Part shown: positions 1 to 64,000 of the stretch, in pieces
Layout: each line of letters starts with the position of its first letter
Position numbering within the stretch: the first letter of the stretch is position 1
NCBI GenBank assembly: GCA_964389675.1
Contig: CAYMEV010000008.1
Span: forward strand, 43,084-107,083
Source: an uncultured Candidatus Sumerlaeota bacterium
Lineage (GTDB): Bacteria > CAYMEV01
DNA length: 64,000 nt
Direction of reading: 5' to 3'
Position numbers and translations under genes: made by a program
Notes under the pieces: generated by a model
What the model was told of the DNA's origin: nothing
Databases searched by the model: none
What the model saw: only the letters and a program-made list of their open reading frames with translations

Positions 1-776
1 AAAAAATTGCCCATATTGAACCTGAACAGCAGGACACCTGCGACAACCAGTATGAAAGCCTGCAGGAGGCCCATCATGAACCTGCCCAGAAATTTACCCC
101 CCCATAGCTCGGACATGGAAGTGTCTGAGAATAATATACGGGTAAGGACACCGTGTTTACGGTCTTCCATGACCGTAATCCCTCCGTAGATAAGGACCAT
201 CATCATTATAAACTGCACTGTCGTACCCGGTATTGTATGGTCAAATCCAGTAGGCACCTTTTTGACTGCACCTTCCGGGAATTGTGTCCGCACTTCCACA
301 ATATCCTTATACATGGAGGCATTTTCCTGGAAACCAGCCGGATTACCGCTTTCCTGAAGCACAAGCTCTGTTATTATCTTTGCTATTGCCTGGATTATCT
401 TTGTTTCTGCCTGGGCAGCTGCATTTACACTTGCCTTTGAATTCTTCCTGAATATGAGGGGCTGGGATTTTTTCAGGGCAATATTATCCGAGAAATCCTC
501 AGGTATTATCAGTATTCGGTTGTATTCTGAAGGTTCGCTCTCAGCCACATCCAGTTCAATATCCGGTGATTTCAGCTTCTCGATAAAATAACTGCCCCAT
601 TCTCCCCTGTCCTGGTTCAATACAGTAAGAGACGCTTTGGCCGGGCCGCTGTCCTTATAGATATTCCCGAAAATGAATATAAAGACCAGTGGAAACAGAA
701 GGGTCCAGAAGAAGAAGACCTTGTCCCTTACCATCATCCTGATATCATTTATACCTATATGCCAGATATTCTTCAT
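1..776 (-). CDS. ABC-2 type exporter permease (partial; 3' end runs off the window start)
   Basis: Not in the ORF track because it is truncated. Manual minus-strand reading from ATG at 776 gives MKNIWHIGINDIRMMVRDKVFFFWTLLFPLVFIFIF...TIPGTTVQFIMMMVLIYGGITVMEDRKHGVLTRILFS..., open to base 1. Same architecture as the adjacent permease. Confidence 0.85.
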   Translation of the reverse strand, partial: MKNIWHIGINDIRMMVRDKVFFFWTLLFPLVFIFIFGNIYKDSGPAKASLTVLNQDRGEWGSYFIEKLKSPDIELDVAESEPSEYNRILIIPEDFSDNIALKKSQPLIFRKNSKASVNAAAQAETKIIQAIAKIITELVLQESGNPAGFQENASMYKDIVEVRTQFPEGAVKKVPTGFDHTIPGTTVQFIMMMVLIYGGITVMEDRKHGVLTRILFSDTSMSELWGGKFLGRFMMGLLQAFILVVAGVLLFRFNMGNF

Positions 777-809
777 ATAAAATACACCTTCAATGCTAAA
801 TACCCCTGC

Positions 810-2051
810 TCACAGTTTTATCCTTTTTTTAAGCATTACCGATGCTGAAATAAAAAGAAGGATGCCTGCCGCCATAAGAATGAATATAGAATCTGAAGGG
901 AATATGCCATCTTTTATCTTCAGGCTGCCCTGAATGAACCAGTAATTGGGGGTTATCCTTGAAAAGATCTGCACCCCTGAAGGAAGGTTGTTGACCGGCA
1001 GGATGCTCCCGCCGAATGCGCTGAAGCCAAGTATTATTGGAGCAGAAAAAGCCCCTGCCTGGTTCCTGTTTTTAAAAAAGGAGTTAAGAAGTGAAAACAG
1101 GGATGCAATACAGAAGCATGTAACAGCACTTAAAAGAAAAAGGCTCAAATAACTGCCCCATTTAATATTAAATACCATAGAGCCTGCTGCTACAGTAAGG
1201 ATAAGGACAGCCGTACCCATAAACCAGCCGCTTAATATCCTTGCCATAATGATCTCGCCTGTCTTAAGGGGAGAGAACATCATGCGCTGAAGTTTGCCAT
1301 CTTCTCTCTCTGACAGTATCTCCCTGATAAATATCTCTATTATGAAAAACAAAAACATTATAGTCATTCCGGGTAATATATGGGAAAAAAGATTCAGGGC
1401 TGTCCCCTTCTCCTCTTCTGTCCTGCCCGTTACCTCGCTGTTCAGCTTAATTAAAAGAGGGTCAAGGTACTTAGCCAGGCTTTCTATCTTTGCCCTGCCT
1501 CTTTCCATGAAAGGTACCATATCCTGAATATTCACATCCTCTATTTCTTTATTCAGTGTACGGTCTATCTCCTTTATCTCCGGTTCAAAAGCCAGCACCA
1601 GGCCTGAGATAATCACAGCATATGTATTCATGAATTCTTCAACTATATTGGGAAGAAACTGCTCAGCCGGGTTCTTTATCACGGTCAGATCTGTTTTTTC
1701 TGCTTTAATCAGTTTTTCAGAAAAGTTTTCAGGTATGATAACCAGTGCTGATGCCTTGCCCTTTGATATGAGTTTCATGCCGTCCTCTTCCCCTACCATG
1801 CTTATATCAAACATATCCTTTATCTCAGGGGATGAGAAAGAGCCTAAAAACATCTGTGATCCTATGTTTTTATCTTTGTCGGCTATAAGGACCTTTATTC
1901 TGGGCAGTTCATTCTGATCACTGCCCGGGCTGAAGACAGAGCCTATTATGCCTGTCATAATGAGAGGGGTTATCATAAGCACAAGGATTGCAAGGGGTGA
2001 TTTCAGGCGCCTTTTCAAGTCATTCCTGAATATAAGGAGAATCCGCCTCAA
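810..2051 (-). CDS. ABC-2 type exporter permease
   Basis: 413 aa. N-terminal TM helix, large extracytoplasmic loop, then 'EREDGKLQRMMFSP' and multiple TM helices. Overlaps the ATPase stop by 4 nt. Confidence 0.9.
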   Translation of the reverse strand: MRRILLIFRNDLKRRLKSPLAILVLMITPLIMTGIIGSVFSPGSDQNELPRIKVLIADKDKNIGSQMFLGSFSSPEIKDMFDISMVGEEDGMKLISKGKASALVIIPENFSEKLIKAEKTDLTVIKNPAEQFLPNIVEEFMNTYAVIISGLVLAFEPEIKEIDRTLNKEIEDVNIQDMVPFMERGRAKIESLAKYLDPLLIKLNSEVTGRTEEEKGTALNLFSHILPGMTIMFLFFIIEIFIREILSEREDGKLQRMMFSPLKTGEIIMARILSGWFMGTAVLILTVAAGSMVFNIKWGSYLSLFLLSAVTCFCIASLFSLLNSFFKNRNQAGAFSAPIILGFSAFGGSILPVNNLPSGVQIFSRITPNYWFIQGSLKIKDGIFPSDSIFILMAAGILLFISASVMLKKRIKL

Positions 2052-2989
2052 TCCTCAAGGCTCCTTCCAGTAAGCTTGAGAAATACAGCTTCCAGGTTGG
2101 GGGATTTTATCTTTATATCTGCGATATGGACATTGTTCTTAAACATTATCTCAAGAAGCGAGGGAATTCTGTCAGTATTGTCAAAAGCCAGGCTGGCAAG
2201 GCCCTCATTAACTGAAAGGACATCAAAGCCCTCATTCCCTGTGCTGGACAGTATGCTTGAGGCCATCTCAGCATCAAATTCACCGGTGATCTCTACTATC
2301 TCTTTCTCACCGACGATTTTTATCAGCTCAGTCATTGTGCCCTGCGCTTTAATGGAGCCCTTGTCCATAATGGCTATATGAGAGCATATTTCCTCAACCT
2401 CTGACAGCTGGTGTGTTGTAAAAATAACAGATGTGCCTTCCCTGCCGACATCCTTGATTATCTCAAGGATATTCACCTTTGTCTGGACATCGATCCCTAC
2501 AGTAGGCTCATCCAGCAGGAGCAGTTCAGGCTTGTGGATCATCCCTATTGCAATATTAAGCCGGCGCTTCATACCCCCCGAGAAATTCTTTACAGGCTCC
2601 TTCAGCCTTTGGCTGAGGCCGACAAGTTCAAGGATCTCTTTTGAGTTTTTCTTAAGTTCGGATGCAGGGACATCATAGAGCCCGCCCCAGAACATAAGGT
2701 TATCCATACAGCTCAGATCTTCATAAAAAGCCATATCCTGGGGTACTATACCCATTCTGTTCTTCAGTACAGGATTTGAAAAAAGGTCACTGCCCTTAAA
2801 AGAAACTGATCCGGAAAAATCCTTCAATGTGCCAGATAGGACAGAGATGAGAGTGGTCTTGCCGGCTCCATTGGGGCCTAAAAGCCCCAGTATCTCCCCC
2901 CTGTGAAGCGAGAGGCTGAAGTTATCAAGAGCAACTGTATCGCCGTATGATTTTACGATATTCTTAATATCAAGTATTATACTTTCCAT
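2048..2989 (-). CDS. ABC-2 exporter ATP-binding protein
   Basis: Walker A GPNGAGKT, signature FSGGMKRR, Walker B LLLLDEPT, H-loop TTH. Confidence 0.95.
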   Translation of the reverse strand: MESIILDIKNIVKSYGDTVALDNFSLSLHRGEILGLLGPNGAGKTTLISVLSGTLKDFSGSVSFKGSDLFSNPVLKNRMGIVPQDMAFYEDLSCMDNLMFWGGLYDVPASELKKNSKEILELVGLSQRLKEPVKNFSGGMKRRLNIAIGMIHKPELLLLDEPTVGIDVQTKVNILEIIKDVGREGTSVIFTTHQLSEVEEICSHIAIMDKGSIKAQGTMTELIKIVGEKEIVEITGEFDAEMASSILSSTGNEGFDVLSVNEGLASLAFDNTDRIPSLLEIMFKNNVHIADIKIKSPNLEAVFLKLTGRSLED

Positions 2990-3033
2990 AAGATACTTTT
3001 AACACAGTCTGTCCCTTTGGCAACAATTAAATA

Positions 3034-3948
3034 TCATGGATTTGCATATACCCTTCTTCTTAATATTCCTATATTTGCAAGGGTAAAGATAAAAAGAGCT
3101 GTCCAGATAAAGCTGAAGCTTATGAAATGGATAATTGAAAAATATTCCCTGAAAACAAAAATACCCAGCATGAGCTTGATCGACGGGGCAATATACTGCA
3201 GGAACCCCATCATGGAAAAGGTGGTGTTTTCAACGCATTTTGCATAAAAGAGAAGGGGAACCGCAGTAATAATGCCGGTACCGGCAAGCAGCAGAGCAGT
3301 GGACAGGGGCATGGCCCCCAGCACCCCATTTCCGTTTTTTTCAAGGCTTCCTATATAAAGCAGGGCAACAGGCATTACGATAAATGTCTCCAGTGTCAGC
3401 CCGGTGATAGAATCCACCCTGGCTATCTTCTTTATAAGCCCGTACAGTGCAAATGTGCCAGCAAGCAGAAGCGCTATCCAGGGCAGTCTTCCGTAATGTA
3501 TTGTTATAATGATAACACCTGCACCGGCCAGGATAATTGCGATAAGCTGCCATCTGGAAAGGACTTCCTTAAAGACAGTTACACCAAGCATAACGACAAC
3601 AAGAGGGTTTATGAAATAGCCCATGCTCGCTTCGATTACATGATCGCTGTTTACAGCATAGATATAGGTATACCAGTTTGCGCTTATTATAAATCCGCAT
3701 GCAAACATTAAAAGCATTCTTTTTGTATCGGATGCGACAATCCTGATCCTTTTCCAGCCCTTGAAAATGCCTGCAACCAGAAGCATAAATAAAAATGACC
3801 ATGCTATCCTGTGTGCAAGAGTCTCTAACGGAGATACAGCCTTCAGAAGCTTCCAGTAAAGGGGAAGCATTCCCCATAGCCCGTATGCAAGAATACCGTA
3901 GATGATGCCTGCAATATTCCCGTCCCTTTTACCTGTATGAATACCCAT
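3034..3948 (-). CDS. rarD: RarD family EamA/DMT transporter
   Basis: Motifs 'AYGLWGMLPLYWK', 'EASMGYFINPL', 'GFLQYIAPS'; about 10 TM segments. Confidence 0.9.
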   Translation of the reverse strand: MGIHTGKRDGNIAGIIYGILAYGLWGMLPLYWKLLKAVSPLETLAHRIAWSFLFMLLVAGIFKGWKRIRIVASDTKRMLLMFACGFIISANWYTYIYAVNSDHVIEASMGYFINPLVVVMLGVTVFKEVLSRWQLIAIILAGAGVIIITIHYGRLPWIALLLAGTFALYGLIKKIARVDSITGLTLETFIVMPVALLYIGSLEKNGNGVLGAMPLSTALLLAGTGIITAVPLLFYAKCVENTTFSMMGFLQYIAPSIKLMLGIFVFREYFSIIHFISFSFIWTALFIFTLANIGILRRRVYANP

Positions 3949-4071
3949 CTAAGAAACCTCTCAGAAACATGTCAGGTGGTTATAATACTTTAAGGCATCA
4001 GAATATCAAATAAAATATTGATTAATCCCGGCATACAGCTGGTTATTCAAGGGGAAAGACAAATTATAATT

Positions 4072-7000
4072 TCAGGCCTGGCTGCTTCTGCTTAGTTTAT
4101 CAATACTTTTTTTATAGATGATCCTGGGTTTCTTTTTATAAGCCAGCTCGTAGAAATTTATTGCTGAAAGCCTGTATTGATCATTAAGGGTAAGAGTGTA
4201 GAGTTCTGAATATATATCAGCACTCTGATAATCTTCAATATCCTCCGAAAGCAATTCTTTCAATTTTCTCACAGCTGAGGGTTTATCCATTTTGCCCATT
4301 ATTCTGCAGGATTGAATTTTTGCGTTCATTATACCGGTATGATTATCTGTCTCTATTGATATGCGGAGAGCTTCATCATTTATCACTTTTGCATCATCAT
4401 AGATCTTCCTGTCAAAGAGGATCCCTGCTTTACTGAGCAGGCAGGCTGTTAAAAACGGGTTTTTAGCCTTCAGCTCCCTGAATATACTGATTGCAAGATC
4501 ATAGTATCTTTCAGCCTGTTCATAATCTCCGCACTCCTGGTATACATCTGCCAAATTTCCTTTTGCAATGCCCTGTTCACGCTTATCCCCTATATCTATT
4601 GCGATCTCCAGCTGAACATTGAAGCATTCGATTGCTTTTTCATAATTCCCGCAGTGTTGAAATACAATCCCCATATTCGCCACAGCATTCCTGATACCCC
4701 TTTTATCACCGATATCCTCTGACAAACGCCGCTGGATCTCATAATATTTCAGGGCTTTCTCATATTGGCCGGTTCTTGAATATACTACGGCGGTATTATG
4801 CAGTGCTACACCTACTCCCTCTTTGTATCCAATTTCCTCCGATACCTTCAGGTGCCTGTCAAAATACTCCAGAGCCTTTTCATATTCGCCGAGCCTTGAA
4901 TACACTATGCCGGTATTGCCGTATGTAATACCTGTACCCTGTTTGTCGCCAATCTCTTTCAGTATTGAAGAAACTCTTGAAAAACATTCCAGTGCCTCAT
5001 TATACTGTCCCAGCTTGTTGTATACATTTCCCAGATTTCCCATGGCATTACCGTATCCCTTCTTATCATCAATGCTTTCACAGATATCAGTACATATTTC
5101 AAAGCATTCCACTGCTTCTTTATACCTTGACTGCTCGAAATATATAGTCCCGATCTTGTTAAAGGCCTGGCTAAGCCCTTTTTTGTCATTTATCCTGTTG
5201 CACAGGTCCTTATACCTTTCATTCCATATTAAGGCCTTATCAAACTGAAAGCTTTTATAATAATAATTTACAATACTGTTCATTGTCTCAGCCATTACTG
5301 GATCAATTTTAATCCTCTCTGCAATTTTCAGGCTCTGATCAAAGGATTCTTTTGCTTTATTGAAATTACCCGTTTTCAGGAGGATATTTCCATTTATATT
5401 AAGCATTTTTGCAAGGGATATTTCCCTGTTTGAAACCTCAGCTGTTTTTATAGCCTCAGCAAGCAGTTCCATCACATCCTCCCACTTTCCCAGTATCTCC
5501 ATGGATACTGCCTTTTTCAGCTTTATATCAAGGATCTCATCTGTATCAGATTTATCAAGCAGGCCCAGGACAATATCATAATTTTTTATCGCTCTTTCGT
5601 TAAAATAAGCCTTTTTGGCATTATCACCGCAGACCGTATAATACTGTATTGCCTTTGCCCTGTTACCACCCTCAAGAAAATGATATGCAGTCTCCTCAGC
5701 ATAAAACAGCGGATATTCAGTACCAATTGCTTCAAGGGATTCTGCAAGCTGCAGGCTTGTCTTTTTTTTGTCAGTTATCGTTTTTTTAACCAGATTCTTT
5801 GTAAGCATACTGCAGAAACCATAATTTACGCCTGCTGCTGTCCTGGAGGCCTCGAGGACTTCAAGCCTTTCAAGTTCAATGAGCATCCTTGCTGAATCCA
5901 TGGGGGAAATGCTTCGTATTATCTTCACTATTGCATCTGCGGAAAGGTTGATTCTCAGAAGGGACAGTACCTGGAGAATATTCTTTTTGTCCTCATCCTC
6001 ATTCAGCCTCTTTATTCTTTGTCTGATAATATCCTGGAGGCTTTCCGGTATATCACTTTTTTTTATCTTTTTTGAAAGGTCCCAGAAAATTCTACCTTTT
6101 TTGATCAGGTTCTTATCAATAAGCGATTTTATCAATTCTTCGAGAAAAAAAGGATTACCCCCGACCCTTTCCCTGATCCTTGCAATCTTCTCCCTTATGC
6201 TGCCGCCTGTACATTCTGCACCAAAAATATTTTCAATGTATTCCCGCACTGCTTCATTATCCAGAGGAAGAAGATCCAGCCTTCCAGCCTGTTTCAGCGA
6301 AAGCAATTCAGAAGCCGGGCTTTTTATTTTGAGCCTGTTCTCATTTATATTTGCATATATAAGCAGGTTTGGTCCATCCTTTCCTTGAAGTGCAGTTCTG
6401 TGCAGTATGCCCTTCAGTATGTCTACAGACCCTTCATCAATATACTGAAGGTCATTTATAAAAATAATGCTGGGCGCATCCTGACTGAATGCAAATTCAA
6501 TTATCATATCTGAGAGCATCCGTTCAGTGATCTCCTTCTGCAGTTTGGGATCGTCATATAATTCAAAGATCTTATAACCCTCAAGCAGTTCAGAACCATG
6601 AATCAGGTGAAGAAGGTACTGGCCGTATTTATCAGTGATCTCACGGGAGGAAAGGATCAGTACCTGGTGCAGGATCTCTGCCATGGTTTGATAAGGCCTT
6701 GCATCTCCCTCCATGGCGCTTGCTTCAAAAAAATTAATGTCGTTCAGGCGGCAGTATTTCTTAAACTCCGTAAAAAGCCTTGTTTTCCCTATTCCTACAG
6801 GCCCATGGCATATAATGATATTTTTGCCTTTCCCGCTGAACAGATGGTGCCTGAGGAATTCAAGCTCCTTTTTCCTGTTAATAAATGCATTACCGAGGAC
6901 ATAACTGCTTTTTGTATTAGAGGTCTCAAACTCAATTCCACTGTCAAAATCAGCCCTTAAATCATCTATGATCTCTGAACAGTGTCTGTATCTGCTGTCT

Positions 7001-7740
7001 GTCCGGTATGATGTCATCTTTCCAATTATATTCCTCAGGGGTTTTTGCTTGATCTTAAGCAGCATCTCTTCATGATATATGCTGTATCTGTCCTCATTGC
7101 CGAGCACCTCGAGGACTGCTCCTTCTTTTCCTGAAAAGAAAGTGAATCCTGCAAGCATCTCATAAAATACAAGCCCGAGAGAAAATATATCCATAGAGGT
7201 GTTTACATTTCCCTTCAGGCCATCAGGAGACATATACTGCATAGTCCCCTTAAGCAAATTGTCATTTACCCGTGAGAAGGCTGAAAAGCCGAAATCAAGC
7301 AGTTTTATGCCATTTGTTAAAAGCATGATATTTTTCGGTTTGATATCTCTGTATATTATATTTCTACTGTGTATATATTCCAGAGTCCTTAAAATCTGAA
7401 CAATAATATCAACTGCTGTGCCTGCACCCCATTTTTGCCCGCTTCCTGTTTTCCCTGACAGCAGGCCGCCCTTCAGGTACTCCATCACGATAAAGCAGTT
7501 GTCATCATCATGTCCGAATTCATATACCTGTGTCAGGTTCGGATGCTTCAGCCTTGTCATAATATCATATTCATTTTTAAGCTCATTTATGCCATTCTTT
7601 CCTTGCATAGCCAGAATGCTGTGCTTAATGGTCTTGAGGGCAAATGGTATATCATCATTCAGGGTATCTTCAACAAGGTATACCATCCCCATACCGCCAT
7701 GCCCCAGTTCCCTGACGATCCTGTACCTGTTACCGATCAT
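4072..7740 (-). CDS. Ser/Thr protein kinase - P-loop NTPase (AAA_16/STAND-like) - TPR repeat protein, paralog 1
   Basis: Kinase motifs GHGGMG, ALK, YRDIKPKN, DFG. Walker A GPVGIGKT, Walker B IIFINDLQ, 'VGGNPFFLEEL'. C-terminal 40-aa TPR-like repeats. Confidence 0.9.
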   Translation of the reverse strand: MIGNRYRIVRELGHGGMGMVYLVEDTLNDDIPFALKTIKHSILAMQGKNGINELKNEYDIMTRLKHPNLTQVYEFGHDDDNCFIVMEYLKGGLLSGKTGSGQKWGAGTAVDIIVQILRTLEYIHSRNIIYRDIKPKNIMLLTNGIKLLDFGFSAFSRVNDNLLKGTMQYMSPDGLKGNVNTSMDIFSLGLVFYEMLAGFTFFSGKEGAVLEVLGNEDRYSIYHEEMLLKIKQKPLRNIIGKMTSYRTDSRYRHCSEIIDDLRADFDSGIEFETSNTKSSYVLGNAFINRKKELEFLRHHLFSGKGKNIIICHGPVGIGKTRLFTEFKKYCRLNDINFFEASAMEGDARPYQTMAEILHQVLILSSREITDKYGQYLLHLIHGSELLEGYKIFELYDDPKLQKEITERMLSDMIIEFAFSQDAPSIIFINDLQYIDEGSVDILKGILHRTALQGKDGPNLLIYANINENRLKIKSPASELLSLKQAGRLDLLPLDNEAVREYIENIFGAECTGGSIREKIARIRERVGGNPFFLEELIKSLIDKNLIKKGRIFWDLSKKIKKSDIPESLQDIIRQRIKRLNEDEDKKNILQVLSLLRINLSADAIVKIIRSISPMDSARMLIELERLEVLEASRTAAGVNYGFCSMLTKNLVKKTITDKKKTSLQLAESLEAIGTEYPLFYAEETAYHFLEGGNRAKAIQYYTVCGDNAKKAYFNERAIKNYDIVLGLLDKSDTDEILDIKLKKAVSMEILGKWEDVMELLAEAIKTAEVSNREISLAKMLNINGNILLKTGNFNKAKESFDQSLKIAERIKIDPVMAETMNSIVNYYYKSFQFDKALIWNERYKDLCNRINDKKGLSQAFNKIGTIYFEQSRYKEAVECFEICTDICESIDDKKGYGNAMGNLGNVYNKLGQYNEALECFSRVSSILKEIGDKQGTGITYGNTGIVYSRLGEYEKALEYFDRHLKVSEEIGYKEGVGVALHNTAVVYSRTGQYEKALKYYEIQRRLSEDIGDKRGIRNAVANMGIVFQHCGNYEKAIECFNVQLEIAIDIGDKREQGIAKGNLADVYQECGDYEQAERYYDLAISIFRELKAKNPFLTACLLSKAGILFDRKIYDDAKVINDEALRISIETDNHTGIMNAKIQSCRIMGKMDKPSAVRKLKELLSEDIEDYQSADIYSELYTLTLNDQYRLSAINFYELAYKKKPRIIYKKSIDKLSRSSQA

Positions 7741-7815
7741 CCAGCAGTCCTTTCCTGATTTTAATGTTCATTCTGCCTGCCTGATAAAATATTTTATTAT
7801 GACAGCTTCCTGGTA

Positions 7816-10800
7816 TTATTTAGATTTTTTCTTGAGGATCCTGATTCTTTTTTCAAACTCATACAGCGGCTCCTCTTCAAAAAGGCCGCTGTAGAGCCTG
7901 AGTGCCTCTTTCCTGTATTTTACCTCTTCCTTCAGCATATAGAGCTGGAAACAGATCTCCGCCTTTTCTCTTCTGCTCCGCTCCTCATTCAGCATTTCCA
8001 GCATTCTGCGTACTGCAGATTCTGTATTGCTTACAGCCATCATCCTTATCCTCAGCATCTCCATGTTGAAAAGAAGCGCTTTATCCCTCAGCCCCGCCCC
8101 TGTTTTCTCCAGTTCCTGAATACAGCTTTCTGCATCCTCATACTCCCTGTTATCCAGATGCAGTACGGATTTATCACAGAGGAATTCGGCAAGAAGGCTC
8201 TTTATACCAAGAGCTCTGAATATATCAGCAGCCTTGTTAAAGCATCTCAATGCCATGTCTTTCCGACCCAGCTCATAATAAGCCTTGCCCATATTGCCGG
8301 ATGCGAAGCCAATACTGCGTTTATCCCCGGTTTCTTCCGCTATTTTTTCCCTTACCTTAAGCATTTTCAGTGCTTCCTGGAAATCTCCCCTGTAAAGAAG
8401 GACACCGCCTATATTTCCTGATGCAGCCCCTTCGCCCATCCTGTCACCAATCTCTTCTGATATCTTTTTATAGATCTCATAGGATTTCAGGGCCTTGTCA
8501 TAATGCCCCATTGCACAGTATACAGTACCCATATTGGCTGTTGCTATGCCTGTGCCTCTTCTATCCCCTATCTCTTCTGCAACCTTTTTCCTCTTTTCAT
8601 GGTAATCAAGCGCTTTGTCATATTCACCCAGGTCATAATAAAGTATCCCGAGGTTTCCATATGCAATACCTGCCCCTATCTTGTCCCCGAGCTCCATGCT
8701 CAGCCTCATGTTCAGAAGATGGTTGTCCAGTGCCTTACGGTAGTTGCCCAGGTCATAATATATAATGCCTATATTGCCTGCGGCAGAGCCTATACCCCTT
8801 TTATCGCCTGTCTCTTCCGAGATCTTCTTATATACCTCGTAGCATTCAAGGGCTTTTTTGTAGTCACCCTGATTATTATATACATTGCCCATATTGCATA
8901 CAGCTTTGGCAAAGCCCTTTTTATCACCTGCTTTTATCGAGATATCCCTGTAAGATATGAAGCAGTCAATAGCTTCATTGAACCTGGACTGTATATTATA
9001 TATATTGCCAATATTATTAAGTGCAGTGGAATATCCCCGAATATCGCCGCACTTTTCCCATACATGCCTGTTATTATTGAATATATCTATAGCAGTTTCA
9101 TACTGTGATTTATAAAAATAATAATTTATAATGTTTGTTATAGTCTCTGCAAGAAGCTTATAATTGTTTTCTGATTCAGCAATCCTTCTGCTCTCCTCAA
9201 ATGAACACCCCGCAGATTCAAGATCCCCCTTCCGAAGAAGGATACTCCCCCGTATATTATTTATCTTTCCCAGTATCAGCCTGTTTTCTGATCTTTCAGC
9301 AATAAGAGCGCAATCTTTTAGTATTTCAAGCGCATCATCCCATTGGCCAAGTTCTTTCAGGGATATCGCCTTTCTAATAAGCACACCGAGGATCTCAGCC
9401 ATATCTGAGCCTTTTTTCAGCTTAAGGGCGATATCATAAAACCTTACAGCCTTTTCATTAAAATACCTGGACTGAGCATTATCCCCGCATTTTATATAAT
9501 ATTCCACAGCTTTATCTGTATTTTCCCCTTTTTCATAATGATAGGCTGTCTCTTCTGTAAAAAGGTCCGATACAGCACCATAATTCCTGTCAAGTATGTC
9601 TGCAAGCAGGCTGTGGAGTTTCCGGCTGTTTTTGACAGTTTCCCTTACAAGGTATTTGACTGTACTGCTTGCAAATGAGTACTTGAATGAACCGGCGGTC
9701 CTTATCGACTGCATTATCTCAAGCCTCTCCAGGTCAAGGACTATCCTCATTGCATCAGAATCCGTGGTGCTCTTTATTATTGCCCTTATAAGCCCTGATT
9801 CCAGGTCAGTCCTTAATAGTGACAATATCTGCAGGACATTTCTGTAATCCTTTTCTTTCATGATCTTTTCAAGCCTTGCTTTGGCTATCTCAAGAAGATT
9901 GGGTGGTATGTCCATATCATCAATATCCCTGGTCAATCTCCAGTACCCCCTGTCCTTTATGATCAGATCGTTTTCAATAAGGGATTTTATAAGCTGTTCA
10001 AGGAAAAGAGGGTTACCGCTTACCATATCGCGCATTTTTCCTACAGATTTCCTGATGCTCTCATCTATGAACCTGGACCCGAAAATCTTCTCAATAAACT
10101 CAGCCACTCCATTCCGGTCTAAAGGATGCAGGTCAGCAGTCTTTAATCCTTCCATAGTGAAGAACCCGGCAAATTCCTGTTTTTTTTCTATCTTTCCCTC
10201 ATCAATATTTGCAATTATAATAAGGTCCTTCGATCCTGTCTCTGAGATGTTCATTTTGTGGAGCAGTACCCTGAGCATCTCCAGAGAACCTTCATCTATC
10301 CACTGAAGGTCATCAAAGCATATTGCAGCCTTGTATCTGCTCTCCCTGCAGAACCCCAGAATAAAATCCGTTGCGTTCTGGATAATTATATCCTTTAAGG
10401 CTTTAGGGTCATCTGACCCATCCGGATCCGGAAATTCAGCCAGGTATGTAAAACCCGGAAGGATATGTTTCAGGTTTGTGCCATACCTTTGAAGCAGTTC
10501 CCGGGATGACAGGATTATCATCCTTTCAAGCATTTCACATATCGAGTAATACTCCTTTATCCCGCCTTCCATGCATGTGCTTTCGAAATAAGGAATGGAA
10601 TTGAGCCTGCAGTGTTTCTTCAGCTCCCTGAACAGCCTTGTTTTACCTGCACCGGCAGTTCCCCTGTATATGAACATGCATGGGTTCCTGCTTCCGGCAA
10701 GGCCGTCCTTAAGGATCTGCATTTCCCTGTGCCTGTCGGCAAAAGCATTGCCGAGAACATAGCTTTCCTTTGTCTCTGAGGATTCATACTCATAGGCCCT

Positions 10801-11634
10801 GTTGAAGGATTTATTTATATCGCCAATTATATCAGAAAACTTTTTATACCTGTCCATTGGATAATATTTCGTCATTCCATCTATTATTGCCCTGAAACCG
10901 GAACTGCCTGCAAGGCCCAGCCTTTTTTCCTGAAAATCTGAATAATGGTCCGGGTCCTGAAGTATCTGTATTATATCACATATCTCAATCCCCCTGCCTC
11001 CAAAAAAAGGCTCTCCTGCTGTCAGTTCAAAAAAGAGAAGGCCGAGGGAGAACATGTCCATGGAATATTGAATATTGCCGCTAAGCGCTTCAGGGGAGAT
11101 ATACAGCAGTGTCCCTTTAACATTTTTCTCCCTTCCCTGCAGCAGCCCTGATAACCCGAAATCCAGAAACTTCAGCCCATGCTCTGTTATCATGATATTA
11201 CCCGGCTTGATGTCCCTGTATATTATATCTCTGCTGTGGACATACTCCAGTGCCCTCAGCATCTGTATCATATATTCGATACATGATTCTAAAGGCTTTT
11301 TTTTGCTTTCCTGAATAATATCTGAAAGCATCCTGCCCTGAAGGTACTCCATTACTATATAGTAATTGTCGCCATCCCTGCCGAAATCAAATACCTGTGT
11401 GAGGTTAGGGTGCTTCAGCCTTGTCATAATCTCATATTCGTTCTTGAAGCTGTCAATCCCTGAATGCCTGGTGCTTGAAAGGACATTTTGTTTAATGGTC
11501 TTTACTGCAAAAGTAATATTATCCCTCAGCATGTCTTCTGCAAGGTATACAATACCCATTCCCCCCTGCCCAAGATTGCCGATGATCCTGTAACGGGAGT
11601 CAATTATGCTTTTCTCTGCATTCCATGGAAACAT
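7816..11634 (-). CDS. Ser/Thr protein kinase - P-loop NTPase (AAA_16/STAND-like) - TPR repeat protein, paralog 2
   Basis: GQGGMG, AVK, YRDIKPGN, DFG; Walker A GTAGAGKT; Walker B AICFDDLQ; SGNPLFLEQL; 40-aa repeats. Confidence 0.9.
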   Translation of the reverse strand: MFPWNAEKSIIDSRYRIIGNLGQGGMGIVYLAEDMLRDNITFAVKTIKQNVLSSTRHSGIDSFKNEYEIMTRLKHPNLTQVFDFGRDGDNYYIVMEYLQGRMLSDIIQESKKKPLESCIEYMIQMLRALEYVHSRDIIYRDIKPGNIMITEHGLKFLDFGLSGLLQGREKNVKGTLLYISPEALSGNIQYSMDMFSLGLLFFELTAGEPFFGGRGIEICDIIQILQDPDHYSDFQEKRLGLAGSSGFRAIIDGMTKYYPMDRYKKFSDIIGDINKSFNRAYEYESSETKESYVLGNAFADRHREMQILKDGLAGSRNPCMFIYRGTAGAGKTRLFRELKKHCRLNSIPYFESTCMEGGIKEYYSICEMLERMIILSSRELLQRYGTNLKHILPGFTYLAEFPDPDGSDDPKALKDIIIQNATDFILGFCRESRYKAAICFDDLQWIDEGSLEMLRVLLHKMNISETGSKDLIIIANIDEGKIEKKQEFAGFFTMEGLKTADLHPLDRNGVAEFIEKIFGSRFIDESIRKSVGKMRDMVSGNPLFLEQLIKSLIENDLIIKDRGYWRLTRDIDDMDIPPNLLEIAKARLEKIMKEKDYRNVLQILSLLRTDLESGLIRAIIKSTTDSDAMRIVLDLERLEIMQSIRTAGSFKYSFASSTVKYLVRETVKNSRKLHSLLADILDRNYGAVSDLFTEETAYHYEKGENTDKAVEYYIKCGDNAQSRYFNEKAVRFYDIALKLKKGSDMAEILGVLIRKAISLKELGQWDDALEILKDCALIAERSENRLILGKINNIRGSILLRKGDLESAGCSFEESRRIAESENNYKLLAETITNIINYYFYKSQYETAIDIFNNNRHVWEKCGDIRGYSTALNNIGNIYNIQSRFNEAIDCFISYRDISIKAGDKKGFAKAVCNMGNVYNNQGDYKKALECYEVYKKISEETGDKRGIGSAAGNIGIIYYDLGNYRKALDNHLLNMRLSMELGDKIGAGIAYGNLGILYYDLGEYDKALDYHEKRKKVAEEIGDRRGTGIATANMGTVYCAMGHYDKALKSYEIYKKISEEIGDRMGEGAASGNIGGVLLYRGDFQEALKMLKVREKIAEETGDKRSIGFASGNMGKAYYELGRKDMALRCFNKAADIFRALGIKSLLAEFLCDKSVLHLDNREYEDAESCIQELEKTGAGLRDKALLFNMEMLRIRMMAVSNTESAVRRMLEMLNEERSRREKAEICFQLYMLKEEVKYRKEALRLYSGLFEEEPLYEFEKRIRILKKKSK

Positions 11635-11875
11635 GCTGTAATTATCTCATTTTTTTGCCAAAACTCCAAATGATTTATTGATCAGTGCATATATTGTTCC
11701 ATCATAATACTCAGCAGCGCCAGGTCAGACTGCTATCATAGAGACCTTCAGTTATCTTATGCCGTAAAGGGGTCATCTGGCGGCTCATGTTCTTATTTGA
11801 TTCTTATATCGGTATTATTACAGAATAAAAGGGCGTGGAAGGTGACATCTGAACCCGTTTTCCCGGATATTGGAG

Positions 11876-14800
11876 TTATTCTGCCTTCAATTCCTGCATG
11901 GCCTTTTTATATGAGAATTTCTTATGCTTTTCATAGAGTGATCTATATGATCTGATGGCTTTTTCCCTGTACTGATTTTTTCCTTCAATGAAATAAAGCT
12001 CATAATATATCATTGCCTTTGCCTCTTCATCCCTGGCGTTTTCAAGGAGTTTCAGAAGGGAAGCAGATGCAGATACCCTGTCATTCACTGCAAGGACCCT
12101 AAAACCCTGTATCCTGGCCCTGTTGATATATTCTTCATTCTCCAGCTCCTCTGCAAGTTTCATGGCTTTTTTGTTTGCTTCAGCTGCTTTGCCTGTACTC
12201 CCGTTCCTCAGCAGGATTTCTGCACTCTTCAGGAGGTAATCAATGATATCAGGGTCTTTTATCCCGATCTCCCTGAATATCCCCAGGGATTTATCATAAT
12301 TCAGCAATGCTTTATCATATTCTCCGGCAAGATAGCAGACATTCCCCAGGCTTCCGAAGGCATTTGCAGAAGCATGCCTGTCCCCTGTTTTATCAAAGAT
12401 GCTGCACGCCTTCTCGATCTGCCTGAAAGCCTGCTCAAAATCCCCTGTCTCCGCATAAGCAATGCCTATATTAACATCTGTTATTCCTGCTGCCATTTTG
12501 TCACCTATCTCTTCAAATATCTCCCTGCCTGATTCAAAGAAACTTATAGATTGCCTGTAATTGCCCTGTTCTTTATATATATTTCCGATATTATTCCCTG
12601 CGATCCCCAGGCCCCTTTTATCCCCGGTCTTCCTGGCTATCCCTGCAGAGAGCCTGTAATTCTTCAGTGCCTTCTTCAGCCTGCCCTGGTAATAATATAT
12701 GTTCCCGATATTCAGTGCAGCATTCTTTATCCCATCCTGATCATTTATCTCCTCAGAAATCCTCTTATATTCCTTAAAGCATGACAGAGCCTTTGAGGTC
12801 TTCCCCTGGAAGTAATAGATGCTTCCGAGATTGCCTGATGCAGCTCCTGTACCCTTCTTATCTCCTAATTCTTCTGATATCTTTTTGTAAATATTATAAT
12901 AATGCAGGGCTTTGGCATAATCTCCAAGAGATGAACAGGCACTGCCCAGGTTCCCGCAGGCTATTCCGGTCCCCCTTTTATCCCCTATCTCCTCTGACAG
13001 GTCCCTGTCGATCTCATAACACTCAAATGCTTTGGCGAAATTCCCCTGATTGTAATAAACGTTGCCCTGATTCCCTACTGCATTCCCGATGCTTTTCTTG
13101 TCATGAAGCTCCAGGGCTATATACTGGCACTTCTTAAAGCATTCAATAGCTTCGGTATAATTGGACCTTGCAAAATGAATATTTCCAATATTATTGAGTG
13201 CCCTCAGGTAACCACTTCTGTCGCCTGCCCTGAGAAAGTAATCCCTGTTTTTTGAATGGTACTTCATTGCTTCATCCATCAATGACTGATTATAGAAATA
13301 AGAGCCGAGATTGTCATAACTTTCAGCTATAAGAGCCTTATTTCCTGTGTTTTCTGAAATTTCAAGGCTTAGGTCAAATGCTTTTTTGGCTTTGTTTATC
13401 TCGCCTTTCTGGAGATATATCCTTCCTGAAAGGCTGTTTATCTGAGCCAGGATAATCTGTTTGCCGGCATCTGATGCATGTTTTCTGCAGTCATCCAGGA
13501 CTGACAGGGCTTCATCCCATCTTCCCAGTACCTCAAGAGATCTGGCCTTGCAGAGCATTATTTCCAGTCTCTCATCTATAATACTAAGATTCAGGCTGTA
13601 AAGCATAATATCATAATATTTTACTGCCTTTTCATGGAAATAATCCTTTCTTGCATTATCAGCGCATTTCCTGCAGAAAAAAAGCGCTCTGTCATTAACT
13701 TCCGCCTCTATATAATGATATGCTATTTCTTCATTATACTGGCCTGAATCACCGATCATCGCCTCCATATTCCGTGCAATGTCGAGGTTAATGCTTTTCC
13801 TCTCTTTTACGCTCCTGTTTACTATATCCTTTATGATGCTTGAAGTGAATGAATAATAGAAATAATTCTCTACACTGTGCTGCTGAAGTATTTCCATCCT
13901 CTCAAGCTCAATAAGGGCCTTTGCAGGCTCTATACCGCATATCTTCCTGATCATTCCTATAAGGGTCTCAATTGGCAGGTCGACCCTCAGTAAAGCGAGT
14001 ATATGCAGGATATGCTCCCTGTTCCTGTCTTTCAATATCCTTTTTACCCTTGTTCTTACAGTATCCAGAAGATTCCTGGGTATCTCAATGCCCTCCGCCG
14101 GTTTCAAAAGCTTCCAGTATCTGTTATCCTTGATTATTACATTGCTTTCGATCAGGGATTTAATAAGCTCCTCAAGGAAAAGCGGGTTGCCTCCGACTTT
14201 TTCTTTGATGAACTGCACGCTTTCACTTATGCTCCTGTCAATAAAACGGGAACCGAAAACATTTTCAATATACTCACTTATGCCCTCCCCGTCAAGGGGG
14301 CCCAGGTCATGTATCCTGATGCCTGCATTTTCAAGCATGCTCCTGACTACCCTGCTCTTTATCTTCTCTTCATTGATATTCGCATAGATGCAGATATTAA
14401 TCCCGCTGTTGATATTAAGCCTGCTTAAAAGGGCTTCGAGAAGCACTGCTGAGCCGTCATCTATCCACTGAAGGTCATTGAAGTAAATTACAAACCTCTT
14501 TTGTATCTCTCCATAGAACTCTATTATATAGTCTATGATATTCTGAATTGTTATCTCTTTCAGCATCATCGGGTTATCCATAATTTGAGGGGGCCTGAAC
14601 CTGCTCAATCTGTCTGAATCCGGAAGCATAAGCTTCAGATACGGGCCTGCCCTGCCCAGAAGCTCATCAGATGAATATGTCATCATCTGAAGAAGAATAT
14701 CACCGAAATAATGGTATTCTCTTATCTCCCCCTCCATACAGCTGCTGTCAAAAAAGAGTATGTCACCCAGCCTGCAGTATTTCTTAAATTCAATAAAAAG

Positions 14801-15784
14801 CCTTGTTTTACCGACCCCTACATTCCCGTTATATACAAAAAAATGCTGATCATCTGCTTTTGCCAGCTGGGTCTTTAGCTCCCTGAATTCGTCTTTCCTG
14901 TCTGCAAAGGCATTTCCCAGCACATAACTTTCCTTTGTCTCGGATGTCTCGAACTCATAATTCCTGCCTGAACACTGATTAATGTCCGAGATGACCTCCG
15001 AACAGGCCTGATACCTGTCTTTCGGGCTGTATTCGATCATTCTTCTCACAATGTTCCTTGTATCTGTGTCCTTTACCAGATTCAGCCTCTTTTTCATAAA
15101 GGCCATATATTTGTCCCTTTTATACAGCATGTTTATGATGCCTGAAAAATCCTCCGGCGATGTGCTGAAGAACATCTCTCCTGTAAGCATCTCAAAGTAA
15201 ACCAGCCCAAGGGAGAATATATCCATTGAATAGCCTACTTTCTTGTTTATAGCCTCAGGGGAGAAATACTGCATGGTACCCTTCACCTTGCTTTCGCCTT
15301 TCAGTTCAAAACCGGCAAGGCCAAAATCCATAAGCTTTACAGAAGTGCCGTCAACCATAATATTGCCAGGCTTTATGTCACGGTACATTATGTTCCTGCT
15401 GTGGATATACTCTAGCGCTCTCAGTATCTGGACAAGGATATCATTGATCCGGTTTTTATCAAAATCAGTCATTAAATATTCAGAAAGAAGGATTCCTTCG
15501 AGATATTCCATTACTATGAAATAATTGTCACTGTCATTCCCGAATTCATATACCTGTGCAAGGTTCGGGTGCTTCAGCCTTGTCATCATCTCGTATTCAT
15601 TCTTAAAGCTCTTTATCCCTATCTCCTTCATTTTTGAAAGGACATCCTGCCTTATTGTCTTTAATGCAAACAGCATATTGTCCTTTAGGCTGTCCTCCAC
15701 CAGGTATACGATCCCCATCCCCCCCTGTCCGAGTTTATCTGTTATTCTGTATCTATTGCTGATAAGATCTTTCATGCAGGCCAT
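11876..15784 (-). CDS. Ser/Thr protein kinase - P-loop NTPase (AAA_16/STAND-like) - TPR repeat protein, paralog 3
   Basis: GQGGMG, ALK, YRDIKPGN, DFG; Walker A GNVGVGKT; Walker B VIYFNDLQ; GGNPLFLEEL; 40-aa repeats. Confidence 0.9.
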   Translation of the reverse strand: MACMKDLISNRYRITDKLGQGGMGIVYLVEDSLKDNMLFALKTIRQDVLSKMKEIGIKSFKNEYEMMTRLKHPNLAQVYEFGNDSDNYFIVMEYLEGILLSEYLMTDFDKNRINDILVQILRALEYIHSRNIMYRDIKPGNIMVDGTSVKLMDFGLAGFELKGESKVKGTMQYFSPEAINKKVGYSMDIFSLGLVYFEMLTGEMFFSTSPEDFSGIINMLYKRDKYMAFMKKRLNLVKDTDTRNIVRRMIEYSPKDRYQACSEVISDINQCSGRNYEFETSETKESYVLGNAFADRKDEFRELKTQLAKADDQHFFVYNGNVGVGKTRLFIEFKKYCRLGDILFFDSSCMEGEIREYHYFGDILLQMMTYSSDELLGRAGPYLKLMLPDSDRLSRFRPPQIMDNPMMLKEITIQNIIDYIIEFYGEIQKRFVIYFNDLQWIDDGSAVLLEALLSRLNINSGINICIYANINEEKIKSRVVRSMLENAGIRIHDLGPLDGEGISEYIENVFGSRFIDRSISESVQFIKEKVGGNPLFLEELIKSLIESNVIIKDNRYWKLLKPAEGIEIPRNLLDTVRTRVKRILKDRNREHILHILALLRVDLPIETLIGMIRKICGIEPAKALIELERMEILQQHSVENYFYYSFTSSIIKDIVNRSVKERKSINLDIARNMEAMIGDSGQYNEEIAYHYIEAEVNDRALFFCRKCADNARKDYFHEKAVKYYDIMLYSLNLSIIDERLEIMLCKARSLEVLGRWDEALSVLDDCRKHASDAGKQIILAQINSLSGRIYLQKGEINKAKKAFDLSLEISENTGNKALIAESYDNLGSYFYNQSLMDEAMKYHSKNRDYFLRAGDRSGYLRALNNIGNIHFARSNYTEAIECFKKCQYIALELHDKKSIGNAVGNQGNVYYNQGNFAKAFECYEIDRDLSEEIGDKRGTGIACGNLGSACSSLGDYAKALHYYNIYKKISEELGDKKGTGAASGNLGSIYYFQGKTSKALSCFKEYKRISEEINDQDGIKNAALNIGNIYYYQGRLKKALKNYRLSAGIARKTGDKRGLGIAGNNIGNIYKEQGNYRQSISFFESGREIFEEIGDKMAAGITDVNIGIAYAETGDFEQAFRQIEKACSIFDKTGDRHASANAFGSLGNVCYLAGEYDKALLNYDKSLGIFREIGIKDPDIIDYLLKSAEILLRNGSTGKAAEANKKAMKLAEELENEEYINRARIQGFRVLAVNDRVSASASLLKLLENARDEEAKAMIYYELYFIEGKNQYREKAIRSYRSLYEKHKKFSYKKAMQELKAE

Positions 15785-15849
15785 TTTTTATTTTCTGCTC
15801 CGGATATGTTCAATTATACGACAAATAAAACCAGTATTCAATTCAATAA

Positions 15850-17628
15850 TCAGGAAATCCTGATATTATCCAGAGCCCTCAGGAATTCATCACAGCTCTG
15901 GAACCTTTTATCAGGGTCCTTTTCAAGGGCTTTCATGACAATATCCGACAGCTTCCTGTCAATTCCGCTTTTTATTTCTGCAAGGGGTTTGGGGGGCATG
16001 CATGACTGCATCTCCATGATTGCAAAATCAGATATGTTCTTTATCTGATCCCTGGCAAACGGCACCCTCCCGGCAAGCATCTCATACATAAGTATGCCCA
16101 GGCTGTATATATCCGTCCTTGAATCTATATTCCTGTCCCCCCTTATCTGTTCAGGGCTCATGTATTCAGGTATTCCCAGCCCTATGCCTGCCTGGTTCTT
16201 TCGGTCCTCTATCTTTATAAGGGCTATTCCAAAGTCTGTGATCTTTGTCACCCCGTTCCTGTCAACCATGATATTGCTTGGCTTGATCTCCCTGTGTACC
16301 ATGCCATGATCATGGGCATATTCCAGTCCCTTCAATATTCCGCGGATTATTGGCAGGGCCTCCCTGCCCTTAAGGGATCCCTTTTTTTCCAGGATCTGGA
16401 ATATGGTCTCCCCATCCACATACTCCTGTATCACACTCAGGGTCTGAGGGTCAAAATGGACTATCTGGGCTATATTATAGTGGCTTAGCCTTGCCTGGGC
16501 CTTTATCTCCCTTTTGAATATCTCAATAAAATCCCTGTCAAACATAAGGGAAGGGTGGATCTTCTTTACAACAAAATTCCTGCCGAGATTTATATTCTCA
16601 GCAAAATATACTGTTGCAACAGTGCTTGCCCCGATTTCATTTATTATTTTATAGTAATGAGCAATAATATCATCAGGCCTGAACCCGGCTGAGACATCAG
16701 GTATGCTTTCAACCTGCCGGCTGCCTGCTTCAGTTTCTTCAAGGGGCATATCATCGCTGATGCATTCCAGCTTTGCAATATCAATGATTTTCTGCTCATA
16801 GTCTTCTGAGTCCCTGAATAAAGCAGATCTCAGCTGAGAAACAAACTCCGATGCAGTTTCATACCTTTCTGCAGGGTCTTTTGCCATTATCTTATTTATA
16901 ACACCGACAAGAAGCCTGTTATGTGAAAACATATTATCCGCAGGAAATACAGGGTTTTCATATATTATCTGATATGCCACTCTATGCAGTGTCTCCCCGT
17001 CAAAAGGCTTTCTTCCGAATAAAAGCATATAAGCCATTATGCCGAAACTGAAAAGGTCGCTTTTATGAGAGACCCTTTTTCCTGTAAATTGCTCCGGGCT
17101 CATGTAAAATGGGGTTCCCAGCACTCTTCCGACCTGAGTGGAATCTGTACCCGGGATTTTAGCTATCCCGAAATCCGTAATTTTTGCTACATTCTTTGAA
17201 TCAATTATGATATTGGCAGGCTTGATATCCCTGTGGACAATACCGTTTTTGTGAGCATAGTCCAGCCCGCCGGCAACCTGGGACAGTATATCCATCACCC
17301 TTTTTACATTGAACTGCCTTGATTCATCAATCAGTTCTTTCAGTGTTGTGCCGGTGATGAGCTCCATTATGATATACAGGATATTATTAGCCTCTCCCAG
17401 GTCATGAATGGTCACTATATTAGGATGAGACAGCTTTCCTGCTGTCTGGGCCTCCCTCCTGAACCGTTCCGTGAAATCCTGCCTCTCATAAGGGTCAAGG
17501 ATGTCAGTCCTCAATATCTTGACAGCAACAACCCTTCCCAGGCTCGGGTCATATGCCTGATATACTATGCCGGCTGCACCCCTTCCGATCTCCTTTTGGA
17601 TTTCATACCTGTCAATCTTAACTGTCAT
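15850..17628 (-). CDS. Cytoplasmic protein with two tandem Hanks-type kinase domains (second probably a pseudokinase)
   Basis: Domain 1: GRGAAG, AVK, HRDIKPAN, DFG, GTPFYMSPEQ. Domain 2: GASTVA, VVK, HREIKPSN, DFG, GIPEYMSPEQ. No TM segment. Confidence 0.9.
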   Translation of the reverse strand: MTVKIDRYEIQKEIGRGAAGIVYQAYDPSLGRVVAVKILRTDILDPYERQDFTERFRREAQTAGKLSHPNIVTIHDLGEANNILYIIMELITGTTLKELIDESRQFNVKRVMDILSQVAGGLDYAHKNGIVHRDIKPANIIIDSKNVAKITDFGIAKIPGTDSTQVGRVLGTPFYMSPEQFTGKRVSHKSDLFSFGIMAYMLLFGRKPFDGETLHRVAYQIIYENPVFPADNMFSHNRLLVGVINKIMAKDPAERYETASEFVSQLRSALFRDSEDYEQKIIDIAKLECISDDMPLEETEAGSRQVESIPDVSAGFRPDDIIAHYYKIINEIGASTVATVYFAENINLGRNFVVKKIHPSLMFDRDFIEIFKREIKAQARLSHYNIAQIVHFDPQTLSVIQEYVDGETIFQILEKKGSLKGREALPIIRGILKGLEYAHDHGMVHREIKPSNIMVDRNGVTKITDFGIALIKIEDRKNQAGIGLGIPEYMSPEQIRGDRNIDSRTDIYSLGILMYEMLAGRVPFARDQIKNISDFAIMEMQSCMPPKPLAEIKSGIDRKLSDIVMKALEKDPDKRFQSCDEFLRALDNIRIS

Positions 17629-17795
17629 ATGGAAAACCAGCCTGTAATCCTAAGCTATTTTCTTCAAATAGTGTCAAGTCTAATTCAGTAGTAAATTATA
17701 GTATTGTTACCTGATTATGACAATCATAAAATAGCATATAAAATAGCAGGCTTAAAGGGTTAAAGGAAATAGAATGCCGGAAAAATTCCGCAGGC

Positions 17796-18821
17796 TTATT
17801 TTATCAGGTAGTATTTATATGTACCCTTTATGCTGTTGCTGTAGCCGGGGTAATTCTTGCCAGGGCCTGCAACCTCGCATAGTACATAGTACCTGTTGCC
17901 TATCCTTACAAAGGACTGTCCCGGCTGGGGAACAGCTTCAACACCTATGAGAGCATGTTCATGAGTTTCAATAATTATTATTGATGACTCGCTGAAATTC
18001 TGCCAGAGAGAACAGAAAAGTATTGATTTTGAGTCGCAGTCGCCGCGGTTATTTATCAGCACATCAGTAGGGATATATATTCCCCCTGTCACCTTGCTGT
18101 CAACAATGGCAGGAGGTATCCTGTAATCGATCTCCTGCAGAAAGGATACGAACAATCCCAGGTATTTCTGCCTGGAATATCCATTACCTGCCTTGTAAAG
18201 AGCATTGAAACATCCCTTAAGATGAGGCAAATTCCAAAGAGACAGCTTTTTATAATCGATCTTTATAAGATCGCCATCTAAATAGAATCCTCTGTCTTTT
18301 ATCTCCTCCCCGAAAACAATAATGAAATTACTGCTGTAATAATCGCATATTGCCTTCATTGTCCTTTTCACTTCTGAATAGATGCCTGACGGGACAGACA
18401 CAGGATCAATATTGATCCTTCTGGCTGTTATGGTATATTTTATATAGCTGGAAAAGCCGCTTTCCCTGATAATCCGGTCTATCTGCCCTTTCAGCCTTTC
18501 GATTACCCTCTTTTCTGTCTCCTGCTGATTATAGCCGAATTTATCACTCAGTTCCCTGTGGGAGACCTTTGAAATATCGAATGAAACCCTCTGTTTTTTT
18601 CCTGTAAAATCGATAAATCCGTATGTGATACCATAGTAATCATTATTTTCGCTTAATTTATAATAGTTCAGCGAGCCTTTATTCCTAAGCCCCCTGTCAA
18701 GGGCTATGGGGTTTCCGCTTCTTTTGCCGCTGAACACTGCCCATGACAGCATAAACATTGTGAAAAATGCTGCAATAAATATTACCAGGCAGCTATATAT
18801 AGTTTTTTTGCTTCTGAACAT
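17796..18821 (-). CDS. Membrane-anchored hypothetical protein with transglutaminase-like (Cys-His) motif
   Basis: N-terminal hydrophobic helix. 'DVLINNRGDCDSKSILF' followed by 'HEHALIGV' and 'YVLCE' resembles the transglutaminase-like cysteine protease fold. Confidence 0.6.
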   Translation of the reverse strand: MFRSKKTIYSCLVIFIAAFFTMFMLSWAVFSGKRSGNPIALDRGLRNKGSLNYYKLSENNDYYGITYGFIDFTGKKQRVSFDISKVSHRELSDKFGYNQQETEKRVIERLKGQIDRIIRESGFSSYIKYTITARRINIDPVSVPSGIYSEVKRTMKAICDYYSSNFIIVFGEEIKDRGFYLDGDLIKIDYKKLSLWNLPHLKGCFNALYKAGNGYSRQKYLGLFVSFLQEIDYRIPPAIVDSKVTGGIYIPTDVLINNRGDCDSKSILFCSLWQNFSESSIIIIETHEHALIGVEAVPQPGQSFVRIGNRYYVLCEVAGPGKNYPGYSNSIKGTYKYYLIK

Positions 18822-18825
18822 CAGG

Positions 18826-19359
18826 CTACTGTATCCTTATAAATCCCCTCTCTGCTTCAGGTATTATGGACTGGGCCAGGTCAGCCATTCCCTGGTCGAT
18901 GATTATTGCAATGGAAATTACAACAAATGCTAAAAATATCGCAACAGCAATATTGTTTTTTATTATCTCGTCATACTCTTTTATTCTCCTGTTCATTACA
19001 GAAAAAAGCCACATCGATATACCGGCCAGGATAATGGACAGCACAGCCATAATAATGACAAACAGCATGGCAGTGCCTATGGTTGAAACCACGGTAAGCC
19101 CGGATGTCCTGCTGATCATGGAAGTCCTGATTACTGTCATAACAGGGTGAATGGCATGGCGGAGCAGTATTGCCTGGCTTAAGAGGATAGAGCCCAGCAT
19201 TATGGAAACAGACACATTGCCATCGAGAAGATGCTGAGCTTCATCTATCTTTCTGGTTATTAGAAGGTCAATCTTATAGATCAAAAATATCAGGATAATG
19301 CTCATAATTCCGGATAGAAGAACAGCAGACACACCTGTTGCAATATTTATGATATTCAT
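18826..19359 (-). CDS. DUF350-like membrane protein (two internal repeats)
   Basis: Four hydrophobic segments with duplicated '(D/E)E...(G/N)N(V/I)(S/A)V(S/A)I' motif (DGNVSVSIML and KNNIAVAIFL). Confidence 0.65.
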   Translation of the reverse strand: MNIINIATGVSAVLLSGIMSIILIFLIYKIDLLITRKIDEAQHLLDGNVSVSIMLGSILLSQAILLRHAIHPVMTVIRTSMISRTSGLTVVSTIGTAMLFVIIMAVLSIILAGISMWLFSVMNRRIKEYDEIIKNNIAVAIFLAFVVISIAIIIDQGMADLAQSIIPEAERGFIRIQ

Positions 19360-19555
19360 ATTTATCCCCCTTTATTTCAGCTGTAAAAAGATTATTCAGC
19401 ATAATGATAAAAGTCAAAATCTTTTCACTTCAATTACTGTATTAAAAAATTTTCTTTATTATTACTGAATTTTATATTAAACGGTCTTTATTTCAGAAGA
19501 AAGGCCTGGTTTTATCCTTATCCTTTTTTTAGAGGAAGCGGAAACTAAATTTTTA

Positions 19556-19583
19556 TTGAAAGAGCCTGAAAGGCTGGTATAGT
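19556..19583 (+). promoter_or_regulatory. Putative sigma70-type promoter for trkAH
   Basis: TTGAAA (19556-19561), 16 nt spacer, TATAGT (19578-19583) preceded by TG (extended -10), about 40 nt upstream of the trkA ATG. Confidence 0.45.
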
Positions 19584-19623
19584 CCAGTTAATAATTATTT
19601 TTAAGTAAAGCGGGTGCAGGGCT

Positions 19624-21024
19624 ATGAAGGTCGTTATTGCCGGAGCAGGGACTGCCGGGTATCAGATAGCAAAAGAGCTGATCTCAGAAGGCAAAGACGT
19701 CGTTGTCATTGAAAAGGACGAGGAAATTGCAAAATATGTATCAGATAATCTCGACTGCATGGTGATAACAGGCAAGGTTAATGATATTGACATTCTTGAG
19801 CAGGCAGGCCTGGACAATGCTGACTTTTTTGTGTGCCTGACTGATTCTGATGAGCTTAATATCATCTCCTGCAGCATGGCCCATCATGAATACAGAAAAA
19901 CATACAATATTGCAAGGGTCAGGGATAAAAGGTATTATGATACCAAACTGATAAAAAACCCCGATCTTGGAATTGACTATGTCGTAAACCCCGAGATTGA
20001 ATCGGCAAATACCATAGCAAAGCTTGTACATCATGGAGTCACAAGTGATATGGTATTTTTCGAGCACAGCAATCTTCAGATGAGAAAGGTACTTGTATCT
20101 TCAAATTCAGTACTGGCCGGAAGAGCCATTTCAGAGCTCAGGAAAATAATTCCGGTGGATTTCCTCATAGCCGGCACGATAAGGGATGATGAGTTCATAA
20201 TAGCATCAGGAGATACAGTAATAAGGGAAAATGACCAGCTGTACATTCTCTCAAGCACCGAAAAACTGGATAAGATATTCGGAATTATCGGGAAGGAAAA
20301 AAAGAGGATAAACAATATTGTAATAGCAGGAGGAGGCACTATCGGGGATTATATACTTGAGATGCTCCTTGGCAAAAGTACAATAAAAACCAGGTTCTCC
20401 CATTTCTTCGAAAATCCCTTCTATCACAGGCAGAAAAAATATATAAGGCTTATAGAAAAGGATGCAGAGCGCGCCAAGATGCTTGCATCAAAATACCATG
20501 AAATTCTTGTGATCAATGAGGATATAACCGATGAGGATATTTTTGAAGAAGAACAGCTGTTAAACTGCGATCTGATAATAACGACAACAAATAATTCCGA
20601 GCTTAATGTATTGATGGCGATCTACAGCAAGTTATACGGCATAAAGAAAGCAATAGCACTGGTAAAGCAGAAAAATTACCTGAATATTGCAAGCAGGCTT
20701 GGCATCGATGCATTGATAAGCCCGAATGATTCCATTGTAAATTCAATATTAAAGCTTATAAGAAGGGGCAAGGTAAAGAGCCTTCATACGCTTGCCAGCA
20801 CGGACGCAGAAGTGATTGAGATGACCATTGAAAAAAACAGCCCTGTAATAGGCAAGACAATAAAAGACATCCAGCTTCCCGGAAACTGCCTTATCCTGGT
20901 GGTAAACAGGGTCAGCAAAAGCTATATACCGGACGGTGAATTCATAATAGAGGAAAAAGACGATATCATAGTCGTTACGAAAAAGTCAAATCTCGAAGAG
21001 ATAGAAAGGGTGTTCATAGCTTGA
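19624..21024 (+). CDS. trkA: Trk system potassium uptake NAD-binding subunit
   Basis: Two RCK-N/RCK-C pairs: 'MKVVIAGAGTAG', 'IVIAGGGTIG', 'AEVIEMTI'. Confidence 0.95.
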   Translation: MKVVIAGAGTAGYQIAKELISEGKDVVVIEKDEEIAKYVSDNLDCMVITGKVNDIDILEQAGLDNADFFVCLTDSDELNIISCSMAHHEYRKTYNIARVRDKRYYDTKLIKNPDLGIDYVVNPEIESANTIAKLVHHGVTSDMVFFEHSNLQMRKVLVSSNSVLAGRAISELRKIIPVDFLIAGTIRDDEFIIASGDTVIRENDQLYILSSTEKLDKIFGIIGKEKKRINNIVIAGGGTIGDYILEMLLGKSTIKTRFSHFFENPFYHRQKKYIRLIEKDAERAKMLASKYHEILVINEDITDEDIFEEEQLLNCDLIITTTNNSELNVLMAIYSKLYGIKKAIALVKQKNYLNIASRLGIDALISPNDSIVNSILKLIRRGKVKSLHTLASTDAEVIEMTIEKNSPVIGKTIKDIQLPGNCLILVVNRVSKSYIPDGEFIIEEKDDIIVVTKKSNLEEIERVFIA

Positions 21025-22472
21025 ACATTAGATCTGTAACAAGAATGCTTTCGATCATACTTGCCATCATTGCCCTTTTTATGCTTCTGCCTGTGGCAGT
21101 ATCCGTCTATTATCATGAATACGGGATCATAAGGTCATTCATTATCCCGATCATCATGATTGTAGTCCTGACCATGGCTGTACTACATCTGACAAGGCAT
21201 AATAAAAGGGATTTTCTCTCAATAAGGGATGGTTTTTTGCTTGTATCCTCAAGCTGGATCTCAGCATCCTTTTTCGGTGCGATCCCCTTCTATATTTCAG
21301 GGCATATCCCCTCTTTCATTGATGCATACTTTGAGACAATGTCCGGTTTTACAACAACCGGGGCAACAATACTTACCGACATCGAAGCGCTCCCGATGGG
21401 CCTCCTGTTCTGGAGAAGCCTGACACACTGGCTCGGGGGCATGGGGATAGTAGTCCTGACAGTGGCCGTATTCCCCCTCATAGGCATCGGAGGGCTCAAG
21501 CTTATAAAAGCAGAAGCACCTGGACCGTCTCTTGATAAGATCAGTCCGAGGATCACGCAGACTGCAAAATTTCTGTGGATAATATACCTGGGGCTGACTG
21601 CTGCGGAAATAATCCTGCTCATGCTCGCAGGGATGAACCTTTTTGATGCTGTCACCCATACATTCGGCACACTTGCGACAGGAGGGTTCTCCCCGAAGAA
21701 CCAGAGCATCGGGTTTTATGCATCTCCTTACATCCACTGGATAATAACCATCTTCATGCTTGCGGCTGGTGTTAATTTCTCACTCTATTTCAGGGTCTTT
21801 TCCGGAAATATCAGGGCATTCTTCAAGAATATAGAATTCAGGATTTATATATCCATTTTTATTGCTGCCGCCGTGCTCATAAGCCTTAACCTCTTTTATG
21901 TATCTGAGAACGGCCTTTCTGACTCCATACGGCATGCCAGCTTCCAGTCGGCAAGCATACTGACAACGACAGGCTATTCGACCCAGGATTTTGAGGCCTG
22001 GCCGTTTTTCTCAAAGATCATACTGTTTACCCTTATGTGGGTGGGAGGATGCTCAGGAAGCACAGGGGGAGGCATTAAGGTAATAAGGATAATAGTGATG
22101 TTCAAGAACAGCATAAAGGAGATGAAATACCTCCTGCACCCGAGAAGCGTATCATGGGTCAGGATAGGTGACAATATTGTAAAAAAGGACATCTTATATT
22201 CAATATCCGCATTCATCTTTCTTTATGTCCTGCTGATAATTGCTGCAACTGCCGTTGTTGCAAGCGGAGGAAATGATATCACTACATCCATAAGCTCAGC
22301 CCTTGTTACGCTCGGCAATATAGGGCCAGGTTTCGGGAAGATCGGGGCTTCAATGAACTATGGCTTTCTTCAGGGTTATATAAAGATCTTCTTAAGCTTT
22401 ATAATGATGGCTGGAAGGCTTGAGCTGTTTACAGTACTTGTGATCTTCACACCGCAATTCTGGAAAATATAG
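21021..22472 (+). CDS. trkH: Trk system potassium uptake membrane subunit
   Basis: 'FETMSGFTTTGATIL', 'WLGGMGI', 'TLATGGFS', 'GGCSGSTGGGIK', 'LGNIGPG'. 4-nt overlap with trkA. Confidence 0.95.
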   Translation: MNIRSVTRMLSIILAIIALFMLLPVAVSVYYHEYGIIRSFIIPIIMIVVLTMAVLHLTRHNKRDFLSIRDGFLLVSSSWISASFFGAIPFYISGHIPSFIDAYFETMSGFTTTGATILTDIEALPMGLLFWRSLTHWLGGMGIVVLTVAVFPLIGIGGLKLIKAEAPGPSLDKISPRITQTAKFLWIIYLGLTAAEIILLMLAGMNLFDAVTHTFGTLATGGFSPKNQSIGFYASPYIHWIITIFMLAAGVNFSLYFRVFSGNIRAFFKNIEFRIYISIFIAAAVLISLNLFYVSENGLSDSIRHASFQSASILTTTGYSTQDFEAWPFFSKIILFTLMWVGGCSGSTGGGIKVIRIIVMFKNSIKEMKYLLHPRSVSWVRIGDNIVKKDILYSISAFIFLYVLLIIAATAVVASGGNDITTSISSALVTLGNIGPGFGKIGASMNYGFLQGYIKIFLSFIMMAGRLELFTVLVIFTPQFWKI

Positions 22473-22483
22473 GATCTCTCCTC

Positions 22484-22924
22484 TTATCCTTTATGATCTG
22501 CCCTGCTTGCACCGTAAGACAGCAGAATATCATAGAACTGAGGGGCTTTGTCTGTTTTGAAATCATATTGAAGACTGCCCTTCCATCCGGTACGAAAGGC
22601 CGAAGCCTCAAATGATATTGACAGGGTTTCGGGCTTTGGCATGCCTATATAAAGCTCTTTGATACCGGGATCGGATAACAGGATATTTATCTGGCGTTTG
22701 CCGAATGAATAAAAGATGATCCTTGAGGCAGTAACAGCAAGAAAGCCTAAAAACCAGCTTCTACGGCAGATATAGCGCTTGTGCGGGCCCTTTACATTTC
22801 CTGCCCTGAACCATCCGCTGATGCCCTCTTCCAGGATCCTGATATTCTCTGATTCGATAACCTGCCTGATCTTCCCGGGAACGGACCCGATCCTGAAAAG
22901 CCTGTATAAAATAGATTTTTTCAT
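22484..22924 (-). CDS. Hypothetical protein
   Basis: 146-aa ORF starting 4 nt after the amidohydrolase stop; no recognised motif. Confidence 0.6.
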   Translation of the reverse strand: MKKSILYRLFRIGSVPGKIRQVIESENIRILEEGISGWFRAGNVKGPHKRYICRRSWFLGFLAVTASRIIFYSFGKRQINILLSDPGIKELYIGMPKPETLSISFEASAFRTGWKGSLQYDFKTDKAPQFYDILLSYGASRADHKG

Positions 22925-22928
22925 ATTA

Positions 22929-24122
22929 TCAGCCTCTTATATTCTTAATAATTTTCCCCTCTTTCATTATAAAAACTATACTTTCCTTTTTTGTCAGAAC
23001 TCCGGTATCCTCAAGCGGATTCCCCTCAAACGCCACAATATCTGCAAGCTTGCCGTCCTCGATAGAGCCTGTCCGGCTGTCGATGCCCAGTATCTGTGCT
23101 GCTGTCAGGGTAGCAGACTGGAACGCACGGTTCACAGGCATGCCGAATTCTATAAGGTTAGCTATCTCTGCAAGGTTCTGCCCATGATAATTAAACGGCG
23201 TTCCTGCATCTGTCCCTGCTCCTGTAATTACCCCGGAGCTAATTGTCTTACCTATGCTTCGGAAGATCTCGGGCTTCAATGTTTCCAGTTTCTTTATCAT
23301 AAAATCAGGGATCAGCCTTTTTGAAGCGCTGTCAAAAAGATCAAGGGCTGCCTTTATTGTAGGTATCACAGCCTTTCGGTCCTGTTTCATGAAATCAGCT
23401 ATCCGGTCATTCATGCCGTAACCGTGTTCAATGGTATCTATGCCTGCTTTCAGTGCATTCATTATTCCCTCTGCACTCTGCGCATGAGCAGCGGTCTTTC
23501 TTCCGGCTTTCCTGGCCTCTGCAACCCCTGCAGACATTTCCCCGACAGAAAGCTGTATTGCTCCTGCCTCTACACCGGGCGTGATCACTCCGCCGGTCGC
23601 CATAAGCTTTATTATGTCCGCCCCCTTCTTAACCTGCTCCCTGACAGCCCTTGCCATATCATCAGGGCCGTCTGCTTCCCTCCCCCCGATCTGCCAGCCA
23701 TGGCCCCCTGTCATGCATATCAGCCTCCCGCCTGCAAGTATCCTGGGGCCTTTCAGCGTTCCGTTGTTTATAGAATTCCTCAGGGAAATATCAATAAAAT
23801 CCATACCCCCCATATCCCGTACCGTGGTTACCCCAGCCATCAGGGTATCCTCTGCAAACCTGCATGCCCTGTAGGCAATATCATAATGATCATCTGATGA
23901 ATAGATCGAGCCTGAATCAGGCCTTCCATCAAGGCAGAGATGCACATGACAGTCAATAAACCCCGGAAAGATCGTACATCCGGAAAGGTCTACCCCTTCA
24001 CTGCCCTCCGGGGTATTTTTGCATATCCCTTCTATCCTGCCGTCCTCAACAAGGACTGAAGATCTTTCAATTATCTCCCCGTTCCCTACGAATATCCGTG
24101 CATTCTTCAGGACTGTTCTCAT
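22929..24122 (-). CDS. Metal-dependent amidohydrolase (prolidase/Xaa-Pro dipeptidase-like)
   Basis: 'PGFIDCHVH' (HxH), 'IKLMATGG', 'AAHA', 'TIEHG', 'GTDAG', 'GSIEDGKLADIV'. Confidence 0.9.
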   Translation of the reverse strand: MRTVLKNARIFVGNGEIIERSSVLVEDGRIEGICKNTPEGSEGVDLSGCTIFPGFIDCHVHLCLDGRPDSGSIYSSDDHYDIAYRACRFAEDTLMAGVTTVRDMGGMDFIDISLRNSINNGTLKGPRILAGGRLICMTGGHGWQIGGREADGPDDMARAVREQVKKGADIIKLMATGGVITPGVEAGAIQLSVGEMSAGVAEARKAGRKTAAHAQSAEGIMNALKAGIDTIEHGYGMNDRIADFMKQDRKAVIPTIKAALDLFDSASKRLIPDFMIKKLETLKPEIFRSIGKTISSGVITGAGTDAGTPFNYHGQNLAEIANLIEFGMPVNRAFQSATLTAAQILGIDSRTGSIEDGKLADIVAFEGNPLEDTGVLTKKESIVFIMKEGKIIKNIRG

Positions 24123-24334
24123 AACCGCACTCCAAAATATAAATTAGATCAGCTATAATGCAATATTATCTTCTTATATAGCAATAATGTCAAAAATTAT
24201 TAAAACAGCAATAAACTGAATTCAAAAATGAAATGCCTCTACAGGAAATCAAAAAAATATTAATTTTTATTTACAAAAATAATTTTTATATTATAATTAT
24301 AATTAATACAGGTCTATAATCGGGTCTGAAAACC

Positions 24335-27300
24335 ATGTTGAAGAATAACAGGGAAATATTCTCAAGCCTCGTTAATGTTGCTGAAAATCTCAGCAGGAAG
24401 GGTCTATATCATGATGCCATCAGGGAATATAAGAGCATTCTGGGGCTTTTCCCTCATGAAAAGAAGCTTTATAATACATTGGGCGACCTTTACCAGATGC
24501 TCAGGGACTGGGATAATGCATCCAGGTACTATGCATCCTATGCAAGGGCCCTTGAGAAGAACAATTACCCCCTGCAGGCAATAGCCGTCTACAGGAAGAT
24601 CATCCGTATTAACAGAAAAGACCCGGAGATATATTCAAGGCTGGCTGATCTTTATAACAGGCAGGGTTTTACGGCAGAATCCGTTTCATTATACCAGGAC
24701 CTGGCTGCATTTTATGAGAAGCATCAGCAGACAAGGAACTCAATTTCTGTATATGAAAAGATGAATGAAATTCAGCCTGACAACCTCGAGCTGCTTGAGA
24801 ATCTTGCCGACAGGTACATTGCGGAGGGAATGAACTATAAGGCAACAGAAAAGTACCTGAAATTTGCATATTCCATGACAGCCAGAAACAATCTGGACGA
24901 TGCACTGGAGATCTTTAATAAAATATTTGAAATAGACCCGCATAACATAAATGCAAAAAAAGGTATACTGGCCCTGTTCCTGCAGAAAGGCGATTATGAA
25001 AAAGCTGAAGCTGAAATAATAAAGGCAGTTGATTCAGATGAATGCGAATATATCCTGGAAGGCATCGACTTTCAGGATGCAGAAAAGGCTGACAGGATGT
25101 TCAACCGCCTTGTCCAGTACAGCCCGGATAATACTGTCCTGCTGGAAAAATATGCATTTATCCTGTTAAAGATGACTAATTCCTCAAAATCAGAAGAATA
25201 TTTTAAATGGATAGGTGAATACTACAAATCAAAGGGCAATCTTGCCATGATAATTGAGATATTCAGCAGGGCTAAAGGCCTAAAAAAGGAATTCCTGTAT
25301 CCCTACAGAATGCTGATTGATGCATACAGCATGCTGAAACAGGAAGAAAGAAAGTACAAAACCATGAAGGAGCTTGCTTTCAGATTATGCGAATCCGGTG
25401 AATATTCAGAAGCCATAGCTGTCTTTAATGAAATAAGGCCGGGGTATTTGAATGATGATGAATCGTTAAGCTATTTAAAAACCATACCCGGCAAGCTGAA
25501 AAATACGTGCCTGATCCTGAATAACAGGAAAGGACACCCCAGGGATGACAGGACAGCTGTTAATTATTCTACGCTGAAAGATTTAAATAAACAGCAGCAT
25601 GCTGACATGACGCAAATGGATATAATGGATGCTGAATTACCTGTATATCATGACCCTGAAGCACTTGATAAAATGGCTGATGAGATCTACAGCTATTACA
25701 ATGATATAGTTAAAGAGTCTGAAAATGATGCTCTAATTTCTGATAAGCTCGCCATGCTTGAGGAAATGGAAACAGTGGATATTTTCAGCCAGCCGGGGAA
25801 ACATGCGGTTTATGACCCGAATACCCCTCTGCATCTTCTGATTAACATGAGCAATGATATAAAGAATTCCCTCAGCGGGATCATCGGCTTTCTTAACCTC
25901 CTGAAAGAGACCCCTCAGGACAATTCCCAGCTTCAGTATATAGAAAACGCCGCCATTTCAGCCAGGACCCTGCTGAATAATATGGAAAACATAGTTGATA
26001 TATGCATGCTGGAAACAGACAGGCTGACCCTGGAAACATCAAAGACTGACATGCCGGCGCTTTTAAGACAGGCGCTCGAGGCTATAAGGGCTCAGGCGTG
26101 GAATAAGAATATTGAAATTCTATATGATCAGGGCCCTGACATGCCCCGATTTGCAGATACTGATCCAGTTCAGCTGAAAAAGATACTTATAAGCTTCCTT
26201 ATAAACGCTGTAAAACATACTGAAAGCGGGGAAATTGAGCTGAAAATAAATTTTAGCCCGCATGATGAAAGGAAGGGTATCTTCAATTTTTCCATACGAG
26301 ATACAGGCCTTATAATCCGCCAGGAAAAAAAGAAGGAGATAATCAGTGTTCTTAATGAGAATGATGAGCTTAATAACAGCAGGTCGGATTATACGAAGCT
26401 TGGCCTGATACTGGCTAACCATATCCTTAGGAAGATGGGAAGCAGGATCAATTTCTCAAGCGAGCCGGACAGGGGGACAACCTATTTCTTCCAGTTAGAG
26501 ACAGAATATGATTACGGCAGGAGCCATAAAAAAAACAGGCTGAAAAACCTGAAAAAGATCCTTTTGATAGATGATAATGATGAAAGCATCAGAATCATCA
26601 AAGAGATGCTGGCAGGCTGGGAAATAGACTGCATAAGCTGTAATGGCGGATACCATGCCATAAAGCTGATTGAAGCATCAGAACCATTTGATGCAGTTCT
26701 GATCGACTATGATATGCCGGTCCTTAATGGAATAGAAACAGTAAAGGTAATAAGGAAGGACCTGAAAATACCTGCCGGCAAGCTTCCTGTCGTCCTGCTT
26801 CATAACCTGTGCGATACCGGCCCTATTGAGGCAGAATGCAAAAAGCTTGATATTTACCAGAATATTCAAAAGCCGGTTATGCCGGATGGCCTCTTTCATG
26901 CTCTAAAGAATATTATCAGCACTGAAACAGACAAAAAGGGCAATATGGATACAAAAGAAGGCCTTTTAAAGAAAACCAGGCAAGGCGGTCCTGTTATTCT
27001 AATCGCAGAGTATTTCAATATCAATATGCTTCTTCTGGTAGAATTGATCAGCAATATATATCCGGACGCTTGTATACTGAAAGCATCAAACGGGATAGAG
27101 GCAATAGAAATATTTGAAAGGGAAAGCCCTGACCTTATTCTAATGAATGTTCAGATGCCGGTCATGAGCGGAATAGAGGCCGCAAAAGCAATAAGGGAAA
27201 AGGAAAACCATTCAGATGATCATACCCCTATTATTGCACTTTCAACGGAAAAGAGGGAGAGTGAAAAAATCATATGTTCAAATGCAGGCATGGACTGGTT

Positions 27301-27364
27301 TTTATCAGTCCCTGTCAGTAATGGACAGCTGGAACAGATCCTCAAAAAGATCAAAATACTCTGA
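24335..27364 (+). CDS. TPR-domain hybrid sensor protein with degenerate HisKA/HATPase and two receiver domains
   Basis: N-terminal TPR helices; H-box-like 'NMSNDIKNSLSGIIG'; 'INAVKHT', 'IRDTG'; REC1 'LLIDD...LIDYDMP...QKP'; REC2 'LILMNVQMP'. Confidence 0.85.
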   Translation: MLKNNREIFSSLVNVAENLSRKGLYHDAIREYKSILGLFPHEKKLYNTLGDLYQMLRDWDNASRYYASYARALEKNNYPLQAIAVYRKIIRINRKDPEIYSRLADLYNRQGFTAESVSLYQDLAAFYEKHQQTRNSISVYEKMNEIQPDNLELLENLADRYIAEGMNYKATEKYLKFAYSMTARNNLDDALEIFNKIFEIDPHNINAKKGILALFLQKGDYEKAEAEIIKAVDSDECEYILEGIDFQDAEKADRMFNRLVQYSPDNTVLLEKYAFILLKMTNSSKSEEYFKWIGEYYKSKGNLAMIIEIFSRAKGLKKEFLYPYRMLIDAYSMLKQEERKYKTMKELAFRLCESGEYSEAIAVFNEIRPGYLNDDESLSYLKTIPGKLKNTCLILNNRKGHPRDDRTAVNYSTLKDLNKQQHADMTQMDIMDAELPVYHDPEALDKMADEIYSYYNDIVKESENDALISDKLAMLEEMETVDIFSQPGKHAVYDPNTPLHLLINMSNDIKNSLSGIIGFLNLLKETPQDNSQLQYIENAAISARTLLNNMENIVDICMLETDRLTLETSKTDMPALLRQALEAIRAQAWNKNIEILYDQGPDMPRFADTDPVQLKKILISFLINAVKHTESGEIELKINFSPHDERKGIFNFSIRDTGLIIRQEKKKEIISVLNENDELNNSRSDYTKLGLILANHILRKMGSRINFSSEPDRGTTYFFQLETEYDYGRSHKKNRLKNLKKILLIDDNDESIRIIKEMLAGWEIDCISCNGGYHAIKLIEASEPFDAVLIDYDMPVLNGIETVKVIRKDLKIPAGKLPVVLLHNLCDTGPIEAECKKLDIYQNIQKPVMPDGLFHALKNIISTETDKKGNMDTKEGLLKKTRQGGPVILIAEYFNINMLLLVELISNIYPDACILKASNGIEAIEIFERESPDLILMNVQMPVMSGIEAAKAIREKENHSDDHTPIIALSTEKRESEKIICSNAGMDWFLSVPVSNGQLEQILKKIKIL

Positions 27365-27468
27365 ATGTGCTTTATGCTATATTTCTGATAAAAAAACCCA
27401 TAAACAGATGATGTGAAGTATCCGAATAAGCCGATGCAGCATGATTATCCCAGGTAAGGCAAAGAGGC

Positions 27469-28512
27469 CTAATCAATCCCGCTATACTGATCAATGATGA
27501 CCTGGAGCATTTTTATATTCTCCCTGATACCGCCCGGGCCCCAAATATCTGAGACGATCTCAAATCTTTCAGCACCTGTCCTTAAAACAGCGCCAATATT
27601 CCCCTCATTTATGCCACCGCTTGCTATGCATGGGATACTGATGCCCTTAAGTGCAAATTCAAGGCACTGAAATCCCTCTTTTATGCATACAGCTTCTTTT
27701 ATGCCAGTCTCAAATAAAGGCCCTGCACTGATATAATCCGCTCCTTTTTTTTGAGCATCCCTTGCCTGTTTTTCAGAATGAACCGACACTCCGATGATCC
27801 TGCTGCCCAGAATAAGCCTTGCAGAATCAGCAGGAAGGCCGTCCTGTTCCAGATGCACGCCGTCAGCATCTGTAATTAGGCATATATCAGCATGATCCCT
27901 TATAATAAAGACTGCTCCTCTTTCTTTTGTAATTTCCCTTATTTTAGCACATTCAGAAAGCATTACCCCTCTGCTGATCTTATCTGCACTGTACTGAATG
28001 ATCCCAATGCCTGCATCAGCCATCTGTACAGCAGCCTCAATAGTGCCTGCTCCTGAAGAAGGCTTTGCTGAAATAATGCCATAGAGCCCCCTGGGGATAT
28101 TCTTCCTTATCAGGACAATATACTCCTTCTCAATCTGATAGGAATCGAACCTGATCTTCTCGAATTCCTTGCTTTCCTCATAGAGTTTCATAATTTTAAG
28201 TGTTTCCTCTATGGTCCTTACAGCTTCCTGTATCCTCTTGAAGTTCCCGACAGCCATCTGCATCCCGGATGATTTATTATCAATAGAAGAAAAATGGGAT
28301 GTAATAGTACCGCAGTCATTGACAGGATCCCTGTTCGCCAGCAAAGCGCTGTCCATGAAGGACAGCTTTTTACGCATTGAATGGCGGAATTGCCTGAGCC
28401 TTGCCTGGACAGGCCTGTCTTTTATGCAGAACCTTGCATAATCCTCAAGCAGCCTTGCAGCCTCTGATGCCCTGTTAATATTTGCATCCAGCAACCTGTA
28501 GTAATTACTCAT
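27469..28512 (-). CDS. thiE: Thiamine-phosphate synthase with N-terminal ThiD2-like extension
   Basis: N-terminal 'RLLDANINRASEAARLLED' extension; TMP-synthase motifs 'ADGVHLEQD', 'GVSVHS', 'GADYISAGPLFET', 'ASGGI'. Confidence 0.85.
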   Translation of the reverse strand: MSNYYRLLDANINRASEAARLLEDYARFCIKDRPVQARLRQFRHSMRKKLSFMDSALLANRDPVNDCGTITSHFSSIDNKSSGMQMAVGNFKRIQEAVRTIEETLKIMKLYEESKEFEKIRFDSYQIEKEYIVLIRKNIPRGLYGIISAKPSSGAGTIEAAVQMADAGIGIIQYSADKISRGVMLSECAKIREITKERGAVFIIRDHADICLITDADGVHLEQDGLPADSARLILGSRIIGVSVHSEKQARDAQKKGADYISAGPLFETGIKEAVCIKEGFQCLEFALKGISIPCIASGGINEGNIGAVLRTGAERFEIVSDIWGPGGIRENIKMLQVIIDQYSGID

Positions 28513-28760
28513 AACTAAAGCTCCTGTTAAAGATTATTAACCAATAATGCAAATATCACAATAATATTAATAATATTTTTTTAATTTTCAAAACTACCTA
28601 TAAATATATTATAATTATATCAAGTTTTTATCGGCATATTTGACATAATAAGCATGATTTATTAGGGTCTGTTATGAAAATTATTATTATTCCTGTTTTA
28701 TTCAGCACAGCTTCTCAGCCTGCATTATACGGCAGAGCCCTCACAGGGCTCTGCATATAT

Positions 28761-30395
28761 TCAAATAACTGTCTTCCAGTCAACGTAGAAATTGCCGTTT
28801 GTATCAGCATATCCCCTGCTTGTTACCTTCTTCCTGTTCAGGTACAGGAACCGGAAATAGTCAGTATCATAATATCCCCTGAATCCGCAGACCACGAACC
28901 TTTTGTCCAGCCTGCCGAAATTCACGAAATCATCACCTATCAGGCCTGAATAGTTTGGTATGCTCATGAACCTGCTTGTATCCATCGGTATAAAACCGTA
29001 GGGCGGTATATAGACCTCCGGGATCTCGTGGTCAAGATATCCTGCCCTTGCATCATTTTCCCAGATGCAGAAGCCGATAATAGACCTTGTAGGAAATCCC
29101 AGGCTCTGGCACAGGCTCGAGAATAAAGCGCTGTGATTACCGCATGAACCCTTTTTCTCTTCGAGGATCTTCAGCACAGGGAGTGACTGATAAGGAAGTG
29201 TGTATTCTATCTCCTTTATTACATGCCTGAAAAGCTTTAATACCATAATAAGAAGGTTCTTTTCATCCCCTGTTATCTTTTCAGCCTCCTCCTTTACCTT
29301 ATCATTGGTAAACTGGAAGGTCTTATCGATCGCCTCAAGCAGCTTTTTATCATCCCCTTCAGCCCTTTCATACTGCTTTTTCAGAAGAAACCTGCTGCTT
29401 ACCTCTTCTGGAATATCCTCAAAAGACAGGGTTTTCACGGGGTCAAGATGAAATCTTAAATCCCTTGTAATTGCCTGGAATTTGATTTTAATCTCCCTCA
29501 CCTGTCCCGGAGGCATATCCTTCATATTAAAAAGGGGAGCATGATATTCAGCACCGTCCCAGTAGCCTTTGAGGGAATCAGTAGTCTCGGGGATTATCTC
29601 CGGCGGCTGCATAATATGCTGGTGAAGGTAGTCTTCCGGTTTCAGGCCGGCTGTCATCCAGTTTATAATGGTCCCAGGCCCATTATTAATATATACGTCC
29701 CCCAGTACTATTTCACTTTTCATCGGCTCGCCATGCAGGTCATAGTCCTTTTCAGAGCGCATAAAACCCAGTATGCTGTTTTCTTTGGCATCAATGGTAA
29801 AAAATGTTTTCTCATGCAGGGCTATATCAAGAAGATTCCTGCCTGCAATCTGCTGTTCATCAATTACAACTCCTGTCTTTATATCCATCACAAATACCGA
29901 GCCTTTTATGAAATCCATGGTATACAGGCAGGTGCCGTCGCTGAAAAGCCCCCTTGAGCCATAAGTGGGAGCAGGATAAGTATCAAGAAGCACCTTTGAA
30001 TTTTTATCATAGACAGATATGGAAAGGCTTCTTGAGGGGTACCATGGTATGTCAGGCGACAGCACGAAGAAATTCTTCTTATCAACGGCAATGCCGTAAT
30101 ATGGATGGTTTGCCCTGACAAAGCCCCCGAAGGGATAGCTGTCCTCTGTCTCAGGGTCTATCCTGTTTATGGCATTGTACATTTCATCATAGATATAGAT
30201 AAAATCTTCATCTGATGTAATAAGCTTAGGCCTTACCACTGTTGATGATATTCTCTTTGAAACAGACCTGTCCTTGAGATTTATTACTGATATCTCTCCT
30301 GTACTTATATCTGCAATGTATAAACTGGATCCGTTTATGTCGATACACGACGGGCATGGTGTCGGGATCATCATCTTAAATGATTCCTGGTTCAT
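28761..30395 (-). CDS. Beta-propeller + transglutaminase-like domain protein
   Basis: N-terminal beta-strand repeats; C-terminal 'KKGSCGNHSALF', 'DHEIPEVY', 'IPMDTS' (Cys-His-Asp triad). Confidence 0.75.
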   Translation of the reverse strand: MNQESFKMMIPTPCPSCIDINGSSLYIADISTGEISVINLKDRSVSKRISSTVVRPKLITSDEDFIYIYDEMYNAINRIDPETEDSYPFGGFVRANHPYYGIAVDKKNFFVLSPDIPWYPSRSLSISVYDKNSKVLLDTYPAPTYGSRGLFSDGTCLYTMDFIKGSVFVMDIKTGVVIDEQQIAGRNLLDIALHEKTFFTIDAKENSILGFMRSEKDYDLHGEPMKSEIVLGDVYINNGPGTIINWMTAGLKPEDYLHQHIMQPPEIIPETTDSLKGYWDGAEYHAPLFNMKDMPPGQVREIKIKFQAITRDLRFHLDPVKTLSFEDIPEEVSSRFLLKKQYERAEGDDKKLLEAIDKTFQFTNDKVKEEAEKITGDEKNLLIMVLKLFRHVIKEIEYTLPYQSLPVLKILEEKKGSCGNHSALFSSLCQSLGFPTRSIIGFCIWENDARAGYLDHEIPEVYIPPYGFIPMDTSRFMSIPNYSGLIGDDFVNFGRLDKRFVVCGFRGYYDTDYFRFLYLNRKKVTSRGYADTNGNFYVDWKTVI

Positions 30396-31354
30396 TGTCT
30401 ACCTCCATTTTTTATATTTATAATAACCTTTACAGCATCCTTTTTCCTGGAAAATTCAAATGCCTCAATGCCCTTATCAAGGGTAAAAATATGTGATATT
30501 AAAGGTGTAAGGTCAATATTTCCTCTTAAAAACTCTATGGCCCTGTCAAAATCCCCGCATCTGGATCCCACTACCGTGATCTCGTTTATTACTATACCGG
30601 CAAGGTTAATATCAGTATTATCGGCTGATGTGGTCTTTAAGACAAGAAAGCCTCCGGGTTTTGTAATATTCAATGCATGCAGTATCCCGTCACTTTTCCC
30701 GGTGCAGTCGACAGTAACATCGAATTTCCTGTCTGTATCACCTGTTTTTACAGTCTTTATGCCGAATTTTCCAGCCTTTTTCAGTTTTTCTTCATGCTTA
30801 CCCATCAGAATTACATCCTTAAAATAGCGGCTGAAAGCAATAGCTGAGAGTATCCCCAGTTTGCCGTCGCCAAGCACGCAGATCGAGCTTTCACTTCCAG
30901 GGCTAAACTGGTTAAGAGGCCTTAATGCTGCCGCCAGAGGTTCAATAAAGACAGCATTCAGGCTTGATATGCCGTCCGGTATGATCTTTACATTCCTGTC
31001 AGGGAGCGTAATGTATTCAGCAAGGCATCCGTCTTTTCCCTGTATCCCAAGGACTGTCCTGTCGGGACAATGAGTGTATTTCCCCTGTCTGCAGAAATCG
31101 CATTTACCGCAGTACAGATTGATCTCCCCTGTTACTCTCTTTCCTGTAAGCTCTTTATTGTCAGACTCCTCAACTGCACCGACAAATTCATGCCCCAGTA
31201 CCCCCTGAAATCCCATATATCCCTTTATTATCTCCATATCAGTATTGCATATCCCGGCATATTCAACCCTTATCAGGGATTCTCCGGCCTTTCTGCGGGG
31301 TGTGGGAAGATCCCTGTATTCCAGTGCATTTCCGTTAAAATATAATCCTTTCAT
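30392..31354 (-). CDS. Zinc-dependent alcohol dehydrogenase (MDR family)
   Basis: 'GICNTD', 'GHEFVG', structural Zn motif 'CGKCDFC...C', 'GDGKLG'. Confidence 0.9.
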   Translation of the reverse strand: MKGLYFNGNALEYRDLPTPRRKAGESLIRVEYAGICNTDMEIIKGYMGFQGVLGHEFVGAVEESDNKELTGKRVTGEINLYCGKCDFCRQGKYTHCPDRTVLGIQGKDGCLAEYITLPDRNVKIIPDGISSLNAVFIEPLAAALRPLNQFSPGSESSICVLGDGKLGILSAIAFSRYFKDVILMGKHEEKLKKAGKFGIKTVKTGDTDRKFDVTVDCTGKSDGILHALNITKPGGFLVLKTTSADNTDINLAGIVINEITVVGSRCGDFDRAIEFLRGNIDLTPLISHIFTLDKGIEAFEFSRKKDAVKVIINIKNGGRQ

Positions 31355-31457
31355 CTAAAGACCCTTTTTTTTCTATATCTTACAGCATATATCCCTATGT
31401 TTAAAGAAATTCTTAAAAAAATGGACAAAAAACCAAAATGGTATAAACAGGTCTATT

Positions 31458-32357
31458 ATGATAAAAAATATTGTCATTTTAATTACAGGCCTCCTGGCTC
31501 TTTCAACTGCCTCAATACTTATAAGATTCTGCACCGATGTCCCGCCGATAATGATCGCTACCTACCGCATGGCCATCTCAGCTGCAGTCCTTCTTGTCAT
31601 AAATGCCGCAATCATGAAAAAGAGGCTTTTCAGTGCCCATAAAAACCAGATCATATTATGCATAATTGCCGGGTTATTCCTGGCACTGCATTTTACAGCA
31701 TGGATCGCCTCACTGAAACATACAAGCGTGGCCAATTCTGTTGTACTTGTCACGACCAACCCGATATTTGTAGGTATCTTCTCCTGGCTGATCTTTAAGG
31801 AAAGGCACTCGATCTACCTTCTTCTTGGAATTCTGATGTCATTTGGAGGAACTGTGATAATGGTCTTTGCAAAAACCGGCACTGATACGGCCATGCTCTT
31901 TAATTCAGAGTCTTTTCTTGGAGATATGCTTGCACTTGCAGGCGCTGTAATGGCAAGCGGCTATCTCATAATAGGCAGCAGGGTAAGGAAGAAAATGGGT
32001 ATCATGCAGTACATAACACTTGTCTACACCTTCTGCGCACTGTTCCTGCTTGTATTTTCGCTTGTTTCCCGCACACCCTTCACAGGCTATTCAAAGGATT
32101 CATACATTTACATGCTCCTTCTTGCTGTAATTCCCCAGCTTATCGGGCATACATCCTTCAACTGGGGGTTGAAGCATATAAGCTCCACCAATATTGCCGT
32201 TACAATACTGGGAGAACCTGTAGGAACCATAATTCTTGCCTATACAATTCTTCATGAGACCATAAGCCTCAACCAGGGGCTGGGAATCCTTCTTATCTTC
32301 AGTGCAATAATACTTTCATATAAAAAGGGAAGGAATATTGTATTGAAGAAGGATTAG
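31458..32357 (+). CDS. DMT/EamA family transporter
   Basis: About 10 TM segments with two EamA-like halves; 'TSVANSVVLVTTNPIF', 'LGEPVG'. Confidence 0.9.
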   Translation: MIKNIVILITGLLALSTASILIRFCTDVPPIMIATYRMAISAAVLLVINAAIMKKRLFSAHKNQIILCIIAGLFLALHFTAWIASLKHTSVANSVVLVTTNPIFVGIFSWLIFKERHSIYLLLGILMSFGGTVIMVFAKTGTDTAMLFNSESFLGDMLALAGAVMASGYLIIGSRVRKKMGIMQYITLVYTFCALFLLVFSLVSRTPFTGYSKDSYIYMLLLAVIPQLIGHTSFNWGLKHISSTNIAVTILGEPVGTIILAYTILHETISLNQGLGILLIFSAIILSYKKGRNIVLKKD

Positions 32358-32402
32358 GCCAAAAGGCCCAATCCTTCTGTTATGCTTCTGCTTCTGATTA
32401 TA

Positions 32403-34184
32403 TTATTCGGTAATGGCAGGCCCTGTATACAGCATAAGGGGGTTGGTTGTCCTGCTGTAATGAAAGGACCTTTCGATCCATGTCGTTGCTTCCTTTGCAA
32501 GGCTTTCATAAGCCTCAAAGTTTGCTGTCAATGAGTTTTTCCCCATAAGCTGAGACATGAATCCGCCTTCTGATATCATCTCAAAGAATGTCTTTTCCTT
32601 GGGGTACTGTACAATAAGGAGCTCTTCATCAGCTGGAATATTCAGCTCTTTCTTGAGCAGTTCAATCGCCTTTGGGAGCCCTCCGATCTCGTCAGCAAGG
32701 CCGACTTCAATAGCCTGAGGCCCGGAATAGACCCTGCCTCTTGCATATTCTTCCAGCGCATCCATGGGTATCCCTCTATTTTCTGATACCCTTGTCTTGA
32801 ACTCAGTATATATACTCCCTGCTATCTTATTATAGAATTCCTTTTCATCTTCATTCAAAGGCCTGTGTGTCGAACCGAAATCAGAGAATTTGCCTTCATG
32901 GAAACCATCCATATTGATACCAATCTTCTTATATGTCTCAGACATATCCGGAAATATGGATACAACTCCTATTGACCCGGTTATGGTGCTGGGCTGGAGG
33001 ACTATCTTCCTGCTTGCCATGGATATGTAATATCCGCCTGATGCTGCCACTGAAGACATGCTGACTATGACAGGTTTCTTATCATTTACTTCCTTTACAG
33101 CATCAAGCATTAGCTGGGATGCCAGCGCGCTTCCGCCCGGGCTGTTTACCCTGAATATGACTCCCTTTATTGAATCGTCCCCTGATATCTCCTCAAACTG
33201 CTTAACGACCGTATCGCTTCCGAGTACCTTGGTAAAACCGCCCCATGGTGAGAACTGGTTTCCGCTGCTTCCTGTCCTTATCTCACCCTCCGCATATACA
33301 ACTGCTATCTTCTTTTCAGCTCTCCTGAATTTCGGTGTATATGCAGATATCTTGACAAGGTTTATCTTCTTTCCGTCCTTTATTTTATCCTCAATATTCC
33401 TGTAATAGCAAAGCTCATCTATCAATCCCGCATCGAGGGCTTCCCCGGCAGTTAATGCAGCATACTTGCCCTCCATGATATCTGAATAGAACTTCTCTTT
33501 ATCAAGTCCCCTGTTTTCAGCAATTCCCTTTAACCTTTCATCGAACAGGCTTCCAAACAGCCTCTTATAATCCTCCTCAACCGCATCGCTCATATCTGTC
33601 CTTGAAAGGTTCTCCCCTGCTCCCTTGTACTCGCCCTGGTGAAGGACCTGCATTTTTATCCCGAGCTTGTCCAGCATATCCTTCATATATGGCGTATAAA
33701 TTGAATAGCCTGTAAAGGAGACCATGCAGTTATCAGTATCAGACATATAGATCTTATCAGCAAGGGATGCCAGCCTGTAATTATTCAGAATAAAATTATC
33801 AGCATAGGCATACAATTTCTTTCCTTTGCTCTTAAAATCAACGATCATGCCTTCTATTTCCTCTACGCTTGAAGCTCCCACAGACTGCCCTGAAAGGTCA
33901 ATCAGCAGGCCTTCTATCCTGCTGTCATCCTTTGCTGAGTCAAAGATAGACCTTAATGTGTCAAGACTCAGGGGTTTGTCGAACTGGAACATCTGCGTCT
34001 CTCTGTATTCGTTTACATTCGTTATATCCCACGTGAGATAGGTATTGTCGGTTATTTTAGGCTTTGAGCTGAAGCTTGATACAAAGATTGATATGCCAAT
34101 CACAACACCGGCAAGAAATAGAAACAGAATAAGGCAAATTATAAGAAACTGCCTTAAACATCCGCTCTTAGATTTTTCTGACAT
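32403..34184 (-). CDS. sppA: Signal peptide peptidase SppA (protease IV, long form)
   Basis: N-terminal TM; 'GEYKGAGE' (Lys), 'RVNSPGGS', 'AASGGYY' (Ser), 'TITGSIGV', 'GRVYSG'. Confidence 0.92.
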   Translation of the reverse strand: MSEKSKSGCLRQFLIICLILFLFLAGVVIGISIFVSSFSSKPKITDNTYLTWDITNVNEYRETQMFQFDKPLSLDTLRSIFDSAKDDSRIEGLLIDLSGQSVGASSVEEIEGMIVDFKSKGKKLYAYADNFILNNYRLASLADKIYMSDTDNCMVSFTGYSIYTPYMKDMLDKLGIKMQVLHQGEYKGAGENLSRTDMSDAVEEDYKRLFGSLFDERLKGIAENRGLDKEKFYSDIMEGKYAALTAGEALDAGLIDELCYYRNIEDKIKDGKKINLVKISAYTPKFRRAEKKIAVVYAEGEIRTGSSGNQFSPWGGFTKVLGSDTVVKQFEEISGDDSIKGVIFRVNSPGGSALASQLMLDAVKEVNDKKPVIVSMSSVAASGGYYISMASRKIVLQPSTITGSIGVVSIFPDMSETYKKIGINMDGFHEGKFSDFGSTHRPLNEDEKEFYNKIAGSIYTEFKTRVSENRGIPMDALEEYARGRVYSGPQAIEVGLADEIGGLPKAIELLKKELNIPADEELLIVQYPKEKTFFEMISEGGFMSQLMGKNSLTANFEAYESLAKEATTWIERSFHYSRTTNPLMLYTGPAITE

Positions 34185-34255
34185 TAAAAAACCACCTCTT
34201 TAAGTTTTTAGTTTTAATTTTTAATTAAAAAAATATAGTATGTATTACGGATTTC

Positions 34256-35668
34256 TCAACTCTTTTGTTTTATTTTATTGATTTTTCCTGCAGGCCAGAA
34301 CAGAAACAGGGCATTAATGAAAAAAGCACTGATTATAATTATATTTCCGTTAAAATCCATCCCCGAAAGCAGAATGACCTTCCCGGCAAGAGCTGTTGCC
34401 CCGCCTGCTATTATTGCTGTATTTACCTTCCATTTTGATGTCCTGTACCCGATAAGGCCTGCCAGGGCAGGTATGATAAAGCTTCCTGAAAATATGGTAA
34501 AGGCTGTTAAAAGACTGGATATTATATTTCTTACATAAAGGGAAAATAAAATGCTTAATATACCTGTTACAACAATAAAAATCCTTGTTAAAGGCCTGAA
34601 CCTTTCTCTCTTATTTATGCAGAATATCTCGCTTATTATTGTAGATGCTGTCAGCAGGGTCGTATCTGCAGAACTCATTATAGCAGAAAGCAGTGCCGCG
34701 GTCATAAGGCCTATCGCCCACCCGGGAAGCATATGGAAAGATAATTCTACAAGCACAGTCTGGCTTTTTGTATCGGCATTTAAGATGTTTCTTGCATATA
34801 CGCCAAGATAGACAATGACAAATGAAAATATAAGTATTATAAAGGATGTGAAAATAACGCTTCTTCTGGCAGTCTTCTCATTTTTTGCGCAGAAAAGCCT
34901 TGAATATATATCAGGGCCCACAAAATATGTGGTTGAAAGCGTCAGGAACAGGACAATCAGTTCAAACCACCCGAACCCTTCAGAAAACGGGAAACTGGCC
35001 GGTATCTCTGAAAACACCTCTCCTTCTCCTGAAAACATTACAAAAAGGAACAGATAAAGTATCCCTGTAATTATCAGGCCTGACTGGAGAATATCTGTCT
35101 TAAGGATCGCAACCTGCCCTCCGGCAAGGGTATAAGCCATGAAGACGAAGCCTGAAATGAGGACAGCAATGGAATAATCAAGGGAAAGAAAACTGTTCAG
35201 CACCTTCGCAGACCCTGTTATCTGGGCTGATACAACTCCTGTCCAGGCTACGGGTATTATCACAGAAGATATATAAAAGGCCTGCCTGCCGTAGAAAGAC
35301 CCAATAAGCTCAGGGAAGGAATAATTGCCGTACCTTCTTACCAGCCCTGCAAGGGGATAAAGTATCAGCAACCCGGAAAAAGCGCATAAAAGCCACCACA
35401 TTGCAGAAAAACCCATATTATAGGCCATGTTTGACGTCCCCAGCACAGCTGAGCTTCCGAGAATTGTAGCTGTCAGGCTCCCTGTTATAAGCCAGGTGCC
35501 TGATTTTCTTCCCCCGACAAAAAAATCATCATCTGTCTTTACCTTAAAAACAGATATTATGCCTATAAGAAGCATCACAAAAAAATAAACAAAAACAAAT
35601 AAATATCTCATATATCGCTTAATTATTAAAATTATCTGGAATATTTTTCCATTTAATTTTTTTGTCAA
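34256..35668 (-). CDS. Sodium:solute symporter family protein
   Basis: 'DFFVGGR', 'AAIMSSADT'-like segment (SAIMSSADT), about 13 TM segments. The true start is probably the later Met (MRYLFV). Confidence 0.88.
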   Translation of the reverse strand: MTKKLNGKIFQIILIIKRYMRYLFVFVYFFVMLLIGIISVFKVKTDDDFFVGGRKSGTWLITGSLTATILGSSAVLGTSNMAYNMGFSAMWWLLCAFSGLLILYPLAGLVRRYGNYSFPELIGSFYGRQAFYISSVIIPVAWTGVVSAQITGSAKVLNSFLSLDYSIAVLISGFVFMAYTLAGGQVAILKTDILQSGLIITGILYLFLFVMFSGEGEVFSEIPASFPFSEGFGWFELIVLFLTLSTTYFVGPDIYSRLFCAKNEKTARRSVIFTSFIILIFSFVIVYLGVYARNILNADTKSQTVLVELSFHMLPGWAIGLMTAALLSAIMSSADTTLLTASTIISEIFCINKRERFRPLTRIFIVVTGILSILFSLYVRNIISSLLTAFTIFSGSFIIPALAGLIGYRTSKWKVNTAIIAGGATALAGKVILLSGMDFNGNIIIISAFFINALFLFWPAGKINKIKQKS

Positions 35669-35714
35669 GCATTATTAAAGTGGGTTTAAAATTTATCAGA
35701 TATTTTAAAATTCC

Positions 35715-37067
35715 TGTTGTACCAAAATGATAATGTCCCCATATTGATGATATACTATGTCTCAATAAAGGAGGCATGGTAAGTATGGAGGATATTATCA
35801 GGATGAGCTCAAAGGAATTAAGGAGGCTTGCTATAATTAATAAGGTTATAGAAAGGTCTATGACAGCATTAAAGGCATCAGAGGTTTTAGGATTATCTTA
35901 CAGGCAGACGAAGCGGTTAGTAAAGAGAGTCAGGATTGATAAAGAAAGGGGTATTATTCACAGGTTGAGGGGCAGGCCGGGTAATAGGAGAATTTCAGTG
36001 AGCATAAGGGGAAAGGTTATTGAATTATACAACCGTAAGTATCCGGATTTTGGTCCGACCTTTGCTTCAGAGAAATTAAATGAAATAGATAATATTAATG
36101 TATGTCCTGAGACATTGAGGTTATGGTTATTATCGGAAAGCAAAAGGGTATGGCAGCGCAAGAGGAAGAAGAGTAGAAATTGGAGACCTCGAAAGGAATA
36201 CTCTGGAGAGATGGTTCAGTTAGATGGTTCTGCTCATGATTGGCTGGAGGGCAGAGGGCCATCTATGGTATTGATGGGTATTATAGATGATGCTACTGGG
36301 AGGGTATTCTGCAAATTTTATGATTATGAAGGGACAATCCCCGCAATGGACAGTTGCAAGGGTTATATTTCACAATATGGGATTCCTCAATCGGTTTACC
36401 TGGACAGGCATACAACATATAAATCGACTAAAAAGCAGAGCATAGAGGAGCAGTTGCGTGGTGAGAAATCTATGAGTCAGTTTGAGAGGGCTATGAATGA
36501 TCTTGGTGTATTAGTTATCCATGCCTTTTCTCCCCAGGCTAAGGGTAGGGTAGAGAGATTATTCGGGACATTTCAAGATAGATTGATAAAAGAGATGCGT
36601 CTAAGAGGAATCCAAAGCAAAGAATCAGCAAATCTTTTTCTTGAGGAGTATTTACCAGTATTTAACAGCAAATTTAGCGTACAACCCGTACAGAAAGGCA
36701 ATTTGCACAGGCAATCTCCAGGAGATCATGTACTTTCAGATATATTAAGCATAAAATCAGAGAGGATAATTTCCAATGATGGTGTTGTAAGGTATAACAA
36801 CCGACAATTTCAGTTAGATGGCACCTTTCGCAGAACAAAAACTGTAACGATATCAGAGAGATTGGATGGGACTATTCATATTGCAAATAACGGCATTGAA
36901 CAGAAATTCAGAGAGATTACCTTAGAAGTTATGTTGAGTAAATCTAAGAAGAGACTATATGCTGCATCACCCCAGCTATGTATAGAATACAAAATTCAAG
37001 CTAACAGGAACAGATATGTATAATTCAGTATATTATAAAAAGGGGACATTTCTATTCTGCTTTAACG
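35715..37067 (+). mobile_element. Insertion sequence, ISNCY family (IS1202 group-like)
   Basis: Single DDE transposase flanked by imperfect 26-bp inverted repeats: TGTTGTACCAAAATGATAATGTCCCC (35715-35740) and GGGGACATTTCTATTCTGCTTTAACG (37042-37067), 18/26 matching by hand count. No flanking direct repeat seen. Confidence 0.75.
35776..37023 (+). CDS. ISNCY family transposase (HTH + DDE integrase-core domain)
   Basis: 'MSSKELRR', 'YPDFGPTFASEKL', 'VQLDGSAHDW', 'IDDATG', 'YLDRHT', 'SPQAKGRVERLFGTFQDRL'. Confidence 0.9.
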   Translation: MVSMEDIIRMSSKELRRLAIINKVIERSMTALKASEVLGLSYRQTKRLVKRVRIDKERGIIHRLRGRPGNRRISVSIRGKVIELYNRKYPDFGPTFASEKLNEIDNINVCPETLRLWLLSESKRVWQRKRKKSRNWRPRKEYSGEMVQLDGSAHDWLEGRGPSMVLMGIIDDATGRVFCKFYDYEGTIPAMDSCKGYISQYGIPQSVYLDRHTTYKSTKKQSIEEQLRGEKSMSQFERAMNDLGVLVIHAFSPQAKGRVERLFGTFQDRLIKEMRLRGIQSKESANLFLEEYLPVFNSKFSVQPVQKGNLHRQSPGDHVLSDILSIKSERIISNDGVVRYNNRQFQLDGTFRRTKTVTISERLDGTIHIANNGIEQKFREITLEVMLSKSKKRLYAASPQLCIEYKIQANRNRYV

Positions 37068-37663
37068 AGCTGATTATTTCCTTTGCAGGTTATGGACTTT
37101 ATATATATGATTATTATGAGGATAAATTTACAAGGATCTTATCAGTATGGCCATCATTAATGTCAGCAGATGATATTACAGGAGATACATTTGATGAACT
37201 TGTATGCTGTTTTGATGGATATGGTATATATCTTGGGACATTCAATGGTGAAGGCAGGGATATAATGACTTTTGAAGAAAAATATACTTTCCATGATATT
37301 TCTAACCTAACAGAAGATAAATCCTCAGGAAAAGGCTTAAACTGGATGAAGATCCTTTCAGTTAATCCTGATGGTCCCATGCAAACAGGAAATATAGCCA
37401 ATGATACCGGTTCAGAGATAATAATCAGCTACAGTCAGCTTGCCTATTCATATTCTTATGGATTGGGCTGGTCGCATATATCCTCCATACCGTACTTTGA
37501 ACAGATAATATCAGGTAATTTTACAGACAGCATCAATGAGAATCTGATCATTTATGATACTGAGCTGAATAATCTCTATCTCTGGAGATCTGACAGCGGT
37601 TTGCTTGAGCTCCTGTGGGAAAACAGCGGTGAGGGTGAGATAACAGCAATGTCAACACTATAA
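37068..37663 (+). pseudogene. 3' remnant of an FG-GAP/VCBS-like repeat protein gene truncated at the IS right end
   Basis: Track ORF 37016-37663 starts inside the IS end. After the IR it reads ELIISFAGYGLY...DDITGDTFDELVCCFDGYGIY...GNIANDTGSEIIIS..., i.e. DxxGDxxDEL-type repeats. Its stop overlaps the next start (TAATG). Confidence 0.6.
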
Positions 37664-40600
37664 TGAGAGGGCTTGTGGTGAAGAAGAGATACTTATTCAT
37701 ATTTTTATTCCTTGCAATGGGATTACTGAGCTTTTATTTGGTTTTTTCTTTCCTCATTCAGCCAGAAAGAGAAAACTCAAAAATATTATCCACAAGAGAA
37801 GATATTCATACTATCCTGGAAGATGGGGTATGGAAGATAGATCATCCTGATTTTGTTCCCCAGTTTGGTGGGAACCTGCAGAATACAGGCGTATATCCGG
37901 GGCATGGGATAAGAGAAATTCAAATGGTAGAAGATATAGTTTTTTCTCATGAAGATCTATACAAATATCATAAGGCAAATTTAATTTATAAGATACGGCA
38001 CAGGGGCCGGATAAGCTCATCTCCTGCTGTATTAGATCAAATAGTATATTTTGGCGCCAGTGATGGTCATTTCTATGCAGTAGATGCTGATACCGGCAAT
38101 GAAAAGTGGACTACCCGTATAGGTCAGCCTTCTGAAAAGATAGAGGACATTACAACTAATAGAAACCAAACACCCGGATCCCCCATACAGGCTATCTTCT
38201 CCTCCCCTGCCATCTCCGAAAATATGGTATTTTTCGGCACTGCTTACGGATATGCCTATGCACTTGATATAAAAAATGGAAACATAATCTGGAGAAATGA
38301 AATTCCCGGACTTCACCTGGCCAACCCCAAAATTTATAAGAATAATTTATACATTGGAAGTAAAGACAGGCACCTTTACAAATTAGATAGCAGAACAGGC
38401 GATATTATCTGGAACTATAGTACAAGAGGAGAAATTAATTCGACTCCTGCTATCTATGATGACAGCATTTTCATTAACTGCCAGGATGGTTATCTGTACT
38501 CAATCGGAATAGACAGTAGCCTGAACTGGGAAACCGATATTGGGCGTCCTACCAGGAATTCACCTGCTGTTTATGAAGGCATTCTATTTCTGGATGCAGA
38601 TTGTTTTTATGCAGTAAATGTATATAATGGAAAAGTGATCTGGAAAACAGAGCCACGTAAAAACATTTCACAATGTGCTGTAAGTAAAGGCAGGGTATAT
38701 TTTGCTGCTTCTGCTATTGCTGATAATAACATAAAGAAGAGCTGTAAATATTTATATTCCTATAATGCAAAAGATGGCTCAGAAGAATGGAAATCTATTC
38801 TGGGCTCTTCTCCATTTGATCCGCTCACTCATTCAGAACCAGCCCAGGAAGAGGGAAATCTGGATTTAGAATTACCAGGCGACCAGATAATTATATCTGG
38901 AGATATTATCCACCTGTTCATTATTGGCAATTATCGGAATAAGATATATGACATTCCTACTGGCAGGATATATGGGTTTTATGATAATTTGGAAAGCAAT
39001 CCTGATCCTGATCAAAACACAGATATAAAGTATCATTATGCATATTCTATTGCCGGGTTAAGCTCACCGGTGGTAATAGATGATGAAATGGCCTATTTTG
39101 GATCAGAAAAATTTCACAATAATGGCTGGTATACAGCTCTGTGCTCTATTGAAAGCACACAGCATGCATATCGCTGGCAGCCACGCCTGCTGGATCTCCA
39201 GCTATATGAGATCTATGATCAGTTTAAGAATTATACACTCCCGGTGATGTCAGATGATAATCTAATCATTCATGACCTTATAGCAAAAGATGGAAGTATT
39301 TCAGAGGGCTCAGGACATGCACACTCTGATGAGAAACAGAATGCTTCAGGAATTGCTATTGCATCCTATGATATCAATACCAGGAAAGAAATATATTCCG
39401 GAGTATATGAATTAGAAGATACTTCACCCATTAAAATCTTCAAAAGGTCGTCTGCAGTCAAATCAGGAAGATTTTTCCTTGAAACAGGGGAAATAGAAAA
39501 AATATATAAAAAAATCAATGACATAAAACCAGTATTAGAATTTCTGTTAAGGATAGAATTGCCTGTAAAGAAGATACAGATCAGTTACACTGAAAATAGA
39601 ATAAGAAATAATTCATACCACGCATTTGATATCAATACAGGGAAACTGCTATGGAAATGCGATATGGGGCCATTTATATGTAACTCACCGCCTTTGTTTT
39701 ATGAAGATAATATATATATTGGAAGCTGTTATATTTTCAGAGATAATTTGATTCAGTATAATCTAAAAGACTTTGATAATATATTTTTGGCAATTAATTC
39801 GAAAAATGGTAAAGAGGAATGGAAAATTAATGTTATTGGAAATATTATCTCAAGACCTCTTTTATATAATGATATTTTATATTTTGGCACAGATAGAGGG
39901 TATGTCTACGCAGTAGACCGTTTTGGGGGAAAACTGATATGGAAGTTTTGCATAAGCGGGGGTATAAGCTCTACTCCCGCAGTTTATAATGATATAATTT
40001 TCATAGGAAGCTGGAACTGGAATATCTATGCAATTGATGCAAAAACCGGCAGGGGTTTATGGAAATTTAGAACAAGGGGTGAAGTCAGAAGTGATATATA
40101 TGCATATAATAGCAGCCTGCAATTTCTAAGCATAATACCCCCCAGGGATTCAGGCTTTATAAGATACCAGGCAAATAAAGGCAATTTTACTATCCGGGAT
40201 TATGATGCAGACAGCCGTACATTACATATCATCAGGAAAGAACCTGAACTTATTGAAAGAGATAGAATACAATATAGTTGCCTGCAATCACTCAATATTG
40301 AATCTGGTATTGAAAAATGGGAAATCAGGGGGAATATATCTCAGGTTTTATTTGAATCTGATATTATCTATACACTGAATGATAATAATTTGCAGGCAGT
40401 CAGCATTATAGATGGATCTATCATATGGGAAAAAAAGGCAGATATATACCAGGATAAATGCTTATGGGTTAAGAAAAAGGATAAAGAAGGATACTTTGAT
40501 ATATGGCAGGAGGAAAAGGAAATAAAGGATTATGAAATATACAGGGAATTTTTTCTGAAAAAATATCTGGATAAGATATTCATTGTCATAATAAAACGAA

Positions 40601-40725
40601 TACCAATTGAGGGAACACAGCCTGATATAGAATATTCCTCGGAAGTCTATCTCAGAGAGATTGATGCTAAAACCGGAAAGACAGAACATGACTATAAAAT
40701 AAGCAATAATAAAATACATTTTTAA
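37663..40725 (+). CDS. Large membrane-anchored PQQ-repeat (BamB-like) beta-propeller protein
   Basis: N-terminal TM, 'FGGNLQNTG', and many repeats such as 'SSPAV..YFG..DG..YAVDA.TG.EKW' in two clusters. Confidence 0.85.
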   Translation: MRGLVVKKRYLFIFLFLAMGLLSFYLVFSFLIQPERENSKILSTREDIHTILEDGVWKIDHPDFVPQFGGNLQNTGVYPGHGIREIQMVEDIVFSHEDLYKYHKANLIYKIRHRGRISSSPAVLDQIVYFGASDGHFYAVDADTGNEKWTTRIGQPSEKIEDITTNRNQTPGSPIQAIFSSPAISENMVFFGTAYGYAYALDIKNGNIIWRNEIPGLHLANPKIYKNNLYIGSKDRHLYKLDSRTGDIIWNYSTRGEINSTPAIYDDSIFINCQDGYLYSIGIDSSLNWETDIGRPTRNSPAVYEGILFLDADCFYAVNVYNGKVIWKTEPRKNISQCAVSKGRVYFAASAIADNNIKKSCKYLYSYNAKDGSEEWKSILGSSPFDPLTHSEPAQEEGNLDLELPGDQIIISGDIIHLFIIGNYRNKIYDIPTGRIYGFYDNLESNPDPDQNTDIKYHYAYSIAGLSSPVVIDDEMAYFGSEKFHNNGWYTALCSIESTQHAYRWQPRLLDLQLYEIYDQFKNYTLPVMSDDNLIIHDLIAKDGSISEGSGHAHSDEKQNASGIAIASYDINTRKEIYSGVYELEDTSPIKIFKRSSAVKSGRFFLETGEIEKIYKKINDIKPVLEFLLRIELPVKKIQISYTENRIRNNSYHAFDINTGKLLWKCDMGPFICNSPPLFYEDNIYIGSCYIFRDNLIQYNLKDFDNIFLAINSKNGKEEWKINVIGNIISRPLLYNDILYFGTDRGYVYAVDRFGGKLIWKFCISGGISSTPAVYNDIIFIGSWNWNIYAIDAKTGRGLWKFRTRGEVRSDIYAYNSSLQFLSIIPPRDSGFIRYQANKGNFTIRDYDADSRTLHIIRKEPELIERDRIQYSCLQSLNIESGIEKWEIRGNISQVLFESDIIYTLNDNNLQAVSIIDGSIIWEKKADIYQDKCLWVKKKDKEGYFDIWQEEKEIKDYEIYREFFLKKYLDKIFIVIIKRIPIEGTQPDIEYSSEVYLREIDAKTGKTEHDYKISNNKIHF

Positions 40726-40931
40726 TCTGGTGTATCTAAGTATCAAAAATGTCCATAATAAATTTCTTTTATATAATTCCAAATCCACAAGTATATGCAA
40801 ATAAACATCCTGGTCTCTTTTCCCAACAATTATCCCTGAAAAATGATAATAATTGATCCTTTTGTCAAGCTTTATATGGATCATGATACTATTTGCTTTG
40901 AAAAGTATTTTAATTATCATATAATCAGATT

Positions 40932-41762
40932 ATGGATTTCAGTATAAACAGCATAATGTTCGCCCTGTCCCTTACCATGCTGGCAGGCCTTTCCACAGGA
41001 ATAGGCAGTTTTACTGCATTTTTCGCAAAGAGGACCAATTTCAAATTTCTGTCATTCAGCCTGGGGTTCTCTGCCGGGGTAATGATATATGTCAGCTTTG
41101 CCGAAATATTCCCTCATGCCCTGGAGGTATTGACCGATGCTCTCGGGGAAAAGCATGGCAATTATATTACAGTGCTTTTTTTCTTTATCGGGATCATCTT
41201 TATAGCTGTCATTGACAGGATCATCCCTTCATTCGAAAATCCCCATGAGCTTCCCGCTATCTCAGAGATCAGGGGTATAAAAGCAGAAAATGCAGAAATG
41301 CCCGCCACTGCAAAGCTTCACAGGATGGGAATATTTACAGCCCTTGCAATAGCCATACATAATTTCCCTGAGGGGCTTGCGACATTCCTTGTAGCAGCAA
41401 AGGACCCTGCATTAGGCATCACCATTGCAATAGCCATTGCAATACATAATATACCGGAGGGAATAGCAGTCTCTGTACCTATATATTATGCAACAGGCAG
41501 CAAAAAGAAGGCATTCCGGTACTCTTTCCTTTCAGGCATGGCTGAGCCTGTAGGGGCAGTAATAGGATTCCTGATCCTGCTTCCCTTCATCAATGATATT
41601 ATTTTCGGCATTCTCTTCTCTGCGGTTGCAGGCATAATGGTATTTATTTCAATTGATGAGCTTCTCCCTTCAGCCCAGCAGTACGGGGAGCACCACCTTT
41701 CCATATACGGCCTTGTACTGGGGATGATGGTAATGGCAGCAAGCCTCATTATGATGATATAG
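40932..41762 (+). CDS. zupT: ZIP family zinc transporter
   Basis: 'AIHNFPEG', 'IAIHNIPEG', 'SGMAEPVG', 'DELLP'. Confidence 0.92.
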
Positions 41763-41802
41763 GAAGGATTTATCCTTCAGCCCTGTTTTTATGCTGACAG
41801 TT

Positions 41803-42951
41803 CTATTTTTTATCTCCGGTAATATCCCTTATATGCTCCAGGATCCTTATAATATTCCCTTCTGCATCAAAAATCGGGTATGATCTTGCATCTATCCATA
41901 TGCCGTATTTATCAAGGTACTTGATTACCTTTGCGGGCTTTTTTGTAGCAATGACCTCCCTTGTGGCACATTCTTCACATGGCCTGTCCTGCCCGATAAG
42001 CTCCCAGCATCTTTTTCCGTCTATATCCGATGATGATGCATTCAGGAATTCATAGCCCGCCTTATTATAACGGATAACCCTCTGATCTATGTCCTGAATC
42101 CCAAGTATATCAGGAATGGCATTAAAGACTGCCTCCAGTGTATCTGCTGTTTCCTTGTGGGAGGCGATCAGGTCTTTGAGCTCAAGCTCAAGCTTTTTCC
42201 TCTCGGTTATATCAGCTGCAATATGTATGACATTCTCTATAATGCCTGACTCATTGCAGACCGGCATGCATGATACGAGGTAGTATCCCCCGAGGACTTC
42301 CATGTATATCTCAGTAGTCTCTATGCCCTTTGATTCAAAAATGTGCTTAAAAGGGCATCCGAAGGGTGGCTTACTGCTTTTGGGGCTGTGGAAGACCTCC
42401 CAGCATTTCATACCGCAGATATCCTTATTTCCGTCTTTTAAGAGAGACCTCATTCTTTCATTATAATCCAGTATATTATTCTCAGCATCCATAATTACTG
42501 CCAGATAGGGTATGCTGTTGAAAACTGCTTCCCAGTAGCCTGAAAGGTCACTGGCCTCCTTCTCTTTCTTTACAGTTTCAGTGGAATCGCTGAAAAAGCC
42601 TGCTATATGGATCTTTTCACCCGAGTTTATCAGGGATGTATTTATATCAGCATATATGATACTGCCGTCACTCTTCTTAACAGGTATATGCCTTGCAGAT
42701 CTCAGCTTGCCCTTCAGCAATGATTCTATCATCAGAAGAACGGTATTGGCATACTCGGACGGATGAATGTCTGTTACTTTAAGTTTAAGCAGGTCCTTCT
42801 CTTCATAGCCGAGCATGATGCATATTGATTCATTGGCAAACAGTATATCCTTATTCCTGGGGTCTGCTATCAGTATGCCCTCTGATGAATTTTTAAGGGC
42901 ATCAAGAGCCAGTCTGCCGTCAAATATGCTGTCTAACGGGATTTTTTCCAT
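41803..42951 (-). CDS. Multi-PAS domain protein with no output domain
   Basis: Three PAS/PAC-like units ('EGILIAD...FANESICIMLGY', 'FNSIPYLAVIMD', 'FNAIPDILGIQD...HIRDIT'), ending right after the last PAC. Start placed at Met39 of the track ORF (41803-43065); the upstream extension looks non-coding. Confidence 0.8.
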   Translation of the reverse strand: MEKIPLDSIFDGRLALDALKNSSEGILIADPRNKDILFANESICIMLGYEEKDLLKLKVTDIHPSEYANTVLLMIESLLKGKLRSARHIPVKKSDGSIIYADINTSLINSGEKIHIAGFFSDSTETVKKEKEASDLSGYWEAVFNSIPYLAVIMDAENNILDYNERMRSLLKDGNKDICGMKCWEVFHSPKSSKPPFGCPFKHIFESKGIETTEIYMEVLGGYYLVSCMPVCNESGIIENVIHIAADITERKKLELELKDLIASHKETADTLEAVFNAIPDILGIQDIDQRVIRYNKAGYEFLNASSSDIDGKRCWELIGQDRPCEECATREVIATKKPAKVIKYLDKYGIWIDARSYPIFDAEGNIIRILEHIRDITGDKK

Positions 42952-43246
42952 AGTGATTAAAAATTTTATGCCTAAATTATCTATTTTACAATAAAAATAT
43001 TTGATTAACTGATCAGTTTTTTCTTTCTTTCGTCTGCCAGTGTTCTGCATCAAAAAGACAGACATGGCTTATATTTCAGGCCTGGATGCACTGGCCAAAC
43101 TGCCCCGAAGCCCTGCCTGCTTTTTTGCAGGTTATCAGCAGGGCATTCGCCCGCCTGATAAGGCCAAAAATTTATGTTATGGATTTTTTCCCCATTTTGA
43201 TATATATACAGATCAATAGTAAAAAATTTAACTGGAGGATAGCATT

Positions 43247-44218
43247 ATGGACCTGAAATCTTTACAGATCGGCAGGGCAGCAGGCATTGTAATGAAAACG
43301 CTTCCAATATCGGCAGTAAGGCTTGGTGCTCTTCTTGTATTCTGGATCATAGCGATCATATACCTTGCAGTTGTCGGCGGGATAGCATGGCTTACAGGGC
43401 AGGCAGTGCCCTTTATCGGGGTGATAATATTCATAATCGGCATCGGCGGGGTAGGCTTCCTTTACAAGCTTGCGAGGGATTATGTCCTTTATATGATAAA
43501 GGCGGCTCATATAGCTGTAATTGCCGAGATCATACACAAAGGAAAGGATATACCTGTCACAGCCAGTCAGCTTGCATACGGAAAAGACCAGGTAAAGAAG
43601 CGCTTCGGCGAAGCAAGCGTGATGTTTGCCGTTGATAAGATCATAAATGGGGTTATCAGGGTCTTTACATCCGCTGTCTACAGAATAACATCCTTCCTTC
43701 CAGGAAATATCGGGCATAATATAGCGGGCATCATAAACAGGATCATAAAATTCTCACTGAGCTATATTGACGAGGCAATACTTGCAAGGACATTCTGGCT
43801 TGACAGCGGTTCAGTATGGGCAAATGCAAAAGACGGTGTCATACTCTACGGAATGGTATGGAAGCCTATACTGATGAATGCAATAGCCCTCATGCTTCTG
43901 TCATATATTCCTTTTGCTGTTGCAGTATTACTGCTTGTAGCTCCGGTAGGGGGAGCGATCTGGTATATGACATCCCCCACTATAGGCGGCTGGACTGTTA
44001 TAGCCCTCCTTGTCCTTGCCTACCTTATTAAGGTCGCTGTAGGCGATGCATTTGCCATGGCAGCTATAATCGCCTCTTATCATGATGAGATACAGGGCCT
44101 TGAACCTTCCCCCGAAGTTTCGGCAAAACTTGAAGGCATGAGCGGGAAATTCAGGGAGCTTAAAAAGAAAGCCTCTGAATCACTCGGGTTTGACAAAGGG
44201 GCGGAAAACCAGACTTAA
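43247..44218 (+). CDS. Hypothetical integral membrane protein
   Basis: 323 aa, GGAGG ribosome-binding site upstream, several hydrophobic segments, no recognised family motif. Confidence 0.75.
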   Translation: MDLKSLQIGRAAGIVMKTLPISAVRLGALLVFWIIAIIYLAVVGGIAWLTGQAVPFIGVIIFIIGIGGVGFLYKLARDYVLYMIKAAHIAVIAEIIHKGKDIPVTASQLAYGKDQVKKRFGEASVMFAVDKIINGVIRVFTSAVYRITSFLPGNIGHNIAGIINRIIKFSLSYIDEAILARTFWLDSGSVWANAKDGVILYGMVWKPILMNAIALMLLSYIPFAVAVLLLVAPVGGAIWYMTSPTIGGWTVIALLVLAYLIKVAVGDAFAMAAIIASYHDEIQGLEPSPEVSAKLEGMSGKFRELKKKASESLGFDKGAENQT

Positions 44219-44236
44219 AAGCTCGTAAATATTTGT

Positions 44237-45469
44237 TTATCTGCTTTTAATGAGGCTTTTATACCTCTCGGTCCTTGGTATCAGCCTTATTATAAAAGCA
44301 AGTATTACAGCCCCTATGCCGTTCAGCTTTAGTATAAAGCTTATTGGATAGGTATCTGTCAGTATGCCGTTTACTATGAATGCCAGAGGGATTACTGCAT
44401 AGCATACTGCAGAAAGGGCTGCAAAGAACCTTCCCTTTATCTCGTTCGGTACCTCACTCTGAAAGAGCGAAAGCGCATTTGCATTGACCACAATGAACGA
44501 TGAGCCTACAAGGGTGAAGAGAAAGAGCATGAGGTATTTATCTGCAGTTGAGCCTATGGAATAATTCATGAATCCCAGTATAAGGATACCCCAGAAAATT
44601 GAAGAATATACCCTTTTCGGATTTATTTTCATACTCAGGATAAAAGCGGTGATCAGAGAGCCCAGGCCCATAAAGAGCTCTTCATATGCCACCCACTTGA
44701 CAGTTTCCTTCAGAATAAACTGCACTATCATAGGAACATAAAGCACAAGCGGAGCCCCAAAGAAATTAAATACAGCAAAACAGATGATCAGGCTGTAGAT
44801 CGGTTTATTACCGGTAATAAAACCAAGCCCTGTTTTGATATCCTTAAAGAAGGATTTTTTTTCAAATACGACTGAAAGCTTTGTCTTTATAAACAGGATA
44901 AAAATGATCGCAATATAAAAGCTTGCTGAATTTGCAAGTATCGCCCCCTTTATTCCTATGGATGCAATAAGGACTCCCCCGAGGATCGCCCCGAGAACAT
45001 TTGAGAACTGTATTACCATTGCATCGGCGGCAACGGCCTTTGGAAGATGCTTTTCATCCGTTACCAGTATCAGGCTCGAGCTTACAGATGACTCGAAAAG
45101 GGGTACAAATGATGCATTCAGGAATGTAAGGGCATAGAGCAGGTTTATATTGAGGCTGTCATGATACATCAGGAAAAATACGGTAAAGATCACAGCACCC
45201 CTTATGATACTTGAAGCGATCATGCATTTTCTCCTGTCCAGCCTGTCGACGACAGTCCCCCAGAACGGGCCGGACAATACCACAGGCAGGACATTAAAGG
45301 ACATGAGCATACCGAGCTCGAACTTGCTGTGGGCGCTGGTTGATGATATGACATACCAGGCTATCGCAATTGTATAGAACTTATCACCGGCAGCTGATAT
45401 AAGCCTGCCTATGAACAGCTTGCGAAAATCTGGGAATAAATAGAAAGGATGCTCTCTGAAATTAGCCAT
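44237..45469 (-). CDS. MFS efflux transporter (DHA3/macrolide-efflux-like)
   Basis: 12 TM segments; 'GTVVDRLDRRKCMI' motif A; 'VPNEIKGRFF'. Confidence 0.9.
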   Translation of the reverse strand: MANFREHPFYLFPDFRKLFIGRLISAAGDKFYTIAIAWYVISSTSAHSKFELGMLMSFNVLPVVLSGPFWGTVVDRLDRRKCMIASSIIRGAVIFTVFFLMYHDSLNINLLYALTFLNASFVPLFESSVSSSLILVTDEKHLPKAVAADAMVIQFSNVLGAILGGVLIASIGIKGAILANSASFYIAIIFILFIKTKLSVVFEKKSFFKDIKTGLGFITGNKPIYSLIICFAVFNFFGAPLVLYVPMIVQFILKETVKWVAYEELFMGLGSLITAFILSMKINPKRVYSSIFWGILILGFMNYSIGSTADKYLMLFLFTLVGSSFIVVNANALSLFQSEVPNEIKGRFFAALSAVCYAVIPLAFIVNGILTDTYPISFILKLNGIGAVILAFIIRLIPRTERYKSLIKSR

Positions 45470-45471
45470 TG

Positions 45472-48114
45472 CTACCTTTTATCGATAATGTGCTTTATTT
45501 TACCTGTCCTGCCCACCCTTTCAATACTTAAAGGAGGTACTATCCTTATAATAATGCTGTCTATCTGCCTGTCTTTCCAGTCTGATGATATTCCCTTCGA
45601 TGATGCTTTTAAGGCATCAAGTACTCTGTCATTAAAATCACTGTTATCATAAAGGTCTTTGTCCTCACGTTTCAGTTCAATGAAAAATGTAAGCCTTTTA
45701 TTGTTCCCGGCCTGTTCAATATGGATCTGATAGAATGGAGAAAGCTCCGGGAACTGCATAATCGCCCTTTCCACCTCGCTTAAGTAGAGGTTGCAGTAGT
45801 TCAGTTTTATCATATCCCCTGTCCTTCCGCGAAGCCTGAACTTCCGGGATGTCCTTCCGCATCCGCATGGCTCGTCAACCCAGTCTATCCTGTCGCATAT
45901 CCTGTATCTTATAATCGGGTGAAGCCTTCTTGAAAGGGTTGTAACAATGGCATCACCATCGTCAATATCCTCAAGGTATGCATAGCTTTCAAAGACATGA
46001 TGCTCGGTATCACGGCAGTGCCTGCACTGGAAGCCTATCGGGCCTATCTCGACGGCTGCATACCCGAATGATGCAACTATATCAGACTTAAAGATCCTCC
46101 TTACATACTCAACATTATTATCAGACAGCATTTCTCCGGCATAGAAGATCTTATCTATCCGGATATCTATCCTGTTGTTTTCAACATACTGAGCAAGAAA
46201 GAGAAGAACGCTAGGGACCAGAAGCATCACATTGGCATTGAATCTCTTCAGATAGGAGATCGTCTGCTCCTCATTCTGGTTTCCCGTCAGCGACAGCACC
46301 CTGCAGCCTGTCTCTTCAAGCCCCTTGTTGACAGCAAGGAATGCTGTCCAGAAAGCGCCTGACCTGAGCAGATTTGCAACAACATCGCCCTTTTCTATGC
46401 CTGCCGCCCTGAAACCGTATCCGAATACCTTCTCCGATTCCTCAAACTCCCTGTATGAATAGCAGACATACTTCATGGAGCCTGTAGTGCCTCCTGCAGA
46501 AAATATATAGCAGTCTTTCGGTTCCATGGTAAGCATATCAAAGTTTTTATCACAGCTGTGCGAGGACAGATGTGATTTCTCAAGGACTGGCACCCTTTTG
46601 AAATCATCAAGTTTGCTTAAGGGAAGGCTTATATTTTTGTAAAACTCCCTGTAGAAGGCAGAATTCTGGGAAACAGCAAGAATATGATTAAGACGGGAAA
46701 GCAGTATAATATCCTTTTCCTTTTTTTTAAGGAATTCAAGGCCGAAATGCATTACAGGCAGGTCCTCGTATGCCACCTGCTTTATAAGGAGCTGTGCTAT
46801 ATGCACTCCGTCATGAGGAGACCTTGGATCGTGAACGCTTGACATGCTCCCCGGTTTGCAGAACCTCAGTACCCCGGCATTTATGAATTCCCTGGATATG
46901 TCCTGGATACCCTTTTCCCCTCCTATTGAGACCGTTGAAAGGTAGTATTTCATATACTTTAAATTCCCGCTGAATATTTCCCTGTAATCCTTGATCCTGT
47001 TTATATAAATGGTCCTGTTCAGGGGACTGTCCACAAGGTCACAGTTATTCCTCACAATTATTGTATGATGAGATGTGGTTCCTTCATAGATCTCAGCCCT
47101 GCCCTTAAATGCATCCCACTTTGCCAGCTCCCTTTCCTTTCTTATCTCTACTGCAGGATCGACAGGAATCTCTCCCTGCGGGAAAAGCCTGCCCATATCT
47201 TCAAGGGCTTCATAGAGGTACTTTATGAAAATATCTGTATTTTCTGATTCCTCTGCAAAGATATTCTGACAGCTTGTGCATGCCCTCTGCTCCCAGCATA
47301 CTATATCCTCGGCAAACCCCCGCGCGTACTCACGGAGGGACTCTTTACGCGCATCTTTAAGCAAAAGCCCGAAGCTTATCTTGGGCCCGAAGGGCCATAG
47401 CTCTGTCTTTGCAGAAAGGCCGCTTTTGTAGCTTACAACAGCCTCCTGCCCTCCGAAAAGAAGTATGGCATCGCTGTTCTGCTTTACAAAGCTGTCTATC
47501 TCCTTATCATTCCTGCTCCAGTAGACCATACTGAAATAGGGCATAATAAGCCCTTCTCTGTCCTCTTCCCTGAGAACGCTGCAGAAAATAGTGGGAAACA
47601 GAAAATCCTGCTTTGATACCTTAAGCAGGTTGAGGTTTTTTGTGATAATTCCATAGATAAGGCTGTCTATAGATCCGAGAAACACATTGCCTGCTGCAAT
47701 ATGCGACACAAGGCCTGCAGGTACAGCCCTCGAAAGCAGCGTATGCACCTGGTAGACAGGTTGGTCGAGGCAGTGATAATCTTTCAGAAAGTGAAGCCTC
47801 CCGGAAAGGCTTTCGTAAGACAGCATCGCGGGGATCATTTCAAGCCCCTTCTCCACCATTTTTGGTGAATAGTCTATCAGTGCCGGAAGCTTTTCCTGTA
47901 TCTCCTTATAAAACAGGCTGTCCTTATCAGCAAACCTCCTGCCTGTTCTTTCAAGAAGCCCTATTATATCATCAATGGGCTTTTCATAAAACTCTCTCTT
48001 CTTTTTGCTTATTATGTCCTGTGAGAAAGCAGTCTCAAAATCCCTGATATCCAGTTCCCGCTTCTCTTTGATCTCATCTCCCCATATTACTGGTATAAAG
48101 TCCTGTTTCTTCAT
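45472..48114 (-). CDS. LuxC-like acyl-CoA/acyl-protein reductase fused to a PaaK/F390-synthetase-like adenylate-forming domain
   Basis: N-half: 'HIAAGNV', 'FGGQEAV', 'FGPKISF', 'EQRACTSCQ' (catalytic-type Cys at 47278-47280). C-half: 'SAGGTTG', 'YAGE', 'FGYAAVEIG', 'RYRICD', 'RGRTGDMIK'. Confidence 0.85.
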   Translation of the reverse strand: MKKQDFIPVIWGDEIKEKRELDIRDFETAFSQDIISKKKREFYEKPIDDIIGLLERTGRRFADKDSLFYKEIQEKLPALIDYSPKMVEKGLEMIPAMLSYESLSGRLHFLKDYHCLDQPVYQVHTLLSRAVPAGLVSHIAAGNVFLGSIDSLIYGIITKNLNLLKVSKQDFLFPTIFCSVLREEDREGLIMPYFSMVYWSRNDKEIDSFVKQNSDAILLFGGQEAVVSYKSGLSAKTELWPFGPKISFGLLLKDARKESLREYARGFAEDIVCWEQRACTSCQNIFAEESENTDIFIKYLYEALEDMGRLFPQGEIPVDPAVEIRKERELAKWDAFKGRAEIYEGTTSHHTIIVRNNCDLVDSPLNRTIYINRIKDYREIFSGNLKYMKYYLSTVSIGGEKGIQDISREFINAGVLRFCKPGSMSSVHDPRSPHDGVHIAQLLIKQVAYEDLPVMHFGLEFLKKKEKDIILLSRLNHILAVSQNSAFYREFYKNISLPLSKLDDFKRVPVLEKSHLSSHSCDKNFDMLTMEPKDCYIFSAGGTTGSMKYVCYSYREFEESEKVFGYGFRAAGIEKGDVVANLLRSGAFWTAFLAVNKGLEETGCRVLSLTGNQNEEQTISYLKRFNANVMLLVPSVLLFLAQYVENNRIDIRIDKIFYAGEMLSDNNVEYVRRIFKSDIVASFGYAAVEIGPIGFQCRHCRDTEHHVFESYAYLEDIDDGDAIVTTLSRRLHPIIRYRICDRIDWVDEPCGCGRTSRKFRLRGRTGDMIKLNYCNLYLSEVERAIMQFPELSPFYQIHIEQAGNNKRLTFFIELKREDKDLYDNSDFNDRVLDALKASSKGISSDWKDRQIDSIIIRIVPPLSIERVGRTGKIKHIIDKR

Positions 48115-49253
48115 TTTACCGCTCCGCTCTTTTTGAGTATTTCCTGGGCTGCTATGGCACAGCCTTTATGCTTCTTCGTCCCTCCCCTTCTTACAGACAT
48201 TATATATTTCCCCTTAAGTCCGCACTCACAGTCACTGCCCAGCCTTACAAGGTCAGTGGACAGTATTGCCTGGTTAGGCTGTGCGGTATTATAAGGGGTA
48301 TAAAGGCAAAGGAGCCCTTCCTCACCCAGGGGTTTCTCCCTTTTGTCAAGAGGGTCTATAATTTTAAGCCTTGAGTAGACTGGTATATGGAAATGGCCCT
48401 TCCTGCATGCAATATATGGAACACCATGCTCTGCCATTCCGAATGTATCCCTTATATTCTCCGGGTCAATTCCCAGGTATTTATTTATATACTGCGTAAA
48501 CTCTTCATGGGTCATAGGCTGGCCCAGGTGGTTCTTCCATCCTCCCCCTGAAATTATGAAGCTTTTCGGGTGAAGCCTCAGGCTGCCTTTGATCTTTCTT
48601 ATCTTTTCAGTTAGTGCGCATATAAATGCAGGAAAACCAAGAAGCCTTACCGGCCCGTCGCCGGAAAGCTCTATCAGCCTGTCTGCCCATCTTTCAGCAT
48701 CAAACCTGAATTCACCCGTATCCTTATCCTGCTGAAGCACCCAGTTTTCGCTCTTTATGGGGGTGAGGTCCCTCTTATGCATCTGGCTCCATGAGGTGCC
48801 GATCCTGTGGCGGTCAGAAGGCTCATAAGACATCAGGAAACAGTGGACAGGCTCATCGCTTACACATCCAATTGCATTAAAGCAGTTGTATGCAAGCCTT
48901 TCAAGCCTGTCAAGGCTGGGCCTGTCAAGAAAAAGATGTGTTTTCTGCCCCCCGGTCCCCGAGCTGGTCAGTGTTAGTGCAATTTCAGACTCATCGATAC
49001 TGGAAAAACTGTTTATCTTCATGACTCCCACAAAGAGAGGCGGTATTGCAAATACATCATCAATGGAATCTATATCTTCGGGTTTTATGCCTGCTCTTCC
49101 GGCAAGATAGGAAATGAAAGGCTGTCTTTTTATCTGCCATGAAAAATTCTCCCTCATTGCATCAATGAAGGTCTTCTCAATCCTCTCATTCAGTTCATAG
49201 GCATCCTTGTAACTGCATAGAGCATCTATGCTCTTAAACATGTCTTTATTCAT
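48111..49253 (-). CDS. luxE: LuxE-like acyl-protein synthetase
   Basis: 'LTSSGTGG', 'LLGFPAF', 'GGGWK', 'DTFGMAEH', 'ILSTDL', and C-terminal 'KGCA' (acylated-Cys position). Family-level call only; no luciferase genes nearby. Confidence 0.85.
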   Translation of the reverse strand: MNKDMFKSIDALCSYKDAYELNERIEKTFIDAMRENFSWQIKRQPFISYLAGRAGIKPEDIDSIDDVFAIPPLFVGVMKINSFSSIDESEIALTLTSSGTGGQKTHLFLDRPSLDRLERLAYNCFNAIGCVSDEPVHCFLMSYEPSDRHRIGTSWSQMHKRDLTPIKSENWVLQQDKDTGEFRFDAERWADRLIELSGDGPVRLLGFPAFICALTEKIRKIKGSLRLHPKSFIISGGGWKNHLGQPMTHEEFTQYINKYLGIDPENIRDTFGMAEHGVPYIACRKGHFHIPVYSRLKIIDPLDKREKPLGEEGLLCLYTPYNTAQPNQAILSTDLVRLGSDCECGLKGKYIMSVRRGGTKKHKGCAIAAQEILKKSGAVK

Positions 49254-50776
49254 ACTTCCCTGTTCGGGTCCTCCTCTTTAATCAGATTCAGTATATCCCT
49301 GCCTGTCTCACTGTCGATTGAAATGCTGTCATAATCAACCATGCAGTTGTTTAAATACTGCATTATAAGCTGATCCCTGCCCTCATGCCCAGGCATGATG
49401 CCGGCAAAGAAAAATCCCATCTCTGCCAGGTGTTCCCCTGCAGAATATGTAAAGGGTTCAGTAAGGTCGAGATATATGTATATACTGTCTATCCTGTTAA
49501 GGCAGATATTCTTTATATGCTTTTTCATAGAATCAAGAAAATCATATCCGTATTCAATAACCCTCATAGTGGCTGTATTATATACATCGGCTTTTACTGA
49601 AATATTTGTTTTTCTATTTAAATCACCCACTACTCCGGGATTGGAGAACTCCTTTTCAAAGCCGAGGCTGTCATATATTTTTCCAGCTATTTCTGCATAC
49701 CTTTCAGGAATATACTTTTTCTTATCAACCCTCTCTTTCAGCTGACGGTAGCAGACAAGCAGGGTCTCCTTCCCCGTTTCCCCCTCTTTTATCTCCTTGA
49801 AGGCCATGGGTGAAATTCTCAAAAGAAGCAGGGCAGTATCCTTCATCCCGAACCTGTGGGCGGACTTCTGCGAATAAACATGGCTTGTCACAGCCTGAAC
49901 AAAAATTCCCTCAAGAGATAACTCACAAGCCTTCCTGATGAGCTCTTCCGTCATCCTCTCAAGGCATTTCATTCCCCTGAACCTGGGATATACAAAAGCA
50001 ACGCCTATCTCTGCAATATTATCATGCTCCCCCATGGTCAGAGCTGCATGGCCCATGAGCTCTTCCTCCTCCTCAGTTACTGCAACTGCTGAGATCATCC
50101 TGCCTGTCCTGTTGAGCTCTATTACCCTTTCAGGATAGTAGATGGTATCATAAATATATGTATAGCCATAGGTAAAAAAGACGCACTTGGCAAGCTCTAT
50201 CGCCTCACTGTCCCTGATAGCCCTGATATAATAATCAACCGGCTTGATATCAGTTTTTCTTGTTTTTTCCTTGATCTCTGTTTCAGCCTTATGGAGGCTT
50301 TCATCCATAATAAACTTATAGATTATTATCTCTCTGCCCCCTTTTCCAAGGTTCCTGAACTCAACCTTGTCCATCAGGCTTTTAAGGTAGTATATCCCTA
50401 TCCCTTCTATATTATCCTCTGTATGCTCTTTTTCGGGGCTGTACCTGTCAATTGTCTCCAGATCGTACGGGACACCCTTCTCATTGATCTTTATCTCAAA
50501 GCCATGACTGTCCCTGAGGAAAGATACCTCTATATCTATATCTGTAAGCAGGTTTCCCTGATAGTTAATCAGTTCTTCAAGCAGGTCTTCAAGCCCGAAC
50601 TGCAGCCTTCTTATAAAATCCTCCTCCATTCTGAAAAGCCTGAAGAATTCATCCGCTGCTGATAGAACAAGAGGAAGTAATGAAGATTCTGCAGGTATTA
50701 TGATCCTTGCCCTGTCTGGTTTTCTGTCCATTTTGAGCCCCTTTGCTTTAATCTGGTACTGGAATAAATTTATCAT
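49250..50776 (-). CDS. HATPase_c (RsbW/anti-sigma-like) - GNAT acetyltransferase fusion
   Basis: N-terminal 'GIGIYYLKSLMDKVEF' G-box-like segment; 'AEIGVAFVYPRFRGMK' GNAT motif A; second GNAT-like half. Probable start at MDRKP (about 50731). Confidence 0.75.
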   Translation of the reverse strand: MINLFQYQIKAKGLKMDRKPDRARIIIPAESSLLPLVLSAADEFFRLFRMEEDFIRRLQFGLEDLLEELINYQGNLLTDIDIEVSFLRDSHGFEIKINEKGVPYDLETIDRYSPEKEHTEDNIEGIGIYYLKSLMDKVEFRNLGKGGREIIIYKFIMDESLHKAETEIKEKTRKTDIKPVDYYIRAIRDSEAIELAKCVFFTYGYTYIYDTIYYPERVIELNRTGRMISAVAVTEEEEELMGHAALTMGEHDNIAEIGVAFVYPRFRGMKCLERMTEELIRKACELSLEGIFVQAVTSHVYSQKSAHRFGMKDTALLLLRISPMAFKEIKEGETGKETLLVCYRQLKERVDKKKYIPERYAEIAGKIYDSLGFEKEFSNPGVVGDLNRKTNISVKADVYNTATMRVIEYGYDFLDSMKKHIKNICLNRIDSIYIYLDLTEPFTYSAGEHLAEMGFFFAGIMPGHEGRDQLIMQYLNNCMVDYDSISIDSETGRDILNLIKEEDPNREV

Positions 50777-50870
50777 AAACAGCTGGTAATTAAAATAAAA
50801 AAACTATAAAGCTGTTCTCTGAATTTAGGTGTTATTACCCGGTAAAATAATGCAAATGCACAAATGTGCA

Positions 50871-50902
50871 AAAAAAAAGGCAGAGGCATAAACGCCCCTG
50901 CC
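50871..50902 (-). terminator. Intrinsic terminator downstream of Kelch paralog 1
   Basis: Minus strand GGCAGGGGC-GTTTAT-GCCTCTGCC followed by a run of T. Confidence 0.75.
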
Positions 50903-50920
50903 CTTATAATTATAATACCC

Positions 50921-53419
50921 TTACAGTAGCCACTCCAGCCTTGTCTTGTATTCATCGGTCACAATACCTTCGGTTGATATGGCCTCAAGTATATACATAA
51001 AATCTGAGCCGTTCTTGACATGGTCTGTAAAATAATATGCATGTGGCACTGAAGATGTTCCATGGCCCTCAATGATGCTGTCATTGAGCTTTACAGGAGT
51101 ATAGGAGACAAATGGGCTTACCTTGCCCATTTTCAGCCTGTAGAGGTTGAATCCGAGGTTATCTGTCTCTGTAACTGTCTCCCACTGAATGTTTACAGTA
51201 TTCCCCATTCCCTGTGCAGTAAAGAAATTCAGCTCAACTGGGAGAGGAAGCTCTCTGTATGCAATATTGTTTGATGAGTCAGTATCAAAGGGCAAAATTT
51301 CAGTCAGCTCGACGGTAATGATATAGGCTATCGGATCAAGGCCTGTGGTATCCCATTCAAAAGAACCCTGTATATAATTTCCTGGTTCAATCAGAGCAGG
51401 GACGGTCTCCTCGTCAATCATCTGAAGATCGATACCGGGTTGCAGGCTGTAATAATATGCAATATGAAAACCCGTAACATTTTCATCCCCTAGATTATAA
51501 ATCCTGGACCAGATCGTTACTATATCGCCAGGAGAAGGCGGCGTACCGTCATACCAGATATCTGATGCAACTATGGATGCATCAGGGCCGGGCTGTGCGC
51601 AAAGCTCATACTTGCAGCACCTGACAGTCGGGTTAAATCCCCCTGTATCACCGCAGAACTTATAGACAACACCGTTAAGCGAAGCAGCAGCCGTCCTGTA
51701 AACGGGTGTTGTATCATATACACCTCCGTCAACCCATATGCCTGTTGCAACATCATAATAGTATGAAGCATCATATACTGTTCCTCCTGTTCCGCCTACT
51801 ACCCACAGCTGATGATCCCCGCCGTAAATATTATGGGTATATCCCATACCCATTGTTGCTTCCATTAAAGGTGGGATATCTGCATTCTCTGCATTCCAAA
51901 CCCCTGTCGTGAAATCATAGCATTGTGTGCTTGTGAGGTATACACTCGAAGAATTAACACCGCCTACTACAGCGAGCATCTTATGCCCTGTTCCTGGATC
52001 GGTGTATATGAATGCAGCATGAAAGTCCCTGACTGATGTAAAGTTTGGCAGGGGAGCAAGCCATGCATTGGCTGCCGCATCATAGACATATACAGTTGAA
52101 AGGTTGCCTCCTCCGGGAACAGTAGCACCGCCTGTCATATAGAGGTATCCGGTATCAGGGTCTTCAACCCATGCAGGAGCCCAGATGCCTGTTTGTGCCG
52201 GAGGGGTACCTGATGGTGTTTCGTTAGTCCATACATTTGTGTCCATATTATATGACCAGAGCCCTGTAAATCCAGAAGTTGTGGCATCACCGTAAATATA
52301 TGCCTTGTTCTGGTAGACAGCGCCGGTGCTTGCATAGCACTGCATAAATGTCGAATCGGGTACTGTTGCCCATGTATCGGCAACAGGGTCATATGTCTTT
52401 ACAGTAGGATCAGCGCTGTATCCTGCTATAGACCAAAGAAGGCCGTTATACGGTACAACTACATTATCCATTCTTGCTACAGGCTCATTGGCAATTGAGA
52501 CCCATCCCCCCATTATCGTCACCAGGTTGACCTGTGCAGAATCCGAGTAACCGCCTCCGCTTACATCAACCACTCCTGTTACAGTGGTTCCTGCAGGCAC
52601 ACCCGGATCAGATGTAAGTGTTACTATAATATCCTCTGAGATACCGTCATCCAGTGTTATGGATGCAGGGCCTGTCAGGCCGCCGTTTCCTGTAGATACA
52701 CTGTAGGCGAAGTTGAATGTATTTGAAGAACCTGTCTGATTCAAAACAGTAAGTGTGTAATCAACAGGCACGTTCGGGCAGTCTTCAGCGCTCTGGGCCG
52801 GAGGCAGGAGATATACTCCAGGCTCAACAGAGCATGCAGGTATGACTGCAGGCGCAGCAAGCGCTTCATCGCAGTCATCATACCCCGGAGGGGTATAGCC
52901 GTCTGAACTGCATGGCCAGTGAGGCGCACTGCCATAACCATCTCCGTCATAATACCAGGAAACATTGGCATCCCCTGCTGCTACACCCGGTGTGGCATTG
53001 ACTGTATAATAGCAGTAGCACGTACAGCCTCCTGAACTCTGGTATCTCGGATGGTAGATCTGCACGACATTGGCAGGATCCTGCACTGTGACCTCAAGGG
53101 TTCCCCAGGAACCGTTATCACACAACTCACCTGAAACTGTGACGCTGTTTACGGTCCAGTCTGAGGGAAACTGCAGCCACAGCTCATAGACATACTCCCA
53201 GTCAGGCGAGTATGTCTCAGAATAGAATATAAAATCTGCCGCAACTCCCTGCGTATAGCATTCTGATCCCCCGCTGCTCGGGTCAAACATCACATATGAG
53301 CCTGTAAGTGACTTAGGGCCGTTCTCATCTATGCCTGTCGGGGCAACAGCCTTGCCTCCAAGTACCGGAAGCGACAGGACAAGAAGCATCAGAATCGAAA
53401 ACAAAAAGACTTTCCTCAT
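50921..53419 (-). CDS. Secreted Kelch-repeat / CARDB-like surface protein, paralog 1
   Basis: Signal-peptide-like N-terminus; Kelch-like blades ('GLLWSIAGY..YDPVADTW'); CARDB-like 'PSPGDIVTIWSRIYNLG'; C-terminal 'PLPVELNFFTA...WETVTETDNLGFNLYR' domain. Confidence 0.8.
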   Translation of the reverse strand: MRKVFLFSILMLLVLSLPVLGGKAVAPTGIDENGPKSLTGSYVMFDPSSGGSECYTQGVAADFIFYSETYSPDWEYVYELWLQFPSDWTVNSVTVSGELCDNGSWGTLEVTVQDPANVVQIYHPRYQSSGGCTCYCYYTVNATPGVAAGDANVSWYYDGDGYGSAPHWPCSSDGYTPPGYDDCDEALAAPAVIPACSVEPGVYLLPPAQSAEDCPNVPVDYTLTVLNQTGSSNTFNFAYSVSTGNGGLTGPASITLDDGISEDIIVTLTSDPGVPAGTTVTGVVDVSGGGYSDSAQVNLVTIMGGWVSIANEPVARMDNVVVPYNGLLWSIAGYSADPTVKTYDPVADTWATVPDSTFMQCYASTGAVYQNKAYIYGDATTSGFTGLWSYNMDTNVWTNETPSGTPPAQTGIWAPAWVEDPDTGYLYMTGGATVPGGGNLSTVYVYDAAANAWLAPLPNFTSVRDFHAAFIYTDPGTGHKMLAVVGGVNSSSVYLTSTQCYDFTTGVWNAENADIPPLMEATMGMGYTHNIYGGDHQLWVVGGTGGTVYDASYYYDVATGIWVDGGVYDTTPVYRTAAASLNGVVYKFCGDTGGFNPTVRCCKYELCAQPGPDASIVASDIWYDGTPPSPGDIVTIWSRIYNLGDENVTGFHIAYYYSLQPGIDLQMIDEETVPALIEPGNYIQGSFEWDTTGLDPIAYIITVELTEILPFDTDSSNNIAYRELPLPVELNFFTAQGMGNTVNIQWETVTETDNLGFNLYRLKMGKVSPFVSYTPVKLNDSIIEGHGTSSVPHAYYFTDHVKNGSDFMYILEAISTEGIVTDEYKTRLEWLL

Positions 53420-53811
53420 AAAATTCCTCCTTTTTATGTTTTTTTATTATTTAAATTCAGGACTGAATTTATTTTCACTGAAAAAATTAATTTGCAGCAA
53501 CCATATGTATTAATGATCATATACCCCAAAATGTGGATTTCTGAAATCCATTATATAATTCTATAAATAATTTAATTATAAAATCTTACATTAATTTTCA
53601 TATGTAATTTTAAAAACTGGCATGTCAAAAGTCAAGGATTATTTATATTTTTTTTACTATTCCAGGGAAAATTTGCCTTATTTTATTTGATCAAATAATC
53701 AATGGCAAAAGAGGTTTTAAGCCTTTCTAACCCTTTCAGTGCCTTAAAGGAAAAAAGAATTTTATACCGGGCCTGCGGTGATATTATGAATTGCATAGGC
53801 TCACAGGCAAA

Positions 53812-53847
53812 AATAATAAAAAAGGCAGGGCAAAATGCCCTGCCTTT
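53812..53847 (-). terminator. Intrinsic terminator downstream of Kelch paralog 2
   Basis: Perfect 11-bp stem AAAGGCAGGGC/GCCCTGCCTTT (53821-53847), followed on the minus strand by a T-rich tract. Confidence 0.8.
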
Positions 53848-53866
53848 CCATCATGATCCAGTATTA

Positions 53867-56377
53867 TTAAAACAGCCACTGAAGCCTTGTCTTATACTCA
53901 TCCGTTGCAATACCCTCTGTTGATATGCACTCAAGTATGTATATGTATTTTCCGCCGTTCTTGACATGGTCGGTAAATGAATAGGCCTTCGGCTCTGATG
54001 ATGTGCCCTGGCCCGCGATAAGGGAATCATTCAGCTTCACCGGGCTGGGTGTCACAAACGGGCTTATTTTGTTTCCGCTTATTCTGTAGAGGTTGAAGCC
54101 AAGGTTATCTGTCTCTGTGACTGTTTCCCACTGTATATTCACTGTATTTCCCATCCCCTGGGCAGTAAAGTAACCAAGCTCGACGGGAAGAGGGATCTCT
54201 ATCTCAGCTGTATTATTTGTAAGGTCCACATCTGTCGGTAGAACATCTGTAATCTCCACGGTTATAATATAGATCCTGGGGTCCATGGCTGCATCAGTAG
54301 CCCAGTTTATCATTACATCGGTGTATTCCCCGGGCAGAATATCGGTAAATGCAACTGTGTCAATCAGCTGGAGGTCAACACCCGGCTGGAGGCTGTAGTA
54401 AAAATTGGCATTTCCGCCAGTAATTGGAGCATCACCCATATTATGGACCCTTGCAGTAACATCAACAATATCTCCTGGCAGGGGTGCTCCCGGAAGGAAG
54501 CTGATATCGCCTGCAGTGATACCTGCATCCGGGCTCTGGGCAACATCACAGCGCAGAAACTTGCTGCATGTTCCAGCAGCGTTATTGCCGCTGATCTTAT
54601 ATACAACTCCATCAAGGGCAGCGGCTGACAAACGATATGCCTCGGTTACATGAGGGGCTCCTGCACTTACCCAGGTGCCTGCATTAAAGTCATAGTAGAC
54701 TGATTCATTATAAATCATACCACCGCTTGCTCCCGCAACAATCCACAATTCATGCTCTCCAGCAAAAACATTATGGGCATACCCCATTCCCCACCATGTT
54801 ACAGGAAGGGCGGGCAGGTCAGCATTCTCTGCATTCCATACACCTGTCGTAAAGTCATAGCACTGAGTGCTGGAAAGCTCATTACCGCTGCTCTCTACAC
54901 CCCCTGCCACAGCAAGCATCTTATGCCCTGAGACAGGATCGGTATATATATATGCAGCATGGAAGTCCCTCGCGGTTGTGAAGTCCGGAAGGGGTGCAAG
55001 CCATGCATTGCCGGCCGGGTCATATACATAAACGGCTGCAAGGTTTCCACCGCCTGGAATTGTAGCTCCGCCTGTCATGTAGAGGTAACCCGTGTCAGGG
55101 TCAGCAACCCAGGATGGTGCCCATATGCCGGTCAGAGCAGGAGCGGTGCCGGAAGGCGACTCATTTGCCCATACATTTGTATCCATATTATAGGACCACA
55201 GCCCTGCAAAGCCGGAGGTAGCATCTCCGTAGATATATGCCTTGTTTCCGTAAACACCGCAGGACCTGGCATAATTAGTCTGGAAAACAGAATCGGGAAC
55301 AGTGGTCCATGTGTCTGTATCAGGGTCATAGTACTTGACGGAGTTTTCGGTTCCATAACCCGCAATCGACCAGATAAGCCCGTTATATACAGCAAGGGAA
55401 TTATCCTGTCTTCCACTGTCCGGTTCTGTCGCAATATCATACCATCCCCCCCCCCAGGCTATCTCCTGGCTTACTGAAGCAGAATCAGTATATACACCAA
55501 ATTCGGCTTCTATTGAAGCTGTGACGATCTCACCCTCGGCAAGCCAGCCGGCTGATGTAAGGGTTACAGCAAAGTCCTGGTCCACTCCGGTTCCAAGGTA
55601 TATCTGGTCAGGGCCTGTTACGGTGCCGTAGCCTGAGGTGATCAAATAGCTCAGTGAAATGGTGCCGTCTGTGCCAGTATCATTCTCAAGGTTAAATACA
55701 AAATCCGTAGAAACACCGGGACAATCAACAACATCCTGATCTTCAGGAGTGATATATATATTTGGTACAAAGACAAAAGGAGGCACAACCGCCTGCGGAT
55801 TTACCATCTCATCGCACGGGAGCAATCCCGGAGGTGTATAGCCGTCATCACTGCACGGCCAGTGGGGTGTCCCGCCATAACCGTCACCATCATAGTACCA
55901 TGATACATAAGCATCGCCTATGTTAGAACCGGGTGTGACATTCACCATATAATAGGCAGTGCAGTGGTCAGTACCGGACTGATACCTTGCATGCAGGATA
56001 TCTACGGTATTTGCAGGAGTCTGTACAGTATAGGTCAATGTCCCCCAGCCTGCTCCGCTGTCACATATCGGAGTCCCTACAACTGAAACGCTGTTTACCA
56101 CCCAGTCTGCAGGGAACTGAAGCCATAGATCATAGACATACTCCCAGTCGGCAGTGAAGGTCTCAGCCCTGAATACCAGGTCATTGGCGACACCGGCAGT
56201 ATAGCCTGTCTCACCCCCCGCGCTCGGGTCAAAAACAACGAATGAGCCGGAAAGCCCCTTTGGCTCTCCAAAGTCACAAAGCCCTGTTGTTACCTCTCCC
56301 GCCTCAGAAATCATAGCAGAAAAAGTCAGGGTCAACAGCATACAAACTGCAAACAAAATGGAAACAATCCTTTTCAT
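53867..56377 (-). CDS. Secreted Kelch-repeat / CARDB-like surface protein, paralog 2
   Basis: Colinear with 50921-53419 along its length: signal peptide, Cys-containing N-domain, Kelch blades, CARDB-like domain, 'PLPVELGYFTA' C-domain. Confidence 0.8.
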   Translation of the reverse strand: MKRIVSILFAVCMLLTLTFSAMISEAGEVTTGLCDFGEPKGLSGSFVVFDPSAGGETGYTAGVANDLVFRAETFTADWEYVYDLWLQFPADWVVNSVSVVGTPICDSGAGWGTLTYTVQTPANTVDILHARYQSGTDHCTAYYMVNVTPGSNIGDAYVSWYYDGDGYGGTPHWPCSDDGYTPPGLLPCDEMVNPQAVVPPFVFVPNIYITPEDQDVVDCPGVSTDFVFNLENDTGTDGTISLSYLITSGYGTVTGPDQIYLGTGVDQDFAVTLTSAGWLAEGEIVTASIEAEFGVYTDSASVSQEIAWGGGWYDIATEPDSGRQDNSLAVYNGLIWSIAGYGTENSVKYYDPDTDTWTTVPDSVFQTNYARSCGVYGNKAYIYGDATSGFAGLWSYNMDTNVWANESPSGTAPALTGIWAPSWVADPDTGYLYMTGGATIPGGGNLAAVYVYDPAGNAWLAPLPDFTTARDFHAAYIYTDPVSGHKMLAVAGGVESSGNELSSTQCYDFTTGVWNAENADLPALPVTWWGMGYAHNVFAGEHELWIVAGASGGMIYNESVYYDFNAGTWVSAGAPHVTEAYRLSAAALDGVVYKISGNNAAGTCSKFLRCDVAQSPDAGITAGDISFLPGAPLPGDIVDVTARVHNMGDAPITGGNANFYYSLQPGVDLQLIDTVAFTDILPGEYTDVMINWATDAAMDPRIYIITVEITDVLPTDVDLTNNTAEIEIPLPVELGYFTAQGMGNTVNIQWETVTETDNLGFNLYRISGNKISPFVTPSPVKLNDSLIAGQGTSSEPKAYSFTDHVKNGGKYIYILECISTEGIATDEYKTRLQWLF

Positions 56378-56900
56378 ACAAAATCTCCTTTTTTTAATTT
56401 CTCGCGAATTTATTATAAAACGGCATGATATGATCTTCCGGGGATATTATGCTTATATCTCTGTAATGAAAAGGCCCTTCTGCCAAGGATTACCCCTTTT
56501 TATAAAAAAAATGGATTAAATCATTTTAATTATTTCAGCTTCATAAGAAGATAATAACATAATGTAAAAATTATCTCCTTTTTTTAATAATAAGTCAAAA
56601 TAAATTTATTTTTTTTGTAATTTTATTATTTTATGCTTTGGTAAAACCAGCAAAAGACATTATATCAGCACAGATCGCGTAATTAATTGCATATCCTTTA
56701 TTTTCAACAAATTTATACACAAATAAAGAAAGTGATCCCTGTTTTTGCCTGGATGATGCAAAATTTATTCACGCACTAATGCAGACATCAGCATTGTATC
56801 CCATGATATGCAGAAATAAACCAATACCCGTGCTCCAGGCCTGAATGATCATAAGATTAACAGGAATCCGCTTTCCTTAATATCTATGCATGAGATTGCT

Positions 56901-58124
56901 TTACTCGCTTCTCAGGGCTACAATCGGGTCAAGCAGTGATGCTTTGTAGGCAGGATAAACACCGAAGAACATACCTACAAAAAAGGAAAAGAAGAAGGAT
57001 ACAACTATGGAAATCCACGATATTGAAAGCACCCAGCCTGAAAAATAAACGAGCCCCCATGCTATGAGTATCCCTATGATGATCCCCAGTATCCCTCCTG
57101 CAGTTCCCAGTATGGATGCCTCAATGATAAACTGAAGCATGATGTCCTTCCTTAATGCCCCCACAGACATTCTCAGGCCTATTTCCCTGGACCTTTCCTT
57201 TATTGCAATAAGCATGATGGAAAGGACACCTATACCGCCTATAAGGAGGGATATCCCAGCAATACTGGTTATAAGCATGGTAAATGATTCCGATGTCTCT
57301 TTGTGTGCCTCTGCGATCTCATCCTGGGTTACAACGGTAAAATCATCCTCCCTGTCCTGCATGACAAGCCGGTGATTATGCCTCAGCACATCCTCAATAT
57401 CATCTATTACAGAAGCCTGCCCGCTGTTTTCAGAAAGCTGGATGTATATACTGCGCAGGTAATCCCTGTTAAATACCCTTCTGAATGCTGTATTTATCGG
57501 TATGAATATATAATTGTCCTGATCATTTCCCTCAACATCAGAACCCTTTTCCTTCAAACAGCCTATGACCTTAAACGGTATATTGCCCACCCTTATGGTC
57601 TCCCCTACAGGGTCCAGATGCTCAAACAGCGCTTCTTTCACCGTATGGCCAAGGACAGCTACCCTGCTGTAGGATATATCCTCCTGGTATGAGAAGAAGC
57701 TTCCGCTTTCTATCTCATAGTTCCGTATCTCTTTATATTCAGGTGATACTCCTACAACTGTAGTTCCCGTTGTTACATCCCTGTACTTTATATTAAACCC
57801 GCTGGTCTGATAAGGGGATATGTTCTTTACTGCAGATATCTGCATATAAAGGCTCTCAACATCATCCAGTGAAAGGGTCCTTGGTGTCCTGCCGTAAAAT
57901 CTTCTCCCGCCGTGCTCTACAGGCACTCCTGCATTGACTATCACCAGGTTCCTGCCCATATCGGATATCTTGTCAAGGATCTCCTTTTCTGCGCCCAGGC
58001 CTATTGAAACCATGACAATGACGGCAGATACACCCACAATTATCCCTATAAGCGCCAGGACAGTCCTCATCTTATGCCCTGTCAGCTGTTTAGTGGATAT
58101 TAAGATACTCTGGGCGATCTTCAT
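56901..58124 (-). CDS. MacB/FtsX-family ABC permease
   Basis: 'RTVLALIGIIVGVSAVI', periplasmic domain, 'ISLLIGGIGVLSIM...ERSREIGLRMSVGA', 'ASLLDPIVALRSE'. Confidence 0.92.
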   Translation of the reverse strand: MKIAQSILISTKQLTGHKMRTVLALIGIIVGVSAVIVMVSIGLGAEKEILDKISDMGRNLVIVNAGVPVEHGGRRFYGRTPRTLSLDDVESLYMQISAVKNISPYQTSGFNIKYRDVTTGTTVVGVSPEYKEIRNYEIESGSFFSYQEDISYSRVAVLGHTVKEALFEHLDPVGETIRVGNIPFKVIGCLKEKGSDVEGNDQDNYIFIPINTAFRRVFNRDYLRSIYIQLSENSGQASVIDDIEDVLRHNHRLVMQDREDDFTVVTQDEIAEAHKETSESFTMLITSIAGISLLIGGIGVLSIMLIAIKERSREIGLRMSVGALRKDIMLQFIIEASILGTAGGILGIIIGILIAWGLVYFSGWVLSISWISIVVSFFFSFFVGMFFGVYPAYKASLLDPIVALRSE

Positions 58125-58128
58125 TCTT

Positions 58129-59346
58129 TTATGATCTCAGCGCTTCTATCGGAGACATTCTGGAAGCTCTTACCGCCGGGTGTATCCCGGAAAGTATGCC
58201 TACAATTATGGAAAACCCAAGGCCTATTGCTATACCCTCCCATGATATGGAAACCGGCGTCTTTCCAAACTGCTTGAATAGAAATGCACCAAGTATGCCC
58301 AGCAGGACCCCGATAAATCCGCCGCTAACGGTAACAGCAACAGTCTCGAAAAGGAACTGGTACAGAATATCGATCTTCCTTGCCCCTACTGATTTCCTCA
58401 GGCCTATCTCAAATTTTCTCTCATTTACGGATATAAGCATTATATTGGCAACCACGACGCCGCCGGCAACCAGTGATATTCCGGCCACAATTATAAGAAG
58501 AACATTGAAGGTCCCTGAGATGTGCTCAGAGAATGCAAGGACTTCAGTAGGCGTAATAATTGAAAAATCATCCTCATCCCCGTCCATGATCCCGTGGTTT
58601 TCCCTTATAACCTCCTTTATCTCCTCTGCTGTCTCATAAAGGTGTTTGCTGTCTGTTACCTGTATCCTTATGCCGTCAATAGTCTCAACATTGGCTACCC
58701 TTCGCAAATAGGTGTTCAATGGAATTATCACGGTATTTCCCATGTCCCTGCCCCCGGCGCTCTGGCCCATGTCAGCAAGGACACCCTTGACCTCAAAGGG
58801 CACATTCTCTATCTTTATTGTCTTGCCTATAGGGTCTTCACCGGGAAAGAACTCATTAAAAACAGTTGGCCCTATTACCACAACCCTTGCAAGCCTCTCA
58901 TTATCAAGCCTGGTAATAAAGTCCCCCTTTTCAAGGTCCCATTCCCACATTCCTATAAAGTCCTCAGTAACGGCTGAGAGCATTGACCTTAAGTATTTAT
59001 CCTCAAACCTTATATCAGCCCCCCATCTCATGCTCATAGGAGCAACAAAATTTATATTGCCAACCTTCTGCTCTATGGCAAGAGCATCATCCAGCTTCAG
59101 TGAAGATACAGGCCTTCCCCTGGGACCGCTTCCGGGAGCCCTCATTGCCATCCCGAATACATTTATTGCATCTGTCCCGAACCTTTCAACCCTCTCCATT
59201 ACTTCAGCCTTTGACCCGAGCGCCATTGATACAATAATGGTAACAGCGGTAATACCTATAACTATCCCTATCATCATGAGAAAGCTTCGAAGCTTGTTTT
59301 TCCCAAGCGCATTGAATGCAACTACCATGGACCTAAGCTTTTTCAT
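58129..59346 (-). CDS. MacB/FtsX-family ABC permease
   Basis: 'RSFLMMIGIVIGI', 'ISLVAGGVVVANIM...ERKFEIGLRKSVGA', 'SRMSPIEALRS'. Confidence 0.92.
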   Translation of the reverse strand: MKKLRSMVVAFNALGKNKLRSFLMMIGIVIGITAVTIIVSMALGSKAEVMERVERFGTDAINVFGMAMRAPGSGPRGRPVSSLKLDDALAIEQKVGNINFVAPMSMRWGADIRFEDKYLRSMLSAVTEDFIGMWEWDLEKGDFITRLDNERLARVVVIGPTVFNEFFPGEDPIGKTIKIENVPFEVKGVLADMGQSAGGRDMGNTVIIPLNTYLRRVANVETIDGIRIQVTDSKHLYETAEEIKEVIRENHGIMDGDEDDFSIITPTEVLAFSEHISGTFNVLLIIVAGISLVAGGVVVANIMLISVNERKFEIGLRKSVGARKIDILYQFLFETVAVTVSGGFIGVLLGILGAFLFKQFGKTPVSISWEGIAIGLGFSIIVGILSGIHPAVRASRMSPIEALRS

Positions 59347-60085
59347 TTTCGCTTCCCCCCTTTTTCAGCCTTTCAAGCTCAGCACCGCTGTCCCTGACAT
59401 TATTGTTTATCCTGTCATTTATGATCTTTCCGTCGGCAAACTCAAGTATCCTGTTTGTCTGCTCTGCAATTGATGCTTCATGCGTTACTATAACTATTGT
59501 CCTTCCCTTCCTGTTTAGTTTCTGAAGAATATTCATGATCTCATAGCTTGAAACTGTGTCCAGGTTTCCTGTAGGTTCATCAGCGAATATTATCTCAGGG
59601 TCGTTGACCAGCGCCCTTGCAATGGCCACTCTCTGCTGCTGGCCACCGGAGAGCTGATTGGGATGATAGGTTACCCTGTCAAGCAGTCCGACCTCTTTTA
59701 ATGCCTCCAGGGCAATATGCTTTATATTGCGTGCATCAGAGTATAGAAGGGGAAGCTCCACATTCTCCAGGGATGTTGTCCTGGGCAGAAGGTTGAAGCT
59801 CTGGAAGACAAAGCCTATTTTCTTATTCCTTATCCTTGCCAGCTGATCATCATCAAGCGATACAACATCCTCCCCGTCAAGCAGAAATGACCCTTTATCA
59901 GGCTTGTCCAGGCATCCAAGTATATTCATCAGGGTGGACTTGCCGGAGCCTGAGGCCCCCATAATTGAAACAAACTCACCCTTCCCTATTGTAAGGCTGA
60001 TATCATTTACGGCTATAACCTCTGTTGTCATCCCCTCATTATATATCTTATAAAGATTGCTTGCTTTTATCATTTCCGTTTCCAT
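59333..60085 (-). CDS. ABC transporter ATP-binding protein (MacB/LolD-type)
   Basis: [32 protein letters not shown]. Confidence 0.95.
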
Positions 60086-60105
60086 TGTATAAGCTCCTTA
60101 TTTTA

Positions 60106-61176
60106 TTAAGATTCCACGTTCACATCGGATGTTATTATCTTCTCGCCTGCCCTCAGGCCGTTTTTTATCTGTGTATTGCCATCATCAACTATTCCTATTT
60201 CGACTGTCTTTTTTACAGGCTTTCCGCCTTCAAGCACCCAAACGAACCATTGGCCCTTCTCTCTTCTTAAGGCCCTCGACGGGACAACTATACTGTCAGG
60301 AAGCCTCTCAAGGTATATTGTCACACTGGTAGTCATTTCAGGCCTTAGTATCTTCTCCTGCATATCCTTAATAGCTATAAGGGCTATATAATTGACCACA
60401 TTGTCCCTGATCTCTGCCTTGGGATAAATAGCCTTCACCTCTCCCTCGAAATCAATGGCAGGATATGTATCGACAGTAAATGTAGCTTCCAGCCCCTCGC
60501 TTATCCTTCCAATATCGGTCTCATCAATATAGGCCGCTATCTCAAGCCTGTCGAAATCAATTATATTTACAAATGTTGGGGCTGAAAGGCTTGCTGCTAC
60601 TGTTTCCCCCTCCTGTGTGGATACAGAAGCAATGATGCCCGATATCGTAGCATATATCCTGGTATAGCTCTGCTGTATCCTTGCATTCTCATAGTTTGCC
60701 TCTGCCTGCTTCAGGTTTGCTACTGCTACATCATAGCTGTTTTTGGCCTGGTCCAGAGCCTGCTTTGAGATAAAGTTCTTTTCATACAGGTTTCTCTGCC
60801 TCTCAAGGTTCAGCTCTGCATACTCAAGGTCAGCCCTTGCCTTTTCAAGGGATGCAAGGTTCTGTGCTATCTTTACCTTCAGCTCGGTATCGTCAAGTTC
60901 CGCTATAAGCTGCCCTTTCTCGACATAATCGCCTATCCCTACATTCAGTGTCTTTACAATTCCGGATACCCTTGATCCGACCTTCACTTCAGCACCTACC
61001 ATAGGCTGGATCTCTCCCAGGCACATCACTTTCGGGGAGATATCCTTCTTTTCAGCCGTGACGGTCTTGATCTCTTCAGCTTTCTGGTCACCTGCCTCAA
61101 AAGGATAGGTCTTTGTAAGATAAAGGACCAGTACTACCAGTCCCAGTATGATAAGTAATATAAAGAATTTCTTCAC
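60106..61176 (-). CDS. Efflux periplasmic adaptor (MacA-like membrane fusion protein)
   Basis: N-terminal TM, 'VKVGSRVSG', lipoyl-like 'GDYVEKGQLIAELD', coiled-coil hairpin, 'LRPEMT'. Confidence 0.9.
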   Translation of the reverse strand: MKKFFILLIILGLVVLVLYLTKTYPFEAGDQKAEEIKTVTAEKKDISPKVMCLGEIQPMVGAEVKVGSRVSGIVKTLNVGIGDYVEKGQLIAELDDTELKVKIAQNLASLEKARADLEYAELNLERQRNLYEKNFISKQALDQAKNSYDVAVANLKQAEANYENARIQQSYTRIYATISGIIASVSTQEGETVAASLSAPTFVNIIDFDRLEIAAYIDETDIGRISEGLEATFTVDTYPAIDFEGEVKAIYPKAEIRDNVVNYIALIAIKDMQEKILRPEMTTSVTIYLERLPDSIVVPSRALRREKGQWFVWVLEGGKPVKKTVEIGIVDDGNTQIKNGLRAGEKIITSDVNVES

Positions 61177-61227
61177 TGCGTTTTCCTCTCTATAACAATT
61201 ATTTTTTTATCAGCTAAAATATTCATT

Positions 61228-62508
61228 CTATTGCCCCAGCTCCCGGCCAAGCACTTTCTCAAGGTTTGCAAACGATATCCTGTAATCGGCAAGGCTCTGT
61301 ATATACCTGTTTTCTGCAGATACCAGGCTGGTCTGTGCATCGACCAGCTCAATAATGGAGTGTGTCCCCTCCTTATAGCCCTCCCTGGCAATGTCAAGGC
61401 TCATCCGGGCATTCTGCAGATATATCCTGCTGTTCTCAATTACGTCCCTCTGCCTGTTAAAGTCATTAAATGCCTGGAAAAGGGAAAGCCTTATCTGATT
61501 TAACAGCTCCTCCTTCTGGTAAGCAAGGTCTTTCAATGCTATCTTTTCCTGAAGGACTGCAGATTTTGTCGCACCCCCGGAAAAAATAGACATGCTCAGC
61601 CCGAACCCGAAGTTCCAGCTGTCTTCCATATCTGATATTCTGCTCCCTCCATAATTATACCCGGCATCAAATGAAAGTGATGGCAGGTAATCCGCCTGGC
61701 TCATCTTTATCATTGTCTTCTGTATCTCTATCTGGTTTTCCAGCCTTTTTATCTCAGGCCTGTTTTTCACTGCTGTTTCAAGCAGTTCTTCATAACTGCC
61801 CGTATCAGCATATGAAATATCCTCAAGGTTGTCCACTATCTCAATATCCTCGCCCGGAGGCATCCCCAGCAGATTATTAAGCAAAGCCTTTGCATTCCTG
61901 TATGAATTTTCTGCATTGATGAGATTGAGCCTTGCATCTGAAAGCTCCACCTCTATTTTAAGCACATCGGAGATAATTGCAACACCTGCCTCAAGCTTTG
62001 TCTTTGCGAGGTCAAGGTAGGTCTCTGACCTTTCCACGTTCTTTTCAGCCGCTATCTGACTATGCTTTGCCTGAAGAAGAGAATAGTAGGCATCCTTTAT
62101 ACTGTATATCAGATCCTGCAGCTCCGAATCATAGCTGTACTCCGATGTCTTTATGTTCATTCCGGCAATCTCGTTCTGATTCCTGATATTTCCTCCCTGG
62201 TAAATGGTATACCTTGTGCTGATCCCAGCGCTGTAACTGTTGAAAATCCCGTCATCATCATCAGACCCGGAAGAGCTTTTCCTTGCCGAGGCACTCATGG
62301 AAAGGCTTGGAAAGTACTGAGCCCTTGCCTCATTAAGCTTCTCAATGCTTCCCTCCACCGCAAGGTATGAGGATCTAAGTGATGGATTGTTCTGTATGGC
62401 CAGCCCGATGCAGTCAGAAATGTCAAGAATCTCCGCTTTTTCCCCGGAATAACCGTAAAAACCGATAACCGTAATAAAAAGAATAACTAATATATATCTT
62501 ATGTTCAA
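61228..62508 (-). CDS. TolC family outer membrane efflux protein
   Basis: Signal peptide, 'AIQNNPSL', two OEP-like halves ('ARAQYFPSLS', 'ADYLPSLS'), 'ELVDAQ'. Confidence 0.9.
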   Translation of the reverse strand: MNIRYILVILFITVIGFYGYSGEKAEILDISDCIGLAIQNNPSLRSSYLAVEGSIEKLNEARAQYFPSLSMSASARKSSSGSDDDDGIFNSYSAGISTRYTIYQGGNIRNQNEIAGMNIKTSEYSYDSELQDLIYSIKDAYYSLLQAKHSQIAAEKNVERSETYLDLAKTKLEAGVAIISDVLKIEVELSDARLNLINAENSYRNAKALLNNLLGMPPGEDIEIVDNLEDISYADTGSYEELLETAVKNRPEIKRLENQIEIQKTMIKMSQADYLPSLSFDAGYNYGGSRISDMEDSWNFGFGLSMSIFSGGATKSAVLQEKIALKDLAYQKEELLNQIRLSLFQAFNDFNRQRDVIENSRIYLQNARMSLDIAREGYKEGTHSIIELVDAQTSLVSAENRYIQSLADYRISFANLEKVLGRELGQ

Positions 62509-62708
62509 GAGAACCGATCCTCCTAAAAAAATACTATATTGAAACAGTAGTATATAGACTTTCCCTAATACGAAAAGGTTTAAAAAAAGTATGAAATTTT
62601 AATATTTTTGCTATAATAGATGCTCATTATGAATATTTATTATAAAAATCTTCTATCAGGCCGGTACATTGCCATAAGCCGCTATTTCATAAAGAGATCA
62701 TCCCTGTC

Positions 62709-63581
62709 ATGAACAGCATGGACTTTGTCACAGATTACAGCAATGATGATACGCTCAGGAAAAGCTTCAACAGCCTTGCAAAACTGATCTTCAGCATAGA
62801 TTTTGAACAGTGGCATGAACTTGGCTTCTGGACAGAAAGCTATAAAACCTTCTCCTATGCAGATTCAGGAAAAATAATAGCCAATGTATCAGCAAACACT
62901 ATAAGTGCATTAATTAATAACAAAAAATACAAAGCAACCCAGATAGGCACTGTAATGACCCACCCTGACTACAGAAAGAAAGGCCTGGCAAAGGCCCTGA
63001 TGCAAAAGGCCCTCTCTCTCCATGAAAGATCAGCTGACATCATCTATCTTTTCCCTGAGGATGAAGCAGTTGAATTCTATAAAAAGCTTGGATTTTCAGA
63101 AACAAGGGACTCCCTGTTCACACTCAGCATAAATAAAACCGGCATTCCTGCATCTCCCCCCAAAAAGCTCTCCGTAAAGGACAAAAAAAACCAGGCAATA
63201 ATAAAAGATATATACTCCAGAAGGCATTATTCACCGACCTTTGACATCACAGACTCATTTCACATTCTCACATGGTATCTCTGCGGCTTTTTCAAAAACT
63301 ATGCCTTTTATATAAAGAGCCTTGATACTGTAGTAATCTGTGCCAAAAAAAACGGCATCCTTGACATATTTGCAGTCCTGTCGCCTGCAAGGCCCAGCCT
63401 TTCAGAGATCCTCAGCCATATCAATACCAGCTCTGTAACATCTCTCAGGCTCCACTTCACCCCTGATTTTTCAGATCTTAATATAAGCGATTTCAATACC
63501 AGCCCGAATATGATCATATTCTACAGAGGCAATATCAGATTCCCTGACAAATTTGCCCACCCCGTGATCTCACAGGCTTAA
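62709..63581 (+). CDS. GNAT family N-acetyltransferase
   Basis: 'QIGTVMTHPDYRKKGLA' motif A; 'FYKKLGF'. Confidence 0.9.
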   Translation: MNSMDFVTDYSNDDTLRKSFNSLAKLIFSIDFEQWHELGFWTESYKTFSYADSGKIIANVSANTISALINNKKYKATQIGTVMTHPDYRKKGLAKALMQKALSLHERSADIIYLFPEDEAVEFYKKLGFSETRDSLFTLSINKTGIPASPPKKLSVKDKKNQAIIKDIYSRRHYSPTFDITDSFHILTWYLCGFFKNYAFYIKSLDTVVICAKKNGILDIFAVLSPARPSLSEILSHINTSSVTSLRLHFTPDFSDLNISDFNTSPNMIIFYRGNIRFPDKFAHPVISQA

Positions 63582-63758
63582 ATGATTATCACTGCCCTTA
63601 CGGCCCTGATGCCCCTAAGTAATATTAAACTGCTATACATTATAATTCCCATACATTTATCACTATTAAGTATATAATTAATTAAATATCCCGCACATAA
63701 AATTTTTATTTGCAAAAATCCCCTGCTCCTGTAAAATATTATAAAAAGGAGAATAGAT

Positions 63759-64000
63759 ATGGCTGACCTGAAAGAAAAAATAATGAACATATTAAAGAAG
63801 CACAGCCTTATGTCATTTGCAACACTTACGGAAGACAACAGGCCATGGGTCAGGTATGTGACAGGCTCTGTCTTTGATGATATGCGCATTGTATTTGCAA
63901 CCTTCAAGAATTCCCGTAAGGCAAAGCAGGTGGAGAAAAACCCGGAAGTACACATTACCTGCGGTATAACAGACCCTGAAAAAGACCAGGAATACCTCCA
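63759..64000 (+). CDS. Pyridoxamine 5'-phosphate oxidase-like FMN-binding protein (partial)
   Basis: AGGAG RBS, ATG at 63759: MADLKEKIMNILKKHSLMSFATLTEDNRPWVRYV...FATFKNSRKAKQVEKNPEV; runs off the window. Confidence 0.8.
   Translation, partial: MADLKEKIMNILKKHSLMSFATLTEDNRPWVRYVTGSVFDDMRIVFATFKNSRKAKQVEKNPEVHITCGITDPEKDQEYL

Follow-up and report, generated by a model that had tools for sequence, protein, structure and literature searches.

The gene at 15850..17628 on the minus strand of the window, the 64,000-nucleotide stretch of DNA from an uncultured sediment bacterium analysed here, encodes a protein of 592 residues in which a predicted active PknB-like Ser/Thr kinase domain is joined through a linker to a conserved pseudokinase domain. 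We give roughly even odds (about 0.5) to the reading that this protein combines an active kinase with a pseudokinase that lacks catalysis of its own and serves in regulation or docking, and that it works with a STAND ATPase. On this reading the protein is a soluble signalling protein, built by fusion of two bacterial Hanks-type kinase lineages; the pseudokinase would serve as an in-built module that controls domain 1 in cis over the flexible linker or, alternatively, as a docking module that tethers the tandem protein to its partner. The whole protein would act together with the product of the next gene downstream, the AAA_16-TPR STAND ATPase, which might either be phosphorylated by domain 1 or switch domain 1.

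Architecture of the gene and its first kinase domain

The open reading frame, taken from the ORF list and its translation, opens with ATG and closes with TGA. Two matches to Pfam Pkinase (PF00069; whole-protein E 8.4e-107) place both domains in the Hanks-type fold, and Pfam finds no PASTA or further domain in the protein. No membrane segment is predicted, since the highest 19-residue Kyte-Doolittle mean is only 1.13. Against NCBIfam NF033483 (Stk1/PknB PASTA kinases) the protein scores 562, above the cut-off of 450, for no other reason than that the two kinase domains are summed, and just profile positions 7-275 of 563 are covered. Hydropathy, Pfam and NF033483 agree with the initial annotation, which had noted the lack of a transmembrane segment and of PASTA domains. 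Each domain can be aligned over its full length with the kinase domains of PknB/Stk1-type proteins (M. tuberculosis PknB, S. aureus PknB, StkP), but the protein lacks the succession of kinase, membrane segment and PASTA domains that makes a Stk1/PknB PASTA kinase; a degraded second kinase domain replaces the sensor region.

Domain 1 (residues 8-262) lies at 16843..17607, the linker (residues 263-322) at 16663..16842 and domain 2 (residues 323-588) at 15865..16662, all on the minus strand. The linker is poorly conserved and in part predicted to be disordered. AlphaFold2 models both domains with a kinase fold (pLDDT 80-92 in the core of domain 2) and a disordered linker between them, where pLDDT falls below 50 at residues 273-313. 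The full-length model, built from a four-sequence alignment, has good domains but no confident geometry of domain 1 relative to domain 2 (pTM 0.48). A further alignment of single-domain homologues (A3) was dropped, as it placed the N-lobes of the homologues on domain 1 and their C-lobes on domain 2.

The canonical motifs first recognized in domain 1 are all present, namely GRGAAG (residues 15-20), VAVK (34-37), HRD (132-134) and DFG (152-154), and are followed by SPE (177-179). Across the 24 catalytic and regulatory sites scored, every residue is canonical save the G-loop Met, which is Ala, and K37, E59, D134, N139 and D152 are canonical in domain 1 of all three orthologues. By these sequence criteria domain 1 is predicted to be a catalytically competent Hanks kinase. 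It has the bacterial hallmarks of an RF motif, a gatekeeper Met and an activation-loop Thr, matches M. tuberculosis PknB along its entire length (E 2e-57), and finds its closest relatives among kinases of about 800 residues (P0005-P0007, 58-59% identity). The equivalents of PknB R10, L33 and D76, which we take to be back-to-back dimer residues, are kept in domain 1 as R7, L30 and D76 in the alignment; at the same places in domain 2 we read Tyr, Leu and His.

Losses and retentions in domain 2

Domain 2 carries GASTVA (residues 333-338), VVKK (353-356), HRE (445-447), DFG (465-467) and SPE (491-493), which bears out the original description of a kept Lys and DFG, a broken G-loop and HRE in place of HRD. 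When both domains of the three orthologues were scored against 591 comparison domains, eight catalytic or regulatory positions proved to be gone from domain 2 in all three: in the G-loop, the glycines G2 and G3 and the Met; in alphaC, the RF-Arg; the gatekeeper Met, replaced by Gln; the HRD Asp, replaced by Glu; and the Thr residues of the activation loop and of P+1. Kept in all three are Lys355, Glu374, the His and Arg, Lys449, Asn452, APE, the alphaF Asp and the alphaH-I Arg. The DFG Asp is present in two of the three, the remaining one having GFG (Asp to Gly). The P+1 loop, first described as kept, is so in its YMSPE part; the conserved preceding Thr, a position held by T or S in about 90% of the 591 comparison domains, is Ile in the window.

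A column test gave a similar picture. Of 43 columns with a conservation of 90% or more across 120 active relatives of domain 2, seven were changed in both of the two domain 2 sequences compared and five in one, all of the seven falling within the G-loop, VAIK, alphaC, HRD or the activation loop; just 4 of the 43 were changed in domain 1. The G-loop Met and the RF-Arg have been put forward as defining features of active bacterial Ser/Thr kinases, the RF-Arg touching the activation-loop phospho-Thr (bioRxiv 10.1101/2025.01.12.632604), and this Thr partner is absent from domain 2 as well.

Domain 2 nonetheless retains a complete kinase fold, aligning end to end with a PknB-type kinase structure (E 1.5e-46). 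A pseudokinase is defined by sequence as lacking at least one of the VAIK Lys, the HRD Asp and the DFG Asp (PMC12599244); with Glu for the HRD Asp in three of three orthologues, domain 2 is a pseudokinase by this definition, as had been proposed. [quoted passage not shown] With Lys, the alphaC Glu, Asn and DFG in place, domain 2 of the window may still bind nucleotide.

The catalytic-base position is Glu447, encoded by GAG at 16288..16290 (minus strand). A contig from an independent metagenome run (X2) spans 16161-16328 with zero differences from the window, so this codon is not an assembly error. HRE is not private to the window, because both orthologues carry it, with GAG each time; homologues with HRD as a rule, which were to have overturned the assignment, are thus not what we found. 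These observations, the intact frame and a dN/dS of about 0.1 refute the view that HRE stems from faulty sequencing or assembly, or that the gene is a pseudogene in decay, to which we attach practically no weight.

A second view is that domain 2 is still an enzyme, in which Glu447 acts as a weaker or repositioned base or in an atypical reaction, making the protein a dual-activity tandem like the RSK/MSK-type relay kinases. Asp to Glu is the most conservative change possible, and its strict retention in all three orthologues, despite saturated synonymous sites, might reflect continued use of the carboxylate; in the degraded domains of other multi-kinase proteins the HRD Asp position is mostly N, G or S. 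The retention of Lys355, Glu374, Lys449 and Asn452 throughout, and of the DFG Asp in two orthologues, fits as well. This view is nevertheless unlikely given the coordinated losses at G2, G3, the G-loop Met, RF-Arg, gatekeeper Met, activation-loop Thr and P+1 Thr in every orthologue, and the absence of the metal-binding DFG Asp from one of them. Because the G-loop replacements differ between orthologues (S/A, S/A and N/E), ATP clamping appears to be under relaxed constraint, and in kinases that have been studied, Asp-to-Glu mutants of the catalytic base lose activity by orders of magnitude. We therefore keep to a non-catalytic domain 2.

Degraded Hanks-type domains conserved under selection are also known from bacterial pseudokinases, of which seven families have been described (ActPs1-3, GLW, CP1, DYD and DLHK). 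In all seven the VAIK Lys is substituted in some or all members; the descriptions mention no fusion to an active kinase for any of them and never use the word 'tandem' (PMC12599244; bioRxiv 10.1101/2025.01.12.632604). Judged by these descriptions, domain 2 fits none of the seven: it keeps the VAIK Lys (Lys355, three of three), has a distinctive Asp to Glu change and active kinases as nearest relatives, and carries HRE, DFG and HxN, not the GLW, DYD or DLHK patterns.

Origin and extent of the family

Only two orthologues were located, at loci L075 and L001, with 71% and 54% identity to the window protein respectively. Identity to these two is 78% and 60% in domain 1, 72% and 59% in domain 2, and 49% and 29% in the linker. 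With dN/dS of 0.10 for domain 2 and 0.08 for domain 1 (dS about 2, saturated), domain 2 is under purifying selection comparable to that on domain 1 and is not decaying.

The two domains are only 36% identical to each other. The nearest relatives of domain 2, P0121 and P0008 (51-52% identity), are active-type kinases with intact motifs. Since each domain belongs to a different kinase lineage, the tandem arose, on sequence relationships, by fusion of two distinct bacterial lineages and not by duplication. A locus with a seemingly domain-1-like kinase beside a domain-2-like one (L003) was considered as a source of unfused ancestors and rejected, since BLAST puts both P0008 and P0121 in the domain 2 lineage. 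Two proteins with two kinase domains, a membrane segment and PEGA (P0003 and P0004) were likewise dismissed as orthologues, both of their domains being canonical; domain 1 of the window best matches the second domain of each.

The family is tiny, and it is from three sequences that we infer its function. An exhaustive search of 1.84 billion representatives returned nothing above 43% identity bar P0006 (57%, domain 1 alone), a profile search of 5.8 billion proteins brought no further member, and a metagenome-contig scan gave no relative closer than 50%, that on one domain. The 71% orthologue was found through a query with the STAND alignment; the single-sequence genome-contig scan missed it because its peptide patterns had no exact match there. 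In a separate look at 151 multi-kinase proteins, about a third had at least one degraded kinase domain. Tandem proteins with such domains thus seem frequent in public protein data, and a systematic census would be worthwhile.

STAND neighbours and comparable systems

Three paralogous genes of the type Pkinase + AAA_16 + TPR (Pfam) lie on the same strand as the tandem gene. The first, partner 1 (11876..15784, minus strand, 1302 aa), has its ATG at 15784, across a spacer of 65 nt (15785..15849, minus strand) from the tandem gene, the distance given in the initial annotation. The second (7816..11634, minus strand, 1272 aa) and third (4072..7740, minus strand, 1222 aa) are 43% and 41% identical to it. 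The partner genes are laid out as STAND NTPases, with a P-loop NTPase bearing Walker A and B followed by a repeat sensor, and all three paralogues of the window share an unvaried Walker A G-x-G-K-T and DLQWID motif. The STAND kinases of the window look active, since Lys, the catalytic Asp (as YRD) and DFG are kept, as in partner 1. CP1 has been linked to the predicted ATPase COG3899 (PMC12599244), and by description the partner genes resemble such CP1/PknK-type kinase-COG3899 (AAA_16) STAND proteins in joining a cytoplasmic kinase, an AAA_16 ATPase and repeats, but they differ in keeping Lys, YRD and DFG and in having TPR arrays, not GAF or PAS.

In all three genomes an AAA_16-TPR STAND gene lies directly downstream of the tandem gene on the same strand, with spacers of 65 nt in the window, about 11 nt in L075 and 31 nt in L001. 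The downstream gene of L075 is a 61% identical orthologue of partner 1. As its N-terminal output domain the STAND partner carries a kinase in the window and L075 and an adenylate/guanylate cyclase domain in L001, so pairing with STAND kinase domains cannot be the conserved mechanism; as far as sequence can tell, the conserved partner is the AAA_16-TPR body. Of the proposal that the tandem protein works with the adjacent STAND kinases, the adjacency is thus conserved, while the kinase as the common element is not. The conserved adjacency supports a functional link of the tandem kinase to its adjoining STAND genes.

Alternatively, the tandem protein might act independently of the STAND genes, as an ordinary Ser/Thr signalling kinase of the cytoplasm that carries a regulatory pseudokinase; the adjacency would then be chance or inherited gene order. 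The adjacency amounts to two independent contexts, because the window and L075 are close relatives (three sequences in all) that share the wider synteny DUF350 - 341-aa gene - tandem kinase - STAND. STAND genes are plentiful locally, the window and the 20.7-kb locus L001 having three each, which raises the chance of accidental adjacency. Each gene has a promoter-like site of its own: TTGTCA-17 nt-TATAAT at 17695..17723 (minus strand; 11/12, a consensus match only) upstream of the tandem gene, and a further consensus match at 15841-15813 inside the 65-nt spacer. The paralogue nearest in sequence to domain 1 sits in an FHA/GAF-cyclase/HD operon that has no STAND gene. Against this stand the short spacers, with no terminator-like site found in that of the window, and L001, in which a protein of 54% identity is followed by a same-strand STAND gene at 31 nt although its remaining flanking genes are unrelated to those of the window. 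Independence is in our judgement a minor but real possibility, and we continue to favour action with the STAND ATPase. At about 17 more distant loci of the kinase-AAA_16-TPR type no tandem kinase lies alongside, so the pairing is clade-specific and not a general rule.

An active kinase and a pseudokinase on one chain, with regulation in cis by the pseudokinase, are familiar from JAK-family JH2-JH1 and from further eukaryotic tandems such as GCN2. In JAK, however, the pseudokinase is N-terminal to the kinase, the reverse of the order seen here; moreover, the present protein has no FERM or SH2 domain, is a predicted Ser/Thr and not a Tyr kinase, and is of independent origin. Plant tandem kinases (WTK1/Yr15, Sr62TK) with NLR partners are similar in being soluble chains of kinase then pseudokinase without a receptor domain (PMC6170490; bioRxiv 10.1101/2024.08.30.610287), and in having a gene that adjoins one for a STAND-class NTPase, here in three of three genomes, a resemblance that is architectural only. 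The plant NLR partner is NB-ARC-LRR, whereas the partner here is an AAA_16-TPR STAND protein with kinase or cyclase output. The fusion shares no ancestry with that of plants: both domains belong to bacterial PknB-like lineages, and the nearest relatives of each are bacterial. Kinship with JAK and plant tandem kinases, as the parallel first drawn could be taken to imply, does not hold; because the tandem was fused from two different bacterial lineages, both are analogies only.

The analogy might still extend to function, the locus being a bacterial counterpart of the plant tandem-kinase/NLR immune module (cf. wheat Sr62). The tandem kinase would then be a sensor or decoy: if one of its kinase-like domains were perturbed, for instance by a protein from a phage or a competitor, the other would be released to bind and activate the STAND protein, which would signal by its kinase or cyclase output. 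The logic of the parts is the same, a kinase then a pseudokinase on one polypeptide and a gene adjoining a STAND NTPase gene. To the left of trkA, the window and a contig of a related MAG (L071) are not alike; the contig has a different gene there, which says little on insertion history. We consider an immune role very unlikely, as no defence-specific signal was found: PADLOC hits to PD-T4-6, mad6 and MkoA were discarded as evidence, all being generic kinase-domain matches. The neighbours in the window are housekeeping genes (a Trk transporter, an amidohydrolase and thiamine genes), with no mobile-element genes near the tandem kinase-STAND locus, and the STAND outputs are signalling domains, not typical killing effectors. 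Homology to the plant proteins is lacking, and among solved structures the closest are those of bacterial PknB kinases. What we retain is a protein in signalling, in which the pseudokinase may regulate the active kinase or dock the protein to a partner.

Bacterial pseudokinases are largely unexplored according to recent reviews, and a kinase-pseudokinase fusion goes without mention in two recent papers on bacterial Ser/Thr kinases and pseudokinases (PMC12599244; bioRxiv 10.1101/2025.01.12.632604). The family offers a compact soluble test case, in which a predicted active PknB-like kinase, a pseudokinase under selection and a conserved STAND-class genomic partner come together. The arrangement recalls plant tandem-kinase/NLR immune pairs by analogy, and if the link to the STAND protein is true, coupling of tandem kinases to STAND ATPases would have evolved independently in bacteria and plants.

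The tandem kinase and its degenerate second domain

The tandem kinase gene (15850-17628, minus strand) is an uninterrupted ORF of 592 aa whose product matches only Pkinase in Pfam, over two stretches (E 8.4e-107). The motifs reported in the initial annotation all lie where it placed them, both in domain 1 (residues 8-262; GRGAAG, VAVK, HRD, DFG) and in domain 2 (residues 323-588; GASTVA, VVKK, HRE, DFG); GAG at 16288-16290 encodes the Glu of HRE. The annotation's description of a protein lacking transmembrane and PASTA domains agrees with the analysis: no 19-residue stretch has a mean hydropathy above 1.13, which leaves no hydrophobic segment, and there is no PASTA match. The protein scores 562 against NCBIfam NF033483 (Stk1-family PASTA kinase; cut-off 450), leaving the PASTA region of that model unmatched; the cut-off is exceeded only because two kinase domains sum, and an automatic annotation pipeline guided by it would probably give the protein a wrong name.

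This is a very small family. A word-seeded search of 5.8 billion proteins, HMMER run exhaustively over 1.84 billion cluster representatives, a profile search and a scan of JGI metagenome contigs returned one full-length orthologue, P0002 (603 aa, 54% identity), and no further member. A second orthologue (L075:5554-7317, 71% identical), from an uncultured-bacterium MAG, was found only by way of relatives of the adjacent STAND genes, giving three known members, all from uncultured bacteria (the window itself derives from marine sediment metagenomes). Homologues usually carrying HRD in domain 2 would have pointed to a private mutation or sequencing error; HRE is present in all three members, encoded by GAG each time, an outcome that favours the original reading. 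An assembly error is ruled out as well, since the HRE codon lies within a contig of another, independent sediment metagenome run that shows zero differences.

Twenty-four functional positions of a kinase-domain profile were read in the six domains of these three proteins and in 591 comparison domains. Domain 1 is canonical in all three. Domain 2 has lost, in every member, G-loop glycines 2 and 3 (S/A, S/A, N/E), the G-loop Met (to Val), the alphaC RF-Arg (Ile, Ile, Val), the gatekeeper Met (Gln), the HRD Asp (Glu), the activation-loop Thr (Asn, Asp, Ser) and the P+1 Thr (Ile, Val, Val); in P0002 the DFG Asp is gone too (Gly). The G-loop Met, RF motif and gatekeeper Met are hallmarks of active bacterial Ser/Thr kinases, and the RF-Arg contacts the activation-loop phospho-Thr (bioRxiv 10.1101/2025.01.12.632604). 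Joint loss of this Arg and the activation-loop Thr is coherent with a domain 2 that would no longer cycle through phosphorylation-dependent activation. Among 120 active kinases related to domain 2, 43 alignment columns are conserved at 90% or more; domain 2 departs from 12 of these in one or both of the two members compared, and domain 1 from only four. Domain 2 is thus presumably inactive. It retains the VAIK Lys, alphaC Glu, RF-Phe, His and Arg of HRD, catalytic-loop Lys and Asn, APE, alphaF Asp and alphaH-I Arg, and could conceivably keep some activity with Glu as base, which we consider quite unlikely.

Origin, maintenance and rarity of the parts

Identity between the two domains is just 36%. 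Domain 1 shares 58-59% identity with kinases of ~800 aa (P0005-P0007); one of these comes from the window's own sequencing run and is encoded in an operon together with FHA, FHA-GAF-cyclase and HD-domain genes. For domain 2 the corresponding values are 51-52%, to P0121 and P0008, whose catalytic residues are intact except for Ala at the third G-loop glycine. Since each domain is nearer a separate kinase group, the tandem is a fusion of two lineages and not an internal duplication. Inactivation of domain 2, where we take it to be inactive, would have come after the fusion. At L072 and L073, loci of the closest relatives of domain 1, a conserved operon runs FHA protein, unknown gene, kinase, FHA/GAF/cyclase, HAMP/HD and TPR. 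The genes for P0008 and P0121, the closest active relatives of domain 2, are adjacent and divergently transcribed (L003 3454-7210), near FHA and FGE-sulfatase genes; a CD225 match in P0121 and a weak RDD match in P0008 suggest membrane anchoring.

Identity between the window protein and the L075 orthologue is 78% in domain 1, 49% in the linker (residues 263-322) and 72% in domain 2; for P0002 the values are 60%, 29% and 59%. Nei-Gojobori dN/dS values for domains 1 and 2 are 0.08 and 0.10, with synonymous sites saturated (dS ~2), and linker dN is two to three times that of the domains. Domain 2 is not decaying but selectively maintained. Gene decay or sequencing error behind HRE is excluded by this ratio, the identical independent run and the presence of HRE in all members. 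In an AlphaFold2 model built on a four-sequence alignment, each half adopts a kinase fold (core pLDDT 80-92); residues 273-313 are disordered, and the model gives no confident placement of one domain against the other (pTM 0.48).

Proteins with several kinase domains abound in public data: each of the best 150 matches of the exhaustive search has at least two kinase domains. At least one degraded domain (without the Lys, HRD Asp, DFG Asp or catalytic Asn, by residue calls) occurs in 51 of 151 such proteins, about a third, in patterns including kinase-pseudokinase, kinase-pseudo-pseudo, kinase-pseudo-kinase and nine degraded plus one active domain. The last is seen in P0248 (2911 aa, metagenome), where the canonical domain follows the nine; P0243 and P0244 each have four degraded and two canonical domains. 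The few proteins with source names are bacterial (Chloroflexota or Planctomycetota). Glu at the catalytic-base position is rare: the two cases among 595 domains in the comparison set both belong to this family. In a scan of 185,579 species (one genome each) for DNA encoding HREIKPxNIM, just seven sites matched: L075, five unrelated single-domain kinases and one site outside a kinase reading frame. The five (L234, L236, L237, L238, L240) belong to other bacterial phyla, and the L236 copy (Verrucomicrobiae) is spread across three short ORFs and is possibly a disrupted gene. In each of the seven bacterial pseudokinase families described, the VAIK Lys is substituted in some or all members (PMC12599244; bioRxiv 10.1101/2025.01.12.632604), in contrast to its retention in domain 2; neither source mentions tandem kinase arrangements.

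STAND neighbours and genomic context

On the same strand, 3' of the tandem kinase, lie three Pkinase + AAA_16 + TPR STAND genes (11876-15784, 7816-11634 and 4072-7740), the first starting after the 65-nt gap noted previously. These paralogues are old, with 41-43% full-length identity and Walker A intact; the catalytic loop of all three kinase domains reads YRD rather than HRD, with Lys, Asp, Asn and DFG intact. L075 keeps the order DUF350, 341-aa gene, tandem kinase and STAND kinase (64%, 48%, 71% and 61% identity), with only ~11 nt between tandem-kinase stop and STAND start. At L001, the locus of P0002 and the most distant orthologue, the gene 31 nt downstream of the tandem kinase encodes a protein of 1334 aa that combines an adenylate/guanylate cyclase domain, AAA_16 and TPR, two further AAA_16 + TPR STAND genes lie upstream, and the remaining flanking genes are unrelated to those of the window. 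What is conserved next to the tandem kinase is thus the AAA_16-TPR body, and its output domain varies. This L001 trio (1-6772 and 11844-15848, within 20 kb of P0002) parallels the window's triplet; two members have an N-terminal cyclase domain and the third is cut off at its N-terminus by the end of the locus.

The association is clade-specific: the 10-kb flanks of ~17 more distantly related kinase-AAA_16-TPR loci contain no tandem kinase. In genomes this rich in STAND genes the adjacency might carry no functional meaning, a reading we find doubtful.

Directly upstream of the tandem kinase is the 341-aa gene (17796-18821, minus strand), 4 nt from that of the DUF350 membrane protein (18826-19359, minus strand); both are absent from L001. 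The 341-aa protein has an N-terminal hydrophobic segment and no family match in Pfam, NCBIfam or PADLOC; its Cys/His C-terminal stretch vaguely recalls, as an impression only, transglutaminase-like cores. The wider window is an ordinary Gram-negative chromosome (Trk transporter, amidohydrolase, thiamine genes, BamB-like, TolC, MacB). A 1009-aa protein with TPR, HisKA, HATPase_c and two receiver domains (24335-27364, plus strand) is missing from the syntenic place in L071, a contig of a related MAG, where a different 463-aa ORF is found.

A candidate regulated kinase

We propose, with a probability of about one half, that domain 1 is an active PknB-like kinase, that domain 2, maintained by selection, is non-catalytic and serves cis regulation of domain 1, partner docking or both, and that the protein's partner system is the AAA_16-TPR STAND ATPase encoded downstream. 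The likeness to JAK and plant tandem kinases is one of analogy, not homology, and an immune sensor/helper module, by analogy with the wheat Sr62 tandem-kinase/NLR locus, seems highly improbable. The sequence observation behind the initial annotation stands and its interpretation holds in part; its proposed partner, a STAND kinase, gives way to a STAND ATPase, the output domain at L001 being a cyclase. Because this domain differs between orthologous loci, any conserved contact between the two proteins has to be made through the NTPase-TPR body rather than the STAND kinase domain.

Follow-up and report, generated by a model that had tools for sequence, protein, structure and literature searches.

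The four-gene operon described here, from an uncultured Candidatus Sumerlaeota bacterium, is probably a remote variant, without LeupC, of the non-NRPS pathway that makes the peptide aldehyde leupeptin, an assignment made with moderate confidence from homology of the encoded proteins. Leupeptin is N-acetyl-Leu-Leu-argininal, a protease inhibitor. The exported product of the operon would most likely be a small N-acylated peptide aldehyde, and light production is most likely unrelated to it.

Operon organization and encoded proteins

The operon was delineated by ORF calling in the window, the whole stretch of 64,000 nucleotides that was analyzed. The features discussed below are:

50776-44237, minus strand: four ORFs forming one operon
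49250-50776, minus strand: gene 1, 508 aa; RsbW/SpoIIAB-like ATPase, GNAT and conserved C-terminal domain
50318-50698, minus strand: gene 1 residues 27-153, HATPase_c_2 (anti-sigma-factor kinase-like) domain, Pfam E 7.5e-10
49292-50230, minus strand: gene 1 residues 183-495, GNAT plus C-terminal domain, the LeupD-homologous part
48111-49253, minus strand: gene 2, 380 aa; LuxE-family, LeupA-like ATP-dependent ligase
48159-48161, minus strand: Cys365 codon of gene 2, putative acyl-thioester site by homology to LuxE
45472-48114, minus strand: gene 3, 880 aa; LeupB-like protein that joins a LuxC-type thioester reductase to a PaaK-type adenylating domain
47278-47280, minus strand: Cys279 codon of gene 3, aligned with the LuxC active-site Cys
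44237-45469, minus strand: gene 4, 410 aa; MFS exporter of the DHA3/EntS/Mef-like type
50876-50905, minus strand: intrinsic terminator with a 13-bp stem (7 G-C pairs), a 4-nt loop and a following TTTTTTT
50777-50875, minus strand: AT-rich intergenic stretch, presumed from its position between terminator and gene 1 to hold the operon promoter

A sequence-only reading of this DNA had described four co-oriented genes, and ORF calling recovered this layout with 4-nt overlaps at 49250-49253 and 48111-48114 and a 2-nt gap at 45470-45471. The terminator that it had placed at 50871-50902 is essentially the same feature as the hairpin at 50905-50876. This hairpin lies just 3' of the stop codon of an upstream 832-aa Kelch-repeat gene, to which it belongs and which it sets apart from the operon. 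An Rfam L20_leader match over the terminator scored 28 bits, below the gathering score of 58.7, and was taken as chance. A promoter consensus scan gave no more sites than were found in shuffled sequence.

The true start of gene 1 is more likely the second ATG at 50734 ('MDRKPD'), because an AAAGGGG ribosome-binding site lies upstream of it, the alignment with homologues begins only near residue 20, and the structural model shows residues 1-18 as disordered. The N-terminal ATPase domain shares its fold and most ATP-binding motifs with the RsbW/SpoIIAB kinases. Its model gave Foldseek TM-scores, normalized by target length, of 0.78-0.86 with SpoIIAB (1L0O, 1TH8) and RsbW (6M37), and the GHKL ATPase motifs (N-box, G2-box and the acidic Asp or Glu residue of the G1-box) are kept across the gene 1 family. 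The RsbW/SpoIIAB kinases control sigma factors, whereas the gene 1 domain, a candidate kinase, is fused to what appears to be a biosynthetic acyltransferase. The Pfam match to GNAT is weak (residues 230-310, 18.7 bits for a cut-off of 20.7); AlphaFold2 models with pLDDT values of 83 and 90.7, together with Foldseek searches, confirmed a GNAT fold. The nearest folds are tabtoxin resistance protein, phosphinothricin acetyltransferase, ArsN, Rim-type ribosomal-protein acetyltransferases and SpeG, all of which are N-acetyltransferases for amino acids, other small amines or protein N-termini. In the gene 1 family, the R-G-x-G motif that binds acyl-CoA (R267, G268) hardly varies.

The gene 2 protein matches Pfam LuxE (E 4e-31) and chain E of the LuxCDE fatty acid reductase (PDB 7XC6; E 8e-23), with Cys365 aligned to the acyl-carrying Cys of LuxE. 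This Cys lies within an invariant HKGCA motif and is kept in 52/52 relatives. Gene 3 combines a LuxC domain (residues 45-440, E 1e-62) with a PaaK-like ligase domain (residues 464-880, NCBIfam PaaK E 4e-42), and its PDB matches include 7XC6 chain A (E 4e-25) and 4R1L (E 3e-32). Cys279 and the P-loop glycines G541 and G542 are conserved in all 74 relatives compared, and Lys872 in 73 of the 74. The earlier statement that the LuxE-type and LuxC-type cysteines are intact thus agrees with the codons found, the alignment of both residues with the LuxE and LuxC sites and their invariance in relatives. Gene 4 matches the profiles MFS_1 (E 2e-29), MFS_3 (E 5e-24) and TIGR00900 (E 1e-55), and the pump falls in exporter families (EntS, Mef, Tap).

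Relationship to the leupeptin locus and predicted product

Leupeptin synthesis is directed by leupABCD and a transporter, and leupABCD with an MFS transporter occurs in Klebsiella michiganensis/oxytoca, Photorhabdus and Xenorhabdus (PMC8283571, PMC11480411). The leup locus consists of genes for an MFS transporter, a LuxE/PaaK-family protein, an acyl-CoA reductase, a PaaK-family ligase and a GNAT (bioRxiv 10.64898/2026.08.25.747093). According to PMC11212599, which cites Li et al. 2020, the amide bonds are formed by separate AMP-dependent ligases and the aldehyde by the reductase; as summarized there, aldehyde formation is the last step, after N-acylation and amide ligation. The roles of the Leup enzymes were assigned here from such second-hand summaries of Li et al. 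2020 and from domain counts.

The operon had been put forward as a novel pathway; protein by protein, however, the cassette is homologous to the characterized leupABCD and MFS set. Gene 2 aligns over its full length with Klebsiella LeupA (34% identity, E 3e-66), including the Cys (KGCA against RSCA). Residues 132-772 of gene 3 align with the 803-aa Klebsiella LeupB at 23% identity (E 5e-38), and the two proteins have an identical Pfam architecture (LuxC plus AMP-binding) and share the QxAC, P-loop and C-terminal GK motifs. With hhalign, residues 183-495 of the gene 1 family profile match residues 3-291 of Klebsiella LeupD (98.9% probability, E 1e-17), and the GNAT part is 32% identical to LeupD by BLASTP. 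The two loci share a LuxE-family ligase with a C-terminal Cys, a LuxC-PaaK-type fusion and a GNAT extended by the same C-terminal domain, and follow a non-NRPS logic of discrete ligases. In Klebsiella as in the window the LuxE-like gene lies directly 5' of the LuxC-ligase gene. An MFS gene also adjoins each locus, but the two pumps differ (see below).

The differences from leup are also considerable. The Leup and window proteins are only 23-34% identical, and the GNAT gene is first in the window and last in leup, while the MFS gene is last in the window and first in leup. Gene 1 has an N-terminal RsbW-like ATPase domain in addition to the parts found in LeupD. The window host is an uncultured diderm and the cassette relatives are mostly anaerobes, whereas leup occurs in Enterobacterales. 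The window has no counterpart of LeupC, which is a separate protein and the third ligase of leup: tblastn with such a protein from a related locus (L022) matched only the gene 3 domain, and Pfam scans detected none. The window MFS belongs to another subfamily than that of leup; although gene 4 is translationally coupled to the cassette, it has no significant similarity to the Klebsiella leup MFS (E 0.66) and, by this comparison, is not orthologous to it. The missing LeupC and the non-orthologous pump count against a leup-type assignment. Three relatives of the cassette (L020, L022, L073) do carry a third ligase that resembles LeupC (36% identity), and LeupC-like genes are found on Streptomyces and Salmonella plasmids. 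The Streptomyces plasmid cluster is 53%, 40% and 39% identical to LeupA, LeupB and LeupC and 32% and 24% identical to window genes 2 and 3, so that intermediates bridge the distance between leup and the window.

From homology, we propose a pathway of four steps. The LeupD-like GNAT of gene 1 would N-acylate an amino acid using an acyl-CoA donor, probably acetyl-CoA, and the LeupA-like ligase of gene 2 would join a second amino acid at the expense of ATP. The adenylating domain of gene 3 would then activate the C-terminal carboxylate, and the LuxC domain would take over the acyl group as a thioester on Cys279 and reduce it with NAD(P)H. The resulting aldehyde would be exported by the MFS pump. 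The roles of genes 2 and 3 may also be divided differently, with gene 2 handing the acyl group on to the reductase through Cys365, in the manner of LuxE, while amide bond formation falls to the PaaK-like domain; the bond count would be unchanged.

Since the window encodes two adenylating domains against three in leup, a product with one residue fewer than leupeptin is predicted, probably an N-acyl dipeptide aldehyde. Such a compound could be a covalent protease inhibitor or the precursor of a pyrazinone-type signal. No substrate specificity is readable from the sequence, and as the Leup proteins are only 23-34% identical, the compound made may be very unlike leupeptin. The leupeptin/antipain-type NRPS systems of Streptomyces (bioRxiv 10.1101/2020.10.26.356543, PMC11212599) yield the same predicted product class, an N-capped short peptide with a C-terminal aldehyde. 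The machinery of the window is unrelated to theirs and is devoid of condensation, thiolation and SDR-type reductase domains, so any likeness of the products would be convergent.

Recurrence of the cassette and competing explanations

The gene set recurs in other genomes, contrary to the possibility raised earlier that the four genes would not co-occur elsewhere. A core of LeupD-like, LeupA-like and LeupB-like genes was found at 48 of 50 assessable loci, which span many phyla, most of them anaerobic. Of the assessable loci, 26 of 27 in clade A and 22 of 23 in clade B have the LeupD-like gene, and 27/27 and 22/23, respectively, the LeupA-like gene. The exporter gene accompanies the cassette at 14 of the 27 assessable clade A loci. 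Gene order is permuted from phylum to phylum, and triple fusions of LuxE, LuxC and ligase were found (P0072; L035). Many hosts, such as Synergistota and Clostridium, are anaerobes that ferment amino acids.

The sequence-only reading had seen a compact biosynthetic operon rather than bioluminescence, and this is supported by the way in which a LuxE/LuxC-type reductase is combined with an additional adenylating domain, a GNAT and an export pump. It had listed luxA, luxB, luxD and luxG as missing; Pfam scans covering the window's non-nested ORFs of 150 aa or more (short ORFs nested in larger genes being excluded) likewise detected no bacterial luciferase (luxA/B), LuxD-type acyltransferase or LuxG-type reductase, and neither LuxD nor LuxAB is among the conserved neighbors of 80 related loci. 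Its proposed chemistry, in which LuxE and LuxC reduce a fatty or simple acid and the PaaK-like domain and GNAT modify the aldehyde or a derivative before export, appears unlikely. Genes 2 and 3 do belong to the LuxE and LuxC families of the LuxCDE reductase (7XC6) and retain both thioester cysteines, and fatty acyl thioesters are known substrates of LuxC-type enzymes (PMC12041015; bioRxiv 10.1101/2025.08.11.669332). However, in architecture all three enzymes resemble LeupA, LeupB and LeupD more closely than they do LuxE and LuxC. The LuxC part, in contrast to that of LuxCDE, is fused to a second adenylating domain, an arrangement shared only with LeupB, and a GNAT and exporter are attached to the set. 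The folds nearest to this GNAT act on amino acids, small amines and protein N-termini, and no LuxD-type acyltransferase, ACP, transaminase or other gene for fatty-aldehyde tailoring was found here or in the conserved cassettes. Given the homology to leup, an N-acylated amino acid or peptide is a likelier substrate than the fatty acid used by LuxCDE, and the suggested order of aldehyde formation followed by modification is probably reversed, as the account of leup in PMC11212599 has the aldehyde formed last.

We give still less credence to a catabolic or detoxifying cassette that activates arylacetic or other organic acids, reduces them to aldehydes and pumps these out, while the GNAT acetylates a toxic amine. 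The best match of the ligase domain to phenylacetate-CoA ligases (NCBIfam E 4e-42; PDB 4R1L), the amino acid fermentation of many hosts and the occurrence of gene 1 homologues with a MATE pump as sole partner would fit such a function, but the conserved cassette includes no paa, ior or aldehyde/alcohol dehydrogenase genes. The tight linkage of all three genes, the LeupD-like GNAT among them, and the existence of triple fusions suit an assembly line better, the homologous leup operon is biosynthetic (PMC8283571, PMC11480411), and the pump falls in the exporter families named above. A regulatory system, in which gene 1 is mainly a partner-switching protein acyltransferase, with for example a STAS protein or a sigma factor as target, and genes 2 and 3 only supply or remove the acyl donor, seems slightly less probable again. 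It is suggested by the protein-binding kinase fold of the RsbW/SpoIIAB-like domain, the Rim-type protein N-acetyltransferases among the fold matches, the coupling of stand-alone gene 1 homologues to STAS genes and the large size of the gene 1 family, most of which lies outside leup-like contexts. Yet the ATPase domain is dispensable, being missing at 12 of 27 assessable clade A loci, at all 23 in clade B and in LeupD; protein acylation leaves the thioester reductase and exporter with no obvious role, and LeupD-type proteins work in small-molecule synthesis.

Possible partner-switching context of the ATPase domain

The HATPase domain, on whose role the sequence-only reading made no comment, is the most unusual part of the cassette. 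It is missing from the homologues of Clostridium, Vallitalea and clade B as well as from LeupD. The family of ATPase-acyltransferase fusions comprises at least 1,379 clusters at 50% identity, with many members outside leup-like operons. Some gene 1 homologues adjoin MATE pumps, M23 peptidases or a GH3 and ATP-grasp pair and have no LuxE/LuxC genes nearby, so this acyltransferase family is not tied to leup-like pathways.

Genes for STAS and PP2C proteins adjoin the cassette in the same orientation at three loci (L019, L022, L031). At L099, where the gene 1 homologue stands alone, its start overlaps with a STAS gene, and another homologue (L101) has STAS, RsbW-like and SpoIIE genes beside it. 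Tblastn found no STAS or PP2C gene in the 64-kb window. Such genes are common in these phyla, and some of the adjacency to cassettes could be due to chance.

The RsbW-like domain probably subjects the gene 1 acyltransferase to a partner switch operated by STAS proteins and PP2C phosphatases. Tentatively, and with considerable doubt, we suggest that the domain is a working partner-switching receiver. Peptide aldehyde synthesis would then be turned on and off at the protein level through a STAS protein and a PP2C phosphatase, a previously undescribed output of anti-sigma-type signaling. As a separate and equally tentative point, the LeupC-less leup-like cassettes would make up a large group of non-NRPS routes to peptide aldehydes, spread over anaerobic phyla not yet surveyed for them.

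Organization of the operon and its genomic surroundings

The operon consists of four genes lying head to tail on the minus strand, and its three enzyme genes span 5.3 kb. ORF calling recovered the co-oriented frames described in the sequence-only reading with the same junctions, two 4-nt overlaps and one 2-nt gap. The terminator that was proposed to insulate the operon was likewise found as a strong hairpin with a T-run.

50776-49250, minus strand: gene 1, ORF of 508 aa
49253-48111, minus strand: gene 2, ORF of 380 aa
48114-45472, minus strand: gene 3, ORF of 880 aa
45469-44237, minus strand: gene 4, ORF of 410 aa
50905-50876, minus strand: strong hairpin with T-run, terminating the upstream Kelch-repeat gene

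The start of gene 1 is probably at 50734 rather than 50776. A search for regulatory RNA gave a single sub-threshold L20_leader match, which lies on the terminator. Analysis with Pfam and NCBIfam assigned HATPase_c_2 and a weak GNAT match to gene 1, a LuxE domain to gene 2, a LuxC domain (residues 45-440) and a PaaK-like ligase (464-880) to gene 3, and an MFS pump of the EntS/Mef/Tap type to gene 4. The LuxE- and LuxC-type cysteines had been described as intact; Cys365 of gene 2 and Cys279 of gene 3 indeed align with the thioester-carrying cysteines of the LuxE-LuxC complex (PDB 7XC6), the roles of which are given in PMC12041015. Both are invariant, Cys365 in 52/52 relatives of gene 2 and Cys279 in 74/74 relatives of gene 3. 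The ligase part of gene 3 has a P-loop Gly-Gly conserved in 74/74 relatives and a catalytic Lys conserved in 73 of them. Pfam scans of the window's non-nested ORFs of at least 150 aa detected no luciferase, LuxD or LuxG, as the sequence-only reading had stated.

Directly upstream of the operon lies a Kelch beta-propeller gene (50921-53419, minus), a position that is kept in L001, the locus most closely related to the window. A paralogue follows at 53867-56377 (minus). Both proteins are ca. 835 aa long with signal-peptide-like N-termini and share a conserved C-terminal segment of ca. 80 aa resembling a sorting domain. On the other side, a 323-aa multi-pass membrane protein without Pfam match (43247-44218, plus) is encoded convergently with the MFS gene, with 18 nt and no hairpin between the stop codons; it is syntenic and 84% identical in L001 and absent from the cassettes of other phyla. 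Also syntenic in L001, at 61% identity, is a 420-aa protein with three PAS domains only and no output domain (41803-43065, minus). At 4072-17628 (minus) there are three tandem paralogous giants of 1222, 1272 and 1302 aa, each with a Ser/Thr kinase, an AAA_16 ATPase and long TPR arrays, followed by a 592-aa protein with two kinase domains. An efflux operon at 56901-62508 (minus) encodes two MacB-type permeases, an ABC ATPase, an HlyD-type adaptor and a TolC-like outer-membrane protein, which indicates a diderm host. A separate Eis-like GNAT is encoded at 62709-63581.

Relation to the leupeptin operon and the proposed product

Leupeptin is N-acetyl-Leu-Leu-argininal. Its synthesis is directed by leupABCD and a transporter (PMC11480411, PMC8283571). 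In a passage of PMC11212599 that cites Li et al. 2020, the amide bonds are attributed to separate AMP-dependent ligases and the aldehyde to a reductase. According to a Klebsiella genomics preprint (bioRxiv 10.64898/2026.08.25.747093), the locus codes for an MFS transporter, a member of the LuxE/PaaK family, an acyl-CoA reductase, a ligase of the PaaK family and a GNAT. The literature found on LuxC/LuxE-like clusters, or on partner switching together with GNAT, did not describe the cassette, and only this preprint provided the link to leup. Word-indexed protein searches with gene 3 and with the LuxE-like profile did not return the Klebsiella Leup proteins. The Klebsiella locus was recovered from metagenome contigs by a scan with the published leupA primer (PMC8283571), which is out of frame with the leupA ORF.

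Gene 2 shares 34% identity with LeupA (378 aa, LuxE family) along the entire length (E 3e-66), and the cysteine is kept in LeupA. LeupB (803 aa), like gene 3, is a fusion of LuxC and an AMP-binding domain and aligns with gene 3 residues 132-772 (E 5e-38). For LeupD (305 aa), hhalign against the gene 1 family profile gave 98.9% (E 1e-17) over gene 1 residues 183-495, so the two proteins share the GNAT as well as the unannotated C-terminal domain. In contrast, the window MFS is unrelated to that of Klebsiella leup, and the stand-alone PaaK-like ligase LeupC has no counterpart in the window. Judged from these alignments, the cassette is a distant homologue of the leupeptin pathway that lacks LeupC and carries an ATPase domain. 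A LeupC-like ligase, 36% identical to LeupC, occurs in the comparison loci L020, L022 and L073.

A Streptomyces plasmid cluster with the order PaaK-like ligase, MFS, GNAT, LuxE-like ligase and LuxC::ligase has 53%, 40% and 39% identity to LeupA, LeupB and LeupC and, by sequence, is intermediate between the cassette and leup. A Salmonella plasmid bears a close leup copy. The leup-like Streptomyces cluster described above, which includes a LeupC-like ligase (L090, plasmid of Streptomyces sp. NBC_00158, 719-10257), adjoins three tandem I36 peptidase-inhibitor genes; these neighbours fit a theme of protease inhibition, but their position may also be a coincidence.

To form leupeptin, an acetylation, two amide bonds and one activation of a carboxylate with its reduction are required, which corresponds to a single GNAT, three adenylating domains and a single LuxC domain. 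In the window there are two adenylating domains, again with a single GNAT and a single LuxC domain. We infer from this count a single N-acylation, one amide bond and one reduction step, and predict as product an N-acyl dipeptide aldehyde that the MFS pump would export. One of the adenylating units (gene 2 or the gene 3 ligase) would form the amide bond and the other would feed the reductase; either assignment predicts the same product length. The LuxE-type cysteine of gene 2, also present in LeupA, would suit a relay to the LuxC cysteine. The presumed N-acylation is chemically sensible since a free amino aldehyde self-condenses. With the gene 1 model, the nearest Foldseek matches of the GNAT domain were tabtoxin resistance protein, phosphinothricin acetyltransferases, ArsN, Rim-type ribosomal-protein acetyltransferases and SpeG, which are N-acetyltransferases for amino acids, other small amines or protein N-termini. 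These fold matches fit an amino acid substrate, but they discriminate poorly.

The sequence-only reading had proposed that the LuxE/LuxC pair makes an aldehyde or a derived product, which is then modified and exported. A fatty-aldehyde pathway of this kind is less likely because the architecture is that of Leup rather than Lux and the cassette has no accompanying fatty-acid handling genes. The scores of the PaaK-like ligase domain are the one observation that suggests a catabolic or detoxifying function for aromatic acids, a role that leaves the tight coupling with a LeupD-like GNAT unexplained. In the wider family gene 1 may acylate proteins, but a reductase and an exporter do not fit this function in the cassette, nor does the absence of the ATPase domain from many cassettes. 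We prefer a leupeptin-type peptide aldehyde pathway as the most likely reading; the product and substrates named for it are predictions.

Recurrence of the enzyme set in other genomes

Relatives of the gene 3 fusion of ca. 880 aa occur in many phyla, and more than 2,400 clusters (90% identity) match the LuxE-like family profile at E 1e-5 or better. We fetched 80 loci from species-representative genomes and compared them by tblastn and ORF clustering. Loci with 40% identity to gene 3 or more form clade A, among them those of Clostridium spp., Haloimpatiens, Vallitalea, Synergistota, Bacteroidia, Geobacter, Syntrophobacteraceae and Holophagales. Loci at ca. 30% identity form clade B, among them those of Riflebacteria/Ozemobacteraceae, Armatimonadota, Wallbacteria and Elusimicrobia. 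Counts were restricted to loci with at least 3 kb on either side of the fusion gene (27 in clade A and 23 in clade B). Of these, 26/27 in clade A and 22/23 in clade B had a gene 1-type acyltransferase, and 27/27 and 22/23 had a LuxE-like gene. The anticipated recurrence of the four-gene set thus held for the three enzymes in most loci but only partly for the MFS pump, which was found in 14 of the 27 clade A loci and in none of the 23 of clade B. In hhalign (96.4%), the clade B acyltransferase (ca. 395 aa) proved homologous to residues 177-501 of gene 1.

The gene order is 1, 2, 3, 4 in the window, 3, 1, 2, 4 in Synergistota including the complete genome of Aminirod propionatiphilus, and 4, 1, 2, 3 in Vallitalea and Syntrophobacteraceae. 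This permutation between phyla favours functional coupling over inherited synteny. In P0072 and L035 the LuxE, LuxC and ligase parts are fused in single polypeptides of ca. 1,300 aa.

Some individual cassettes have further neighbours. In A. propionatiphilus (CP074691, L082) a gene for a secreted papain-family protease (Peptidase_C1, 1151 aa) lies at 16678-20133, directly downstream of the cassette MFS on the same strand, and a pair of STAS and RsbW-like genes is found 6 kb downstream. The neighbours of the Synergistota cassettes were rejected as substrate clues, being a GTPase and SmpB, which are unrelated. A Bacteroidota contig (L085, 8569-9906) has a phosphatidylserine-decarboxylase-like gene (PSDC and PS_Dcarbxylase, 445 aa) between the LuxE-like and LuxC::ligase genes, which suggests a variant product with a decarboxylated residue. 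We discarded it as a general clue since it was present in only one of the cassettes examined.

The ATPase domain of gene 1 and the significance of the cassette

The N-terminus of gene 1 is an RsbW/SpoIIAB-like ATPase domain according to Pfam and Foldseek. LeupD lacks it, as do the homologues from Clostridium and Vallitalea and the whole of clade B, which marks it as an accessory domain. The nucleotide-binding motifs are conserved, and in L019, L022 and L031 the cassette is adjoined by co-oriented STAS and PP2C phosphatase genes. In L099 (6682-9150) a stand-alone ATPase-GNAT homologue is overlapped at its start by a STAS gene and at its end by a gene for an M23 peptidase; the contig of homologue P0119 has the same M23 pairing without the STAS gene. 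The homologue in L101 is flanked by STAS, RsbW-like and response-regulator-SpoIIE phosphatase genes. Because of the conserved motifs and the adjoining STAS and PP2C genes we think that the acyltransferase would be under partner-switching control via its ATPase domain. The 64-kb window itself contains no STAS or PP2C gene.

The family with the ATPase, GNAT and C-terminal domains comprises at least 1,379 clusters (50% identity) at E 1e-30 or better, and members without LuxE/LuxC genes lie beside a gene for a MATE pump or for an M23 peptidase, or beside GH3 ligase, ATP-grasp and MFS genes. In L088 (4122-9446) a distant homologue of gene 1 (23% identity) comes after an ATP-grasp ligase gene, a gene for an acyl-acid amido synthetase of the GH3 family and an MFS pump gene, which looks like another cassette type composed of ligases, acyltransferase and exporter. 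A sequence search of gene 1 against the PDB gave no match. For the C-terminal domain, Foldseek runs on the full model and on a model of the GNAT plus C-terminal part gave matches to single GNAT domains only. Judged by the order of its secondary-structure elements, the domain may be a degenerate second GNAT lobe.

Leupeptin-type aldehydes are potent covalent protease inhibitors, and in Klebsiella they also precede pyrazinone signals. The discrete-ligase route was described from Gammaproteobacteria, and a later paper of the Li et al. group called the leup operon narrowly distributed (PMC11480411). Distant relatives of this route are common in anaerobic lineages, including Clostridium, Synergistota, Bacteroidota, Desulfobacterota-type bacteria, Acidobacteriota, Riflebacteria, Armatimonadota and Elusimicrobia. 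Such cassettes may escape natural-product genome mining because NRPS and PKS domains are absent. The cassette is small and easily expressed, which makes its product directly findable, and the kinase-like domain on the acyltransferase makes it possible to test whether an enzyme of secondary metabolism is controlled post-translationally.

Follow-up and report, generated by a model that had tools for sequence, protein, structure and literature searches.

P0001, a fusion of a LuxC domain and a PaaK-like ligase encoded in the window (the whole 64,000-nucleotide stretch of contig CAYMEV010000008.1 that was analysed), is probably a distant LeupB-type bifunctional enzyme of a four-gene, carrier-free and NRPS-independent cassette, which would make and export a small N-acylated peptide aldehyde by steps whose order we infer. 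Judged by its sequence, it is most likely a new member of the LeupB architecture and not a new enzyme type. The locus has the following features:

44237..45469, minus strand: MFS exporter (MFS_1/MFS_3, EntS-like), last gene of the operon (Pfam, NCBIfam)
45472..48114, minus strand: LuxC::PaaK-like ligase fusion (P0001), LeupB-type (ORF and translation, Pfam, NCBIfam, BLASTP against LeupB, AF2)
45472..46749, minus strand: PaaK-like ANL ligase domain, residues ~456–880 (Pfam, invariant residues, tree)
45499–45501, minus strand: codon of Lys872 (invariant residue)
46471–46500, minus strand: P-loop of the ligase, residues 539–548 (motif SAGGTTGSMK)
46750..48114, minus strand: LuxC domain (ALDH-fold thioester reductase), residues 1 to ~455 (Pfam, match to 7XC6_A)
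47278–47280, minus strand: codon of the catalytic Cys279 (alignment to 7XC6_A)
48111..49253, minus strand: LuxE-like acyl-protein synthetase, LeupA homologue (Pfam LuxE, E-value 4e-31; LeupA match)
49250..50776, minus strand: HATPase_c_2 (RsbW-like)-GNAT fusion, LeupD-like cap enzyme, gene 1 of the operon (Pfam, LeupD match)
50876..50905, minus strand: terminator-like hairpin of the upstream Kelch gene (13-pair stem, then a T run)

The frame at 45472–48114 is free of stop codons on the minus strand, and its translation confirms the original prediction of one 880-aa ORF in which a LuxC domain precedes a PaaK-like domain; the strand had not been given there. Both domains were found by Pfam, LuxC (PF05893) at residues 45–440 with an E-value of 1e-62 and AMP-binding at residues 536–685, followed by AMP-binding_C_2 at residues 775–880. 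In the alignment to LuxC of P. phosphoreum (7XC6_A), Cys279 falls in a Q-x-A-C motif, and Cys279, Gln276 and Ala278 are invariant in the 114 sequences of the fusion homologue alignment, as are G541, G542, D741, R764 and K872 of the ligase domain. The assignment of the second half as an adenylation domain is borne out by its intact catalytic motifs, namely the P-loop SAGGTTGSMK, Arg764 and Lys872, the latter two being the counterparts of the Arg326/Lys422 pair of PaaK1 (PMC9157457). A GG-type P-loop closed by Lys or Arg is the norm across the whole clade, including LeupB and LeupC, and is therefore a family trait and no lesion. The ligase domain shares its fold, an N-domain with a small C-subdomain, with the solved relatives PaaK1/2 (2Y27, 2Y4O), BT_0428 (4R1L), NatL2, AjiA1 and ClxA, of which the last three are CoA-independent ester- or amide-forming ligases, and it has the Cys/His cluster around a C-x-C-G motif and the catalytic Arg/Lys pair of the PaaK family; unlike that family, it has GG in its P-loop, with the ANL Lys kept. 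In the AF2 model of P0001 (pLDDT 93, pTM 0.90), the folds of which match LuxC 7XC6 and PaaK1 2Y27 (TM 0.84 to 2Y27_A), both halves are packed as a single confident body with no low-confidence linker.

The order of the domains had led to a description of the protein as a reverse-order carboxylic acid reductase (CAR). CARs are built as A-T-R; their carrier domain bears a phosphopantetheine arm, and their reductase is of the SDR type. The net chemistry may match, with an acid being activated at the expense of ATP and then reduced by NADPH to the aldehyde; however, P0001 has an ALDH-fold reductase that would act via a Cys thioester, and it has neither a carrier domain nor an SDR R-domain. At an E-value of 0.01, Pfam finds in P0001 no PP-binding or other carrier domain, as the original prediction had stated, and no NAD_binding_4, and CAR identity was rejected on these grounds. 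CAR and P0001 are evolutionarily unrelated, and the reverse order is a formal likeness only. Nor is the implied novelty supported, as the same architecture is that of LeupB of leupABCD and, in the tree set, of 101 of the 139 nearest LuxC domains.

The operon of the protease inhibitor leupeptin, leupABCD with an MFS gene, occurs in Klebsiella michiganensis/oxytoca, Photorhabdus and Xenorhabdus, and its components are given in two papers as an MFS protein, a LuxE-family protein, an acyl-CoA reductase, a PaaK-family ligase and a GNAT (PMC8283571 and PMC11480411, citing Li et al., Angew Chem 2020). The K. michiganensis operon was located with the published primers leupA_f and leupB_r, each of which matches at a single site; the two sites are separated by 1235 bp, the published distance, and that of leupB_r falls within an 802-aa ORF (leupB) whose product consists of LuxC and AMP-binding (Pfam). 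P0001 and LeupB thus have the LuxC domain and then the PaaK-like ligase in one chain, and BLASTP aligns them colinearly over residues 132–772 with an E-value of 1e-37, at an identity of only 23%. The alignment reaches a shared C-terminal motif, R/Q-T/S-G-K ... D-x-R, which in P0001 reads R-T-G-K-x-x-x-x-D-x-R. LeupB also carries the counterparts of the catalytic Cys279, of G541 and G542 in the GG-type P-loop, of D741, and of the hinge Arg and the Lys (R764, K872). A LuxC tree (FastTree; its deep nodes are weak) nests P0001 as well as LeupB among fused proteins, and a ligase-domain tree (quick IQ-TREE) unites all cluster-borne ligases, whether fused or LeupC-like, in a single clade with a support of 100, apart from genuine PaaK; LeupB groups with the same partners in both trees. 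P0001 differs from LeupB in belonging to a separate, well-supported subfamily.

The likeness extends to the neighbouring genes, as in both operons a LuxE-like gene with a tail Cys, a GNAT and an MFS gene adjoin the fusion and there is no carrier protein or NRPS. On its upstream side, the four-gene unit is delimited by the hairpin at 50876..50905; the unit is flanked by Kelch proteins and an unknown membrane protein (Pfam) and has a GC content of 0.41–0.46, the same as its flanks, so that there is no sign of recent transfer. The LuxE-like gene, which overlaps the start of the fusion ORF by 4 nt, is the second activating module that had been predicted beside the fusion, giving two for one reductase. 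Its product is 34% identical to LeupA over the full length (E-value 8e-66), and it retains the GGGWK loop, the RR pair and a C-terminal K-G-C with Cys365. In the lux system, the swinging C-terminal Cys of LuxE feeds LuxC (PMC9157457); this relay Cys is retained in 61 of 62 partners of the fusion and also in LeupA. LuxE adjoins the fusion in every related locus that is uncut by a contig end, and a natural LuxE-LuxC-ligase triple fusion of 1276 aa (P0072) exists among the homologues. The product of the first gene contains HATPase_c_2 at residues 27–153 and GNAT at residues 230–310 (Pfam), and its residues 184–317 match residues 4–136 of LeupD with 32% identity (E-value 2.5e-14); the RsbW-like N-terminal domain is an extra compared to LeupD. 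Such a cap-enzyme gene occurs together with the fusion in 47 of 80 loci.

Two further components set the operon apart from leup. An MFS gene is found in many related loci, yet the MFS protein of the window is of another type, with no specific similarity to that of the Klebsiella leup operon. The third ligase, LeupC, also has no counterpart here: a stand-alone LeupC-like ligase was not found in the window by Pfam, a search of the whole genome with LeupC returned the fused domain as the sole match, and such a ligase is present in 11 of the 80 related loci. The hosts differ too, as the window comes from an uncultured bacterium; this host of the minimal two-ligase version is a deep-branching inhabitant of marine sediment.

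On this basis, a pathway can be proposed in which the GNAT would cap an amino acid with an acyl group, and the fused PaaK-like domain would adenylate the capped acid and couple it to a second amino acid by amide formation. Next, the LuxE-like protein would adenylate the new C-terminal carboxylate, load its own Cys365 and pass the acyl group to Cys279 of the LuxC domain, from which NADPH would release the aldehyde for export by the MFS pump. In leup as here, we infer which enzyme would take which step. Reduction from LuxE to LuxC, with the fused ligase as the amide former, is favored because LuxE keeps its swinging C-terminal Cys. Since there are two adenylating units here versus three in leup, the predicted product has one residue fewer than leupeptin and would be an N-acyl dipeptide aldehyde. 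Of the two options in the original prediction, the activation of two different acids would fit this leupeptin logic. The leup-type reading is supported by the colinearity with LeupB, the matches to LeupA and LeupD, the shared ligase clade, the adjacency of LuxE, the triple fusion, the near-universal relay Cys and the invariant catalytic residues, and also by the existence of CoA-independent amide- and ester-forming enzymes in the PaaK family. It is weakened by the low identity to LeupB, the weak deep nodes of the LuxC tree, the lack of a LeupC-like ligase in the genome, the different MFS and one locus of Elusimicrobia (L101), in which the fusion is present with no LuxE within 8 kb.

This last locus is a hint that, at times, the reductase may be supplied by its fused ligase with no second module, and it is one of several observations in favor of a self-contained carboxylic-acid reductase, in which the acyl-AMP or acyl-CoA of the fused domain would go straight to Cys279 and the LuxE-like protein would be the amide ligase. 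Enzymes of consecutive steps are often fused, the two halves form one body in the AF2 model, the fused ligase is universal whereas extra ligases come and go among loci, and LuxC is annotated (Pfam) and known as an acyl-CoA reductase (PMC9157457). Such direct channeling, the other option of the original prediction, may occur, but it competes with the relay Cys of LuxE, which is kept along with the Lys loop and the Arg pair and whose only known role is the acyl relay to LuxC; moreover, a flexible tail with a conserved Cys is lacking from the ligase domain. We regard the self-contained reductase as unlikely.

Lower still is the probability of a genuine acyl-CoA ligase in the fused domain, which would supply an unusual acyl-CoA (for example, aryl-acetyl or short branched) for the N-cap set by the GNAT, while LuxE and LuxC would act on just one N-acyl amino acid and reduce it to the N-acyl amino aldehyde. 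In favor are a complete PaaK fold with all its motifs, Lys872 among them, the use of acyl-CoA donors by GNATs, and the lack of any ligase in the cassette beyond its two activating units. Against this, the domain groups with the Leup ligases, far from the CoA-forming PaaK; the NCBIfam PaaK-type models that cover residues 464–880 score far under their equivalog cut-offs, with TIGR02155 (PaaK) at 129 bits versus 646. By this score and by a tree position outside the true PaaK clade (support 100), the identity of the domain, which unlike PaaK is fused to a reductase, as a true phenylacetate-CoA ligase was rejected.

It is highly improbable that the operon is a lux-type fatty-acid reductase, whose long-chain fatty aldehyde or alcohol would go into the synthesis of lipids, waxes or signals. 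Pfam LuxC and LuxE both match and the folds match 7XC6, and the operon shares with lux an ALDH-fold thioester reductase with an active-site Cys, a LuxE partner with the Lys loop, the Arg pair and the swinging Cys, and presumably a carrier-protein-free acid-to-aldehyde chemistry consuming ATP and NADPH. However, both proteins score far under the NCBIfam equivalog cut-offs, LuxC with 120 bits versus 750 and LuxE with 86 bits versus 550, and the LuxE-like protein is much closer to LeupA than to LuxE (E-value 8e-23). The C-terminal segment P460–P488 of LuxC covers a long hydrophobic cleft (PMC9157457), whereas the match of P0001 to LuxC stops near residue 450 and a whole ligase domain replaces this segment. 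A GNAT and an exporter are attached, which are unfit for the supply of a fatty aldehyde, and luxD and luxAB are absent among the operon and flanking genes (Pfam); the identification as a lux fatty acid reductase was rejected on the sub-cut-off scores and the lack of luxD/luxAB in the operon. The comparison also qualifies the proposal of a carrier-free acid reductase, of which the lack of a carrier domain stands, but not the novelty, as LuxC/LuxE is already such a system.

An artefactual joining of two separate genes, by read-through, frameshift or misassembly, is already refuted by conservation, because full-length homologues of P0001 fall into 95 protein clusters and the fusion is conserved in at least 215 GTDB species genomes, in addition to the shared architecture of the closest LuxC domains, a reading frame that is open and colinear across all aligned fusion members, and window-identical contigs from a second marine-sediment study, which are short, none spanning the whole domain junction. 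A search for shorter LuxC relatives gave 7 matches only, most of them below full LuxC domain length.

Members with the LeupB architecture span Clostridia, Bacteroidota, Synergistota, Desulfobacterota, Elusimicrobiota, Bdellovibrionota and Riflebacteria, and with its hundreds of divergent members the architecture is ancient and widespread. A literature search found no description of a wider family of leup-like, NRPS-independent peptide aldehydes, and to our knowledge leupeptin is the only characterized example of this type of pathway. Tentatively, LuxE and the LuxC::ligase could be the fixed end-module of a large and little-studied carrier-free peptide-aldehyde system, in which the number of PaaK-like ligases would set the length of the peptide; in that case, the product of the two-ligase version here would be a new protease inhibitor, an N-acyl dipeptide aldehyde, and the RsbW-like domain on the capping enzyme might gate output post-translationally via STAS partner switching. 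What this adds for the window is an annotation and a product prediction that can be tested, and no new principle: an unannotated 'acyl-CoA reductase' is now placed in a probable leupeptin-type pathway. The family as a whole would be a reservoir of aldehyde protease inhibitors made independently of NRPSs and a source of compact biocatalysts for the conversion of acids to aldehydes, with no requirement for phosphopantetheinylation.

The fusion protein encoded in the window (P0001) is a stop-free translation of 880 aa from the minus strand (45472-48114), in which Pfam places LuxC (PF05893) at residues 45-440 (E 1e-62), AMP-binding at 536-685 and AMP-binding_C_2 at 775-880, and finds no carrier domain. 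The NCBIfam LuxC model spans residues 20-450 and PaaK-type models 464-880, with bit scores all far under the equivalog cut-offs (LuxC 120 vs 750; PaaK 129 vs 646). Among solved structures, the N-terminal half resembles Photobacterium phosphoreum LuxC (7XC6_A, E 4e-25), with the active-site Cys aligned, and the C-terminal half the PaaK-family ligases 4R1L (E 3e-32) and 2Y27. The AlphaFold2 model, computed with 114 homologues as input, is very confident (mean pLDDT 93.1, pTM 0.90), without a low-confidence linker; its halves superpose on 7XC6_A (TM 0.82) and PaaK1-ATP (2Y27_A, TM 0.84), while structure comparison of the model found no solved chain combining both folds.

A search of 5.8 billion proteins returned homologues in 95 clusters, mostly covering 95-100% of the query at ~880 aa, from Clostridium, Haloimpatiens, Bacteroidia, Desulfobacterota, Synergistota, Riflebacteria and Elusimicrobia, and when each species was represented by one genome, 215 genomes were seen to encode a relative, so that the reading of the fusion as an artefact is rejected. 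With the LuxC domain alone as query, HMMER gave 1565 matches among 1.84 billion representatives, and >300 residues follow this domain in 101 of the 139 best usable matches, hence fusion is the usual state of the nearest LuxC relatives. The single carrier-free LuxC and PaaK-like ORF of the original prediction is thereby borne out, and its fusion is widely conserved.

A known counterpart is the leupeptin operon leupABCD of Klebsiella michiganensis, for which coordinates and PCR primers are published (PMC8283571). Primer leupA_f has one match only across the species-genome collection, in K. michiganensis DSM 25444, where the distance to leupB_r is 1235 bp, equal to the published amplicon size, and leupB_r falls within an 802-aa ORF. 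By Pfam, this locus encodes:

MFS transporter
LeupA, LuxE, 378 aa
LeupB, LuxC + AMP-binding, 802 aa
LeupC, AMP-binding + AMP-binding_C_2, 446 aa
LeupD, GNAT, 305 aa

Thus LeupB, too, joins LuxC and a ligase in one chain. The corresponding features of the window (genes by Pfam) are:

50905-50876, strong terminator-like hairpin ending the upstream Kelch gene
50776-49250, minus strand, HATPase_c_2-GNAT fusion gene
49253-48111, minus strand, LuxE-like gene
48114-45472, minus strand, P0001 fusion gene
45469-44237, minus strand, MFS exporter gene

The four genes lie head to tail, with 4-nt overlaps at each of the first two junctions, and form their own unit, as the hairpin terminates the Kelch gene; GC content does not differ between the operon and its flanks. 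P0001 is colinear with LeupB over residues 132-772 (23% identity, E 1e-37), and in a multiple alignment the common motifs reach the extreme C-terminus of both: Q-x-A-C in the reductase, the P-loop x-G-G-(T/S)-(T/S)-G-x-x-K, G-P-x-G ... C ... H-H, R-Y-x-x-G-D ... C-x-C-G ... L-L-G-R and the C-terminal T/S-G-K ... D-x-R. The window LuxE matches LeupA over its full length (34% identity, E 8e-66) and residues 184-317 of the GNAT protein match LeupD 4-136 (32%, E 2.5e-14), while the MFS proteins have no specific relationship. P0001 is thus a new, divergent member of the known LeupB kind within a leup-type cassette, probably for a peptide aldehyde; the original observation is confirmed and its interpretation partly supported. 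The window contains no LeupC-like extra ligase, and searching the full 3.57-Mb genome with LeupC recovers the fused domain of P0001 only, hence this cassette is a minimal form that has two adenylating units.

The P-loop, S-A-G-G-T-T-G at residues 539-545 with G541 and G542 invariant, has the predicted sequence but is not unusual, since x-G-G is the family norm: it is found in LeupB, LeupC and all other cluster ligases with a recognisable motif, closing with the canonical ANL Lys/Arg. Arg764 and Lys872 are invariant and correspond to Arg326/Lys422 of PaaK1, a pair termed catalytically essential (PMC9157457), hence the adenylation domain looks active by sequence. In the ligase domain (window 45472-46749), C697, H706, C750 and C752 form an invariant or almost invariant Cys/His/Cys/Cys set, common in alignment to Bacteroides thetaiotaomicron BT_0428, which looks like a candidate structural metal site.

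In a ligase-domain tree rooted on the genuine PaaK of Klebsiella and of one relative genome, every cluster-borne ligase, fused or stand-alone LeupC-like, falls in one clade (support 100), within which the P0001 subfamily (support 97) branches as sister to all others. LeupB has the same partners, protein P0241 and the Elusimicrobia type, in both this and the LuxC tree. In the latter, a FastTree with weak deep nodes, both P0001 and LeupB sit among fused proteins, and the clade placement of this domain is tentative. The congruence of the two trees suggests a single old fusion followed by divergence, and at least two origins of stand-alone ligases inside the fused-domain radiation.

In the 80 best loci, LuxE neighbours the fusion wherever the locus is not truncated by a contig end, HATPase-GNAT occurs in 47 and MFS in at least 25. 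An extra LeupC-like ligase is present in 11, and most loci of the clade that comprises Elusimicrobia and Bdellovibrionota have one too. An Acidobacteria MAG (L093:1841-8442) has a leup-like intermediate layout (MFS_3, unknown 455-aa protein, 430-aa PaaK-like ligase, LuxE, fusion), with a PAS/GAF hybrid histidine kinase downstream. Other fused architectures, seen in P0132, P0226 and P0104, are LuxE-LuxC-ThiF (1137 aa), LuxE-LuxC (814 aa) and LuxC-ligase-Clp_N-YgbB (1244 aa), the last of which may be a mis-called gene. A complete LuxE, fusion and HATPase-GNAT cassette, 43% identical to that of the window, is carried by an 8.9-kb contig of an archaeal bin (Methanolobus MAG, L021:1377-3971), through horizontal transfer or through misbinning. 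In about 12-13 Bacteroidales loci, LuxE is immediately preceded by a STAS (anti-anti-sigma-like) gene, and a dCache-HAMP-SpoIIE-HATPase_c_2 sensor is encoded as well (e.g., L055:6426-6737 and L061:13263-15593, Muribaculaceae/Bacteroidales relatives); the two make up a partner-switching set, which may explain the RsbW-like domain on the window GNAT protein. Seven STAS genes occur in the window's genome, all of them on other contigs. The host is an uncultured marine-sediment bacterium. Only one of the species genomes shares its genus, and all 29 further relatives are linked to it at domain level only, so that its lineage seems to be deep and very sparsely sampled. A partial 16S gene (G000:C7:144814-145668) is located at the end of a contig.

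The LuxE of the lux system first adenylates the acid, then loads the acyl group onto its own C-terminal Cys364, which is swung over to the LuxC Cys (PMC9157457). The window LuxE retains the G-G-G-W-K loop, the R-R pair and the K-G-C tail (Cys365), and the tail Cys is present in 61 of 62 partner genes, in LeupA and in the linker of a natural LuxE-LuxC-ligase triple fusion within the P0001 subfamily (P0072, 1276 aa). With this precedent and these retained features, a LuxE-to-LuxC relay is favoured for reduction, which would leave amide-bond formation to the fused ligase; NatL2, AjiA1 and ClxA, CoA-independent PaaK-family ligases among the structural matches, show that this is feasible. The number of adenylating units supports this division of labour. 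Leupeptin, acetyl-Leu-Leu-argininal, requires two peptide bonds and one activation for reduction. As leup has three adenylating units and the window cassette two, a single peptide bond is predicted here, and the product would be an N-acyl dipeptide aldehyde. This order of steps is inferred. As the chief alternative, the fused ligase would supply the reductase Cys279 directly; the rigid two-domain model is consistent with this, as is an Elusimicrobia MAG locus (L101:8001-10595) where the fusion is accompanied by MFS and two GNAT genes, and no LuxE is found within 8 kb on either side. This LuxE-less locus offers a possible natural test of LuxE-independent function of the fusion.
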